NCBI GenBank assembly: GCA_016748015.1
Contig: JAAOMT010000430.1
Coordinates: 158,125-222,124 of the forward strand
Source of the DNA: Geosiphon pyriformis uo1
Lineage: Eukaryota > Fungi > Glomeromycota
Direction: 5' to 3'
Length of the DNA stretch: 64,000 nt
Part shown: in pieces, positions 1 through 64,000 of the stretch
Position numbering within the stretch: the stretch's first letter is position 1
Layout of the letters: each line of letters starts with the position of its first letter
Translations under genes and position numbers: made by a program
Notes under the pieces: generated by a model
Database searches by the model: none
What the model saw: only the letters and a program-made list of their open reading frames with translations
What the model was told of the DNA's origin: nothing

Positions 1-2103
1 TTTCTGACCAGATATCTTTGGCTTGTAGCAAATTTGATGTTCTTTGTGATAATAATTTTTCAGTATTAAAGAGTACTTCTATCCAGTCTCTTATTTTTGC
101 AATTAGATCTATTGTTGAGGATGCTCTAGAAAAAAATAAAAAACTTTGGTTGGTACTGCAAGATATACACAAAGCTTATAATTTGGTAGACTGGCATTAT
201 TTAAAGGCAAACTTGCATTATATCAAAATGTGTAAGCAGTTCATCCAGTTTTTTGGCAACATTCATAAAGATAAAATTAACAGGGTGATAATTGACTTTG
301 GGCTCTCAAAAGATTATAGGGTACACAATAGATTGGATCAGAAAGAAGTTTTTTCTCTGCTTTTTTGGAGAATTTTTATGATTTGTTTTTGTATGAGATA
401 AAGAGATATAAGCACTTATATGGATACAGAATAGATACTAGGTTTGTGACAAAGTCTGATAGGATTAAGACAGTTAAAGAAAAAACTTTTTTTTTGGCTG
501 CTGGTGCCTTTGTAAATGATATGATTTGGGTCAGAAGCTGTTAGACTTCTATGCAATATATTTTAAACATTGCTAGTAAGTTTTTTGAGATTAATAACAC
601 ATTAATTAATAATGATAAGACAGTAGCTATTCTTATTAATCAAGGTATTAGGAATGCTTTACTGTTGATTAATGACTCACCAATTTTGATTGCTAAAAAG
701 AGTGAGTTATACCAATATCTGGGTATCTTCTTATCAACTAAGGGTCTCTCTAAATCCAGTTTGGCTCAAGCTTATAAAGATGTTAGGTTTTTTACTAATG
801 TAGTGTTGAGGAAAGCTATTACAAATAAACAATTTTGTTACTTGGTTTCAGCTGTTTTGCAGCCTATTGTTAGCTTTCACATACAGTTTAATTTTGTTTC
901 TTTAGGTGTGTGTTAAAAGTAAAATACTATGATTAGAAAAGATCTTTAAGCCAAGACTGGTTTATCACACAATTTTTCCAAGAAGGTTTTGCACTATCTA
1001 TCTCTGTATGGTTTGAAACTTTTTGAGCAAGTGCAGTCTGAAAGAAAGCTGGCTTTGCTAATTTCATTTTCCAATAGCTGTAGCATTCTTAGACATTTAT
1101 TTGATTATAGATTTTTAAATTTACAGATTCTGGGATAATTTTCTTTAAATTCTTTACAATTCTCTGTCAGATTGCATGTTAGTTCTGTGAACAATTTTTT
1201 GGCTGAGGTGGTGAAAATTTTGCTAAATAATAAGTTGTCTTTAACAAACAATCTGTTTAGTGTCTTTTGTAAATCTGGCAATTTTCTGATGTCTATTATT
1301 TTGAATTGGTCCTTGTATTATAAATCTGTTCTATTATTGAAGCAGTTTGGTGTCACATTTAGTAACAGACTTATAGACAAAAAAGGGAATGTGATAGATT
1401 AAAAAACATTTTGGTGTTAGAAGCAGTTGGATCTAAGGAGCTCTGTACTCTACTGGTTTATGTTGACATCTAAGTTTATGTGCAATTCTGTTTCTTTGGG
1501 AGTTGGGACTGCTACTATTTTTGAAGAGGGTGTGCTTAATGTTTTGAATTCTGATAAGTTCTCTAATGTTCATAATGATTTACTGGAAGTGTGATCTAAT
1601 TATATTGAGGTCTATACAGATGAGTCTTTAAAAGGTGCTGGCTCCAATAAAATAACAGGTGGAGCAGCTACTTATTTTTCAGCTGTAAATGCAGGTATTG
1701 GGATTAGGGTAGCTAGGCTTATGTCCTCTACTTTAACTGAATTGCAGACTGTTGCTTTGGCTTTAGAGTGTGTTCCATTTTCATGCTCTGTTGTTCTGTA
1801 TTTGAATAGCCAATTTACAATTAATGTCTGTATATCTGAGGCTTTTTCTATTGTGCCCGATTTCTACAACCAATGTTGGATTAAAAGATTGCAGATAATC
1901 AATCTTCTTAGAAATAAAGACATTTTTATTAAGTAAGTAAAGGTTAAAAAACATTTTGGTATATCTGGCAATGTTAAAACTGATACATTAGCTAATAAAG
2001 CCACATTCTTGCCTTTCTTTTTGCTGGTTAGAATTCAGAAGAGATATTTAATTGCTAAAAAAACTGCTATATCTGACAATACTTGTTATTTTGTTTGTAA
2101 TAT
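1..2103 (+). mobile_element. Decayed LINE (non-LTR retrotransposon) ORF2 fragment: RT, thumb and RNase H; 5' part outside window, 3' end deleted
   Basis: ORF fragments 18-401, 551-916, 1172-1402 and 1721-1936 are colinear with the minus-strand LINE at 18-23 kb. RT motif GAFVND (AFVDD decayed) at ~503; RNase H motifs EVYTDESL, ELQTVALAL, LNSQ and KVKKHFGISGN. Many stops arise from C>T/G>A changes. Confidence 0.9.
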
Positions 2104-2908
2104 GTGGTAAAACTATTAACTAAGTAGTTAATATTATTATTGTCACTAAAATGCTATAGAAACACAGTTTTAAATATGTTAAAGTTCTGTGGTTTGTTGA
2201 TAAGGTTCTAATACTATGAATTGATAGTATTTTGGAGAAAATATGGAATTGTTTACAGTGCTCTGGTGTTATTCCAGTTATTGGCTATGATTGCTTTAGT
2301 AATATTATTCAACTAAGCTTAAGCATTATTCTTTTTGCTAGTGAATTTTTCAAATTTTGTANNNNNNNNNNNNNNNNNNNNTCTGAGGCTTTTTCTATTG
2401 TGCCCGATTTCTACAACCAATGTTGGATTAAAAGATTGCAGATAATCAATCTTCTTAGAAATAAAGACATTTTTATTAAGTAAGTAAAGGTTAAAAAACA
2501 TTTTGGTATATCTGGCAATGTTAAAACTGATACATTAGCTAATAAAGCCACATTCTTGCCTTTCTTTTTGCTGGTTAGAATTCAGAAGAGATATTTAATT
2601 GCTAAAAAAACTGCTATATCTGACAATACTTGTTATTTTGTTTGTAATATGTGGTAAAACTATTAACTAAGTAGTTAATATTATTATTGTCACTAAAATG
2701 CTATAGAAACACAGTTTTAAATATGTTAAAGTTCTGTGGTTTGTTGATAAGGTTCTAATACTATGAATTGATAGTATTTTGGAGAAAATATGGAATTGTT
2801 TACAGTGCTCTGGTGTTATTCCAGTTATTGGCTATGATTGCTTTAGTAATATTATTCAACTAAGCTTAAGCATTATTCTTTTTGCTAGTGAATTTTTCAA
2901 ATTTTGTA
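1835..2908. repeat. Apparently identical 527-bp direct duplication (1835-2361 = 2382-2908) across a 20-N gap; probable assembly overlap artefact
   Basis: Both copies read the same by eye and are separated exactly by the N run. Confidence 0.85.
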
Positions 2909-4607
2909 ATTAAAATATAAGTTATTGGTTGTTGTGGCTGTTGTTAAAGTTGTAGTTGTAATAGTGCAGCAACTGGTGATGGATCAATCACAATTACTGG
3001 AGGTAAGTTTTGCTGATTACTAATATTGGGATTTGAATTGTTCTGATTTTGCTAAGTTAACACAATTAGAGTTTGAATTTCCAGATTTTCTAGAATTGGG
3101 TTTTGATAATTGAATTTCTGATCTTTATTTTTTTCTTTTTTTGACTTCATTACTTCCCAAAAATTCACAGTTCTGAAATCTGGCTAAGATGGCAGTAATT
3201 GAAATCCTGATGGCATTAATAATTACAAATTAAATTCTTCAAAATAATCACTATAAGTTCCCAATAACTCTGCTTTCTTTTGTTTACTTTAAAACAGAAA
3301 TTAAGTTGATGCTGTTTTTACATTTAATGTGGACATGCCTGTTGATAAAATATTGATAATACTTTTGGGTATATAGTAGTATGATGAATTAGTTAGCAAT
3401 TTAACTCTTGTTTTTTTTCAAGTAGGTAATTGTATTCTCTAAAGTGTTACTGCTGGTGTTTGTAGTTTTTTTTTGCCTTTGTTTGCATAGGTTATTGGAT
3501 ATTTTTGTTGAATGTGGTTTTTAATTTCTTGATTAATTTCAGTAATAATGAATATAAAATTATGATTTACTATTAGGCTGGTATTTTGAATTAATTTATT
3601 GTAAAAATTTTTTCTTGTTAATTCAATATCTACTAGTGCTTTTAGAAAATAAAAAATTCTCTTATTGATGTAAAAATTAAAGACTAATTTTGCTAATAGA
3701 TGATTGTTAATTAATTCTAAGTATTGACAGTAATGTTAAAATAAGTATTTGGTAAATCCTAAATGGTTTGTTCTTATTTTTTTCAATTTTGCCACTTTAG
3801 ACTGGTTGTTTTTGGTGCTAGTTCTCTGTAAAATTATACCTTACAGAGAGCACCAAATGTTACAAATAATTATTTGGGATCTTAAATCAAATAACAAACC
3901 CATAACTTGGTACTTAATAACTGATTTGATAAGTATTATTTAAAGATTTTGTATCTGAAAGTTTGGTTGAGTTTTTTGTATAATGAACAGAGATTCAAGT
4001 ATTGTTTTTATTTGTAGCTTCTCAGAATTACAATTTTGTCAAATTTTTTTCTTCGATATAATGGCCAGTTTATTCTGGCAGTCATGTTTTTCTGGTAAAC
4101 TATCCTTAATCTTCAAGTGTTTTACTCTTGTTTCATGAGTTTTTTATCAGGCTATCTTTGACATTAATAACTCAATGCTTAATCCTTAATCAATTAGTAT
4201 ACAACAACAAAAAAAAAAGAAAAAAAAATAAAGAAATTTAACCCAAGGCAATTTATGTTAGTATTTTATTAATAGCTATGATTAAGAGCTATTGTTCTAA
4301 TGTTATCAAGTATCAAATACTATTAATATAAAGTGTTAATAGTGGGGAGAGTGATTTAAATAGTGAATAATTATTTATTAATATTGATGATTCTAACTAA
4401 GATGTTCTAACCAGAAAATCTTGGTATTGATTTTTCTTCTAATACTCTTGTTATATATACATAATTTGGGTTCTATAAGATCACTTACATTCTCGAGCAA
4501 TGTGTTATAATTTTTTAAGTAATATACTCACATGTTAACTATTATTTTCCTATTGGTCTATCTGTTTTTTCTTACTATTTTCTTATATGCTTTTTCTATA
4601 AGTAACA
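2104..4607 (-). mobile_element. Gypsy element F, truncated: 5' LTR (3858-4607), PBS and 5' part of gag
   Basis: LTR termini TGTTAC..GTAACA. PBS on minus strand TTTGGTGCTCTCTGTAAGG adjoining 3858. Decayed gag from GTG at 3795, homologous to gag of C and D, ends at capsid FSDNNNIN near 2104. Confidence 0.85.
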
Positions 4608-6282
4608 ACAACAATAGCAACAACAAAAAGATAGAAATTCCAGATTACATTCACTCAATGGCTCAACAATTATTTCAAGCTATAAATTAACAACAATTGG
4701 ATATGGAAATTGTTATTAATTACCAAACAATCTGCTATTAGAACACTAAAAAAAAAAGAAAAGCAAGAAATATACTATATTAATAACCACTAAACTTAAC
4801 AAAACACTAATCAGATAAAATAATCAAAAATGTGAAAAATACTTTTAAGAAAACATCTATTATTGTTTCAACAAAAAAGCTAAGAAAAAAAAACTAGAAA
4901 CAATAAACAGAACAATTTTTAATATTATATTGTTATTATTAGTTAGAACAAATATTGAAAATTTAAGAACTATATATTAATAAATTCAAAAAAATTTTTA
5001 ATCAAAAAATAATACAGCAAATTGAAGACTTTTTTGGAAAGAAAACAAATTCAATACTACATATTAGAATAATTTATTAATTATATACCATATTTTAAAA
5101 CTACCCAGAAATACTACTATATCCAGAAATAGAAACAATAACTATTAATCAGTGAAGAAAAATAAACAACTCACAAATAGAAAACATAAAAACCAGAGTT
5201 AAACAAATAATGTTAAAAAAAAAAGTAATAGAATTAATCTAAAATGAAGATTTTGATGGAGCTCAATATTAAAAAAGAGAAGATAATGTTACTTATAGAA
5301 AAAAAAACAAAAAATAGAAAAAATAGATAGAAAAAATAGACCAATAGAAAAATAGTATTGAGCACATAAGTATATTGCTAGTAAATTATGATATATTACT
5401 TAGCAATATAAGCAATATCAGTAAATTAAGACATATTACTTAGCAATATAAGCAATGTTAATAGATTAAAGCATATTGTTCAACAATGTAAACATTACTT
5501 AAAAAATAATAGTATATTGTTTATGAATATGTAAAATCTTAGAAAACATTAATTATGTATATATAGCAAGAGTATTAGAAACAGAAAATACAGAATTCCC
5601 AGCTAAAATTCAATTTAAGATTAATACCCAACTTATTAATTATATTTTATTTTTCTTTTTAAAAAATAGTTTCTATAATTTGAAGTAAAATCAAATTATA
5701 TTAATAAAATATTAATTACTACTTAAATCTATATTATTATTACTTGATTAAAGAATATTAATTATCTTTATTCTATTAACACTTTATATTAATAAAATCC
5801 AATACTTAATTATATTAAAATAATAGCTCTTAATTATGATTATTAATAAGATACTAATTCTTATTTTCTTTTATTATTTTCTTTATTTTTTTTTATTTTT
5901 TTTTATTTTTGTTGTTTGTTGTTTACTAACAGATTAAAGTAATTAAGCACTAATTAATTAATGTTAAAAATAGCCTGGTAAAAAACCCAGAAATAAGGAT
6001 ATAGAGTTTGGAAATTAAAAAATAGCTTACTAAAAGAGCATAACTGCTAAAATAAACTGGCCATTATGCTGGAAAAAAAAATTAATAAAATAATCATTCC
6101 AAAAGACTATGAAAAACAAATCATTGAATCTCTGTTTATTATACAAAAAACTCAACCAAAACTTTTAGATCAACCAAAACCTACAAATTACAAAAACCTT
6201 TAGATCTTACCAATTATACTTATTAAGCATTAAGTTACAGATTTGTTGTTTGTTTTTATACTCCAAATAATCATTTGTAACA
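4608..6282 (+). mobile_element. Gypsy element G, 3' remnant: ORF3 (4631-5272), PPT and 3' LTR (5287-6282)
   Basis: ORF3 (I/M)EIPDYIHSMAQQLFQ...DFDGAQY* is homologous to ORF3 of D. PPT AAAAAAGAGAAGATAA precedes TGTTAC; LTR ends GTAACA at 6282 and resembles the LTR of D. Confidence 0.85.
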
Positions 6283-6790
6283 ACAAATATTTAAAGTAAA
6301 AGATTTTTTAACAAATATATTGACAAAATTTTTTAAAAAAAATGACAAAATTACAGAAACATCTAAGAGAACATTATTTTTATTTTTACTTATAAACTTA
6401 ATCTTTTTTAAAAATATGTTTAATACTTTTTTGGTCACCAATCTAAGTTCTTTAGATGTTTGGTTTAGGTTGTTTTTATTCAAAATATTTTATTTGTTGT
6501 AATTTATACTGGTTTTTTTTATTAAAAATTTTTTTTTTATATCAATATTATTGAATTTAATAATATTATTAGTCTCAAAATCTTAAGAACAATTAATTAT
6601 TTTCTTGGCAAACAACTTTTTATTAACAATATTATCTTTTAAAACATTATATTTTCTTTTTTTTCTAAAAAAAACATTCTTATTAACAATATTAAAGCCA
6701 AAGTTTTTGACAGATTTTTTTATAATAACAATATTAAAACCAATAATAGTCTTGTAATTAAATAGAAATAGTATTGATTTATTAAATTAA
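6283..6790 (-). mobile_element. Heavily decayed LINE ORF1 5' fragment (host of element G)
   Basis: Minus-strand translation ...NVLLDVS...FVKKSFTLNI matches ORF1 of the telomeric LINE (NFLDVLL...SVRKSFVLDI). Confidence 0.65.
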
Positions 6791-7901
6791 ATAATATATA
6801 ATGACAACTAAAAACTTTTTTATTAAAATTAAGACTTATTAATGATTATTAAATAAATTTAATTAAAAAAATATATTATAAACAGTATAAATTTTAATTA
6901 AATACTTATTTAAAAACAAGTTTTAAAAATTTTAAATAATTTATATAAAAAAAACTACTTTTTTATTATAAATTTGAGTAAATAAATAACAAAAAAAAGA
7001 TTATTAAAAATAATTGAAATAATAAAAAAACTAAAATTAAATTTGTAAAAATTAATATACATAATTAATCTTAAAATTATAACTGTTTAATTTTCTAAAG
7101 AATTTGAAAAAACAATAATGTTTATTATTAGTAATAAAATAATATTGTTATTATTATTTTATGTTTTATTTACTTATTTTTAGAATTAATAATAAAGTTT
7201 TTAAAATTTTACTTACAAAAATTGACTTAATAAATTTATAGTTAAATTTATTGGTGTTTTAAAAATTTTGTAAAAAATATAAAGTATTAATATAAAAGTT
7301 ATTAAACTTAAATATAAATATGTTTAAAATAAAAAATTAAATAAGCATTTAAATAAAAAATTGTTAAATACTTAAATAAAATAAAAACAAATAGTTTTTA
7401 ATTTATATAGCTTAAATTATTGGTTATATATAAAAATGTGTAAGTAATATTTTTGTTACATATTTTAAGTTTTAATTAAATTATATTTAATTAAAAATAA
7501 CATTATTAAATTTGTTTTATTTATAATTAAATATATAAACTTTTATTTAATAAGTTTAAAATTAATATAAAGTTACATATATATATGCAAAATAATAATA
7601 AAAATATATTTAATACTGGTTTAATTTTTTCCAATTTTAAACTTACAATTATTTTTATTTTAAAATAATAAAACGAATTTTATTCAATATTAAAATATAT
7701 AAAACAATAATAATAATTTAAGAAAACAAAAATAATTTAATGAATATTGCATAATACAATAATTATTAAAAAAACAATTATATTATAGAGTAAAAACTCT
7801 TGTAATTTAACAAAGGCGGGTTTGTTACCTAAATAGTAAATTTATACTGATAAATCAAAGATCTGAAACGTCATTGACACGAACCAAACATATATTAGGC
7901 C

Positions 7902-9858
7902 ATGTCTTCCCAAACCATAACAAACACACAAAATACCATGTCTGAAGATATTAAACGTGAATTAGAATACGCTAAGACCCAGTATGGGAGATGCGTGGAG
8001 AAGCTAGATAGATTAGAAGAGTTGAAGAAGAATCTGAGAGAGAAGGAGGATGTGGACGAAAACCAAAGGAAGAAGTGGATAGAAGAAAAACAAGAGCTGG
8101 AAAAGCAAGAAAAAAAGCTGGAGATAGAGAAGGACGAGTGGAAGGAGGAGCTGCGAAAATGGGCAGAAAAACTACGTGCAGCAATAGATGATACAGGTAA
8201 CAAATTTGTAAATTCCACTTTTCCATCCATACAATCTATATTACTATTAATTCATTTTGTAATCATATGCGTTTTATGGAAGGAATATCCATATCTAAGA
8301 GAATATTTGGTGTATAACGCTTATTACTTTCTATTTTCTATGGTTATTATAGAACACCTTGCGAAGCGTGCTAGACTTGACATGCCTGACAACACCTTAT
8401 CATTTCTACAACTTCTCTGTCCTCCCTTCGATGAACCAATCACACGCAGCAATCTTGAACACTGTTTTACCTCAGCGTTACTTCAAAAATTGCCAGCTAT
8501 ATCCCATCTTTGCCGGGACTATGGGAATTATCTTGTACCTATAGATTCAGATCCTCTCTACAATGTTCCTAGATTGTTAGCAATCGTCACTACCATTTTC
8601 AGCAAGTCCTTTACCGAAAGTCCTCGGCAAGAACAACGAACCGCAGATGGTATCAATAATCACATTTTGGACATGATTACACTTTTAGGCCAATGTTTCG
8701 CAACTCCATCACTACGCTGGAAACGTAATGGAAAAATAAATGATACGAGTACCATCACAGATAAGAGCGTTCGGCCAGATATCACAGTTTATTGCAACGA
8801 CTTGCTTGTAATGATTGGTGAAGAAAAAGATATTAAGGAAAACATATTAAACGCAGCACAACAACTGAATGATTATTTTCAATTTTGGAATCCACTTGCC
8901 TTTGGTAACTTACCATTTGTTCTAGCCCTTGCAGCGGGAGGTACACATTTGCAATTTTACTATTACTACGTGGATGATACAACGGGCTTGACACCAAGAC
9001 GTGAGACAATTGGCGAATCTCTGATCCTTGACGGTCTAATCCGAGTATACAATTATCAAGTGCTTCAGTACACAATCAATTTTATTCGGATTCTTCGGAC
9101 TTTGTGTCGAGATCAGTACATCACAGCTCCAATATTGAGGCTATACGATGATATCCAACGGTCACATTGTGTTGTTACAATATTCCCCGACAAGATCATT
9201 AAAAAAATAGACAAACCAAGCATTATTGATCTAGATTTCCATAAAAATTTTTACCAAAATACGCTTCCAGGCTTAGGACCAATCAAGGTTCTTAAGTATT
9301 CCCGTACAAGTGACTCAGTGATAGTACATTTGGCTCCGGTTGGCTTTACGATATTTCCTAAATGTGAACGCGAGCTGCGAGATGCTATACTGCATGTACT
9401 TGTAACGCTAGAAAAACTTCATAAGATGAACGTCGTCCATCGGGATATTCGCTGGGATAATGTTTTAAGACTCCCGAATGATAGTTGGATGTTAATTGAC
9501 TTTGAAGAAGCTGCTCCCTTAGGAGCTTCAAGGTACAGTGATAAAAGAATTTCGACTTACGGTTAGACATGTTTGCTAATTGTTGCTATTTACTTTACAA
9601 AGAGATTCATTGGCTATTGGAGCTCCAGAATATAAATCGGGGGAAGACTTTTGTAGCGCTGCAGGAGATATATGGATGGTTGGAAATCTTTTCAAACATA
9701 CTAGAATTTACAACCATATTTCACTTTCTTCATCCGCTCAACAGTTTAAGGAAAAATTGATGAACAAAAATTCTAATAGTCGACCGACTGCAAATGATGC
9801 TCTAAAAGATGAATGGTTTAATTTGCCAGAGGAGCAATTATCTATAATGCAAGCTTAG
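7902..9858 (+). CDS. Crinkler/CR-effector-like protein: N-terminal coiled coil, PD-(D/E)xK restriction-endonuclease-like domain and C-terminal protein kinase; predicted exons 7902-8196, 8353-9532 and 9603-9858 (~576 aa)
   Basis: Intron 1 GTAACA..TTATAG (8197-8352, 156 nt). Intron 2 GTACAG..GCTAAT..ACAAAG (9533-9602, 70 nt) joins ORF 7902 to ORF 9580 in frame. Motifs: RPDITV..MIGEEK (REase fold), VVHRDIRWDNVL, LIDFE, APEY and DIWMVG (kinase), AKRARL (NLS-like). CpG is retained and there are no stops. Confidence 0.85.
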
Positions 9859-10439
9859 ATTTTTAAACACATTAAATGTACTGATGTACAATTATGTTAT
9901 ACAAGTTTTATTATTTGCTTAAATCAATCTTAATTTTTAAATTTGTCTTTGTTTTTTTATATTTTCGGAATTAAAAAAGTATTTTATTTTTTTAGCTGTT
10001 AATGACTATTTTTTATTTCAGATTTTTTAAATAATACATTATTTTTGTATAAAAAATATGTGATGTTTATTTTAATTTGTAATAATTTTAAGTTTAAAAT
10101 ATTAATATTAACAATTTTATAAAAAAACAAAATTTGATTATGTTTTGTTTGTATGTAACCAGTTATTTAAATTAGTTAAAACAATATTATATTTTAAATA
10201 ATATATATTCTGGCTAATTTATTATATATATTATTAATTAAAAAGATAAAAAAAATTTATATTATTAATTAAACTTAAATAATTAAAAAATTGCAATTTT
10301 TTTTTTAATTTAATATTATTAAACTTGTTATTTTTGATATAATCAAATTTATTTTATAAATTATGTTAACTTTAAAAACTTTTTTTTGTATATAATATTA
10401 TTTATATAGAAAAATAACAAAATAACAAAATTAATTAAT

Positions 10440-13400
10440 TTTTTATTTTTATGTTTAATAAATACAGTTCAATCACTATTTAATATACAGAAACAAACTA
10501 AGTAAATCTAATTAAATATGATTTACATGTTTACTATATGTGATCAGTTATTTAAACCAATTAAAACAATACTATATACTTATATAAATCTTTATACTAT
10601 TGATAATATTTAAAAAAAATGAATAAACTTTGTATAATTTAAAACTAATAATAAAAAACTTAATAATATTAAACAAATGAACAACTTTAACTAACAAAAC
10701 ACTAAACAAATTTTCAAAACCAACAGTTATCATATTTATATTATTAATTAAATTACTTTTTCTATATTTGCTTTAAACTTTAATTTAAACAACTATAATT
10801 TACTACAATACTTTTCGACTAAATAATAAACAAAATTAACTACCATTAAAACAGTTTTCTTTTTATTACTAAAAATTAATATTGCCTTATTAGTCTAGTT
10901 CTTAAAAACAAAGTTTTTACACAAAATTTTCAAAAAAAAATATACAATACTAAGAATAATAACAGAAAATAAGATTTTACCAAAGATTTTTATAAATTAA
11001 TATGATTTAGCAGAATTTAGAACAAATAAAGACATTTCTTGAACATATAAAAACATAATTAAACAATTTAATATTATTACACATTAAGCATAAAACATTT
11101 AAATAACTTTTATTATAGTTTTTTATAGACTGTTTTTATTAAATATATGTCAAAAACAGTTAAAGTTCTGTTAATAATTTTAAAAACATGTAAAAATTTG
11201 AATATCAAACTACAGCTATACTAGTTCAGTCTATAGTCTGATAAATATTATAAACAAAATTATAAGTATTTTTTAATATGACTTAACTATTAACCACAAT
11301 AAATCTTTTGCAAATTTCAGCAGAAAATATAAGACAAGACTGTATAATATTACATACAAAAATATCAGCTCAGTTATTGTCTGTATCCTTCAAATAACTT
11401 TTAATCTTTATTTATTTAACAAAAATATTTTTCAATTTAATTAAATTAGCCATATAATATCTCTTTATTTAATACTTGTTTTAAAAATCAAACGGATAAA
11501 ACTTAAACTCTAAAACACATATATTTATAATAACTTGACTGTTTATATGCAAAATTATTAAGCAGAAAAAAAAATACATTTTAATACTAAAACAATTATC
11601 TGTAATTTTAATATTATTAAAAACAACAGTCTATGTATCTTTATATCTATATCTATTTTACTATTAGAAAAATAAGCTATTACTTTACTAACCATTTTTA
11701 TAGTACTTAAATACTTCAAAAAATTATTAGTATAAACATTAAAAATATCTGTTTACAATCTATGCAAATATTTTCAAATATTTAAAAATTTTTTTAAACA
11801 CAAAAAATTTAACCAATTAAAAATAAGAGCAATCTTATTAGGTTTAGTAAGAAATTATTTATAAAAACTAAAGCTTTCTTAATTTATAATAGTATTAAGT
11901 CTTTAAAACTTAATTTTTTAAATAATAAAAAGTCTTTTAATTTACAACTAACTTGTGTTTATTTAATAACTTATTTTTAAAGATAATATTAAAATGTTTT
12001 AAAGAGTAAATTATCTTAAAATAATAAAAATATTCCAAAATTTTGAATATTAAAAAGTAGTAAAAACCACAAAATATGCTAAACAAGTTGTTGATTAAAA
12101 AAATCTGATTATTTAGAAAAATTTTCACAATGTTTACCAAATAATTGTTTATAAAACTAACTTTTAACTTAACTAAGTACTGTAGTAAGTTTATAAATAT
12201 TTATTCTAAAACTTGCAAATTCAAAAAGTAGTGTTTAAATAATTAGCCAAGGATTCTAGTTGTATTAGAAAACTAAACTACTAAAGCTACTTTGCTTTCT
12301 GCTTATATTTGTTTAAAAAACTTTAATCTATACAGAAATAAATAATATAAAGTTTGATTAAAAAAATTTTTAAGCAAATTGGTTTTAAATCTAAATTTTT
12401 TTTTAATTATAATATTTCATTTTTAACATATACTTTTAGATATAAAATTAAATTATGTTTAATAATTTACTATAAGTTAAAAAATTGTTAAGACCAAATA
12501 AAAAACTGTTTATTTAACAATATTTTTCTAAAAACCAAATTCAAAAAAAAACTTAACATCTAAATATGCCTTGATAAAACTTGACTTAAACATATTTTCT
12601 GTTAACAAAAAAATTTCAAGTACCTATAAGATTCACTATACTTGACAATAAAAATAGGTTAATTACTAATATATAAAAAAGAATTTACAATTTTTTAATT
12701 AATGAAAATTACTATTGTTTTGTTATTATTAATAGAAATATTATTAATCTTAAAAAACTTATTAATAATATTCAAAATATACTGTGTTAAAGTTTAATTG
12801 TTTTTTTATTTAAATTGTATTATTAATAAAAATACCAATTGCAAAAAAAGAAGATTTTTTCTATTAATCTTTACTTTACTCATTTTTGCCACAAAATTAG
12901 TGTTGATTTTATATTTACATAAATGTTTATGTTTTTTTATTTTACATAATAATAGATTATAAAAGATTTTCCAAAAAAACAGAGAAAATATTTTACTTTG
13001 ATTAAAACTATCTTATACTTTGTAATTATCTAAAAGACAAAAATTAATCATTACTTTGTTGATTTTGTTTATGTATATATTTTTAAAAAACTTAATAAAC
13101 TTATTATATATCTTAATATACTTCAAATTAGCTTTCAAATAATACTAATTAACTAAATTATATGTTTTGCACATATTCTACAAAACTAATTAAAACTTTT
13201 AGCTTTTTTTCAAAGTATTTTTTACTATTAAACCAATAACAAACACAGAAAATTGGATCAAAGTATTTTTTAAAACCAAAAAATTGGTATTTTAAAAAAT
13301 ATTATATTTACTATAAGCAAAAAAATATAATTCCAAAAAATTTTGTTAAAAATTTTTTTGGTCATTTTAATAAATACAATAAACTGTATATTTATAAAAA

Positions 13401-16400
13401 TACTATTCTAATCATAAAACTTGAAAATCATTAAAACTTATACTGTTTTTCAAAAAAACTAAAATATTGCTAAAAGTTAAACAAAAATTTAATAGATCTA
13501 AAAAACATCTCATTACTATGTTATTATAATGTTTTTAAAATTCATTTAATATTTTAAACAAATTAACAACCTTATTATTAGACAGACTATTAATAACTAA
13601 AACCAATTTATTTATTCAGATTTTACTTATTATATTAAAAAAATATCTTCTTTTATATAACTTAATAATCTATACTAATAAAACCACAAATTAGACAACA
13701 CTATAAATACTTTTTGCTTTTTTATCTAACTTATTATAATTTTATTAATTTTAAGTTTTATTTTATTTGGTTTTAGAACCAATTTTTTCTTAACTGCCAA
13801 ATAGTTTAAAATTACTTTTAAAAAAATTATTTTAAAATACATCTTTATTATGCTCTTTTTATTAGAACTAAAACTTTTTATTTGTCTTTAAATTATTTTT
13901 TGACAGTTATATTTTTGGTTATTTTTAACTCATAATATTTAGTTTTTTTATTTTTTTTTTGATTATTAACAAGTAGCTAATAGCATTTATTAACTTTGCA
14001 CTATTTTAAAACATATTTTTAACTTTAAAAGACTTTTTATTATTAATAATAGACTATTTTTTAATAAAAAAATTACATTTAATTCTGCTATTTAAGCTTA
14101 ATTTCTTTTTAATCTTAGCAATTAGCAATTTTAATTCAAAAAACTTTAAAGATTGTTTGTTTTTTAAGTACTTAAATTTGCTAAATCAATGTCTAAAAAA
14201 TATTAAATTAGCTAAATCTATTATTATTATTTTCAATATTTACTATATAACATCCAAATTATTAAGAATTTTTATGTTTACAAACTTATTTATTATTATT
14301 AAAAGCTTAGCAAAAAAGATTTTCTTAAAACATGTTCACTTGTTATAATTAAGATTTTTAATCTTAAACTTCTATCAATTCTTATTATTATATTTCTAAA
14401 TTTTATTTAAATATTTATTTAAAAAACCACTTAAGTTAAAAGAAATTATAACAACTATATAGTTAATATTAAAAAAATTAAACACACCATTAATCTTTTA
14501 ATTAATTACAGCTATTAAAAAATATTTATTAATAAAAATATAATTTATAGTTTTTTTTACACTTTTTAAATTATTTTAAATCAGAAGTTTAACAACAAGA
14601 TTATTTGAAAGAGAATTGTACAAATCTAAATTAAAATATTTTTTCAAATTTATATTCTGCTTCATTAAATTTTTATTAAAATTACCATCTAATATTATAT
14701 AAAAACTTAAATTAATTGCTTTAGTAATGCATAAATTTATTTTACAAACTTAATCAAAATATATACTAACAAAAATTTTAGCATACAAACTCAGTATTAT
14801 TATTAAAAATTTATTGCCAAACGACAGATAGATTAAAAAAAGATGATTAGGAATTTCAAAAACTTTGTATATATACTGAGCAAAAATATTATTTATTACT
14901 ATTGTTACTTTTAAACTTAAATAACCAGTATTTGAACCAGAAATAAAAACTTTTACATCTAAAAATCTGTTTATAATTCAAAACTTAGTTTATTTTTTTA
15001 ATTTTGTCTTAATAAATATAAAAACCAAATTGCTAGAATTTTTATGTTATCTAATAACATTTTTTTGTTTAGCCAAATTGTTTATTTCTTTAATATTACA
15101 TATTATAAACTTTTAAACATAATTGGTTATTAAAGTAAAAAATATATTAGAAAGTTTAAACCAAAACATAATTAATTTAATCTTATCAAAACTAAATTAA
15201 CAAAAATTTTAAAAGCAATTATCTTTAATTTTAAGCTGTCTATCTTAATAATTAAAATCTTAGAGTTATTTATATCTAAATTTGAAGTTTTAATTATTAT
15301 TACTAAAAAAAAATAAAAAAATAATGTCTATAAGTTATCTAAAACTATATCCAAATTTAAACTTGAATTTAAAAACACAAAAACAGATAAAAAATTAAAA
15401 AGCAAAAACTAAAAGCACCAAATTTGTATTACTTAGCCTTTACACAATACTAAATACTTAATTAACCAAGAATTTCAAAAAATGTTCTAAAAAAACCAAA
15501 AAAATATCAATAAACAAACAATCTTATAAAGCAAAAAGAGTTTTATTAAAATGTAAAGTACCAAAAAAAAACAAACCAAAACTAAAACCAAAGCAAACAT
15601 TATTAAAAACAAAAGTTAATAAAACCACTTGGGCCCATAATTTGTTACCAAAACAGCAAAATATAAAATAAAAAAATTTTGTTAACATATAACTTAGCCA
15701 ACTAAAGACAATTTGCTTTTAAAACAAAATTCTTATATATTCTTAAAAATAAAAGAATAGATGCATTTGGTATATTACAATTCAGAACAGAATATTTAAA
15801 ATATTTATATTTTTCACAATAAACTATATCTAGTCTAATTGATTAATTACATGTGTTTTTTTACCAGTTTTTTTTAATAAAGCATTTAAATTATAAGCAG
15901 TTATTTTTATAGTCAAAATTAATAAAAACATTTTAAATTAATTTTTTAATATTTAAATATTGTGATTTTTTACAGTTTTGACTATATATACTAAATTTTT
16001 CTAAATAAAAATATTTATCTTAATATTAGTTAATTGGCTTAATTTGATTTGGCAAATTTTATTATAGCTTTTTATTATAGTCTAATTAACTATAACTAAA
16101 TTAATGCTATTTAACTATATTTAATTACTGTAATGACAATTATTTTTTTGGCATATTTATAAGAATTTTTTAATTACTACAGTCTAATCTGAACAGAATT
16201 TTTGTTTTTTAATATTATTATTTATTATAATGTTTTTTTTTGGCCAATAATATGGTCTTTTTTATGCTTTTCTCTAATATAAATATAGATCTGATTATTT
16301 TTTCAAATTTTAAATAAGTAGTAGCTCCTCTAAAATTATTGACTAATAAGAATAATTTTTTAATTATTTGAATTTTTACTATTGTTAATTTGTTTTTTAC

Positions 16401-16985
16401 TGTTAAAAAATTAATGTTTAAAACAAATAATTTCTTAATAGCTATTTCTATTTGAGTTTTAATAATCTTAAAGTTGATTTAATTTCTATTTAAGAACACT
16501 AAAAAATGAGAAAAAAGCATAACTTTATTATTATCTAAGATGTATTTCAAAATACTAATAGAAGACTTAATTATTTTACAAATATTAAATCTTTTGGCTT
16601 TTGAAGTGTTTATTTTTATTATTAGTTTTAAACCACTCTTAATATTCGTAAAAAAAACTATTAATATCTTTTTATCTGTATTTATTCCAGTAAATTGTTT
16701 AAATATTTACTTAGTTTTACCAAAATTTATATTTGTTTTATTACTAAAATGTTTAATATTATCTAAAAATATTTTTTGTTTTTAAGTCAAGCTTCTATTA
16801 ACAGATCTCAATACCATAATTTTAGTTGGTTTTTTTTAACAATAAAACTATTTATAGTAACAGTTAATTTAAAAACAAAAAGATTTATTTCTTAAAAAAT
16901 AATAAAATATATAATAAAAAAACAAAAAAAATCTTTTTTCAAAAATTTGTTTCTTTGAAAATTTGGAATAAAGAAAAGAAAAAAA
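10440..16985 (-). mobile_element. Ancient, apparently full-length LINE fossil (ORF1 + APE-RT-RNaseH ORF2), extremely AT-eroded
   Basis: The 3' UTR at ~10460-10580 aligns with the 3' UTR at 18080-18200. The interior is colinear with the 18-23 kb LINE (e.g. ORF 11937-12140 VKIFLNNQIFLINNL). The 5' end near 16950-16985 resembles the 5' UTR at 63030-63080. Confidence 0.75.
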
Positions 16986-18049
16986 TTATTAATTAAATAT
17001 TAATATTATAAATAATATAATAACTAAAATTTAAAATATACTAAAAAATAAAAATAATTATAAATAATATTAATAAAAAATATTTTGTAATTAAATAAAC
17101 AAAAACTTAAAAACTATTTTTATTTTTGTATTAAATTTATTTTATTGTAAATAAAAATTACTATTTTAACTTATAAATTTAAATTATTATTATTATTATT
17201 AAAATAATATTATAAATTAATAGTAGCTAATATATAAAAACATAATAATAATATAAAATACATGATTAAATAATCTTTAATCAGATTTATAAAGTAATGT
17301 ATTTTTATAAAAAATATGTAATCCAAAAAAATTTTTAATAAAAACAATAAGTTATTAATTATAAAAAACTTTTTAAATTTATAAATATTTTATTTTTATT
17401 TTTTTTTGTTTTTTGATACTATTTTTAATAGTATTTGAAAAACAATTTTTAGTTTTTAAAATTTTTTTAAATAAATAGTATTTATTTTAGTGTTTAATAT
17501 TATTTTTAAGATTAAATTAGTTTTAGTTAATTTTTTGTTTAATTTATTGTCTGGTTTTATTAAATTAAAATTTTTATTGATAATTTTATTTTTTTAACTA
17601 TATTTAAGATTATAAAATCTTTTATAGTGGTTTTTGTTTTTTTGTTGTATTTTATAATATTTCTTTTAACATATTTTCTTATAACATTAAAAATATTTTT
17701 AATGTTTTTGATATTATTATTTTGATTAAGTTAAAGTTTATTAACTTGTAATAATATATTATTATTTATTTTAAAAATTTTTTTTCTGTTATTGTTATTA
17801 CTATTGCTTATTAAATAATATTAATAAAAAAATAGTATTAATTTTTTTTTGGCTTATTTAAAAAGAAGTTAATATTTTAAAATCATTTTTAAATCCAAAT
17901 TAATTAATTTTTTTTTGGTTATATTGTTTTTAAAATTAGGTATTTGATTTTTTAAGTTAATAGTCATAATTGTTTTATTTTCTGTTTTTTAATTATTATT
18001 GTTATTAATATTTTGTTGTTATAACTTTTAAGTTTTTAATAATTTTAAA

Positions 18050-21000
18050 TTTTTTTATTTTTTATTAATGCAATTAATGAATGAAGCTCAACCACTATCT
18101 AGTACACAAAACCAGACTAAGTGACCCAAACTAAATACAACTTACATACTTGCTACATGTGGCTAGCCATTCAGATCAGACAAGACAACACTACACTCCT
18201 ATATAAATCTGCACAATACCACTCAAACCAGAAAAGAAATTACATGGCTTATGATAATCAAAGCTAACAGCAAAAGACTCAATTACACCAAGCAATTTAA
18301 CCATATTATTAAACAAAAATGAAGACACACTATAAGACAGCCTGGAAATCATATTATTATCATGAACCAAATCAATCTACTCTATATCTATTCTATGACC
18401 AGACCTTATCAACTATGTCTTTATGCAATGCAACTTTACAACAAATCTCATATAATTAACAATCTAGGTATTTATCTCTTTCTTATTATTGAAAGCACTA
18501 TAAGCCTCTTCACATTATTCTTTCAACACAAATCTCTTACATATTACAGTATACAATCCAATATCCAAGAAGCATTGAGACAGAACTCACAAAATAACAG
18601 AAGCAGATAAAATAGAACTATTAGCCAAAACAAACCAATGCACAGAAGCTTCAGCCAAGACTTCACTACACACACCAACATTATAAGCATAAGTAAAAGT
18701 GTGATCAGAGAATTCCACCTCATTACACAATAAACACAACATACTAAAGTAATACTTGCTATATATTTTTTTTTTAACTGTTACTGACAGCCACTTGTGC
18801 ACAGCTTTTATCAGGTATGTGTGCAGGTTAGAAGATTTCTGATTAGTAAACTCAATAAGCATATGAGAATTAGGATACCATACCTTCATTGTAGCAATCC
18901 AGTTTACACACCTGATTAGCACATGTGAAACCACATTGCTACCAGGACTAGCTTCCCAACAGGCACAACAAACTGACTGAAAAATATCCCTAACAAAATG
19001 GCAAGCATTACCAAAAACAAGTGTGTTCTTAGCTACCAAAAAGTGCTTGCATACTTCAGCCAACAATAAAAAAAGAGAATAAGCAGTCACATTCACCACC
19101 AAATCTGCCACCACATTACCAAAAACTCCTAAATGTCCTTTAATCTTGACTCAAGCCACACTTAGATTCTTTTTCTTGATTAAATTAAAAATATGATGTC
19201 TCTTAATCCAGCACAGGTTGTGAAAATCAGGCACAACAGAAGACAATTCAGTTATATAAGCATTAATAGCAGCCTGGCTGTTAAGATGCACAGACACTAT
19301 ACTAGAAGATAAGACACACTCTAAGGACAAAGCAACAGTCTGCAACTTGGCCATAGTAAAAGACACAAGACCACAAACTGAAACATTAATACATAGATTC
19401 AAAACCAGAAAATAAGCAGCTGCCTCATTAACAACATCAGCAAAGCCAGCATCTTTCAATAACTCATCAATGAACACTTTAAAGAAATCAGACCAAATCT
19501 TATGCAAACCATTCTTTACAACAGAAAACTTATCAGACCCAAGAATGTCCATATCACATAACTAATTGGGTTTTGCAGAACCAGACAAAAAAAAACCTAA
19601 ACCTAACAAATGCTCAGATGCAATCACAAACCAATAAGAAACAGAACCATGTGGATCCAGTCTCTTCCAATGACAAAAAGTTTTCTAATTCAACACCCCA
19701 TTCTTTTTATCAAAAAGTTGATCACCAAAAGCAATCCCAAAACACCTTAGAGAACAAACAGGATTAAAGCACAAGGACTTTTCAAGGACCAATAACAGTG
19801 AAAAATGACCAGGAATATGAAAAACATTTGAAAGATTGTTTACTAAGAAGAACTCATTATCCAAAAAAATTTTCACCAATTCTGCTAAAAAATTATTTAC
19901 TGGATTAATATGAAGCTTGACAGAAAACTGTAAAGAATTCAAAAGAGTCCAACTCAGAACCTGCAAGTCCAAAAATCTATGACTAAACAAGTGTCCAAAA
20001 ATGTCCAAAGCATTGAAAAAAAAGACCAAAACAGCCATCTTTACTTTAGACTGCACTTGCATAAAAGATTTCAGACTATACAAGGGAGGATAATGTAAAG
20101 CCATATCAGAAAAGTCATTGAACAGACATACTTTTAGCTTGAAATCTTTTCTTATTATAACATCTCACTTGTGACACATATTTGATAAAATAAAACTGAA
20201 TTGAGTTCAGTAATTGATTATAGGCTACAAGACAGCTAACACCAAATAAAAGAATTGCTTATCTGTAATAGTCTTCTAAAGCACAACATTAACAAAAAAA
20301 TAAACATTAGAATGAGTTTTGACAACACTCAGCTTGAACAAGCCATTAATAGACAAAAAAATTTCCAAATAATGATGAGTTTCACCTCTCTTGACAATTG
20401 TAATTGATTGACCACAAATATTCAATGAAGCAATTTTAATTTCTTGATTGATGAGGATAGCCACTGTTTTTTTATTGTTGATAAAAATGTCATTGATTTT
20501 AAAAAACTTAGTGGCAATGTCCAAAGCAAACTGAGTAGATGTCTGACAGTTCCCAATCCAAATAGTGTCATCAACAAATGCATCTACTGCAAAATAAGAA
20601 ATTATCTTACTACTAGTCTCAATTCTGCCTGTTTTAGAAATGAACTTAGTATCAATACAGTACTCATACAAATGTTCATGCCTCTTAACTTTACACAAGA
20701 GTGGATTATAAAAAATCTGCTACAGAAAAGGTGAAAAAAACCTTATTCTAATCTAACTTATCATGTATTCTATAACTATTTGACAAACCAAAATCAGTTA
20801 TCACTCTGTTAACTCTATTTTCATGTATACTACCAAAAAAATTGATAAATCTTTTATACATTTTGACATGCTGCAAGCTATTTTTCAAGTGGTGCCATCC
20901 AACTGAATTATAAGCTTTCTGTATATCTTGTAAGGCCAACCAAATTTCCTTATTCTTTTCAAAAACATCTTCAATCATTGACCCAACAGCAAACACTAAA

Positions 21001-23408
21001 GACTGCATAGATGTACCTCTTAATACTGAAAAGTTATTATCCTGGAAGACATTGAATCTGTTATATGCCAATAAAATACAATCAGACAAAATTTTTGATA
21101 GAATTTTCCTGGCAGTTTTGATTAAAGCTATGGGTTAGGTGTTCATAAGAACCCCATTCCAGTTGTAAGATTTAGGGATTATTGATACCCAAGCCCTCTT
21201 CCATAACACAGACACATCACCAAAAGTCAAACATGTATTTAGCAGCACCAAAAGGCATTCCAACACTATTTTACTACCATGTTTCCATAATTTATTAGGA
21301 ATATCAGATAAGCCAGTGGCTTTATCATCAGGCAGACTACCAACAACTGAAAGCAACTTACTCATACTGACTGCACACATCACACCAGAAAAAGCATCAT
21401 TCCTAATATAGATTAAAGGTATATATTAGTAAGTCCAGTGATTAGATAAAACCGAAAGTACTGAATGTTTCTTTGTCCAACCTTCCATAATCTTATTCAC
21501 ACTCAATTTTATTTCTTTCAGCTCCAAAACCAGTTCATTATTTACCACCAAGTGATCCAGAACCACCTTGCAAAAAGGCCACTCCAAAATGCTTTGAATT
21601 ATACTATCTTTATTGGAACAAAAATTTTCCATATGTCTTGCAACCATCTTTCTAATAGAAGCTTTCTTAGCCAGCCTTGATTTATGCATTTTAAACTTTC
21701 TGTATTCTTTACAAGCTAATGATAAATGTTTGAGAACCACCACAGATTTTACCTCTGAACACATCACATTAGTAAAAGCATGAGCCTTAGTGTCATCCAA
21801 AGTCGACCATATTCTTATGAGATAATTAACTTTAGACATGTCACTAGAGCTAAATTTCCTAACAACTTTGGCAATCAAAAATTCCAAACCAAAAAACTTA
21901 GAAGAGTGTTTATTTCTTAAACACTGAAATTCACTAAACCAATGTCTTAAAAAAACTTTATTAGTTGATTTCACCATTATTCTCTCCAAAATTGCTCACA
22001 TTACCATAGGATTCAGCATCAGAGAATTTGTCAGCAATAATCAAAAGCTTAGCAAAAGAGCAATTTTTAAATTTAGCCCATTTGAAGCTATCAGCATCTT
22101 TGATTTTAATCTTCCAATGATTCTTGTTAGTCTGTTTATGCAAACTATTTAAACAAACATTCAAGAGCCCATCTAAGCCAATTGAAACCAAGACAACATT
22201 GTAATTAATGTCAAAGAAATTGGACACAGAGCAGACCTAATCACCAACAACAGCAGAAGATAAATTCTCATTAACAAAAATGTAATCAATTGTTTTCTCA
22301 ACTTCTCTAGAATTGCTCCATGTGAAAAAGTCTACCAACTAATAGCTGGCAAATGAATTGACCAAACCCAAATTTATACAGAACTTAAAGCTCACACTTT
22401 TTTCAGACCTATTTTTATTAAAATCCCCACTCAAAATCACAAAAGTGCTGAAGTTGACTGTCTTCACAATTAAAGAGTTTACCTCTAAAGCTTGACCAAA
22501 CCTAGTTCCAGAAGAAGCACCAGCATAAAAACCCAAAATTATAATCAAAAGCTTGCCTTTAAATAAAAACTGAACCAAAAAAACTTGACTAAGAACTTCT
22601 TTTATCTTAAACACATAATAAGCCAAAGAATTGTTCATAATTACAGCCACTTCAGCACCAAGGAATTTTTTATTCAAACCAGACATAAAGGCACACACAC
22701 ACTCAAATTTATTAACAATTCAAGACTTGACACAAGACTGCAATTTAGTTTTCATAATAAAAGACACAAAACTACCAGAATTTACATGTCAACAGACAAT
22801 GTTTACTTGTTTTGTAGAAACATTGATACCTCAGACATTACATGTAGCAAATTTCCAGACCAAATTATTTATGAAAGGGAAAGATTAATAAGAAACCAGA
22901 ACTCAAACACAAGATATTCAATTTTGCCAAGACTGAATTGACTGACACTTCCAGGACTACCATTTTTGATTTCAAACCACTTATCTTAGAGATTAGAATC
23001 TTTGAACTGCTTGGACCAAATTTATCAATAGACTTGTCAATAATAACTGAGAGAAAAAAAGCAACAGATGACAACACATCATTTACAGCCATATTCGAAT
23101 CTAAAACCAAAGCCACAAGCACAAAAACAGTCAAAGGAGAAGCACAGAAGAAAGATACCAATAGTGCCAATTCAACAAAACTCAACTTTCTTAAAATGCC
23201 AAAAATCTGGTTAGACAAAAGCTCTAAAAAGTGTTCTAAGAACACCAAACAATCATTTAAACAAGAAATTTCAAGAGAATTGGAATTAAACAGAAGTGGC
23301 TTCACACCCAAAGATGAGCCAGCACCAGAAACAACTAAAAAAAGCATGTGAGAAGAAGCACTACCAACAATCTGAGCCCAAGTTTTACCACCAAAAAAAA
23401 CTGGACAA
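18050..23408 (-). mobile_element. LINE, 3' segment: ORF1 C-terminus, ORF2 (APE endonuclease, RT, RNase H, CCHC), 3' UTR and A-rich tail
   Basis: WKFATCNV start of APE at ~22855, LSGDFN, IDYIFV; RT AFVDDTIW (ORF 20276-20698); RNase H (ORF 19151-19552); CLLCNEVEFSDH (ORF 18587-19114); T-rich tail complement at ~18050-18065. Confidence 0.92.
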
Positions 23409-24452
23409 TGTTATGAGTAAACTTAATAGGGTAGGGAGATAGTAATGTTTGGTGTTCTCAATTATTGGTAAGGCATGTTTCGTGTAATTCTGGTGGCTTA
23501 ATTTTGATTATCAGTCTTTGAAAGTCTTTTTTTCTGGTTGTAAATTTACCCATTGAGTTTTTTGGTTATAAGGCACAGAGTTTTGGTTTTTGTTGATTGC
23601 AACTTTTTATAAAGGTAAGCTTTTTTCTCTGAGCTAACAAGCACAGTTATTAGGGTCTGATATTGTCTTTTTACTCTTTTGGTAAGCTATCAAGATAATG
23701 TTAATATCTAAAAACTTAGGGAGAGCTTTTCTCTTTTACCAGGCTATTATGAAGTCTATTCTCAGACAGTCAATTTTACTATGTTGTTGCTTTACAAGAG
23801 AAAAATAAAAGAAAAAAAAAGAAAATAAAAGAAAAAAAAAAAAATAAAAGAAAAAGATAAATAAGTATTGTTAATTGTCATAATCAAGAGCAATTAGTCC
23901 AAATCATTAATAGTTCAAAGTGGTTATGCTAAAAACATCTGTCCTGAAACAAAGATATGAAACAATAGTTAATTCATGTAAATTCCACAAAGTTTGAGAA
24001 CATGAATTTGTAATTTTGATTTCTTAATAATTGATTTATTTCAGAAGATGAATATAGAATATAATAAATAATGAAAGAGTATGGATATTTGATTCTTGTT
24101 TAGTGGTTTGTATCTATTTGTCCTGTTTTTTTCTATCTTCTACAACTACTTACTTTTATACATTTTTTTGGTTTTATAGAATTGTTTCTGATTGTTTTAT
24201 TATTGCTAACTATTGCTTTGTTATTTCTGTTATTGCTTTGTTTTTCTATGTTATTACTAGTTATCCTATGTTATAACATATTATCTGGTATTATTACATG
24301 TTATTCTGTGTTATTCTATATTATAACACATTATTCTGTACTATCTTAAGTTATAATGCATTATTCAACATTATTGTACACTATTCTGTGTTATGTCATG
24401 TTTTGGTCACGTTTCTTCATAACTTTGGATCAGTTTTTCTACTCAGATAACA
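23409..24452 (-). repeat. 3' LTR of element B
   Basis: Direct repeat of 43205-44248, adjacent to the PPT. Confidence 0.93.
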
Positions 24453-27400
24453 TTATTTCTCTCTTTTAGAATTGAGCTTCTGTGAAATTATATGTATCTG
24501 TTCCTATGTCTTTGTTTGTGTAATGTTTGATGGTCATGTCGAGTATTGTTTTTCGTAGGTCTTCAAACTGTTAATTGGTTATTTGTCCTATGTTGTTAAC
24601 TATTATAGTCTTTATAGATCCATACAATAGTATATTTGAACAATGTTGGAAAGTAACATGTAATCAGTATGCTGCTTTATATATAGGATTAGGTTGCTTC
24701 TTTTTATGAATTTTTCTACTTGTTGCATTGTTTCTTTATTGAAAGTTTTTTGGCTAAAGTCTCTATATGGTATCTTTAAGTCTAATTGTTCACCTATTTT
24801 GTAGAACCAATAAGCTGGAAGAAGTCTTTCTTTCTATTCTTTTGCATTGTCTAGTGTCTATTCTTTTGTTTCAGGAAATCAATCCCATGAGATAAAACTT
24901 CTTTAATTTTTTTGAGCTCAGGGACCAAGTATTTTCTTTTATAAACTTTTTCTCATTCCTCCACTCTTTCTTCAAGCTCCACTCAAGACAATTTAATTTC
25001 TTTTTGTAAAATTCCTTTCTTGGGCAAAGTGTAGGGATAGAAATAGTTAGTTCTAGTTGAACTTACACCTATCTCTTTCTTGCTTCTATCTTTATAGCAT
25101 ATTTTTTTTCTATTGATTGTCACTTCTATTTGAGCAGAAGATTATTGAATTGTATCAAATAGTTGTTTCGAAAGTTGTAGAATTTAATCTGACAAGTTCA
25201 TGTTAAAAGTTCTATTATTTCTTGCTGTTTTTCAAATGCTATATATATTTGAATTTCCTAATTTAATTTGCTGCATGTTGTCTATGTTTTGATGATGATG
25301 ATTGGTCCCAGATCTTGTGGTATATCTTCTGGTCTGATTAATGAAATTTGTATTCTTAGTTGAAGTACTAATAATGATGATTTTTGTTTTACATGATAAA
25401 TTTTTAACCAATTTTCATGTATTACTTTCTTTAAAATCCTGTCTTCCAATCGTAATTTGTAAGCTCTATTTTCTAAAGCTTTGTGTATATGGAATAGACC
25501 ATTCTACTTTGGGTTGAACTTTTCATTCCACTGTTTCTTAGCTTTTGTACGATGTAATAATACTTGGTCTCCAATCTTAAATTTCATTGGTTGTTCTAGT
25601 AGGTAATTATTATGCCTTTCTTTTTGTTGTTCTTAAGTGTAACTAATATTGTCAGCTGCTGTTCTTTAATTGTTTTCCAATGTTTTTATTAGCTGATATG
25701 TTCTTTGGTGTAAAATAGCTTCAAAATTCTTTTTGTTGATTTTTTTGTTGAGTATGATGATATTACTTGTTCAATTGGTAACATAGTTTTTCTTTCATAG
25801 ACTAGTTTGAATGGTATAAACTGAGTCATATTTTGTTTTAATGTTTAGTATGCAAAGAGTACAAAAGATATGAATAAGTCCCATTTTTATTTGTTTTTAT
25901 GACTTATTTTTGCTAGTATTTCACACAGTGTTTGGTTAAATCATTCTACCAGTTTATTTATTTGTGGATGGTATGGTAATAATAAAAATCACTTTATTCT
26001 AAACTGTTGCTTAATTCAGTTAACATATTATTAACAAAATGTGTTCTCTAATCAGATAATAATTCTTTCAGGCATCCATGTCAGCAAATTAGGTCTTGAT
26101 GCACAAATTTGGCTATTGTTTTGGTGTTGGCCACTTGGATTGCTCTGGCTTTTAGCCATTTTGTAAGATAATCTATAGCTACAGCAATATAATGATTTCC
26201 TTTGGATATTATAAAGAAAGAACCAACCAAATTGATTCCAATTTTATCAAATAGATTTCCAACTGGAATGGGTTAAAGTGGTTCTATTGTTCTGGCTCCT
26301 TCTCTTCACTGACATAAATCATAATTAAGCACATATTCAAAAATGTCTTTGTACATTGTTGGCCAATAGTATAAATTTAGAGTTCTTTTAAGAGTGGCAT
26401 CTTTGTTAAAGTGTTTTGCAATTGGATCAGAATACATACTATGTAATATAGTTTCCTTTTCATTGTTTTTTATAACTCGTTGTGGGGTGGGGCAGTTTTA
26501 ATGTTTTTGTCGATATAGTTGATTGTCTTAAATAAAATAATTTCGGGCTTGTTTTCATATAGTACTTTGTTCCTATTGAAATAATATTTCCTTGAAACAT
26601 AGTGTCAATAAGTACTAATGTAGTCATTGATAAGTAAATGTGTCCATGGGTCTGGGATTAGTTTTGTGGTATTCTCAACAAACTGTTGGCATTGGTGTTC
26701 TTAGATTCTTCCTTGTAATAGACTTTAAGTGAAAATTGCTGCAGATAAGTATTTCATCTTGCATATTTTCCTTCCAGTTGTGGGTTATTGAGTAACCAGA
26801 TAAGTTCCTTATAATCTGTATATAGGTCAAATGGTTGACTGAGGTAGTGTTTTCACATTTGTACTGCCCAATAGATGGCGAGGCATTCTAGATCTATTGT
26901 GCTGTAGATTTTTTCAGCTGGATTTGTGCTATAACTAGCATATATAATTGGATGTTCCCTGTTGTCTGGTCTTATTTGCAACAAGACAGCTTCTAGTGTA
27001 TTCTTTGAGGCATCTGTAGTGACAATGAAATGTTTAGTGAAATTGGAGTAGATCAATATTGGAGATATAATTAATTACTGCTTAAGATAGTCAAAGGCTT
27101 TTTGTTGATCTTCTTTCCACAGATATGGCATGTATTTGGACAACAAGTGGTGAAAAAGTTTTGTAATAATTGAAAATATTTTGACGAATTGGCAGTAGTA
27201 TCCTGTCAAATTTAAAAATTCTCATAACTCTTAAAGATTGATTAGGGCTGAAAAATCTTTAACTTTTTAGACTTTGCTTGGATCAAATTTGACTCTGTTT
27301 TTGCTAATCACGTGTTCTAAGAATTTCAACTTGGTTTTTTCAAAGAAACATTTCTCAGGATTGAGTTTTAATCCAGCATTTTGAAGGTGTTCAAAAACTT

Positions 27401-29832
27401 ATTAAAGGTGGAGCAGATAATTGTTGAACATTTTAGAGAATACATTTGTGTTGTCTAAGTAAACTACAACTGATTTTCAAAGAATTTTTTTGTACATGAC
27501 ATCTATAAGATGTTAGAATATGGCAGGAGTATTGTAAAATCTGAAGAGTATTACATTAAACTTGAAGTTTGTGTCTTAAGTAGTAAATGCTGTTTTTTCT
27601 TTATCTTTAGGATCCATTTTGATCTGCCAATATTCGCTGGCTAGGTTTAATGACAAAAACTATTTTTTTTTTTCTGGATTGTTCAGAATTTTTTGGATGA
27701 GGGGAGTAAGATAACTATCTCCTCAGATGATGCTATTTAATTTTTAGTAATCCATACAGAATCGTATTTTTTCATTTTTTTTGGTAACCAAGACTACTGG
27801 GGAGGACTAAAGGCTTAACAATTTTTTGATTAAGCCATTTTCAAGCATTTGTTGAACTTCTTGTTTGATAAGATTGTCACCAGATGGAAATATTCAGTAA
27901 GTCTGTTGTTTAATAGATCGAGTGTCTCCCATATCAATCTGATGTTTCATAATGTTGGTGTGTCTGAACTTATTTTTGCTGGCAAAAACATCAGTGTATT
28001 GATTCAAGAGAACCTTGAGTTGCATTTGCTGTAGGGTACTTAAGTTCCTGAGATTCAATTTATTGATCTCTTCTGACATAAACAGATAACTTTCTTTTAG
28101 TAAGTTCTATACTTGTAAGGTAATATCACAAAATAAGAATAGCTGTGTAAAATCTGGAATGGGCTGGAGTTTTTTGGAATGTTGGATGTCTAGTGAAATA
28201 GAACCAATAAAGATCTTTTTGAGGATTTTAATTACATTTTCTGTGGAGTTGTGGATAGAGATTTTGAAGTGTTTATAGACTTTGGCTAATAGATATAAGT
28301 TAGCAACATTGACTAGAGAACAGATTTTAGGATTGGCTTCAAATAACAGGGCTTAATTTTGGATCTTTCAATTTATTTTGAGGATGTATTGTCAGTAAGT
28401 GGGGATAAAAATGACTGTGTCGGTGTAAATAAGTTTTACTTGATTACTATCTTCCTCTGTGAAGTTGATTGGTACATTTTCTCTTTTACTTGATTCAAAC
28501 CCATTGATTTTTTGGGCAGTGAGATCTAATTCTTCTTGGGTTGTTATTGAAATTAATTGGGATATTTTGATTAGGAGTAGAAAAATAGCTTGGGCAATTT
28601 TTTCTTGTGATTCTATTTTGTAGGGTTTGTTCAAATTGTTCTGTAATATCACTATAATGTTTTTTATATAACCAGCATTAATGATTTCTCTCTTTATGTC
28701 AATTTCTTTCTTGGTTAGACTAGATTGAGAGGCAACTTGTATCATTGTACTGACAGGAATTTCTAATGCTATCTTAAGATCTATTTTTACAAGGGAATGT
28801 GGAGCTATAATTATGAATGATTATCTGGAATATTGTAAGTCAAAACCAGCATCAGTATTATGCACTCTTTCAGGGCAGATTTTTTTCTCATTGTTACTAT
28901 ACTATTTTAATTCTAATTCTTTGGATAGGTCGGGATATGCGAGATACTGTTTTGTTTTAGTATCCTCAGTTGGATCTTGAAATGACATGTTTTCAATGAT
29001 TAATTCTTTTTCTACCTCAGGTTCTAGTAATTTGATGATATAGTTTTTATGAAGGTGGGTGGAACATGATATCGCATTTGTTGCAGTACTAAAAGTTACA
29101 AGAGATCAAACAATGATCACACAGTTTCATGTTTAGGTCAGCTAGCCTTTGTTTTTGCTCTTCTCTAGTTGGTGCCAGGTTCTGGTAGTGCTTATAGAAG
29201 TATTTTAGATTGTTTTTAATGTTGTCAAAAATGTTAAAAGTCATAATATATTCGAATTCTAAAAGAGATAAGGGATTGTTTTTGATTTCTAATAATTCTC
29301 TGATTGTAGCACTCTTTGCTTTCACACTTGCCATTCTCCAAATCTTATGTTCATTGTGGGGATACCCATCCAATTATCATAACACTTATTTTTAGGCATC
29401 ATCGATTGGAGTTCTTTTTTGTATCCAATTATTGATCAAGATGGTATATTGACATGCTTTGTCACATGTTTCTCCTTTGCCAAAAACATCATTCCATAGT
29501 CCTTCATCTGGCAGGATTTCACCACAGGCAAGGCATGGTATATTGTCTCATTTACCTTGTTATTTTGGTCTGCCAAATCTTTTTAACACACAAGATCTGC
29601 AGTAATGTTTGGTAGCAGTTGGCCATTCTTCGTTGTCTTTAATACATGTGCCCATAGAAGATAATTTTTTTCTACAGTTAACACAAATTAATTTTGGGGT
29701 TTGATATTATTGACTTCCTTGACTTGGGGCAGAATAATCTACAGGTGTTGATTGTAGTTTTTTTTCTGCTTTTCTCTTTTCCTTTTTTTTCCAAGTTGGT
29801 GTTGGGGGTAACTCTGTTTGGTAATCATCCAC

Positions 29833-30661
29833 TGTTACAGTTTAAGAATTTAGCAAAAAGAATCATAAAAATAATACAAACTATTCAATCATAATATAGC
29901 ACAGTAATAATCTTAGAAAGGTAATGATTAACATAATAGCAAACACCATCTCGCGATAGTGGCAAGCACCAGTTCACAATAGCAGCCAACACCAACTGGT
30001 GATAGCAGCAAGCACCAGGTTGAAATATTAAAAAGAAAGTATTTTCTCGTAGAACTACAAACATGTATATATACAGTAGTTTTAATATTGAGAAAGAATC
30101 AATCAAGTAATAAAAATCATAACTTATCAAGCAATAGATCCAAATTAAATATCCCAAGAAACTTTTAAAAATCAAAAAGAAATGAAAAAGAATATTTAAA
30201 ACGGAACTATCACAACCCAAAGTATTAAGAAACTTACTTGTATTATTTATTGAATGAAACTATCATTCATCAACTGAATCCCTTGGAAGAATAATCCTTG
30301 ATCAAGATTATTCATGTTGTTACTAATTGATAAAAGCTTTATTGTGAGAATTAGAAAAGCGCTAAAGACCATTAACATTCTGTGTTTCTAGATTAGAGAA
30401 ACACATCAGGCAATTGCAAGGATAGCCTCAGAGAAGACCCCAGACAGTGGGTAGATTTCAGTTCAGCCTCTGAGAAGGAGTACATAAACACACACAACAA
30501 TCAAGAATTAAAGAATAACTTACATCGCAACAGTAAAAAGAAAGCCTTCAGTGTAACAGTGACATTATCACACAAATAGAATTGAGGAACTCACGAAAGA
30601 CTGATTGCAATTAAAGCAGGATATCAGCAATTAAATATAACAAGAGAACCATCCCGTAACA
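29833..30661 (+). repeat. 5' LTR of element A
   Basis: TGTTAC..GTAACA; repeated at 39162-39250 and 39725-40515. Confidence 0.95.
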
Positions 30662-30663
30662 TT

Positions 30664-30680
30664 TGGTGAACCCTACGAGG
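30664..30680 (+). promoter_or_regulatory. Primer binding site of element A
   Basis: TGGTGAACCCTACGAGG lies 2 nt after the LTR end; TGG is complementary to tRNA CCA. Confidence 0.85.
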
Positions 30681-33600
30681 AAAGAAAATCAAAAAGGAAA
30701 TAATAATTAGCAATAATTCATTGCTAAAAAGGAAAGACAAAAGTGGCGACAAAAACCCCTAATCTTACTGTTCTTGAATTCTGCCGTGCTATTTACACAC
30801 AAAATCAAAGTGATCTTGGATTACCAGAAGGGTGTTGTCCAGCAGAATCTGCCCTTACTTATTATATCAACGCCAAAATAAATTATCATATAGGAAAGGA
30901 AGAAGAACCACACGACGCAAAACTTGGATTGTATAGAGAATTATCACAATACACTACAAAAGAAGTAGCAGTAATAGCCGCAACTATTATCAAAATCCAT
31001 CGAGAAATTGAGCAATACGCCAACAAAAATTTTCCAATATCCACAGGAAACACTAGGGAATGCGCCAACAAAACCAAAGAAAATTTAGAAACTAATCAGG
31101 AAAGTAACCAGCAAAAACTAGAAACACCAGCTCAAACGCTAAAGAAAACTGTCACTCAATCAATAAAGAAACAACATATTTATTCATCAGAAGATAAATC
31201 ATACCATTTTTCACCAGAAAATAAAATACAAATTCCATTAGGAGCTGCATCATTATCAACATCAACTCCACAAACGCTAAGAACTCCTAGTTATATTGAT
31301 AAAATTAAACAACGTAACTGGGGAGACATACCAATTACAGGAGGATATTCATCACTATTCCAAAACCCTCTTTTTCAGCCAAAATTTAGAATGGGGTTTG
31401 AAAACCGTGAAGAGGAGTCTGAATTAGAATCCGAAAAAGAGACCAGCGAAAAAACAATCACAAGACCAGTCACTAGAACAAGCAGCCAGTCCAAAAACCA
31501 AGAAACTCATGATCAAAAGGAAGAACCGGATATAAGGAAAGCCACCTTTAGGAATGCTCAAGGAAATATCATCCCACCTTCTCTTAGACCAATAAACCCA
31601 CCAGCAGAAAACGGCAATGAAATGACCACACCATACATTGCAAGACTAACAGATTTCTCAGGAGAGGAAGAAGAAACGGACGTGCACACATGGCTCAGAG
31701 AAGCACAAAAAGCCATCCAGGCAAATAACTGGAATGACCAAAGAGCAATTCAAACATTACCTTTCTTCCTGAAAGGCACAGCCGACTTGTGATATCAAAG
31801 CCTGGAAACAAAACCCACGAGCTTTACCAAATTTAAAAATGCACTCCTGGAGTATTTTAGCGACCCAAATGCCGTAATCCAACTACAGAACAAATTCAAT
31901 ACTATCAAGCAAAATACCGGTGAAACTGTCACCCAATACCTTGCTCGATTCAATCGAATTCGCTGTCAGATTGAAGCAATTGAACAAGGATACTACACTG
32001 ATTCTCAGGTTTTAAATCAGTTTATTAGAGGATTAAAAAGCAGCATTTTAGGAAGAGTACGCCCTGCCTACCCTAATTCCTTACCAGAAGCCGTTACGCT
32101 CGCCAGAGCCCTTGAATCAGCTGAGAAAGAAGCTAATCATAGTCAAATGGTTAACATGGTAATGGAGGAAAATAAGACAGAAACATTAGAGAAAAGAGTA
32201 ACACGATTAGGGGAAGAACTCTCTAAGAAAATAGAAAGTTACCTCATCCCGGATCCGAGAAAAAATACATACCAACCACCCCAAAGACACAGCCAGGAAG
32301 TCAGCAACAGTCGAAATAATCACTCGTCGTGCCAGGAATTCAGAACAGAAAAACACGCCTGCCATTTTTGCAAACGCGTAGGACATTTGATTAGTCAATG
32401 TCGAACGTGAATGATGCAGGAAGCACGCGAAAATAATTACTACGTGCCACCCCAAATGCCCAGAAACCAGTACACACCAATACCACGCCAATATCCCACC
32501 ACGTATCAAAATCAAGGAGCTTACCAGCAACAGCCCATGATAGCCAACCCGAATTGGCGTCCCGAGATCCAAAATCAGCCCATGTGGAACCAGAATGCGT
32601 TGGTCCAGAGGAATCCAAACCGCGCCGGAACCAATCAGCAAACCAATCCAAACTACCAAAATTATCAACAAACTTATCTTAATATACTGGAAAACCTGAT
32701 CATCGGAAACAATGATGGTAGAAACATAAACAGAACCAAGAATTCCTCCAAATTGAGCCAGACAATACCACCAGCAGTTGCCACTGAAGATAGCAGCCTC
32801 GCAGCTATTTTTTCTTTTGAATTAGAGGAAAACGAGGCTATGTTCAGTGGAGCAGCATTGGACGAAAAACGCCCAATCACTGCTATGTATACAGAAGCCA
32901 CTGTAAACAATACCCCAATCAAACTTATCTTAGACAGCGGATCCGCTGGAAGCATTATAACGCTTCAACTAGTAAACCAACTGGGTTTCAAAGTTGATCG
33001 TGCCACGACGTCCCAAATCATAACAGCCAATGGAAGTACAAAGCTGCCTTATGGCGAAATCGACTCATTCCCTTTCGAAATTAACGGCATAGTAATATCT
33101 ACAAAAGTATTAGTAATGGACGCTACACAATATCAAGCGTTAGTAGGGAATGACTGGTTAACAAAAGCCAACGCCACCCTAGACTGGACCACCCAAGAGC
33201 TTCTGATCAATTATAATGGCCACCAGGCCAAAATTCCAGCCACCTGTGGCCACTTCCAAAAACCCAGCGCCAACCAAAGACCTACCTTCGAATTTGAGGA
33301 AAATCCAGCACTACCAGTCATCGAAACCTATCAGCTCTCTTGGGCTGATGACCAAAGAACAGGACTACCAGCCATACCAATGTGGACCAGCGAAGAAAGA
33401 TCCAAATAGAACCAGGTAAGTTCACGAAGAAACCACCAGCGACGCAGACCAAAGCTAGAATGCTCGGTTTGCAAGAAGAAACTCTCGTCTATGACTGCGT
33501 GCAGCGCACCGGACGAAGACCCAAGAAACTCCACCCACTACTATTGTAACCGTTGTAACAAAGAAAAATACGGTTACCCAGAAAGACACGGAAAATGGGA

Positions 33601-34183
33601 CGAGGAACCGTGCCTCGCTTGTGGAGAACCATTACCAAGAGGGTGCGACTGGAACGACTTACCAGGCAGAGGAAGAACATGTGATGCAACTTGCCAATAC
33701 ACAATCCTCATCTGTAACTGGGTAAGAGGAGGAACGCTGTTCGAAGCAGCATTCAACAGAGCATTAAAAAGACTACAGCACTACCCACACGACGAGGACG
33801 AGTTGTACAACACCGCACAAGCCAAAGTAAGAGGAGGAACCGCCGAAGAAATATGACATTGGAAAGAGTCAGCCAAAGTAGCCGACAAAGTTGCCAGCTA
33901 CAACATGTTCGACCCAGTGGACGAATTCCAGGACTACTACCAATAACTATGCCCCACTCGACAAGAGCAAGAACAATACCTCGCCCAAATCAACACTTAC
34001 CTCTGCAAAAACTGTCTCATCCCGTGCCAAAGTCAGTGCTGTGAAGAGTGTCAAGACGAAAGGGACTTAGAAAGAAAAATGGAAATTGAGAATCAGCAGT
34101 CTCAAAATCAATCAATAAATCAACAAGACTCACCTGACGGTCCCGAGTCAGAAAAATTTGTAACCTATACTGACCTAGAATAG

Positions 34184-34625
34184 GTGACCGACATCCGATA
34201 CTTTGACAACGGGCACTTAGGAATAATACCCAAAAGAGTCCATCCAACCGACGCCGGATTCGATCTACATTATCCGGAAGACCAATCCACAACGTTACCA
34301 CCCAGGAGCATCACCAAAATCGACCTAAAAATAGCAGTTGAAATTCCGCCAGGAATAATGGTTCAAATGGCGTCGCGATCAAGCCTTGCGAAAAAAGGAA
34401 TAAGCATTCAAGGAGGAGTAATTGACTCCGGATACACTGGAAATTTGATGGTTTTGCTACAGAACAATTCAGAAAAGCCTTATACTATTGAATCTAAGGA
34501 AAAGATTGCACAAGCAATTTTCCTACTATTGGTAAAAATTGGGAAATTCGTGCCAGTAGAAAATCATGAGGAATTGTCACAAACAACGAAAGGAACTTTT
34601 GGTTTCGGATTGACAGGAAAAGGAA
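34184..34625 (+). other. dut: Trimeric dUTPase domain within pol of element A (also B ~28480-28860 and D ~50790-51215)
   Basis: All five dUTPase motifs are present in order: DAGFDL, SRSSLA, GVIDSGYTG, KIAQAI and (R>K)GTFGFGLTG. Confidence 0.92.
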
Positions 34626-35593
34626 TTGAAGCGAATTTCGCTGAAACAATAGAGGAAAAAGGTGAAGTAATTAAAAATGAGCGGTCCATCACGCTCCTAC
34701 CATATGGAAAATCAGAAATAAGAATAAAAAGTACAATTAAAGAAAAAGACCTAATATTTGAGCCCTACCCAAAAACTTGCCAACAGTTTCTCATAGGACT
34801 TACTAACCTTTTTATTCCAGCTGATAAAGCTCAATGGATAAAAATTCCTATTGCAAACACCACAGAAGAACCCGTCTACATTTCGGAAGATACCATCATT
34901 GGATACCTCGGAACGGAGCTAGAAAACGCGTCAACACCACAAGAAATTCTAAATTTCCCAGAAATCGCCCTCTACTGTGAACTCACTTCAATAAATTGGC
35001 AACAACCAGTAGAATGCTATCAATTTACGCCAGAAGAATTGGCCAAATTAAACATTGGAACAATGGATCCTGACCAACAGCGACAATTAAAAGCATTAAT
35101 TTTAAAATACTCTGATATATTTTCAAGAAATGGCGAATTTGAAAGAACCAACTTGGTTCAACACCAAATCCCCACTGGAGACGCCAGATCTGAAAAACAA
35201 CATGCTTACCATGTCCCACCAATGGAGCATAATTTTATCAGAGAAGAAGTCCAAAGCATGTTGGAAAAAGGAATAATACAACCATCAATGAGCCCATGGT
35301 CCTCACCAGTTGTTTTAGTAAGGAAAAAGAACGGAAAAATTAGATTTTGCGTCGACTATCGCAAACTAAACAGCAAAACAACCAAAGACTCATACCCAAT
35401 ACCGTTAATTGACGAAATCTTCGACGTTTTTGGAGGAGCAAAATGGTTTTCTACACTGGACTTGACCAGTGGGTACTGGCAAGTGGAAATGGACCCAAAG
35501 GACAGGCATAAAACAGCATTCACAACACAAAATAGCAATTATGAGTTCAATGTAATGCCATTTGGATTAACAANNNNNNNNNNNNNNNNNNNN

Positions 35594-36200
35594 CACCAGC
35601 GACGCAGACCAAAGCTAGAATGCTCGGTTTGCAAGAAGAAACTCTCGTCTATGACTGCGTGCAGCGCACCGGACGAAGACCCAAGAAACTCCACCCACTA
35701 CTATTGTAACCGTTGTAACAAAGAAAAATACGGTTACCCAGAAAGACACGGAAAATGGGACGAGGAACCGTGCCTCGCTTGTGGAGAACCATTACCAAGA
35801 GGGTGCGACTGGAACGACTTACCAGGCAGAGGAAGAACATGTGATGCAACTTGCCAATACACAATCCTCATCTGTAACTGGGTAAGAGGAGGAACGCTGT
35901 TCGAAGCAGCATTCAACAGAGCATTAAAAAGACTACAGCACTACCCACACGACGAGGACGAGTTGTACAACACCGCACAAGCCAAAGTAAGAGGAGGAAC
36001 CGCCGAAGAAATATGACATTGGAAAGAGTCAGCCAAAGTAGCCGACAAAGTTGCCAGCTACAACATGTTCGACCCAGTGGACGAATTCCAGGACTACTAC
36101 CAATAACTATGCCCCACTCGACAAGAGCAAGAACAATACCTCGCCCAAATCAACACTTACCTCTGCAAAAACTGTCTCATCCCGTGCCAAAGTCAGTGCT
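35594..36200 (+). repeat. Gap-flanked duplicate of 33434-34040 (assembly artefact occupying the place of the RT palm)
   Basis: Identical by eye and bounded by N runs on both sides. Confidence 0.85.
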
Positions 36201-36857
36201 NNNNNNNNNNNNNNNNNNNNTGAAAAATTTTCCAGTACCTCGAAACGTCTCAGAAGTTAGAAGCTTTTTAGGACTCGCATCTTACTACCGCCGCTTTGTA
36301 GAAAACTTTTCAAACATCGCCAAACCCCTTAATTACCTACTATCTAAAAATGTGAAGTTTGAATGGACTGAAGCACAACAAAAAGCTTTTGAGTACCTTA
36401 GACAAAAGCTCATTGAATCACCAATAATGATCTATCTGAATTTCAACAAGAAATTCATTTTGGCCACAGATGCCTCTGGAACTGGACTTGGAGCCATTCT
36501 GTCACAAAAAGATGATAATGGAAGAGAATGTGTAATCACTTATGCCAGCAGAAGTCTCAGTACAGCAGAACAAAACTACGCAGCACATGAGCTTGAATGC
36601 TTAGCAGTAGTCTGAAGTTGTGTTCACTTTGACACATATTTACGGTACCAACCCTTTAAGATTACGACAGATCATAGAGGTCTGGTCTGGTTAAATAACA
36701 AGAAAGCGCTAAAAGGAAAATACGCCAGATGGTCACAAACATTAGCACCATACGATTATATTATCAAATACAAAGAAGGTACCAAAAATGCTAATGCCGA
36801 CTGTTTGTTAAGAATGAGACACACATAAAAATCACCAACCCACCCGCCACAACAACA

Positions 36858-38024
36858 ATGAACAACCATCTTTACAAAAACCTCAGCCAATACTTGGAAA
36901 CACTACAAATAGACGAAAAAATGCCAGTAAAAGAGCTAATTAAGCTCCAAAAATTAGCAAAACACTATTTCATCCAAAATCACATACTTTATTACCGGAA
37001 TTGACAAAATCCAGATAATCCATTAAGAGTTATAACCACGAATGAAAAAGAAACTATCTTATTTAACATGCACTCAGATATTCATTCAGACCACTTTGGA
37101 AAAACAGCAACCATCCAATGTGCAACTAGTCATTACTATTGGCCAAAAATAAGTTCAGACATAATTCAATACATAAAAAATTGTGACCCATGCCAATGAA
37201 AAAGAGGAGCAAAAACAACGGAATTATTAAGACCAATAAAAGTTGAACAGCCATTTGACAGAATCGGAATTGATTTAGTTGGACCCTTACTAATAACAAC
37301 AAGAAACAACCGTTATATTGCAGTAGCCATGGACTATCTCACCAAATGGCCAGAAGCTAGAGCTATTAAAACAGCTGATGCTATTTCCGTAGCTCAATTC
37401 GTACATGAAGACTTAATTTGCCAACATAGATGTCCACAAGAATTGCTATCAGATCAAGGCACACACTTTGTAAACAGCACCTTAAAAGAACTTAGCCAAA
37501 AATTTGGAATCAAGCGACTACTGTCATCACCATACTACCCTCAAACAAATGGATTAGTTGAAAGATTTAATTGCACATTATGCGAATCACTGGTGAAAAT
37601 TAGTAACAAACATGAAAAAGAATGGGATTTGTTCATACCAGCAGTACTACTAGCATATAGAACAGTAAAACAAGATACTACACAATTCACACCGTTCGAA
37701 CTAGTTTATGGAAGAAAAGCTACATTACCCGTTGAACTTACTATTCCAATTTATCCGAGTGACACTATCACGGAAGCAACATTCCAGGAAACACTACTTA
37801 GAAGAACATATGAATTAATGGGAACTTTAGAAAACAAAAGAAGAAAAGCAGCACAAAATATTGAACAATCACAAGAACAACAAAAAGTGAGACATGATAA
37901 CCAGTTACCAGATAATATAATTAGCTACAAAATTGGAGATAAAGTATTGTTGCATCATACAAAAATGGAAAAACAGTGGAGTGGAAAATTTGATCACAAG
38001 TGGGATGGACCATTTTATATTCAC
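36858..38024 (+). pseudogene. Element A integrase, separate ATG-initiated ORF (C-terminal tail displaced to 39271-39371)
   Basis: H..H..CDPC zinc finger, GIDLVGP, LLSDQGTHF, QTNGLVERFN and KWDGPF, all in frame with ATG 36858. Confidence 0.9.
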
Positions 38025-38044
38025 NNNNNNNNNNNNNNNNNNNN

Positions 38045-38719
38045 AAGGAAAATACGCCAGATGGTCACAAACATTAGCACCATACGATTATATTATCAAA
38101 TACAAAGAAGGTACCAAAAATGCTAATGCCGACTGTTTGTTAAGAATGAGACACACATAAAAATCACCAACCCACCCGCCACAACAACAATGAACAACCA
38201 CCTTTACAAAAACCTCAGCCAATACTTGGAAACACTACAAATAGACGAAGAAATGCCAGTAAAAGAGCTAATTAAGCTCCAAAAATTAGCAAAACACTAT
38301 TTCATCCAAAATCACATACTTTATTACCGGAATTGACAAAATCCAGATAATCCATTAAGAGTTATAACTACGGATGAAAAAGAAACTATCTTATTTAACA
38401 TGCACTCAGATATTCATTCAGGCCACTTTGGAAAAACAGCAACCATCCAACGTGCAACTAGCCATTACTATTGGCCAAAAATGAGCTCAGACATAATCCA
38501 ATACATAAGAAATTGTGACCCATGCCAACGAAGAGGAGGAGCAAAAACAACGGAATTATTAAGACCAATAAAAGTTGGACAGTCATTTGACAGAATCGGA
38601 ATTGATTTAGTTGGACCCTTACCAATAACAACAAGAAACAACTGTTATATTGCAGTAGCCATGGACTATCTCACCAAATGGCCAGAAGCTAGAGCTATTA
38701 AAACAGCTGATGCTATTTC
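38045..38719 (+). repeat. Gap-flanked paralogous copy of 36713-37387 (RNase H end and integrase start)
   Basis: Colinear, differs by transitions and is bounded by N runs. Confidence 0.85.
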
Positions 38720-38739
38720 NNNNNNNNNNNNNNNNNNNN

Positions 38740-39704
38740 AATAAGTGAATTAACACCAGACACATTTAGCAACTTGAAAACGAAATTTCCAATTAATTAC
38801 TGTTATTATCAACTAGGAAAGCACTTGAACATACAAACATTATACTCAAAAGACTCAACTAGAGTGTTTGACAAAACAACTATCCAACTATTAGAACCTT
38901 TCATTGGAAAAACCAACACTACATTCCATTCAAAAACAGTTTACAGAATTTTCAAAGCATTTGAAAACTGTTACAAATTATTGTTGGACCCAACCATGAA
39001 CATAATAACAACCAACAGTATTGGACGACTTACCAACTCACAATTTCAAGAATTACAACAACAAATTAATAACACAGTATTGAACCACTATAGTAACTTA
39101 GAATTTAATGAAGAAATTAACTTCGATTTTGACGGAGCTCAATCTTGAAAGGAGGGGATAATGTTATGGTTTAAGAATTTAGCAAAAAGAATCATAAAAA
39201 TAATACAAACTATTCAATCATAATATAGCACAGTAATAATCTTAGAAAGGNNNNNNNNNNNNNNNNNNNNAAACACCCAGAATTGGAACACAATTACCTT
39301 TAATTCTACCAGAACAAATTCCATGAGATTTAGAACCAATAGTTTTAATTGAACATTATTCGAAAAGATAATTAATCTTAGATCACAGCAAAAATGATTT
39401 AACAACCATAAAAATGCATGCAAAAGATTCCAAAATAACAGTCAAAATTAAAACAATGATACTTATTCCAGAAAACATCAACAATATAACTCAACAATTA
39501 ATTGAAAGCTTACAACAATTAAAATCCGATCTAGAAATCACAGTTAATAGCTCCAAAATAACATACATAAAAAGAACAATAGAAAATCCAAAAACAAGAA
39601 AAGAACATAATTTCGAACCATATAATATTGCCAAATATAACACCAAATTTATTAGCAAAGTTATTGAAAAATTAGAGATAGCATTGGGCAATACATTAAT
39701 AATG
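38740..39704 (+). CDS. Element A ORF3 of unknown function; pieces mis-ordered by assembly (N-half 39456-39704, C-half 38740-39148)
   Basis: MILIPENINNITQQLIESLQQ...FPINYCYY...DFDGAQS*; homologous to ORF3 in B, C, D and G; both pieces are free of stops. Confidence 0.75.
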
Positions 39705-42700
39705 NNNNNNNNNNNNNNNNNNNNTAATCTTAGAAAGGTAATGATTAACATAGTAGCAAACACCATCTCGTGATAGTGGCAAGCACCAGTTCACAATAGC
39801 AGCCAACACCAACTGGTGATAGCAGCAAGCACCAGGTTGAAATATCAAAAAGAAAGTATTTTCTCATAGAACTACAAACATGTATATATACAGTAGTTTT
39901 AATATTGGGAAAGAATCAATCAAGTAATAAAAATCATAACTTATCAAGCAATAGATCCAATTTTATCCAACAAACTCCACTTTAAATCATACTTTCAAAT
40001 TAAATATCCCAAGAAACCTTTAAAATCAAAAAGAAATGAAAAAGAATATTTAAAACAAAACTATCACAACCCAAAGTATTAAGAAACTTACTTGTATTAT
40101 TTATTGAATGAAACTATAATTCATCAACTGAATCCCTTGGAAGAATAATCCTTGATCAAGATTATTCACGTTGTTACTAATTGATAAAAGCTTTATTGTG
40201 AGAATTAGAAAAGCACTAAAGACCATTAACATTCTGTGTTTCTAGATTAGAGAAACACATCAGGCAATTGCAAGAATAGCCTCAGAGAAGACCTCAGACA
40301 GTGGGTAGATTTCAGTTCAGCCTTTGAGAAGGAGTACATAAACACACACAACAATCAAGAATTAAAGAATAACTTACATCACAACAGTAAAAAGAAAGCC
40401 TTCAGTGTAACAGTGACATTATCACACAAATAGAATTGAGGAACTCACGAAAGACTGATTGCAATTAAAGCGGGATATCAGCAATTAAATATAACAAGAG
40501 AAACATCCCGTAACACCACCCATAAAACTTGATAGGTTTCTATGGTTGGTGATGATGTTGTGTCTTTAAATTTAATTAGTGGTTCCTCTGAGCTTTGGAC
40601 TTTAAAGTGTCCATATATAGCCAGAACTCAGACATATTATCCATTAAAGGTGATCTGTAATTCTTGTGTGTTCCAGTTAAAAATGGCATGAGCTTTGGCC
40701 AACCAGTTGTTTCTGATGAGAGCTTGATATTGCATGGCTTTCATGATTAGAATTTTTGTAAGAATTTGGGTTCTGTTGATTTCAAAAGAGAAGTTATCGA
40801 TTTCTCTGATTGGGGTTTTGGTATTGCCATCTGTAGTAATAATTCAGGTGGTTGTGGCATAATCTACTTGGTAATCTAATTAATCCATGAATTGTTTTGT
40901 TATTATACTGTCTGCTGATTTGCTATCAAGAATTAATTTAATGTCTATGTTTCTAACTTTAGTATTAGTATACAGGGCCATAATTGGTTTGTCCTAATTT
41001 ATGATGGCTCTATTGAAAAGGCTATTTGTATTCAGATTGTCAATGTTAAAGAGAAAGATAGCAGCAAAGATGGTATCTTTAGTGATAGTAGTGAGTAAAA
41101 TAGTATTGTTAGTTTGATTTCACCTTGAAAGATTGAAAGTTTCTTTTACAGCCTTTCTTTCTAAAGATATAGAGCTATAAAAATCCTGGTTTTTAATAAG
41201 ACCAAGATATAAGGCTTGGTTAGAGTATCTGGTTGGTGCTGGTTGAGATGAGACATTACTACAATTTAAAGATTGTGATAGTATACTGTTAGTTGGCATC
41301 TGATATTGCTGGAGTTCCTCCATCCTTGGTTGTAATTAATTGCCCAATGTCTAAGTTGGTTATTAACAGGGTTTTAGTACTGGAGTGTTGCTTGAGCCAT
41401 TGGCTACAATAATCGGTAATGGTTTTGAGGTGGTTGCTGGGTATACTGAATTTGTTGTGAGTATTGAAACAGTTAATATTAAAATGTAGAGTATTGGAAT
41501 ACCATGTTTTGAGAGTATCTCAGTTGCTAATATTGATTTTTTTGATTTTGGTCTATTACTTTCTTATGGCAGTTCCAGACAATATGTTCAGGTTTCTGAC
41601 AATAGTAACAATTGCAGAGATTGAATCTCTAAGGTTGTTGTTGTTGCTAATAATTTTGTTGTTGTTGGTATCTGTTGTTATTACTGTCTTTTTGTTGTGG
41701 TGGCTGGTAGGGTTCTATGGTACTGGCTAAAAATCTTTCAATTTTCTGAGTTAATTTCTTACTTAATTGAGTTATTTTTGTGTTGATATCAGATGTTCTA
41801 TTAATAGCCAGATTAACAGCTTGAGTATAATTAGCCTCTTGTTCTGCTGACTCAAAGTCACAAGCAAGAATAACTGCCTCTTGTAGATTTGTTGGATGGT
41901 AGAGTTTTACAGATTGGAGGAGGCTGCTCTTTAATCTTTTGACAAATTGATTAAGGATTTGCACCACAAAGTAGTAATCCCTTTTAATGGTCTGAATTTG
42001 ACAAAAAATTTGGTTGAATTATCCAAGATAAATGGTCACTGCTTTGTGATTTTTTTGTTTTATGATACTGAACTGATTTTGTAATCTGATGAGAGTGTTG
42101 AAATCACAAAAGTATTACAGAAAGGCAAGTTTAAAGGTGGCAAAGTCAGTTGATTTTTCTGCAAGGCTTTAATATCATGAGTCTATAATTCTAGTCAAAA
42201 AAAATAGCAATGCTTGAATGGCCCTATCATTATTCTAATTGTTGGTAATGATGGTTTTCTTGGCTTTTGCAATTCATATATATGCATTGTCTTCTTTACT
42301 AGAAAATTTTTCTAATTTGGCAATATCTTGGTAAGCCATAATCTGAAGGATAGATAGAGTCTTACTGTTTGATGCTGAAAGGTTTGGTGTTTGCATGCTA
42401 GGGTGTTTTTCTGGTGCTAATTCTGGTTGTTTCCTTTTGTTAATTTTCCCAATAGGCTGGAGAATAACTGGTTTCTCAGAGAGAGTAGTTGATAATTTGG
42501 TCAAGAGTTGGGTTGGTGGTGGTTCCCTCATCAACATATTTCTATCTGTTTTGTTAATTGTTGGGATGAGATTTCCAAACAACAATCCATATTCTTCTAA
42601 TGAGTTGGTCCAATTGTGTTGATTCTAGGAGTGTAGATTTTTAGGAGTTTGTGGTGTTTCTGACTGGGTTTTCAGAGATGGGTTGAATACCATTCTACTT

Positions 42701-43204
42701 TGAGGTGTCTGATGGTATAATAGAGTTGTTAGGGAGAGGAATTTTGGTTTCTTGTTAACCGTGGACTTGGCTTGGGCAGTTGCAGAGTTGTTAGATTCAT
42801 CTTTATATTCCTCAGGGTCAGATTTTACTGGTTGTTGTACTTGTAAGAATTGTTTTGCCACATAATAATTAATGTTTGTATCAATTATGTGCAAAGTTTC
42901 AGTAATTGTTTAGGTAGTTGTGGCTGTTGAGTACCCTAATAAGCTTTGATAGATTTGTTCTTCTAGTCTTTTTGTGTTGGTTGTATGGCCTATTAAGCAG
43001 TCAATTTTTGTGTTGATATAGTTACAAAAATCACTTTTTGCATAAGTGGTTTCTGCTGGTATTCCTAAGTCTTTTTGAAAGTATTGAAATAATGCTCTTC
43101 CATATGGGAAGTGGTCTTTTTCTACTGTTCCAATAGTTGCCACTTTTGTGAATTTCTGGGGTGTTTTGTCTCTATAGATTTATAACCTTATAGAAAGCAC
43201 TAAA

Positions 43205-44248
43205 TGTTACAGATAAACTTGGTGGGATAAGAAGATGGTAATGTTTAGTGCTCTCAATTATTAGTAAGGTGTGTTTCATGTAATTCTGGTGACTTAATCT
43301 TGATTATTAGTCTCTAAAGGTCTTTTTTTCTGGTTGTGAATTTACCTATTGAATTCTTTGGTTATAAGACACAGAGTTTTGGTTTTTATTAATTGCAACT
43401 TCTTATAAAGGTGAACTTTTTTCTCCAAGTTAACAAGCACAGTTATTATGGTCTGACATTGTCTTTTCACCCTTTTGGTAAGCTATCAAGATAATGTTAA
43501 TATCCAAAAACCTAGGAAAAGCTTCTTTTTTTTACCAGGCTATCATAAAGTCTATTCCCAAACAGTTGATTTTACTATATTGCTGCTCTACAAGAGAAAA
43601 ATAAAAGAAAGAAAAAGAAAATAAAAGAAAAGAAAGAAAATAAAAGAAAAAGATAAATTAGTATTGTCAATTACCATAATCAAGAGCAATTGATCTAAAT
43701 CATTAATAGTTTGAAGCAGTTATACTAAGAGCATTTGTTCTAGAATAAAGGTATGAAACAATGATTAATTCATGTAAATTTCACAAAGTTTGAGAACATA
43801 AATTTGTGATTTTGATTTCTTAATAATTGATTTATTTCAGAAAATGAATATGAAATATAATAAATAATGAAAGAGTATGAATATTTGATTCTTATTTAGT
43901 GGTTTATATTTATCTGTCCTGTCTTTTTCTATCTTCTACAACTACTTGCTTTTATACATTCTTTTGGTTTTACAGGATTGCTTTTGATTGTTTCATTATT
44001 GTTAACTATTGCTTTGTTTTTTCTGTTATTGCTTTATTTTTCTATATTATTACTAGTTATCTTATATTATAATACGTTATCTAATGTTATTATATGTTAT
44101 TCTGTATTATCCTACATTATAACGTATTATTTTGTGCTATCCTAAGTTATAATGTGTTATCCAATATTATTTTGTGCTATTCTGTGTTATGTTACATTCT
44201 GGTCATGTTTTTTTATAATTTCAGATCGGTTTTTTTATTCAGATAACA
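43205..44248 (-). repeat. 5' LTR of element B
   Basis: Direct repeat of 23409-24452, adjacent to the PBS. Confidence 0.93.
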
Positions 44249-45411
44249 GTGAGCAATTGAAGCTTGCTTTTTTTTATATATGTTGGCCAGACAAACCTAA
44301 TCCTAAGAAGTAACCACCTGCTTATCACAACCACCAAAATTTCCACCCATTATACAATTAACAGATATATGACCAAATTGTTTACATCTAGCACAACAGG
44401 CCAAAAAAAGACCAGTCCAATGCAAATTCACACCTTTAAACACTGGAGTAAAACCAATAGCAGCCAATTTGAATGTCTCATTTTCAAAACACACAATTGC
44501 ACATCTATTATACACATATGAACTGAGATTACAACCAATAAAACAAGTTTTTCCATCATATGAATCCAACAAATCAAACAGATTATAAGCTGTGGTTCTA
44601 ATTGAAAGAGTATACAATAGTGTTTAATAATGATCCTTTGTTGTCCAAGATTTCTTGTTATCAATAGCTAAAGCCACACACACCAAATCTTTTTTCATAA
44701 AAACAAACCATTTGGAAGCAACTGAACTAGCCATATTTAATGATTCAAACTCCACCAAAGCCTTCTGCCAAAGACTAATCAGTTGCATTTTGATTGAAAT
44801 AATTTTGCCAAATTTGGAAAACACAGATTTTACAGCTGATTTGGAAAGATCTACTGGGATCTTTTTAACAACAATTTCCCAATTTGTGTGTTTGTTTATC
44901 TGTCTAACATTATTATTGACTAAGATTTTCTTACAGATGGTCAATTCTCTAGTCTTTTTCAAACTTACTTCAGAAGTAAATAAAGATTTGATGATTCCTG
45001 GGAATTTTGAGGAAGTCAATGTCCCTCCAAAACTATCAATTCAAAAAAAAATTTTTTTGATTAAAATCAACTTATTACTAAAATTTTTTCCAGGCACAGT
45101 AGTCAGTTCCATGTTCAATACAAACAATTTAACAAGGTCAAAGCTTCATTTTTCTAGAACACATGACTTGACAGATGGCAGCTAATTGGAACCAATAAAC
45201 TTAAGAAGAGGAAAACCCAAAACATTGTTATCATCATTCATATTACTGAATGAAAGTGCTTCTAATAGATGGCCTAACACATAAGTCTAAGTTTAAGTTT
45301 TCTTTGAAGTAGTCTTGCCCATGTCTTTATTGTCAACAGAACCATCTGAATCTGCATAACTTGTTTCTTCCACCACCATGTTTTTTATGTTCTCTAAATT
45401 TAAAAGACCAT
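44249..45411 (-). mobile_element. Same LINE, middle ORF1 segment (RRM-like region and CCHC knuckle)
   Basis: CARCKQFGHISVNC knuckle. Reading ...LANIYKKKQASIAH at 44249 continues as PVxFGGKTWAQ at 23408 once element B is removed. Confidence 0.9.
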
Positions 45412-46894
45412 TATTATAAGTAATTATTTGGGGTTTTAAAGCAAATAACAAATCCATAAATAACTAATATGGTTGGTATTATTTAAAGGTTTTGGTTATC
45501 TGAAGGTTTAAGTTGAGTTCTTTGTATAATAGACAGAAATCTTAATTGATAGTTTTATCCATAACTTTCTGAATCCACAGTTTTGTTGATTTTTTTCATA
45601 GTGTGATGACCAGTAATCCTCTTGGTAAGATATCTTCAATTCTAAGTATCTATTCTTATTTCTAAGTCTTTTACCAGTGCTATATCCTGACATTAGTACC
45701 TTTGCATGTAATTTTTTTAATCAAGTTAGCAAAAATAACAACAAAATAAAACAAGAAAAAAAAATAAAATAAAAAGTAAGCCAAGGCAATTTGCATGTTA
45801 GTATCCCATCAATAACCATGATTAAGAGCTATTGTTCTTGTGTAGTTAAGTATCAATTATTATCAACATAAAGTGTTAATAGTGGGGAATGGATTAAGAC
45901 ATTGAATAATTATTTATTGATATTTATGAATAGAAGAGTTGCTTAGATCAAATCTAAACTGAGAGGTCCCTCTTTTCTACTTTTAATACTACTGCTGTTA
46001 CTTATAGAAAAAGAAAACAGATATAGAAAAATAGTAAACCAATAAGAGAGTAGTAGTTAGCACATGAGTGTATTGCTCAGCAATGTGGAGCAATATCAGA
46101 AATCATGGCATATTGCTTAGCAATATAGAGCAATGTGGAGCAATGTCAAGAAAATATGGCACATTGCTCAGCAATGTGAGCATTGCTTGAAGAAATTATA
46201 GCACATTGCTTGAAAATGTGAGCAATCTCATAGAACCCAAATTATGTATATATAGTGGTAGCATTAGAAGTAGAAAAAACAAACCTCTCAGTTTAGATTT
46301 GATCTAAGCAACCTTCCATTCACAAATATCAATAAATAATTATTCACTATCTCAATCCACTCTCTACTATCAACACTTTATGTTGATAGTAATTGATACT
46401 TAATCACACTAGAACAATAGCTCTTGATTATGGCTATTGACAAAATACTAACTTGCAATTGCTTTTGTTTATTTCCTTATCTTCTTTTATTTTCTTTTAT
46501 TTCTTTTGTTATTTCTTTGGTTTTACTAAATTGATTAAAGATTAAGCACTGAGATACAGACTTCATAAGGACTGGTAAAAGACCCAGGAAACAAGGATAG
46601 AACACTTATGGATTTGAGGATAGCTTACCAGAAGGATTACTGGCCACCACACTGAGAAAAAAATTCGATGAAATTGCAATTCCAGGAGACTATTGAAACA
46701 ACTATTAAATTTCTGTTTATTATACAAAAAACTTCACAACAAAACCTTTAGATATTAACACCAGAATACCAACCAAGCACCAAGTTACAGATTTGTTATT
46801 TGACTTAAGACCCCAAATAATTATCTGTAATATTTGGTGCTCCCTGTAAGATATAATTTTACAGAGAACAGCACCAATCATAATCATTCAAACA

Positions 46895-49800
46895 GTGGCA
46901 GAATCTGAAGAAATAGGAACAAACCATTTAAGATTTGCAAAATCTTTATTCCAACATTATTATACTCATTTTGGATTAATAAATAATAGTTGGCTAACAG
47001 AATCAGCTTTCAATTGCTATGTCAATAAAAGAATAGTATATTACTTGGGAGGCCAAAGAGATCCAAAATCCGCCTTTAACAACTTTTTCAGTGAAATGCT
47101 CCAAAGCACCACCCTCCCACAAAACTACCTATTTGCACCCCTAATTACAGAAATAAACAGAGAAATTGAAAAATACACCAAACAGAGATTTTCTATCATG
47201 TTTGCCGACAAAGAAAAACAAAAGCTACAAACACCAGCAAGAACACCAAAGCAAATCCAACTACCCATTTGGAAGAAACAAAGATTTGATTTATCTGCTA
47301 ACCCATTATATCACTACACACCCGGAAGCACTATCAATATAATAAGCACAGTTACAACAAGTGCAACAACGCCATTAAACAGAATCCCATTTTAAAGTAA
47401 ACAAAAGAAAGCAGAGTTATTAGGAATATATGACAATTATTTTGAGGAATTTAAATCACGATTCCCAATGCCATCAGGAATTCAATTACTACCACCACAA
47501 CCAGATTTCAGAGCCATTAGTCCTTGAAAAATAACTGACTCTGAGGAAAAAGAGAGTAGTAATCAAGAAGTTAATAAGCAAAACCCAATTCTAGAAAATT
47601 CAGAAATTAAAACTCTGGTTAATCAAACTCCAGAAAATCAGAATAATCAAAACCCTGACATAATTAATCAACACTTATCTTCAGTAATCATGATCAATCC
47701 ACCACCAGCTCCACTAAATACCAAACAGCAACAACAGCCACAACTGCTACTTCAACAACAAATCTAGCAGCAACCACAACAACAACTAATGGCTTATATT
47801 CTAATTGCCAAAATCAAGAAATTTACTGGCAAAGAGGATAATGCCCAAGTATGACTCAATGATGTGGAAAAAGCCATTACAGCCAATGAATGGAACAATG
47901 ACAGAGCCCTTCAAGCAATCTCTTATTTTCTACAAAATATTGTTAACTTGTGGTATCAGAGTTTAGTTGTTAAACCCCAAACATTCCAGGAATTCAAAAC
48001 TGCATTCTTAAGATATTTCAGTAATAACAACACATTAATTGCTTAGCCAATACCTTCATCACAATTAAACAGGGAGAAACTGAAGCAGTTACTATTTACT
48101 TGGAATGTTTCCACAAGAACTTGCACCAAATTCAAGCAATCCAAGCTAACTATTTTACAGCACCACAGATTCTAAATTAGTTTATCTATGGACTGCGCAG
48201 TAGCCTACTCCAATGAGTATGCCCAATGTACTCACAAACTCTTCAAGATGCAGTCACCAATATGAGAGATTTTGAATTGGTAGAACTTGAAGCAAATCAT
48301 GCCCAAGCCGTTAATCTAGTAATGAATGGATCATCTGAACTGGATTCCAAATTAAAACAATTTGGTGATTCCATCAATCAGAAATTAGAGAGATATTTAG
48401 CTGACAATTGTGCAATTTATTAATCTCTTCAATAACACAATAATCAAGGAAACGCAAATTGTTTTCAGAATTAATTGTGCCTGTCAACATCATTTAATCA
48501 GCCATAGCAGCAAGAAATGCGTATCTACCACTATTGTGGTAAACAAAGACATCTGAGAATCAATTGTCAGTTAAGAATAGAAAACCAATGATTGAAAAAT
48601 CAATATCAAAACTCTGATCACAGGTTTCTAACTCCAAGTTATCAATTAAACTTAGCAGTATATCAACCAAATTACATATTTATGATGCAGCCGCAAATTT
48701 ATCAACTTCCAATTTATCAATCAACAACACCTGTCATCTATTAACTACAACCACAACCAATTTATCAGCTGTAGTCACAACTTATTTATCAGCCACAGCC
48801 TTAGGTAATTTATCAGCCCCAACAAAATCAAACACCACCACAAAACTTACCTCAAAGTAAAACTCAAAGACCAAGATTGACCCAACAGAGCTGGAGATTG
48901 TTGATGGTGGTCCATTAACTAATCTCCAGTTCCATGGCACAACCATCAGGATCTCAACAACAGAATTTGGGCACCGAATACACCCAAAACCCAAATTCCC
49001 AGAACTATTTAAGTCTCCTGGTTACTCCAAAAGATGCCCAATCCAATAATCTGGAAACCAACCAAAACAAATTACTTATCAGTAATATACCTCCAGCTGC
49101 CAGTACTGAAGACAAAACACTAGCTGCCATATTTCTTTTTGATTTCAATAAAATTACACCAGTCCCATTATTTAGTAGAGCCACTCTGGACACCAAACCA
49201 ATTATGGCCATGTATATCGATGCTAAAGTCAATGGCTACTCTATCAAGCTAATACTTAATAGTGAATCAGCAGACAGTATAATCACATGACAACTCATAG
49301 ACCAATTAGGTTGCCAAGTTAATCACACTGTCAGTACCAAAATTATCATGGCTGATAGAGCTATAAAGACTCCCATTGGTGAAATAGATAACTTCTTATT
49401 TGAAGTTAATGGTCTCATCATATCAATAAAAGTACTAGTCATGGAAGCCACCCAATACCAAGCTTTAGTTGGTAATAACTGGCTGTCCAAAACAAATATG
49501 CTGCTTGACTGGACCACCCAAGAGTTGCAAATCAGCCAAAACGGCCAACACATGCAAGTACCAGTCACATGTGGTTACTTCAAACCCATCACCACACCAT
49601 CAGCACCACTTATCAAATTTGAAAAAAAAAAGAGAAACCTACCTGGGAGGTATACCAAGTCTCTTGGGCCAATGCAGATCACAACGAGCTATTACTGATA
49701 CTCTCTTGAAATAACAAAGGAAAAAGGAAAAAAAACAAAGAACTTATCTAGAATACCAACCAAGTCTGGAAAACTGATAATGACCAGAACAAATCAGCAA

Positions 49801-52800
49801 AATGGAAGTGAGAAAAAATTGATAAGAGAAAGAGAAAAGAGAAAGAAGAAGAATCCATTCTCACCAGCAGCACTTATAGTTCATATGCTTACATTTTATC
49901 ACAACTATCCAATTACTGTCGACCAAAATTAGAATGTGTCAATTGTGGCAAGAGATTGTTGTCAATAGGTGCTTGCTGTGACAACGATAAAGAATATGCC
50001 ATGGCAACAAAATTCTATTGCCATCCATATATTATAGAACACTTTGGATGACCAAAATAACAAGGGAAGTGGGACAACCAACTGTGTTTCACATGTAGAA
50101 CTATTTTACCTGACGAAGAAATGTGGAAAGATATTCCTAGGTGTGGAAAAACATGTGACATGATATGTCAGTATATGATCTTAATCAATGACTGGATAAG
50201 CAAAGGAACACCAATTGATGATGTCTGGAAACAAGCATTGCAATGATTGGAAGAATATCTCTACGACAAAGATAAACTATGGAAAATGATGAGTGTAAAA
50301 GCAGAAGGTGTGACAACTAATAAACTCTGGAAATTAAAAATAACCCTTTATCTTTTCCTGAACCCAAATACATTCAAACTTTTGACATTTTTGGCAACAT
50401 GGAGGATGATCCAGAAGAATTTTATGAACATTACCAGCAATTAGCACTCATGAGAGAAGAACAAAAGCAGCATTTAGAGCAGTTGAATACTTGATTATGT
50501 CAACATTGCTTAATTTTCTGTGACTTTTAATATTGTAATAAGTGTGACCTTATTTACAATCCACCACCACACATGATCTACATGATCCCAGAAGAAGACA
50601 AACCAATCAGCAGCTGCATAGTGGAATCAAAATCAACTTTTAACTCCAATTCAAACTCCAACAATGATGACAACAAAAACAATAGTTCTAGCTCTACTCA
50701 ATACAGCAACAAAGATAACAATAATTTGGACTCCAGTTTAAACTCTGAAACATATATTGCTCTCCCTGACCTTACCAAGGAGCAGGAACTGAAATGGTTT
50801 AGCAATAATAATAAAAGCATCATAACTGAATGCGCGCATGATACTAATGCAGGGTTTGATCTGAGATATCCCAGAAAAGATTCCATCAAATTGGAACCCC
50901 ACTCGCACATATGCATTGATCTCAAAATAGCATTAGAAATTCCAGCAACAACAATGGTTCAACTAGTGTTTAGGAGTAGTTTAGTGAAAAAAGGAATCAA
51001 CATCAGAAAAGAAATAATTAACACAGGATACATAGAAAATATCATTGCTATGCTACAAAACGACTCAGAAAAAGCATATAACATAGATCCAAATGAAAAG
51101 ATAGCACAGACAATATTTTTGCTTTTAGTGAAAATAGTGCAGTTAGTATTAGTGGGAAACAGGGAAAAATTAGGGATTACTGGTAGAGAGATACAGAAAT
51201 TTAAATTTATGGGGAGAATAAACATACCAGTTAATATGGTAGAGAAAAAAATTATTGACAAAGAAGAAATTATTTCAACCCATCAAACAATCTCTATTCC
51301 ACCATATGACCAGTATATGTTAGCTATAAAAAGAAAAGTAAAGAATTAGGCTCAGTTGTTTGAAGCAGAAGCCACTATTTGCAAATCCAGAGAGATTGGA
51401 CTCACTAATCTTTATATATCAGCCAAAAGCCCCAAAAACATTAAAATTCCCATCTATAACATAACAGAAAGTGTTATTAAAATACCAAAAAGAACTATTA
51501 TTGGATATTTAACTACTAAAGTTGAAAATCAACCACCAAATTATATTCCAAATTTTCCACAGCTTTGTGGATATGTGAACATTACATTACAAACCATCTA
51601 TGGACAAAGTGAATGTTATCAGCTCCAATCAGAACAATTGGAACAAATAAACATGAAGAATCTAGACCCATTTCAACAGATGCAACTAAGAATGTTACTC
51701 AACAATTTCAATAACATCTTTGCTAATGAAAATGAATTTGGCCACACCAACATTATTCAGCATCAGATTAAAACTGGAGATGCAATGCCAATTAAGCAAA
51801 GAGCATACAGAGTACTACCAGTTAGCCATGAGATCATTCATCAAAAAATCAATCGAATGCTTGACAACAGGCTAATTCAGCTATCAATAAGTCCATAATT
51901 GTTATCAGTGATACTAGTCTGGAAGAAAAATGGGAAAATCTGCTTTTGTGTAAATTACTGAAAACTGAATGGAATAACCAAAGAAGATAGCTATTCAACT
52001 CCAAAAATCCAAGAACTATTTGATGCTTTTGGAGGAAACAAATGGTTTTCAATATTAGATCTAAATAGTGGTTACTGACAAGTAGCCATGGATCCAGCTA
52101 ACAAAAAAAAGACTGTATTTACAACAAGAGAAGAGAATTTTGAATTTGAAGTCATGCCATTTGGCTTGATGAATGCTCCAGCAACATTCCAACAGCTTAT
52201 AAAAATCATCTATATGAGATTACTATGGAAATTAGTAGTCATATACTTAGACAATACAAATGTATTTTCCAAGACATTTAATGACCATCTACATTATCTT
52301 TAACAAGTATTTGAAAGATTGAGAAGAGCAGGATTGAAGTTGAATGCAAACAAATGCTTCTTTGAGAAAACTAAACTCAAATTCTTGGGACATGTGGTAA
52401 GCAAAGACGGAATCAAAATGGATCCAAACAAAATTGAAATTGTCAAGAACTTTCCAGCACCAAATAATCTCACAGAATTAAGAGCATTCTTGGAATTTGC
52501 TGGATACTACTGCCACTTTATCAAAGACTTTTCCAAAATAGCTCAACCACTACATCAGCTTCAAACAAAAAACACCAAATATGAATAAACAGAAACACAG
52601 CAAGAAGCTTTTGATACACTAAGAAAAAAGCTTATTCAAGCTATGGTACTGATCTATCCGGATTACAGCAAGCCATTCATTATTACCACTGATGTATCAG
52701 ACCAAGCATTGGAAGCAGTACTATTACAAAAAAAACCAGATGGAAGAGAGCATTCAGTAGCTTATGCCAATAGAAGCTTAAGTCCAGCTGAAAAGAACTA

Positions 52801-53046
52801 TAGAACTCTAACACTAAAACACTTAGCTATCTATTGGGCTGTCATCAAATGGAAAAATACTTGAGTCAAAAGTTTGATGTGTACACTGATCACAAAGGAT
52901 TGACTTCAATCCAGAAACAAAAATTCGGAGACAATCACCATGTCAGATGAAAAATAGAACTTTCACTATTCAATTATACAGTACATTATAAAAAGAGAAA
53001 AGACAATGAAAATGCTAATAGATTGTTGCAAATGAGACAAATCTAA
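46895..53046 (+). pseudogene. Element D gag-pol (GTG start; capsid, PR, Cys-rich domain, dUTPase, RT, RNase H)
   Basis: ORF fragments 46895-52864 are colinear with element A; RT YLDN (from YLDD); stop TAA at 53044-53046. Confidence 0.9.
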
Positions 53047-53075
53047 AACATTTCAACTCAAAAATATAACAAAAA

Positions 53076-54456
53076 ATGAATATACAAAAATACCAACAAC
53101 TACAACATTATATAAATACTTAATTGTTCAAGAAAAAATTATCTCAAAAGAAACAAAAAGACATAAAACAACAATTTAAATATTTTATCAACCATCAAAA
53201 TATACTTTACTGAAAGAACAAAAAAAATCCAGATCAACCAACCAGAGTAATTACAGAATCAGAAAAGGAGACAATATTATTCAATATGCACTCAGATCTA
53301 ACAACAGGATATTTTCATAAAGAAGCAACCATTAAAAAAACCAGAAAAAGATACTATTGGCCATCAATGTATCCAGACATTATCCAATACATTCAAAATT
53401 GTGATGCTTGTCAAAGAAGAGGTGGAACAAAACCCAATGAACCATTAAAACCAATCAAAGTGGAACAACTATTTGATCAAATTAGAATTGATCTAGTCGG
53501 ACCATTAACAATAACCAACAGAGACAACAGATACATTGCAGTAGTCATAGACTATCTGACAAAATGACCAGAAGCAAAAGCAATTCAAAGAGCAGATACA
53601 GAATTTATTGCCAAATTTGTTCATTAAAATTTGATTTATTAACATGGATGTCCAAAATAACTATTATCAGATCAAGGAACTTACTTTATGAATAGAACAT
53701 TGACAGAATTAAGTCAAAGATTTGGAATCAAAAGACCATTGTCATCACCATATCATCCACAAATTAATGGATTAGTAGAAAGATTCAATAGAACACTGTA
53801 TGAAGCAATTGTTAAGATTAGTCAAGAAAACCAGGATGAATAGAATTTGTTTATACCATCAGTATTATTTGCTTATTGGACAATGAAGCAAGACATTACA
53901 CAAGCAACACTATTTGAATTAGTATACAATAGAACAGCAACATTACCAGTTGAGATAGAAGTCAATATTTATCCAGTAGAACCAATAACTGAAGATAATT
54001 CAAGAAACGTTGCTAAGAAAAACATATGACTTGATGGAAACTTTAAAAAACAAGTGACAAAGAGCAGCTGATAATATTCAAAAGTCACAAGAAAAACAAA
54101 AAAAAAGACATGATAACCAACTACTAGATAAACCAGTTGAATTTAAGATTGGAGACAAAATACTTTTACATCGCACCAAAGCGGAAAAACAATAGAGTGA
54201 AAAATTCAACCCCAAATGAAACAGACCATTTCACATAGAAGAAATTCTTAGAAATGAAGCTTATAAATTAAGATGGAACAATAAAATCTTAGCCAAAGCA
54301 GCATATGGTGATCAACTGAAACAATATCACCAGATAACATTATCATTCACCAATAACATTTGACAACTGGAAGTACAAAGAATACTAGTTCAACCAAATG
54401 AGATTCCATAAGATCTGGAACCAATTATAATTATTGGACCAAACACATCAAATTAA
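53076..54456 (+). pseudogene. Element D integrase, separate ORF
   Basis: ATG 53076 is in frame with ORF 53286 (MHSD..CDAC, IDLVGP); SDQG, NGLVERFN and a GPF-like motif follow. Confidence 0.88.
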
Positions 54457-54515
54457 ATAACTAAAAGAGTATATAAAAACACAGTACATACAACAAAAGC
54501 AACCAAGAAAAAAAA

Positions 54516-55152
54516 ATGGAAATACCAGATTATATTCACATTATAGCTCAACAACTGTTCCAGAGCTTAAGTCAACAATAGTTAAACATGGAAATTGTTA
54601 TTAACAAACAAATAATTTGCTATCGAAACACCCAAAGAAAGACAAAGAATATATCATACCAGCAACCACCAAAGAACAATAAAAACTAGACAGATAACTT
54701 AATAGAAAAAGTAAAGAACACTTTTGAGAAAATACCTGTTATGACACCAACAGAAGAGCTTATAAAAGAAAATTGAAAGCAATGAACAGAATGACTTCCA
54801 ATATCATATTGCTACTATTAATTAGATCAAAAGTTGAATATTCAGGAATTGTATATCGACAAATCCAAGAAAATATTCAACCAAGACATAATACAACAAA
54901 TTGAAGAATTTATCAGAAAGAAAACAAATTCAACACTACATGTTAAAACAATTGTACTAACTACACAACATATTTCGGAACTATCCAGAAATACTGTTAC
55001 ACTCTAACATGAAAACCATAACCATTAACCAATAGAAAAGAATGAACAATATACAAGTAGAAAACATGAGAAACAGAGTCGAACAAACAATACTTGAAAA
55101 AGAAGTATTAGAATTAATTCAAAACAAAAATTTCAATGGAGCTCAATATTAA
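54516..55152 (+). pseudogene. Element D ORF3 (~210 aa, unknown function)
   Basis: MEIPDYIHIIAQQLFQSL...LPISYCYY...NFNGAQY*, with the stop abutting the PPT. Confidence 0.75.
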
Positions 55153-57696
55153 AAAGAAGGAGATAATGTTACTCATAGAAAAAGAAAACAAATATAGAAA
55201 AATAGTAAACCAATAAGAGAGTAGTAGTTAGCACATGAGCACATTGCTCAGCAATGTGGAGCAATGTCAAAAATTATGGCATATTGCTTAACAATATGGA
55301 GCAATGTCAGAAATCACAGCACATCATTTAGTAATATGGAGCAATGTCAAAAAAATATGGCATATTGCTCAGCAATGTAAGCATTGTTTGAAGAATTATA
55401 GCACATCACTTGAAAATGTGAGCGATCTTATAGAACCCAAATTATGTATATATAGTGGTAGCATTAGAAGTAAAAAAGACAGACCTCTTAGTTTAGATTT
55501 GATCTAAGCAACCTTCTATTCACAAATATCAATAAATAATTATTCACTATCTTAATCCACTTTCTACTATCAATACTTCATGTTGATAGTAATTGATACT
55601 TAACTACACTGGAACAATAGCTCTTAATCATGGCTATTGATGGAATACTAACTTGTAATTGCTTTCATTTATTTCCTTATTTTCTTTTATTTTCTTTTAT
55701 TTCTTTTGTTATTTCTTTGGTTTTACTAAATTGATTAAAGATTAAGCACTAAGATACAGACATCATAGAGACTGGTAAAAGACCTAAAAAACAAGAATAG
55801 AACACTCATAGATTTGAGAATAGCTTACCAGGAGGATAACTGGCCATCATGCTGAGAAAAAAATTCGATGAAATTGTGATTCTGAAAGGCTACTGAAACA
55901 ACTATTAAATCTCTGTCCATTATACAAAAAACTCCACAACAAAACCTTCAAATATCAACACCAGAATACCAACCAAGCACCAAGTTATGGATTTGTTATT
56001 TGACTTGAGACCCCAAATAATTATCTATAACACTGCTATATATACATAATTGAAATTTCTCAATTCCTTGATTTTTTACACCAGAAATCTTGAAATTTCT
56101 GGAATTCTGCAATTCTTCTTGAGAGAAATTCTGGAATTCTGTAATTTTTTATATGAGAATTCTGAAATTTCTGGAATCTTGCAATTTCTCTAAGAAAAAT
56201 TCTGGAATTTTATATTTACTATGGCTACTTCTGATTGGCTAATTTATATGCTAATATACTTCTTATATTCTATGAGTAATATTATTCTCTTCTTTTTAAT
56301 ATTGAGCTCTATTGAGATCTCCTAATTCTAATTCTCTGTCTTTGAGTATTTTTTGAACTTTTTTTTTGAGAATTACTTGAGTTATCTTGTTTTGTAATTC
56401 TTCAAATTGAGCATTGGTTATTTTTCTTATTTAGTTAACAATAATAGTGTCTATTGCTGAATTAAGTAAGATTTTTGGCCTTTTTTTGAAATTTGACTTG
56501 TAATTGATAGATAACTTATGCTTGTGTAGTTATATTGTTCTTTTTTACAAATTGTTTAAGTTGTTGTAATATTTTTGTGTTGAATAATCACTTTGTTTTA
56601 TCTGATATAAGTTTTGAATATTCAAGTATTGTCCCAAGTGAAAGTAACAAAAGTTTCTTGGAAATTGCTGTGTCCACCAATTCCATGTTTCTATCATCAA
56701 CTCTAGATATTGGGTGACTTTTGGCTGTACCTCTATTACCAATTTTACCTTGGTGATTATTTTTCCAATAGTGTTTTCTGTTTTTCTCTGTATTTTATCT
56801 TGTGGTTTTTTTTTGGTGTTTTTGTATCTAATGGTCTATTGATTAATTGTAATTTCCATTTCTTGTTGTTGGAGTTTGAATCAGGATTGAACTGTAATTC
56901 CGATTCCAATACACAGCTGCTGATTGGTTTGTCTTCCTCTGGAATCATGTAGATCATGCATGATAGTAGATTGTAAATAAAGTCACACTCATTACAATAT
57001 TGAAAGTCATAAAAAATCAAACAATGGTTACATAGTCATGTATTTATTTCTTCCAACTGTTGTTCTTGTTTTTCTCAAGTGGGTGCTAGTTCTTGGTAGT
57101 GTTCATGAAATTGTTTTGGGTCTATAGGTTCTAAAACAATATTTGAATTTAGGCTTCAGTTAAGTTCTATGGATTCTGGTAGATTGTTTTTGATCATTCT
57201 TATTTCTTCTGGTGATGCTTCTTTAATTTTGGTGAGTGTTATTTGCCAGATTTCATTATTATCATGTAGACAACTGTCCAGACATTTTACTGCTTTTCTT
57301 TAAACAGCTTCTATGGAAGTTTTTTTTTTTATCCAATTACTAATTAGAATCATGTATTGGCACAATTCATCACAAGTTCTTCCTCATTCAGAAATGTTGT
57401 TCCACATTCATTCATCCAACAGAGTTTTTCTACAAATGAGACAAAATTTATTGTCCTATTACCTTGTTATTTTGGTTATCCAAAGTGTTTTAGTATGCAT
57501 AGACAGCAGTAGAATTTGGTTGCTATAGAGTATTCCTTATTGTCATTACAGCACACATTTATTGATATATACTAGTTTTAGTTGGTAATAATTAGTTGGT
57601 TGGAGTAGGGTATAGGTGTATAGACTATAAGTGGCAGTGGTAATTGGTATTGGCTCCTCTTTTTTCTTTTTTTTTCTTTTGTTATTTTTTCTCCAT

Positions 57697-58350
57697 TGTT
57701 ACAGATGATTATTTGGGGTCTTAAATCAAATAACAAACCCATAACTTGGTGCTCAATTAATAATGTGGTTGGTAATATCTAAAGGTGTTGTTTATCTGAA
57801 GGTTTTGTTGTGGAGTCCTTTGTATAATGGATAGAAATTCAATTGTTGTCTTTCTAGTAGCCTCCCAGAATTGCAATTCCATCAAATTTTTTTCTTAGTA
57901 TGGTGGCCAATAATTTGGTAGAGATGCTCTTCTGATAAGCCAAGGCAATGAATATTAGTATCCTGTTAATAGCTGTAATCAAGAGCTATTGTTCTAGTAT
58001 GGTCAAGTATCAATTACTATCAACATGAAGTGTTGATAGTGAAGAGTGAATTAAAATAGTGAATAATTATTTATTGATATTTGTGAATGGAAAGTTGCTT
58101 ATATCAAATCTAAACTTAAGAGGTCTCTAATTAAAAGATTCTGTCTCTTTCTGCTTCTAATACTACTGTTATATATACATAATTGAGATTTCTCAATTCC
58201 TTAATTTTTCACACCAAAAATTCTGGAATTCTGCAATTTTTTGTACAAGAATCCTAAAATTCTTGGAATCCTGCAATTCCATATTTACTACAGCTACCTC
58301 TGATTGGCTAATTTATATTCTAATATACTCCCTATATTTGATGAGTAACA
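57697..58350 (-). mobile_element. Solo LTR E (C/D-related), inserted in the interior of C
   Basis: TGTTAC..GTAACA, 654 bp; flanks CCAT/CCAC; the coding sequence of C is continuous across it; no PBS or PPT adjacent. Confidence 0.88.
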
Positions 58351-61320
58351 CCACTTCCAAATTGGTGTTAGCTCAGTGCTATTATCATTAGTCCACCATG
58401 TTTGGTCAGTATTTTTGGTAAGTTTTTCTTTTTGCTTTCTCTTTTTATTGTTATTCCAGAATAGTATTGGTAGTAGTTTGTTGTAATTGTTGTTGGCCCA
58501 GAAAATTTGATAGGCTTTTTAGGTAGGTTTTTTTTTTTGTTATTGAACTCAATTAGAGATGCTAATGGTATAGTAATAGGCTTAAAGTGGCCATACATGG
58601 CTGATACACATGTGTGTTGACTGTTCTGGCTAAGTTAAAGCTCTTACATAGACCAATTAAGCATTGTATTGATTTTGGACAACCAGTAATTGCCAATAAG
58701 TACTTGGTATTGAGTGGCTTCCATGACTAATATCTTGATTGGTATAATAATGCCATTGACTTCTATGAGGAGATCATCAATTTTACCAATTAACATTTTG
58801 GTCACTTCATCAGCTGTTATGATTTTGGTGCTGGCAGCATGATTAACTCGGCAACCTGATTGGTTTATGAGTTGTTATGTAATAATGCTGTCTGCTGACT
58901 TGCTATCTAATATGAGTTTGATAAAGTAATTATTAACTTTAGCATTAGTGTACATGACAGTGATTGGTTTTTCTTTAAGTGTGACTTCACTGAACAAGGG
59001 CATGAATGACAGTTCTTTGAATTCGAATAGGAAAATTGCTGCTAGTGATTCATAATTGATAATGATGACTAGAAGTATGTTGCTGGTAAGTGGTTGTGTT
59101 TGATTGAATTCTTGATGGTTGGTTGAAGTGTCTTCTGGGTTTATTAGGAAACTTAAATAGTGTTAGAAATTTAGGTTTTAGGTGTACCTAGTGCTTGAAT
59201 TTTGCTGATAAGATCCTGATTGTTGAATTGATAAACTGGGGATTAGTAAGTGGACTACTATTGCCAATCTCCAGTTTTGTTGTATTATTCTCAGCCTTTG
59301 GGTTTCTGTTTAGGTTAAGTTTTGTGGCAGTATTTGAATTGTTTGGGGTTGATATATTACTTGTGACTGTGGCTGATAAATAACTGGTGTTGTTAGTTAA
59401 TGAATTGGAACTTGATATACTGGCAGTTGATAAATTGGCTGTTGTGTCATTTAGGTGTAATAAGATGAATATTGATTCTGATTTGGGTATTGATTTGGAG
59501 TTTGAAACCTGCAATTGGAATTTTGATATTGGTTTTTTGATTGTGAGGTATTATTATAAAAATGACAGTCAATTTTCAAATGGTCTTGTTTACCATAGTT
59601 GTGGCAAATACACATCTCTTGTTGCCATGGCTAATTAAATGATAATAAAAAACGTGACTAATTTTGAGAGCAATTCACATTTTCAGAATTATGGTATTAT
59701 TGGGGTGGCTGATAGATTGCATGATTGTCAGTTAAGTATTCTTCTAGTTTCTGATTAATTGAATTACTAAATTGTTTCAATTTGGAATCCAAGTCAGATA
59801 ATCTATTCATAACTAGATTTATGGCTAGAGTGTAGTTAGCCTCTAATTTAATGGCTTCAAAATCTCTAGCATTGGTGACTGTAGCTTGCAAGTTGGCTGG
59901 ATGTAGTGGATATATGTGTTGCAGGATACTGCTGCATAATCCACAAATAAATTGATTTAGGATTTGAGCCACTGTAAAATAATTGGCATCAATTACTTGT
60001 ATCTGGCACAAATTCTTATAGAAGCATCCCAAATAAGTAGTAACAGCTTCAGTTTCTCTTTGTTTTATGATGGTAAAGGTATTGGCTAACCAGTTGATGC
60101 TGTTATTGTTGCTGAAGTATCATAGAAAATCAAGCTTGAAGGCATTAAAATCTTGAGGTTTGTTAACCAAGCTTTGATACCAAAAGTCGGTGGTATCTTG
60201 GAAAAAATAAGAAATTGCTTGTATGACTCTAACATTATTCCATTTATTGGCTGTAATGGCTTTTTTCATATTGTTTAGTCACACTTGGGTGTCATCCTCT
60301 TCACTGGTGAATTTTTTGAGTTTTGCTATTGGGGCATAGGCTATTGGATCCAAGTTTGGTTGTTGCAGTTATTGAAGAAGTAATTGCTAAGATAGTATTA
60401 GTGGCTGTTAAAGTTGTTTAACAATTAGATCAATTGGTTGTTGATTGATAACAATTTCTGAAGGTAAGTTTTGCTAATTAATTAACTTGGAGTTTAGATT
60501 ATTCAGAGTTTGCTAGGTTTTAATATTTGGAGTTTTAATTTTCAGATTTTCTAGGATTGGGTTTTGGTAATTAAATTCCTGATCCTCTTCTTTTTCTTCT
60601 TTTGAGGCTATTATCTCCCAAAGACTTGCAATTTTGAAGTCTGGTAGAGGTGGTGGTAATCAAAATTCTGATAGTGTTGGCAATCATGATTTAAATTCTT
60701 CAAAGTAATTGCCATAAGTTCCCAATAATTCTGCTTTCTTTTGTTTACTTTGAAATAGGAGTTGTCTAAATATTGATGTCATATTTGATGTGGACATGCC
60801 TGTTAATATAATATTGATAATACTTCTGAGTGTGTGATAATATAACAGATATAGTGGAGATTCAATTCTTTGTTTCTTCCATATTGGTAATTGTATTTCT
60901 CTTGGTGTTGTTGCTGACATTTGCAATTTTTCTTTGCCTTTATTTGCATAGATAATTGGGTATTTTTTCTGAGTATGATTTTTAATTTCTCTGTTGATCT
61001 TAGTAAGGATTGCTGTAAAATTATGATTTACTGGTAGGCTAGTGTTTTGAATTAACTCATTGTAGAAATTTCTTCTTGCTGAGTCAGTTTCTACTAGTAC
61101 TCCTAGCAAATAGGAAATTCTCTCATTGATGTAGAAGTTGAAGACTGATTCTGCTGATAGGTGATTGCTGGTTAATTCCAAGTATTAACAGTAATGTTGA
61201 AATAAGGATTTAACAAATCCTAAATGGTTTGTTCTAATTCTTTCTGGTTCTGCCACTTTTGCCTTAGTTGTTTGTTGGTGTTGGTTCTCTGTAAAATTAT
61301 ACTTTACAGGGAGCACCAAA

Positions 61321-62168
61321 TGTTACAAGTGATTATTTGGGGTCTCAAAGCAAATAACAAACTCATAACTTGGTGCTCAATAACTAATATGGTTGGTATT
61401 ATCTGAAGGTTTTGGTTATCTGAAGGTTTTGATTGAGTCTTTTGTATAATGAACAGAAATCTTAATTGATAGTTTTATTTATAGCTTTCCGAAACCACAG
61501 TTTTGTTAATTTTTTTCTCAGCATGATGGCCAGTAATTCTCTTGATAAGATATTTTCAATTCTAAGTGTCTACCCTTATTTCTGAGTCTTTTACCAATGC
61601 TATATCCTGACATTAGTACTTCTGTATGTAATCTTTTTAATCAAGTTAGCAAAAATAACAATGAAATAAAACAAGAAAAGAAAAAGAAATAAAAAGTAAA
61701 CCAAGGCAATTTACATGTTAATATCTCGTCAATAGCCATAATTAAGAGCTATTGTTTCTATATAGTTAAATATCAATTACTATTAACATAAAGTGTTGAT
61801 AATGAAGAATAGATTAAGATGGTAAATAATTATTTATTGATATTTATAAATAAAAGGGTTGTTTAGATCAAATCTAAATTAAGAGGTTCTTTTTTTCTAC
61901 TTCTAATGTTACCACTATATATACATAATTAAGATTCCTTAATTCCTTGATTCTTTACACCAGGAATTCTGCAATTCTTGGAATCTTGCAATTTCTTTTA
62001 AAAAAAATTCTGCAATTCTGCAATTCTGCAATTCTTTATATGAAAATTTTAAAATTTCTGGAATTCTGCAATTCCTCTAAAAAGAATCTTGGAATTCTAT
62101 TTTTACTATGGCTACTTTTAATTAGCTAATTTATATGCTAATATACTTCCTATATTCTATAAGTAACA
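61321..62168 (-). repeat. 5' LTR of element C
   Basis: TGTTAC..GTAACA; matches 45412-45995 + 56033-56281. Confidence 0.92.
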
Positions 62169-62490
62169 TCACTAACACTACTCTCAATACTGCTAATTTT
62201 GCTTTTTCAGTACACTACAGGTTTGCCATCAGTAGACAAGTTAACAATACCAATGATAATAGGCTTCTTAGGCTTTTTGTAAGATGTACTATAAGAGTAG
62301 ACATTATCCATGCATTTTTTTTTAGTATTTAAACAAGTCCCCAAATCTATTAAACCAGTATCAAAACCACCAGCAGATGTGCCAGCTAGTTTTATCATGA
62401 CAAAAATAGGAGTACTTGAAGAAATAACTGATGGAAACAATGAGAAATTGAGAAAAAAAAAGCTATAATCTCAAAAAATCTTTTAGTCTT
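62169..62490 (-). mobile_element. Same LINE, 5' UTR and ORF1 N-terminus
   Basis: ORF 62207-62440 and ...IESSVS at 62169 continue as GLLNLENIKNMVVEETSY at 45411 once element C is removed. Confidence 0.8.
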
Positions 62491-63029
62491 GTTATGGCCA
62501 GAAGATTAATGAGAGAAAAATTATTTTTTTAAATTTAACTGTTTTAAAAATTGACATTTTATATAAATATTATTACTATTACAAATCTTAAAATTAAAAA
62601 TTTTTATTTTTAGATTATAAAATATTACTATTTTTTTTTAAGTCTTTTTTAAGTCAGTTAATACCTTTAAAACTTTTGTTTTATTTTTTGTTTATATAAA
62701 ATTTTATACTAAAGCTTTTGTTTTTTTGGCTTTTATTATTATTATATTTTTAACTAGTTTTTTTGTTTAATTTTAGTCTAAATTTTTTGAAATTTTAAAT
62801 CTTTAATTTGATTGGTTTAATTAAGTTTGTTATTAAATTAATTAATTTTTTAATCACTTTAATTATTTTTTTTGATTAAAAATATGCACAAAAATTTTAA
62901 GATAAAAAAATTTAGTTATTATAAAATATATTACTAAATATTTTGTTGGTTTTTTGGCTAATTTATTTAAAAACTTTAATAATCTTAAAATTAAGATAAA
63001 TTTTGATAACATAATAATAATAAGTATAA

Positions 63030-63665
63030 AAAAACTTCTTTTTCTCATTCATCCCAAATTTCCAGAAAGAGTCAAAAGTTGTTTTTTTGAAAAACCATTT
63101 TTTAATTTTGAGGCCACCATTGGCTCTAGTGTTGCTGTCATAAAGAAGATTGCTAAAAAGTCTGATTCTGGTGGTGGTTTCAAGCCTGTTTTGTCAAGAA
63201 AGAAGGTGTTGCTTTGGAAGAAAGTTTAAGTGTTGGTGGCAAAGAAGTTCTGACTATGGAGTCTGATGGTCATTCCTAGAGTTCCAAGACTAGTGACACT
63301 ACTGAGTTTTAGAGTATCGATATAGAAGAGAAGTGTCTAATGAAAGAAACTAGTTTTGACTATAGTGAGAGTGGCACTATTGCTGACGAAGAGCATGATC
63401 AAATGCCAAAAAAGCCAAATGTTAGAACTAAGAAGACTTTGGACAAGCCACTAGGAAAGATAAACTTTTCAAGTCTTGATGTTGATGATGATGATAATTT
63501 CTTAGATGTCCTCTTAGAACTTCTCTCTCCTTTGAAAAATTTGGTTCCTGTTTCGGTTAGGAAGTCTTTTGTTTTGGATATCAGATTGGATAAAGTAGTT
63601 GAAAAATCCTCTCAAGAGAAGCTCATAGTAGTTAGGCAGTTATTTTTGAAAGTCAATGGTTTTGG
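63030..63665 (+). mobile_element. LINE 5' UTR and ORF1 N-terminus, truncated by the telomere
   Basis: ORF 63340-63669 (ETSFDY..KPLGKINF..SVRKSFVLDI..LFLKVNGFG) is homologous to ORF1 at 45030-45400 and 16320-16600. Confidence 0.85.
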
Positions 63666-64000
63666 TTAGGGATAGGGATAGGGTTAGGGTTAGGATTAGG
63701 GATAGGGTTAGGGATAGGGTTAGGGTTAGGGTTAGGGTTAGGGTTAGGGTTAGGGTTAGGGTTAGGGTTAGGGTTAGGGTTAGGGTTAGGGTTAGGGTTA
63801 GGGTTAGGGTTAGGGTTAGGGTTAGGGTTAGGGTTAGGGTTAGGGTTAGGGTTAGGGTTAGGGTTAGGGTTAGGGTTAGGGTTAGGGTTAGGGTTAGGGT
63901 TAGGGTTAGGGTTAGGGTTAGGGTTAGGGTTAGGGTTAGGGATAGGGATAGGGATAGGGATAGGGATAGGGTTAGGGTTAGGGTTAGGGTTAGGGTTAGA
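63666..64000 (+). repeat. Telomeric repeat array (TTAGGG)n, ~56 units, with ATAGGG variants
   Basis: Read directly; the G-rich strand runs 5'->3' toward the window end, as expected for a chromosome terminus. Confidence 0.98.

Follow-up and report, generated by a model that had tools for sequence, protein, structure and literature searches.

In the standard view, integrase enters the particle within Gag-Pol. Described two-ORF Ty3/Gypsy elements, including Ogre with its spliced intron, break after Gag or Gag-PR and not between RNase H and integrase, according to the available parts of three accounts (PMC3248453, PMC6317226, PMC5911963). dUTPase domains are known from fungal Gypsy elements, namely PosPlaTy3-5 of Postia, Phanerochaete elements and Tuber Tmt1 (PMC2864245), and from Pol of the planarian Burro and of rotifer elements (PMC6431247, PMC5408684). 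Some of these elements carry dUTPase between PR and RT and the rotifer ones add diverse ORF3s (PMC2864245, PMC6431247, PMC5408684); in the sections of these papers available to us, neither a split integrase nor a Cys-rich domain of the family reported below is mentioned. LTR elements account for about 41% of the Geosiphon genome (PMC11952901), and the literature searched, partly represented by excerpts, yielded no description of their structure.

The window, i.e. the whole stretch of 64,000 nt of Geosiphon pyriformis DNA analysed here, contains three nested LTR elements, A, B and D. With canonical Ty3/Gypsy elements, as outlined in the same excerpts (PMC3248453, PMC6317226, PMC5911963), they have in common LTRs, primer-binding site, polypurine tract (PPT), target duplication, the order Gag-PR-RT-RH-IN, a Ty3-type capsid and an H2C2/DDE integrase. 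They differ in that the integrase lies outside the polyprotein and does not form the C-terminal part of Pol. We favour, as rather probable, the reading that these are decayed Ty3/Gypsy copies of a Glomeromycotina-type lineage in which ORF1 stops after RNase H and integrase is translated from its own ATG, likely by reinitiation 10-29 bases later.

Element A and its neighbours in the window

The following features were assigned to element A:

29833..30661, plus strand: 5' LTR (TG..CA)
30664..30677, plus strand: primer-binding site, beginning with TGG
30743..35572, plus strand: first part of ORF1, one frame from the predicted GTG start to the N-terminal half of RT
31628-32128, plus strand: capsid domain
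32882-33247, plus strand: protease
33443..34060, plus strand: orphan Cys-rich domain located after protease and ahead of dUTPase, with five CxxC motifs and predicted to bind zinc
34193..34618, plus strand: dUTPase domain (PF00692, E 1e-24)
35594..36200, plus strand: assembly artefact, a 100% copy of 33434-34040 flanked by N gaps
36221..36828, plus strand: RT connection and RNase H, with the conserved stop at 36826-36828
36829..36857, plus strand: RNase H/integrase spacer, 29 nt, A/C-rich
36858..38024, plus strand: free-standing integrase ORF with its own ATG
38045..38719, plus strand: 97% copy of 36713-37387 flanked by N gaps
38740..39148, plus strand: C-terminal part of ORF3, in frame with the N-terminal part
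39147..39158, plus strand: polypurine tract, preceding the 3' LTR
39162..40515, plus strand: 3' LTR in two pieces (39162-39250, 39725-40515)
39456..39704, plus strand: N-terminal part of ORF3, order disturbed by scaffolding
30573..34988, minus strand: region covered by a multiply spliced antisense RNA belonging to family A (run X1)

Further elements of the same kind are:

23409..44248, minus strand: element D, interrupted by A, LTRs 86.7% identical
45996..56032, plus strand: element B, complete, heavily decayed, LTRs 91.1% identical
45414..62169, minus strand: B-type deletion derivative with LTR, GTG at 61256, Gag-PR-Cys and then ORF3
2088..5619, both strands: fragments of B-type elements

Element A is flanked by a CCAC target duplication (29829-29832 and 40516-40519), and its LTRs are 97.7% identical over 753 columns. 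ORF1 comprises a Gag N-terminal domain, capsid, zinc knuckle, protease, Cys-rich domain, dUTPase, a spacer and the N-terminal half of RT; the Pfam order PF19259, PF03732, PF13975, PF00078, PF17919, PF17921, PF00665 is that of a Ty3-type Gag-PR-RT-RH-IN element. The integrase carries HHCC, D-D-35-E and GP(F/Y) motifs and two decay stops. Where ORF1 has its six in-frame stops, the residues in close homologues are W, R, W, Q/R, Q and Q, and by this comparison the stops are decay; Gag through RT, from the GTG at 30743 onward, is otherwise the single frame that the sequence-only reading had described. Across the window copies the decay spectrum consists almost exclusively of C/T and G/A transitions.

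As assembled, element A is pieced together from scaffolded fragments, with five gaps of 20 N and the middle of RT missing. The copy at 38045-38719 shares the RNase H stop and the integrase ATG (here at 38190) and is probably a sibling copy scaffolded into the element. The integrase end, whose C-terminal piece is displaced to 39271-39371, and the ORF3 start (together 39271-39704) are placed downstream of the ORF3 end, and a run X1 contig joins 39704 to 38740, yielding an in-frame ORF3 of 222 aa. The odd gene order is a scaffold error. No tRNA genes were found within the 64-kb window.

Element B has a GTG at 46895, an RNase H stop ending at 53046, an integrase ATG at 53076 and an ORF3 ATG at 54516. 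The corresponding positions in element D (minus strand) are 43143, 26658, 26647 and 25201. In the deletion derivative dUTPase, RT, RNase H and the greater part of integrase are missing, its ORF3 (56904 down to about 56356) directly follows the Cys-rich domain, and its 3' LTR was split by the insertion of B. The fragments at 2088..5619 consist of an LTR end, GTG (3795) and Gag on the minus strand and of an integrase end, ORF3 and LTR start on the plus strand. Three properties first noticed in the sequence-only reading were borne out: LTRs of at least three unrelated types, as those of A, of B and its kin and of D gave no substantial BLASTN match to each other; 4-bp target duplications, CCAC for A and CTGC for B; and a shared layout with two accessory Pol domains, separate integrase and 3' ORF, seen in A, B and D. 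The flanks of D are unequal (TCAC and TTGT); their letters are compatible with one 4-mer after C>T/G>A decay.

GTG-GC stands at the Gag start of all five window elements with a visible leader. The GUG start claimed for Gag is accordingly predicted for the window elements and does not extend to L001, L003, L006 and P0048, whose Gag appears to begin with ATG. If the decay spectrum is read as C>T/G>A, a change of ATG to GTG by that decay is impossible. Judged by its conservation, the Geosiphon sub-lineage would begin ORF1 at a weak GUG, and a Met conserved ahead of the capsid might serve as a further start or mark a cleavage site.

The RNase H/integrase junction

In A, B and D a TAA four residues after NA(N)xLLR closes RNase H. 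The same stop position and a downstream ATG recur in these elements and in the second A-type copy, confirming the proposed displacement of the ORF split to between RNase H and integrase. The integrase ATG follows the stop after 29 nt in A and B and after 10 nt in D, with frame offsets relative to ORF1 of -1, -1 and +1. Eight database ORF1 proteins likewise have their C-terminus no more than a few residues from D[AST]LSR. Among the 120 integrase matches listed, 118 begin with Met and 102 start at most 3 residues from the start of the reference P0270 (BLAST offset); 23 of 24 aligned N-termini lie at alignment column 1. In A and its relatives integrase ends soon after the GP(F/Y) region, and, consistent with the absence of a chromodomain noted before, no chromodomain family was detected in the integrase pieces of A or in the Pfam lists of the 120 relatives listed.

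Stops produced by C>T/G>A changes occur throughout the copies and A is a patchwork, as would be expected if ordinary Gypsy elements with one ORF had acquired the split and the extra ORF through decay and assembly errors. We give this explanation hardly any weight, because three divergent families share the stop position, the same split occurs with open ORFs in intact relatives (L001, L003 and L008 among them), and the split elements form a single branch in two trees. By sequence comparison, the split integrase is a lineage trait.

Spacers at 10 junction loci range from -8 to 727 nt and cover all three frames. Four of them contain ATGs, numbering 1, 7, 8 and 12, and three of these four are 365-727 nt long. 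The window spacers are without ATG or stable structure, and that of A is weakly structured and also lacks AG. This variation in length and frame argues against a programmed frameshift or readthrough that would fuse RNase H to integrase and thereby produce a normal Pol. Such a fusion could make use of the -1 offset in two window spacers and several other loci, and of L010, which is in frame with a single stop. Given the +1 offset of D, the retained Met1 in nearly all relatives listed and the integrase frame of A, which is open for just about 15 codons upstream of its ATG, we consider it improbable.

In the favoured stop-restart reading, ribosomes would resume 10-29 bases past the RNase H stop to make integrase, and short-spacer members in general would reinitiate; spacers of 365-727 nt with ATGs make simple reinitiation insufficient there. 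As no Gag/Pol frameshift intervenes, RT would be made 1:1 with Gag, and the dose of integrase would be fixed at the RNase H/integrase junction. L010 has retained a Gag/Pol frame change. Separate production of integrase across the lineage would imply that other means of dosing and packaging are needed, and integrase would have to enter the particle in trans.

Hairpin, transcripts and lineage

Of 26 clade loci searched, 9 have a covarying hairpin of about 45 nt with an 11-nt bulge, situated directly 5' of the integrase AUG; the 17 negative loci include several without an upstream region. In the alignment of the 8 related sequences from which the structure was derived, 93% of cells are paired and two-sided changes occur in 8 of 14 pairs, although a small 2-bp helix shows no covariation; the covariation score was reached by none of 500 shuffles. 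A held-out locus matched the model at 51 bits and contributed one more two-sided change. The hairpin was absent from 57 other loci, from the window (top score 10 bits, E 2.4) and, except for L001, from the 10 junction loci, and its pattern had no match in viral contigs. Three of four single copies fold no better than shuffles, and Rfam gave one chance-level match in 7 loci, away from the hairpin (E 4.6). In many long-spacer relatives this element beside the AUG would control initiation.

Alternatively, the layout is real and integrase, together with ORF3, is expressed from subgenomic mRNAs that arise by splicing, by RNA cleavage or from an internal promoter; the hairpin would then take part in that step. 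The long, ATG-rich spacers of L002, L013 and L016, T-rich runs with AG just 5' of the hairpin in L001, L005, L006, L007, L009 and L019, and a CAG within the spacer of D would fit this explanation, and ORF3s of other LTR elements typically derive from spliced messages, as stated in the available part of PMC5408684. Yet the spacers of A and B contain no AG, L011 has none at the corresponding place, and sense-strand GT[AG]AG donors number 11 over 23 kb where 23.8 +/- 4.6 are expected. Moreover, no sense GT..AG was present among the 15 and 3 joints listed, which leave the junction uncovered; run X1 coverage is zero at 36259-37329, spanning the RNase H/integrase junction, and almost zero on B and D. 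We regard expression from subgenomic mRNAs as somewhat unlikely.

The antisense RNA of family A stems from a less mutated sibling copy. It overlaps gag-pol, has GT..AG introns of 68-220 nt, donor sites at chance frequency and no long ORF. A coding antisense gene was rejected for the present copy, in which joining the exons gives at most 111 aa without a stop, with one exon boundary imprecise. This spliced antisense RNA and the covarying hairpin are new in this analysis.

An RT-RNase H tree (118 rows) has a single branch (SH-aLRT 99) made up of 13 split loci, 8 RNase H-terminal proteins and P0033, with no fused member; an integrase tree (92 rows) unites all 37 free integrases, of which 4 carry the name Rhizophagus, in one branch (SH-aLRT 95). 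Both trees represent a query-biased sample of database matches without named reference elements, with SH-aLRT as the sole support. Sister rows in the integrase tree, which are unnamed, resemble what we take to be plant Athila-type elements, and in the RT-RNase H tree no one sister group stands out; within the Athila/Tat (OTA) non-chromoviruses, Tat is marked by an additional RNase H of archaeal type. Integrase-first loci fall outside the split-integrase clade in both trees, and 3 of 52 candidate viral contigs are related, all weakly and partially. Named relatives include Rhizophagus and Entrophospora. On this sampling of sequences, the split-integrase lineage is widespread in mycorrhizal-type (Glomeromycotina-type) fungi, and the trees agree with the earlier proposal of an old, diversified, non-chromovirus Ty3/Gypsy clade.

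The free integrases could also be Ginger-like DNA transposases lying beside integrase-less retroelements. Ginger1 transposases are Gypsy-integrase-like proteins of about 400 aa (PMC2836005, from the part available), and databases label the present ORFs 'DDE-type integrase/transposase'. However, the integrase ORF is enclosed by paired LTRs, which in A and B are flanked by a 4-bp target duplication, and its place there is after RNase H and ahead of the PPT; the same loci are also singled out by the RT and integrase trees. This explanation is highly improbable.

Accessory proteins and known systems

The Cys-rich domain of A has 18 Cys in 212 aa. Searches of BFVD and PDB with its structural model (pLDDT 75, pTM 0.56) yielded no fold match at E <= 0.001 (best VIA Z 4.7), and the ESM Atlas score was just 0.77. 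Among 13 other clade members with a visible PR-RT interval, none has a Cys-rich domain of the window type and 3 have dUTPase; from these sequences the Cys-rich domain appears almost restricted to Geosiphon. dUTPase would limit uracil in cDNA, as assumed for other elements in the accessible text of PMC2864245. The spacer after dUTPase was considered as a degenerate second dUTPase and rejected, as it gave neither an alignment nor a Pfam match.

Within the window, A, B, D and two partial elements all carry ORF3 homologues; across relatives ORF3 is present in 7 loci and missing from 4. The ORF3 of A is remotely similar to the helical ORF3 family of the clade (about 145 aa), a link that is weak by hhalign (probability 2%, E 0.024) and has an HMM E of 0.001, the best of 642 chunks, with unrelated chunks ranking equally in the reverse search. 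The clade ORF3 model (pLDDT 91.5) predicts a soluble all-helical domain in the relatives; the fold search gave a best Z of 5.0 and no BFVD match, and for neither protein do missing fold matches prove a new fold. No transmembrane segment was found (best 19-residue hydropathy <=1.37 in all rows), nor any match to Env, movement proteins, GDSL or DEDDy. The top ESM Atlas match of ORF3, a closterovirus coat protein scoring 0.94 with 152 shared features in just one cluster, was dropped because Pfam and fold searches gave no support. By these predictions ORF3 is an optional orphan helical protein and not Env; it and the Cys-rich domain would be accessory, most likely nucleic-acid- or protein-binding regulators. 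The fixed 'complex' gene set of the sequence-only reading finds no support in this patchy distribution, and its likeness to complex retroviruses or pararetroviruses reduces to analogy, since ORF3 has no transmembrane, Env or movement-protein match and LTRs and DDE integrase are retained.

More tentatively, and with well below even confidence, these elements may belong to an undescribed Glomeromycotina-wide clade replicating from a tricistronic RNA, with separately translated, trans-packaged integrase (controlled by the ~45-nt cis-acting RNA element in one sub-clade and by stop-restart elsewhere) and a helical ORF3 acting as trans regulator; the Geosiphon branch, filling much of the genome, would have gained GUG, the zinc-binding domain and dUTPase. 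Of the combination first thought undescribed, dUTPase between PR and RT and extra 3' ORFs were already in print. For the RNase H/integrase split we found no description in the literature searched, which left out most subscription papers, Repbase Reports and, apparently, the Geosiphon genome paper; these families could already be present in the supplementary TE libraries of PMC11952901. Since free integrase ORFs are annotated as transposases, the survey that, in its available part, uses the rve domain as Ginger marker (PMC5751038) could miscount. The intact free-integrase ORFs of Rhizophagus irregularis, a model fungus, make a direct test possible, and the Cys-rich and ORF3 orphan families, like the hairpin, are concrete new test objects.

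Like Ginger1 and the YPYY-type Gypsy integrases near Athila/Tat (PMC2836005, available part), the window integrase is a stand-alone protein of about 400 aa that has a Tyr-rich helix at its N-terminus as well as H2C2, DDE and GPY/F; unlike Ginger1, a lone transposase with terminal inverted repeats and no RT, it resides inside an LTR element after RT-RNase H. In contrast to Caulimoviridae, which have no LTRs and no integrase, the window elements have LTRs and a D-D-35-E integrase. They differ from chromoviruses by the absence of a chromodomain at the integrase C-terminus, and from Env-bearing (errantivirus-like) Ty3/Gypsy elements and retroviruses by an ORF3 without transmembrane Env. In Gmr1-like elements integrase is upstream of RT, whereas here it follows RNase H. 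Foamy viruses express Pol separately, by splicing, so that the enzyme is produced independently of Gag and enters the particle in trans, and victoriviruses, SART1 and L1 retrotransposons use stop-restart translation near a stop codon. In all of these the whole Pol or another ORF is separate; in the window elements it is integrase alone.

Split integrase and its distribution

In the nested LTR elements A (its two copies), B and D, ORF1 stops four codons past the RNase H motif NA(N)xLLR, and the ATG of a free-standing integrase ORF follows after 29 nt in A, its second copy and B and after 10 nt in D. A search with the integrase of A against candidates of 213-681 aa yielded 821 matches; the best 120 of these were mostly 400-450 aa long, and 118/120 among the matches listed started with Met. 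Named organisms among the relatives with free integrases were Rhizophagus and, as fragments in one cluster, Entrophospora. Since the length limit left out fused forms, genomic context outweighs this search. All 10 loci holding RNase H and the integrase start among the top 22 of 80 metagenome loci were split with open ORFs, while lower-ranked loci were fused or integrase-first, the labels of the remaining loci being script-assigned. Eight long database proteins likewise terminate at most a few residues from the RNase H motif.

In an RT-RNase H tree of 118 rows (80 fused, 13 split, 12 integrase-first, 8 RNase H-terminal, 5 other), one branch (SH-aLRT 99) unites the split and RNase H-terminal rows with the database protein P0033. 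In an integrase tree of 92 rows, comprising 21 of the 120 free matches and every second fused protein, 37/37 free integrases fall on one branch (SH-aLRT 95). Both trees were built by a quick method, with neither bootstrap nor named reference elements. The split integrase is the real hallmark of this lineage.

Expression of the integrase

The spacers from RNase H stop to integrase ATG in the 10 loci measure 62, 365, 89, 163, 30, -8, 727, 74, 521 and 110 nt, and ATGs are present in four of them. As these lengths cover all frames, a single recoding signal joining RNase H to integrase is unlikely. In the window the spacers are short and rich in A/C, lack ATG and fold weakly. Post-termination reinitiation at the integrase ATG would suit them, and the long spacers of the relatives would require some other means. 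The main rival is production of the integrase from a subgenomic mRNA; splicing as its source is made somewhat less likely by the scarcity of donor-like sites on the sense strands (38-42% A) of the A, B and D internal regions, where 11 were counted versus 23.8 expected in 23 kb. At the second junction of one relative (L005:1488-1491) the integrase stop is overlapped by the ORF3 ATG in a stop-restart arrangement.

Directly 5' of the integrase ATG, 9/26 loci of the split-integrase clade carry a conserved bulged hairpin with covariation:

L001:4465-4500, hairpin
L004, L005, L006, L007, L009, L011 and L019, hairpin
L021:11-72, hairpin, held-out copy

The structure common to eight loci ends at most about 15 nt from the AUG and has an 11-nt purine-rich bulge in 7/8 and a single bulged A in 8/8. 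As proposed, it pairs 93% of cells, with two-sided changes at 8/14 pairs, versus 24-41% pairing in slid controls; its inner 2-bp helix shows no covariation. The model recovered the held-out copy at the same place, and had no match in 57 other loci or in the window. An Rfam search of 7 loci found no family for it, the one hit, at another place, being at chance level (E 4.6).

Element A, accessory domains and antisense RNA

Element A is bounded by TG..CA LTRs and a CCAC duplication and carries both a PBS and a purine tract. The sequence-only reading had placed its Gag through RT in a single frame, and indeed one frame extending from GTG 30743 covers, in this order, capsid, zinc knuckle, protease, Cys-rich domain, dUTPase and RT. 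At the positions of the six ORF1 stops, homologues with at least 60% identity carry W, R, W, Q/R, Q and Q, and a contig of sequencing run X1 has G at 31792, giving Trp in place of a stop. Because of these sense codons, no stop looks like a programmed Gag/Pol signal. The odd order of A is a scaffolding product: two blocks are duplicated, the RT middle is missing and the piece 39271-39704 is misplaced. X1 joins 39704 to 38740 via 11 letters, so ORF3 of A is a single 222-codon frame.

GTG-GC stands at the Gag start in 5/5 window leaders of three LTR types; in A the first ATG in any frame is at 31060 and the first in-frame ATG at 31391. Gag apparently starts with ATG in the relatives L001, L003, L006 and P0048. 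The Cys-rich domain had 178 matches among 1.84 billion representatives, with Geosiphon the source of 8/10 looked up, and lies between protease and dUTPase wherever neighbours are visible, save in a few chimeric gene models; database protein P0001 has PR-Cys-dUTPase-RT in one unbroken frame. The conserved CxxC pairs of the Cys-rich domain point to zinc binding, and fold searches with the domain's structure model gave no match. In the 13 further clade members where the PR-RT interval can be seen, the window-type Cys-rich domain was absent and a dUTPase was present in three, in one case after RNase H. P0033 has its dUTPase in this position. A dUTPase between PR and RT is already known, according to the available parts of PMC2864245 and PMC6431247. 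Of the shared 'complex' package first proposed, the split integrase holds lineage-wide, whereas GUG, Cys-rich domain and dUTPase are proper mainly to the Geosiphon branch.

Accessory domains accumulate on both flanks of RT-RNase H. In two relatives ORF1 runs on past RNase H, for 314 aa (L001:3497-4441) and 586 aa (L013:4945-6705), as differing orphans containing Cys/His.

An ORF3 family of ~145 aa lies 3' of integrase in 7 loci and is missing in 4 (L002, L012, L017, L025). It has 20 database matches, no Pfam family was found, and its confident model is predicted to be all-helical, with no match in structure searches. Its profile ranks ORF3 of A first among 642 window chunks (E 0.001), but the reverse test was non-discriminating and the hhalign probability was 2%; homology is plausible.

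Antisense evidence comes from contigs of one run, X1, which is possibly DNA:

30573-34988, minus strand, putative spliced antisense RNA of family A, about 12 GT..AG introns

For the X1 contigs over A, 15 of 20 joints were listed; 11 of these 15 are labelled CT..AC and a twelfth likewise after a one-base shift. On the minus strand they correspond to canonical GT..AG introns, 68-220 nt long, with an additional skip of 3.4 kb. We infer spliced antisense RNA from a sibling copy, less mutated since 74/84 differences from A are T>C or A>G. No long ORF was found in this RNA and antisense donor motifs are at chance level (37 vs 37.5), so that the RNA is most simply read as the product of cryptic splicing on a U-rich strand.

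Genomic setting and comparison with known systems

The window consists of decayed elements nested in one another; the named proteins most similar to them are gene models of Geosiphon pyriformis, with up to 91-94% identity over query parts, which makes this fungus the most probable host. Further features are:

18587-23410 and 44249-45413, minus strand, decayed LINE-like elements, one interrupted by D; RRM, RT and RNase H matches
17-1936, plus strand, decayed LINE-like element, same matches
12069-13888, decayed LINE-like element, same matches
7899-9566, plus strand, intact 555-aa ORF, weak fungal protein-kinase and weak HSDR_N-like matches

The 555-aa ORF is the only long open frame outside elements. 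The segment 1835-2361 recurs at 100% identity as 2382-2908 across a 20-N gap, a scaffolding artefact as in A. The 56 copies of a TTAGGG-type telomere repeat at the window end (63664-63999) indicate that the cluster is subtelomeric.

Element A is nested within D, which appears to break up a LINE-like element (RRM and RT matches), and B has split the 3' LTR of a deletion derivative of the B type. The two LTRs share 97.7% identity in A, 91.1% in B and 86.7% in D and differ almost exclusively by transitions; B and D retain 0.14-0.17 of the expected CpG. This pattern fits methylation-driven decay; high CG methylation of R. irregularis TEs is reported in the part seen of bioRxiv 2021.03.30.436303. 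The RT active-site motif in B and D is YLDN, not YLDD, consistent with independent CpG decay of the same codon.

The available parts of PMC2774666, PMC5408684, PMC5751038, PMC11952901 and PMC2836005 make no mention of a split integrase, and no description was found in the literature searched, a reach that excluded Repbase and most subscription papers. Reviews, as far as accessible, treat integrase as part of Pol and place the break of two-ORF forms after Gag or Gag-PR (PMC3248453, PMC6317226, PMC5911963). The window elements differ from chromoviruses, Env-bearing elements, caulimovirids, integrase-first elements and Ginger1; in structure they are Ty3/Gypsy elements.

Follow-up and report, generated by a model that had tools for sequence, protein, structure and literature searches.

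The integrase of canonical Ty3/Gypsy elements is released from the Pol polyprotein by cleavage. For foamy viruses, Pol was described to be translated from a spliced mRNA as a PR-RT-IN precursor, free IN not being packaged (PMC3705302, in part). LINE-1 carries a 63-nt spacer between ORF1 and ORF2 (PMC5972666), for SART1 a structure downstream of the stop was described (PMC5972666, PMC10275272), and the caulimovirus TAV drives reinitiation over distances of a few to 700 nt (PMC5972666), whereas for coupling of the TURBS type the two codons must lie no more than about 20-30 nt apart (PMC10275272). The elements reported here locate to a 64-kb stretch of DNA (the window, meaning the whole stretch analysed), in which three families, A, D and B, possess a Pol frame ending with TAA four codons past the conserved RNase H tail, followed by an integrase with its own ATG. 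In family A, the Pol stop (36826..36828, plus strand), read directly from the sequence, precedes a 29-nt, A/C-rich and ATG-free spacer without stable fold (36829..36857, plus strand; z +1.2) and the integrase ORF (36858..38024, plus strand), which comprises an H2C2 zinc finger, the rve core and a GPY/F-type motif and contains two TGA breaks before its 3' end enters an N gap. The junction of D (53044..53078, plus strand) consists of TAA at 53044-46, a 29-nt spacer and the integrase ATG at 53076, from where the integrase extends, with decay, to about 54456, while that of B (26645..26660, minus strand) consists of TAA at 26660-58, a 10-nt spacer and the integrase ATG at 26647. RNase H upstream and integrase downstream of the junction were identified by Pfam for A and by tblastn for B and D, and the integrase frame is offset relative to Pol by -1 in A and D and by +1 in B. 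The stops, ATGs, spacer lengths and offsets that the first-pass annotation had claimed proved exact upon re-reading of the sequence. The paralogous copy of the junction which it had counted as further support does not serve as such, as this near-duplicate (38045..38719, plus strand; stop 38158-60, ATG 38190-92) lies between N gaps, is 97% identical to 36713-37387 of A and hence is not independent, being either another copy or a scaffolding duplicate.

Element A opens with a 5' LTR (29908..30661, plus strand, start approximate), which ends in CA and shares 93% identity with the 3' LTR (39725..40515, plus strand), the start of which is hidden by the N gap 39705-39724. Directly inside the 5' LTR, a TGG-initial sequence (30664..30681, plus strand) is found which is a candidate PBS, to which no tRNA was matched. 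A single frame with scattered decay stops encodes gag (Ty3 capsid), aspartic protease and a cysteine-rich region (30728..33853, plus strand; PF03732, PF19259, PF13975), followed in the gag frame by dUTPase and the N-terminal part of RT (34184..35572, plus strand; PF00692, PF00078), interrupted by an N gap. Next comes the C-terminal part of RT with RNase H (36223..36825, plus strand; PF17917, PF17919), the end of which lies four residues past the tail motif. Over the 1615 codons from gag through RT one frame is kept, broken by six scattered stops. The dUTPase locates between protease and RT in all three families (34184-34620 in A; 50786 and 28913 in the others), and the cysteine-rich region preceding it in A has no Pfam match. 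The 3' part of A consists of pieces whose order is scrambled relative to D and B, which is a scaffolding effect: a gap-bounded piece (39271..39704, plus strand), in which the integrase ends (stop near 39371) and a downstream ORF begins, belongs, according to the order in D and B, before 38741, where the C-terminal part of the downstream ORF begins (38741..39148, plus strand). Duplications of 100% identity flanking 20-N gaps, together with shuffled pieces, were likewise recognised as scaffolding artefacts at 1835-2908, 33434-36200 and 38045-39724. Elsewhere the window holds a 555-codon ORF (7899-9566), presumably kinase-like judging from a motif by eye, decayed minus-strand ORFs resembling a non-LTR element by eye (18587-22719) and a G-rich 12/18-nt tandem array at the window end (63580-64000). 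Two related elements contain degenerate tandem arrays of 10-nt units in their 3' regions (24231-24402, 44027-44198), and the related metagenome locus L016 has a 10-nt array at the corresponding place.

Of 578 stretches confirmed in a metagenome scan, 80 were retained, from 6 of the 64 collection parts. Pol and integrase proved to be split in all ten in-group loci whose contig includes both RT/RNase H and the beginning of the integrase (L001, L005, L007, L008, L009, L012, L016, L020, L021 and L022). In these loci long, largely intact open frames are found on both sides of the junction, the spacers measure -8, 30, 62, 63, 74, 89, 110, 163, 365 and 727 nt, and the offsets are 0, 1 and 2. L035 is split as well and stands outside this count, having a long branch and an uncertain start. 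L016 is a complete element with LTRs of 96% identity, and for L007, L009, L016 and the window Pfam identified the order gag, protease, RT, RNase H, integrase. Distant loci with the tail motif (n=24) are fused in frame in 19 cases, the other five being broken and having no ATG at the integrase-start column, while viral contigs yielded three weak unrelated loci only. In L007:2-4438 and L016:3361-6702, Pol was observed to run about 300-570 residues beyond RNase H, a part for which no Pfam match was obtained. In the RT tree (112 of 233 rows), an outgroup of 44 rows, most of them fused, is set apart with an SH-aLRT of 97, and fused rows also sit at the base of the remaining group; the grouping of the split loci received SH-aLRT 94 in a quick tree and 43/97 in a careful tree, where it is mixed with three fused rows, and the AU test did not reject a single origin of the split (p 0.32), which may thus have arisen once or repeatedly. 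The outgroup matches are all Gypsy-type by Pfam or source name, the trees being built without named reference lineages.

On the protein level, a search with the A integrase, limited to lengths of 213-681 aa, yielded 790 matches, and among the matches listed 103 of the 120 nearest integrases have Met at the profile column of the window ATG, a count which is favoured by the length limit and by the profile having been built from the same matches. Of these 120, 101 begin at that Met, two have it and are called upstream, and 17 begin later; those listed with a name are from Rhizophagus, and the close relatives that bear a name belong to the arbuscular mycorrhizal fungi. As length limit and profile reuse favour the Met result, longer proteins were searched too; 38 of the best 120 listed were put in the tree, six of which fall among the stand-alone integrases. 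Rhizophagus and Cetraspora (Glomeromycota) contribute five of the six as public gene models, of which four have no RNase H tail at the join and one crosses unrelated sequence, and near-identical fused models join Pol and integrase at differing points; judged from the protein sequences, this is what predicted introns would produce. P0128, a lone metagenome protein with the integrase fused in frame via a very short linker, is either a real exception or an error, the fused relative apparently being real. Among 120 RT-RNase H homologues listed, 54 have the integrase in the same protein, 40 end at most 13 residues past the tail motif, seven end within 14-40 residues, 18 are longer without integrase and one is truncated, while some of these ends may be contig ends. 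A C-terminal hydrophobic EP-x-I-x-I motif, exemplified by window 39330-39371, was noted in 25 of 70 stand-alone integrases as compared to three of 104 long proteins tested; it is also found in the fused P0132 and is a possible docking strand. The separate integrase ORF which the first-pass annotation claimed for this lineage is hence upheld well beyond the window, by metagenome loci and protein homologues alike, with stop and ATG conserved and spacer length variable across the relatives. The integrase is thus very probably a separate gene located after the Pol stop.

A split that arose in dead copies through decay or misassembly was considered, as the window copies are rich in stops derived from C-to-T and G-to-A changes and contain seven N gaps. 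In the aligned coding stretches, in-frame TAA relative to CAA plus TAA amounts to 1/108 in A, 6/56 in D and 10/53 in B, and the product of the odds for three independent CAA-to-TAA decays is 1.9e-4, an indel being required besides. Given that the same split is present in intact elements from unrelated assemblies and that DNA run X1, with 4056 contigs aligned to 36221-38024, showed no indel at >=5% (143 variant places, 40 of them listed), this explanation is hardly credible. The idea of an AUGA overlap, with a TGA within the start of A and D as true Pol stop and the TAA as decay, was judged unlikely because the TAA is common to all three families. A further explanation assumes a minor Pol-integrase fusion, formed family by family by frameshift, readthrough or alternative splicing, to be the packaged form. 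It was examined with 14 junctions, i.e., the ten loci, L004 (RT off contig) and window A, B and D counted as three families. The integrase frame overlaps Pol in A, B and L022, being open upstream of the Pol stop over 31 nt in A and 14 nt in B, and in D it is shut upstream only by a TAA which is itself possibly decay. Moreover, P0128 is a fusion, the two domains are joined in five public gene models, and L012 would need just one readthrough to bring both frames together. Against this stands that in 11/14 junctions (L012 among them) the integrase frame does not open until past the Pol stop, and in 10/14 it is shut after the stop even with readthrough. Slippery heptamers, absent from the window copies, are confined to L001 and L016, two junctions without frame overlap, and with offsets of 0, 1 and 2 no constant offset combined with a slippery or leaky site was found; an in-frame GT-AG fusion intron is impossible in 4/14 junctions, and the others share neither donor nor acceptor position. 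As, in addition, near-identical gene models join differently and drop the RNase H tail, and the conserved Met would be left unexplained, a packaged minor fusion is considered very unlikely. The differing offsets had been put forward by the first-pass annotation as an argument against one shared frameshift: the related loci do speak against recoding, while the window families alone are insufficient in this respect and leave room for a frameshift in A and B. The outcomes it had named as speaking against its reading, namely a sense codon (CAA/CGA) at the stop with the integrase in frame, a shared slippery site or a shared fusion intron, are absent from the intact relatives, the exceptions being the fused P0128 and the readthrough-able L012.

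The sequence surrounding the integrase start was characterised next to the frames. At position -3, a purine is found in 20/24 integrase starts as compared to 57% of other ATGs (p 0.006) and A in 16/24 as compared to 38% (p 0.004), whereby these p values are optimistic as the loci are related, and the count leaves out L032, L046 and L065, which have no ATG at the estimated column. Spacers of up to 200 nt are ATG-free in 10/11 cases and hold one ATG versus 6.9, but GTA (0 versus 6.9) and CAT (5 versus 12.9) are low too, rendering the ATG scarcity weak and non-specific; in the last 50 nt before the start, seven ATGs stand against 14.6. The 727-nt spacer of L016 contains 12 ATGs and a TATA-like run, and the 365-nt spacer of L001 contains seven ATGs and a 67-codon ORF (L001:2548-2751), which was noted to be basic and to have a good start context; the final 82-110 nt of the long spacers are ATG-free. 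The window spacers are G-poor and unfolded, the plus strand of these elements being A/C-rich throughout. In nine relatives (L007 at 4464-4500, L003, L004, L006, L011, L018, L024, L028 and L032), a stem, an 11-nt bulge, a 6-bp stem and a CANNGUGA loop form an element ending 3-17 nt 5' of the integrase AUG. Its covariation, for which structure and model were both derived from the same nine sequences, comprises 93% paired cells and 8/10 pairs changed on both sides, was matched by 0/500 shuffles and had no slid version close to it, while single-sequence folding is unremarkable. A search of the nine loci against Rfam gave no match, the motif pattern gave 0 matches in viral contigs, and with the model no signal beyond noise was obtained for the window; the stem-loop is absent from 26/35 loci searched and from the other subgroups. 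The view that the nine stem-loop loci are RT-less Ginger-like elements was rejected, as L007 and L016 are full gag-pol elements with a Pol that is long-tailed after RNase H. Downstream of the integrase, a further ORF of about 145 aa (ORF3, e.g., L005:2284-2712) begins 32-150 nt past the integrase in 11 in-group loci and in 0/50 outside loci, whereas five in-group loci with more than 500 nt downstream do not have it; 9/10 integrase-ORF3 spacers are ATG-free. The ORF3 family comprises 501 representatives at 50% identity, for which no Pfam family was found at E 0.01 and atlas matches were uninformative, and its predicted model is all-helical and confident (pLDDT 93), with no Foldseek match at E 0.001 (best VIA Z 5.1). 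The window families share a downstream ORF with weak similarity to ORF3: its C-terminal part in A scores 13.7 bits against the ORF3 profile with an hhalign probability of 17%, and a six-frame scan gave no ORF3 match at 38741..39148.

Among the routes by which the integrase might be translated, for which the first-pass annotation had named termination-reinitiation, internal initiation and subgenomic RNA without choosing between them, reinitiation on the full-length polycistronic RNA is tentatively preferred, its probability being rated slightly below even on the grounds of sequence features. Ribosomes would finish Pol, resume scanning and restart at the next good AUG of the same RNA, whereby the restart would follow the resumed scanning of LINE-1 ORF2 or caulimoviruses rather than the short-range TURBS type. 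The latter does not fit the junction distances, which are of TURBS type in 5/14 junctions only (A, B, D, L009 and L022), the other nine being 62-727 nt; UGGGA, the TURBS motif upstream of the stop, was found within 120 nt of the stop in 1/14 junctions and in none of the window. Reinitiation is preferred because of the L022 start overlapping the Pol stop, the mostly short ATG-free spacers, the layout being repeated at ORF3, the RNA structure between stop and start, and the precedents in LINE-1, SART1 and caulimoviruses. The long ATG-bearing spacers of L016 and L001, hard to cross by simple scanning, speak against it, and no reinitiation factor was identified, ORF3 having no family or fold match. 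Subgenomic RNAs, arising from an internal promoter or from leader splicing to an acceptor before the AUG, account better for these long spacers and would leave spacer length and frame free; the good start context, the ATG-free ends of the long spacers and the TATA-like run in L016 agree with them. Acceptor-like signals are few, being present in 3/19 loci as compared to 162/1603 control ATGs (10%) and in none of the window, whereby the branch pattern used in the search is perhaps too strict; furthermore, start and stop overlap in L022, and a stem-loop abutting the AUG would impede scanning from a nearby cap. Foamy virus Pol (PMC3705302) and the hepadnavirus genes are precedents for the production of integrase and downstream ORFs from subgenomic RNAs, which is the main alternative to reinitiation and is rated somewhat unlikely, whereby subgroups may differ. 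Run X2, the kind of which was guessed, provided six aligned contigs containing no sense-strand splice into the integrase, which is uninformative either way. Three single-contig X2 joints (36306-36396, 36499-36652 and 36687-36843), absent from the deep X1, skip parts that are GT..AG on the minus strand and probably represent antisense transcripts with splicing across RNase H, the last of the three extending over the Pol stop. In an X2 contig of 2908 nt, the integrase region (37182) is connected to a match at 39119-39148 without GT-AG ends, the source being a deleted copy or an antisense transcript.

Internal ribosome entry at the spacer, i.e., at unstructured A/C-rich RNA in the window and at a folded element in the L007 subgroup, would be in line with the G-poor, unfolded window spacers and with the conservation and covariation of a structure that ends 3-17 nt short of the AUG. 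As no feature is common to the subgroups, A/C-richness is a property of the whole plus strand, the B spacer measures just 10 nt and L022 has no spacer, this route is distinctly unlikely. Returning to reinitiation, a stem-loop before the AUG would help or regulate the restart in one subgroup. The integrase, not being covalently linked to Gag-Pol, might be packaged by cis binding to its own RNA or to RT, a guess by analogy, and the split would keep its amount below that of Gag-Pol. The furthest-reaching scheme, likewise drawn by analogy, envisages a polycistronic fungal LTR lineage in which integrase and ORF3 would be reinitiated and the stem-loop would drive both the restart and integrase-genome packaging, as hepadnavirus epsilon does; in its entirety it is deemed unlikely.

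Within this Gypsy-type group the split is widespread and apparently undescribed: in the full texts searched, no description of a Gypsy lineage with the integrase in its own ORF was found, nor do the available portions of PMC10508981, PMC5911963, PMC5751038, 10.1101/2021.03.30.436303, PMC2774666 and PMC2836005 contain one. As Gypsy and retroviral integrases are held to enter the particle within Gag-Pol, a diverse and successful lineage without this link would reveal another packaging route and another way of dosing the enzyme. The junctions would moreover provide natural cases of eukaryotic downstream-ORF translation, with reporter-sized spacers ranging from overlap to 700 nt. Annotation is affected as well: deposited entries present these integrase ORFs as free 'DDE transposases' or connect them to Pol through predicted introns, and a screen for rve alone, like the Ginger count in PMC5751038, could mistake them for DNA transposons.

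The elements resemble Ginger1 DNA transposons, in which a Gypsy-like integrase of about 400 aa with zinc finger, DDE core and GPY/F is translated alone, whereas Ginger1 is bounded by TIRs instead of LTRs, lacks RT and carries a protease domain at the C-terminus (PMC2836005). The present elements differ from Ginger1 in having RT upstream and direct repeats, and the Ulp1/peptidase-bearing P0168 and P0204 branch apart. Plant Tat elements, with their additional RNase H in a separate ORF, are similar in having one Gypsy enzyme domain that the pol ORF does not encode; there, an accessory duplicate domain is placed upstream, while here the essential integrase is concerned (PMC10508981). LINE-1 and SART1 likewise carry a second ORF past a stop on a retroelement RNA (PMC5972666, PMC10275272), but are non-LTR elements in which the ORF1/ORF2 junction is concerned and for which, in the sections available, reinitiation is demonstrated rather than suggested from sequence. 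Caulimoviruses resemble the present elements in their close-set ORFs on one retroelement RNA and their distance-tolerant reinitiation (PMC5972666, in excerpt), but possess neither integrase nor LTRs, while no TAV-like protein was found here. In foamy viruses, an enzyme made apart from Gag also needs non-covalent packaging, which there involves RNA elements and the integrase domain (PMC3705302); the whole of Pol is separate in that case, here the integrase alone. Closest are the Ty3/Gypsy elements (Metaviridae), with which LTRs, a PBS-like site, the order capsid, protease, RT, RNase H and integrase, and the GPY/F-type motif are shared, while the integrase with its own AUG outside the Pol frame, the dUTPase of the window families and the extra downstream ORFs differ. 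As their integrase is not part of the Pol frame, the elements are classed as a variant of Ty3/Gypsy rather than as canonical members.
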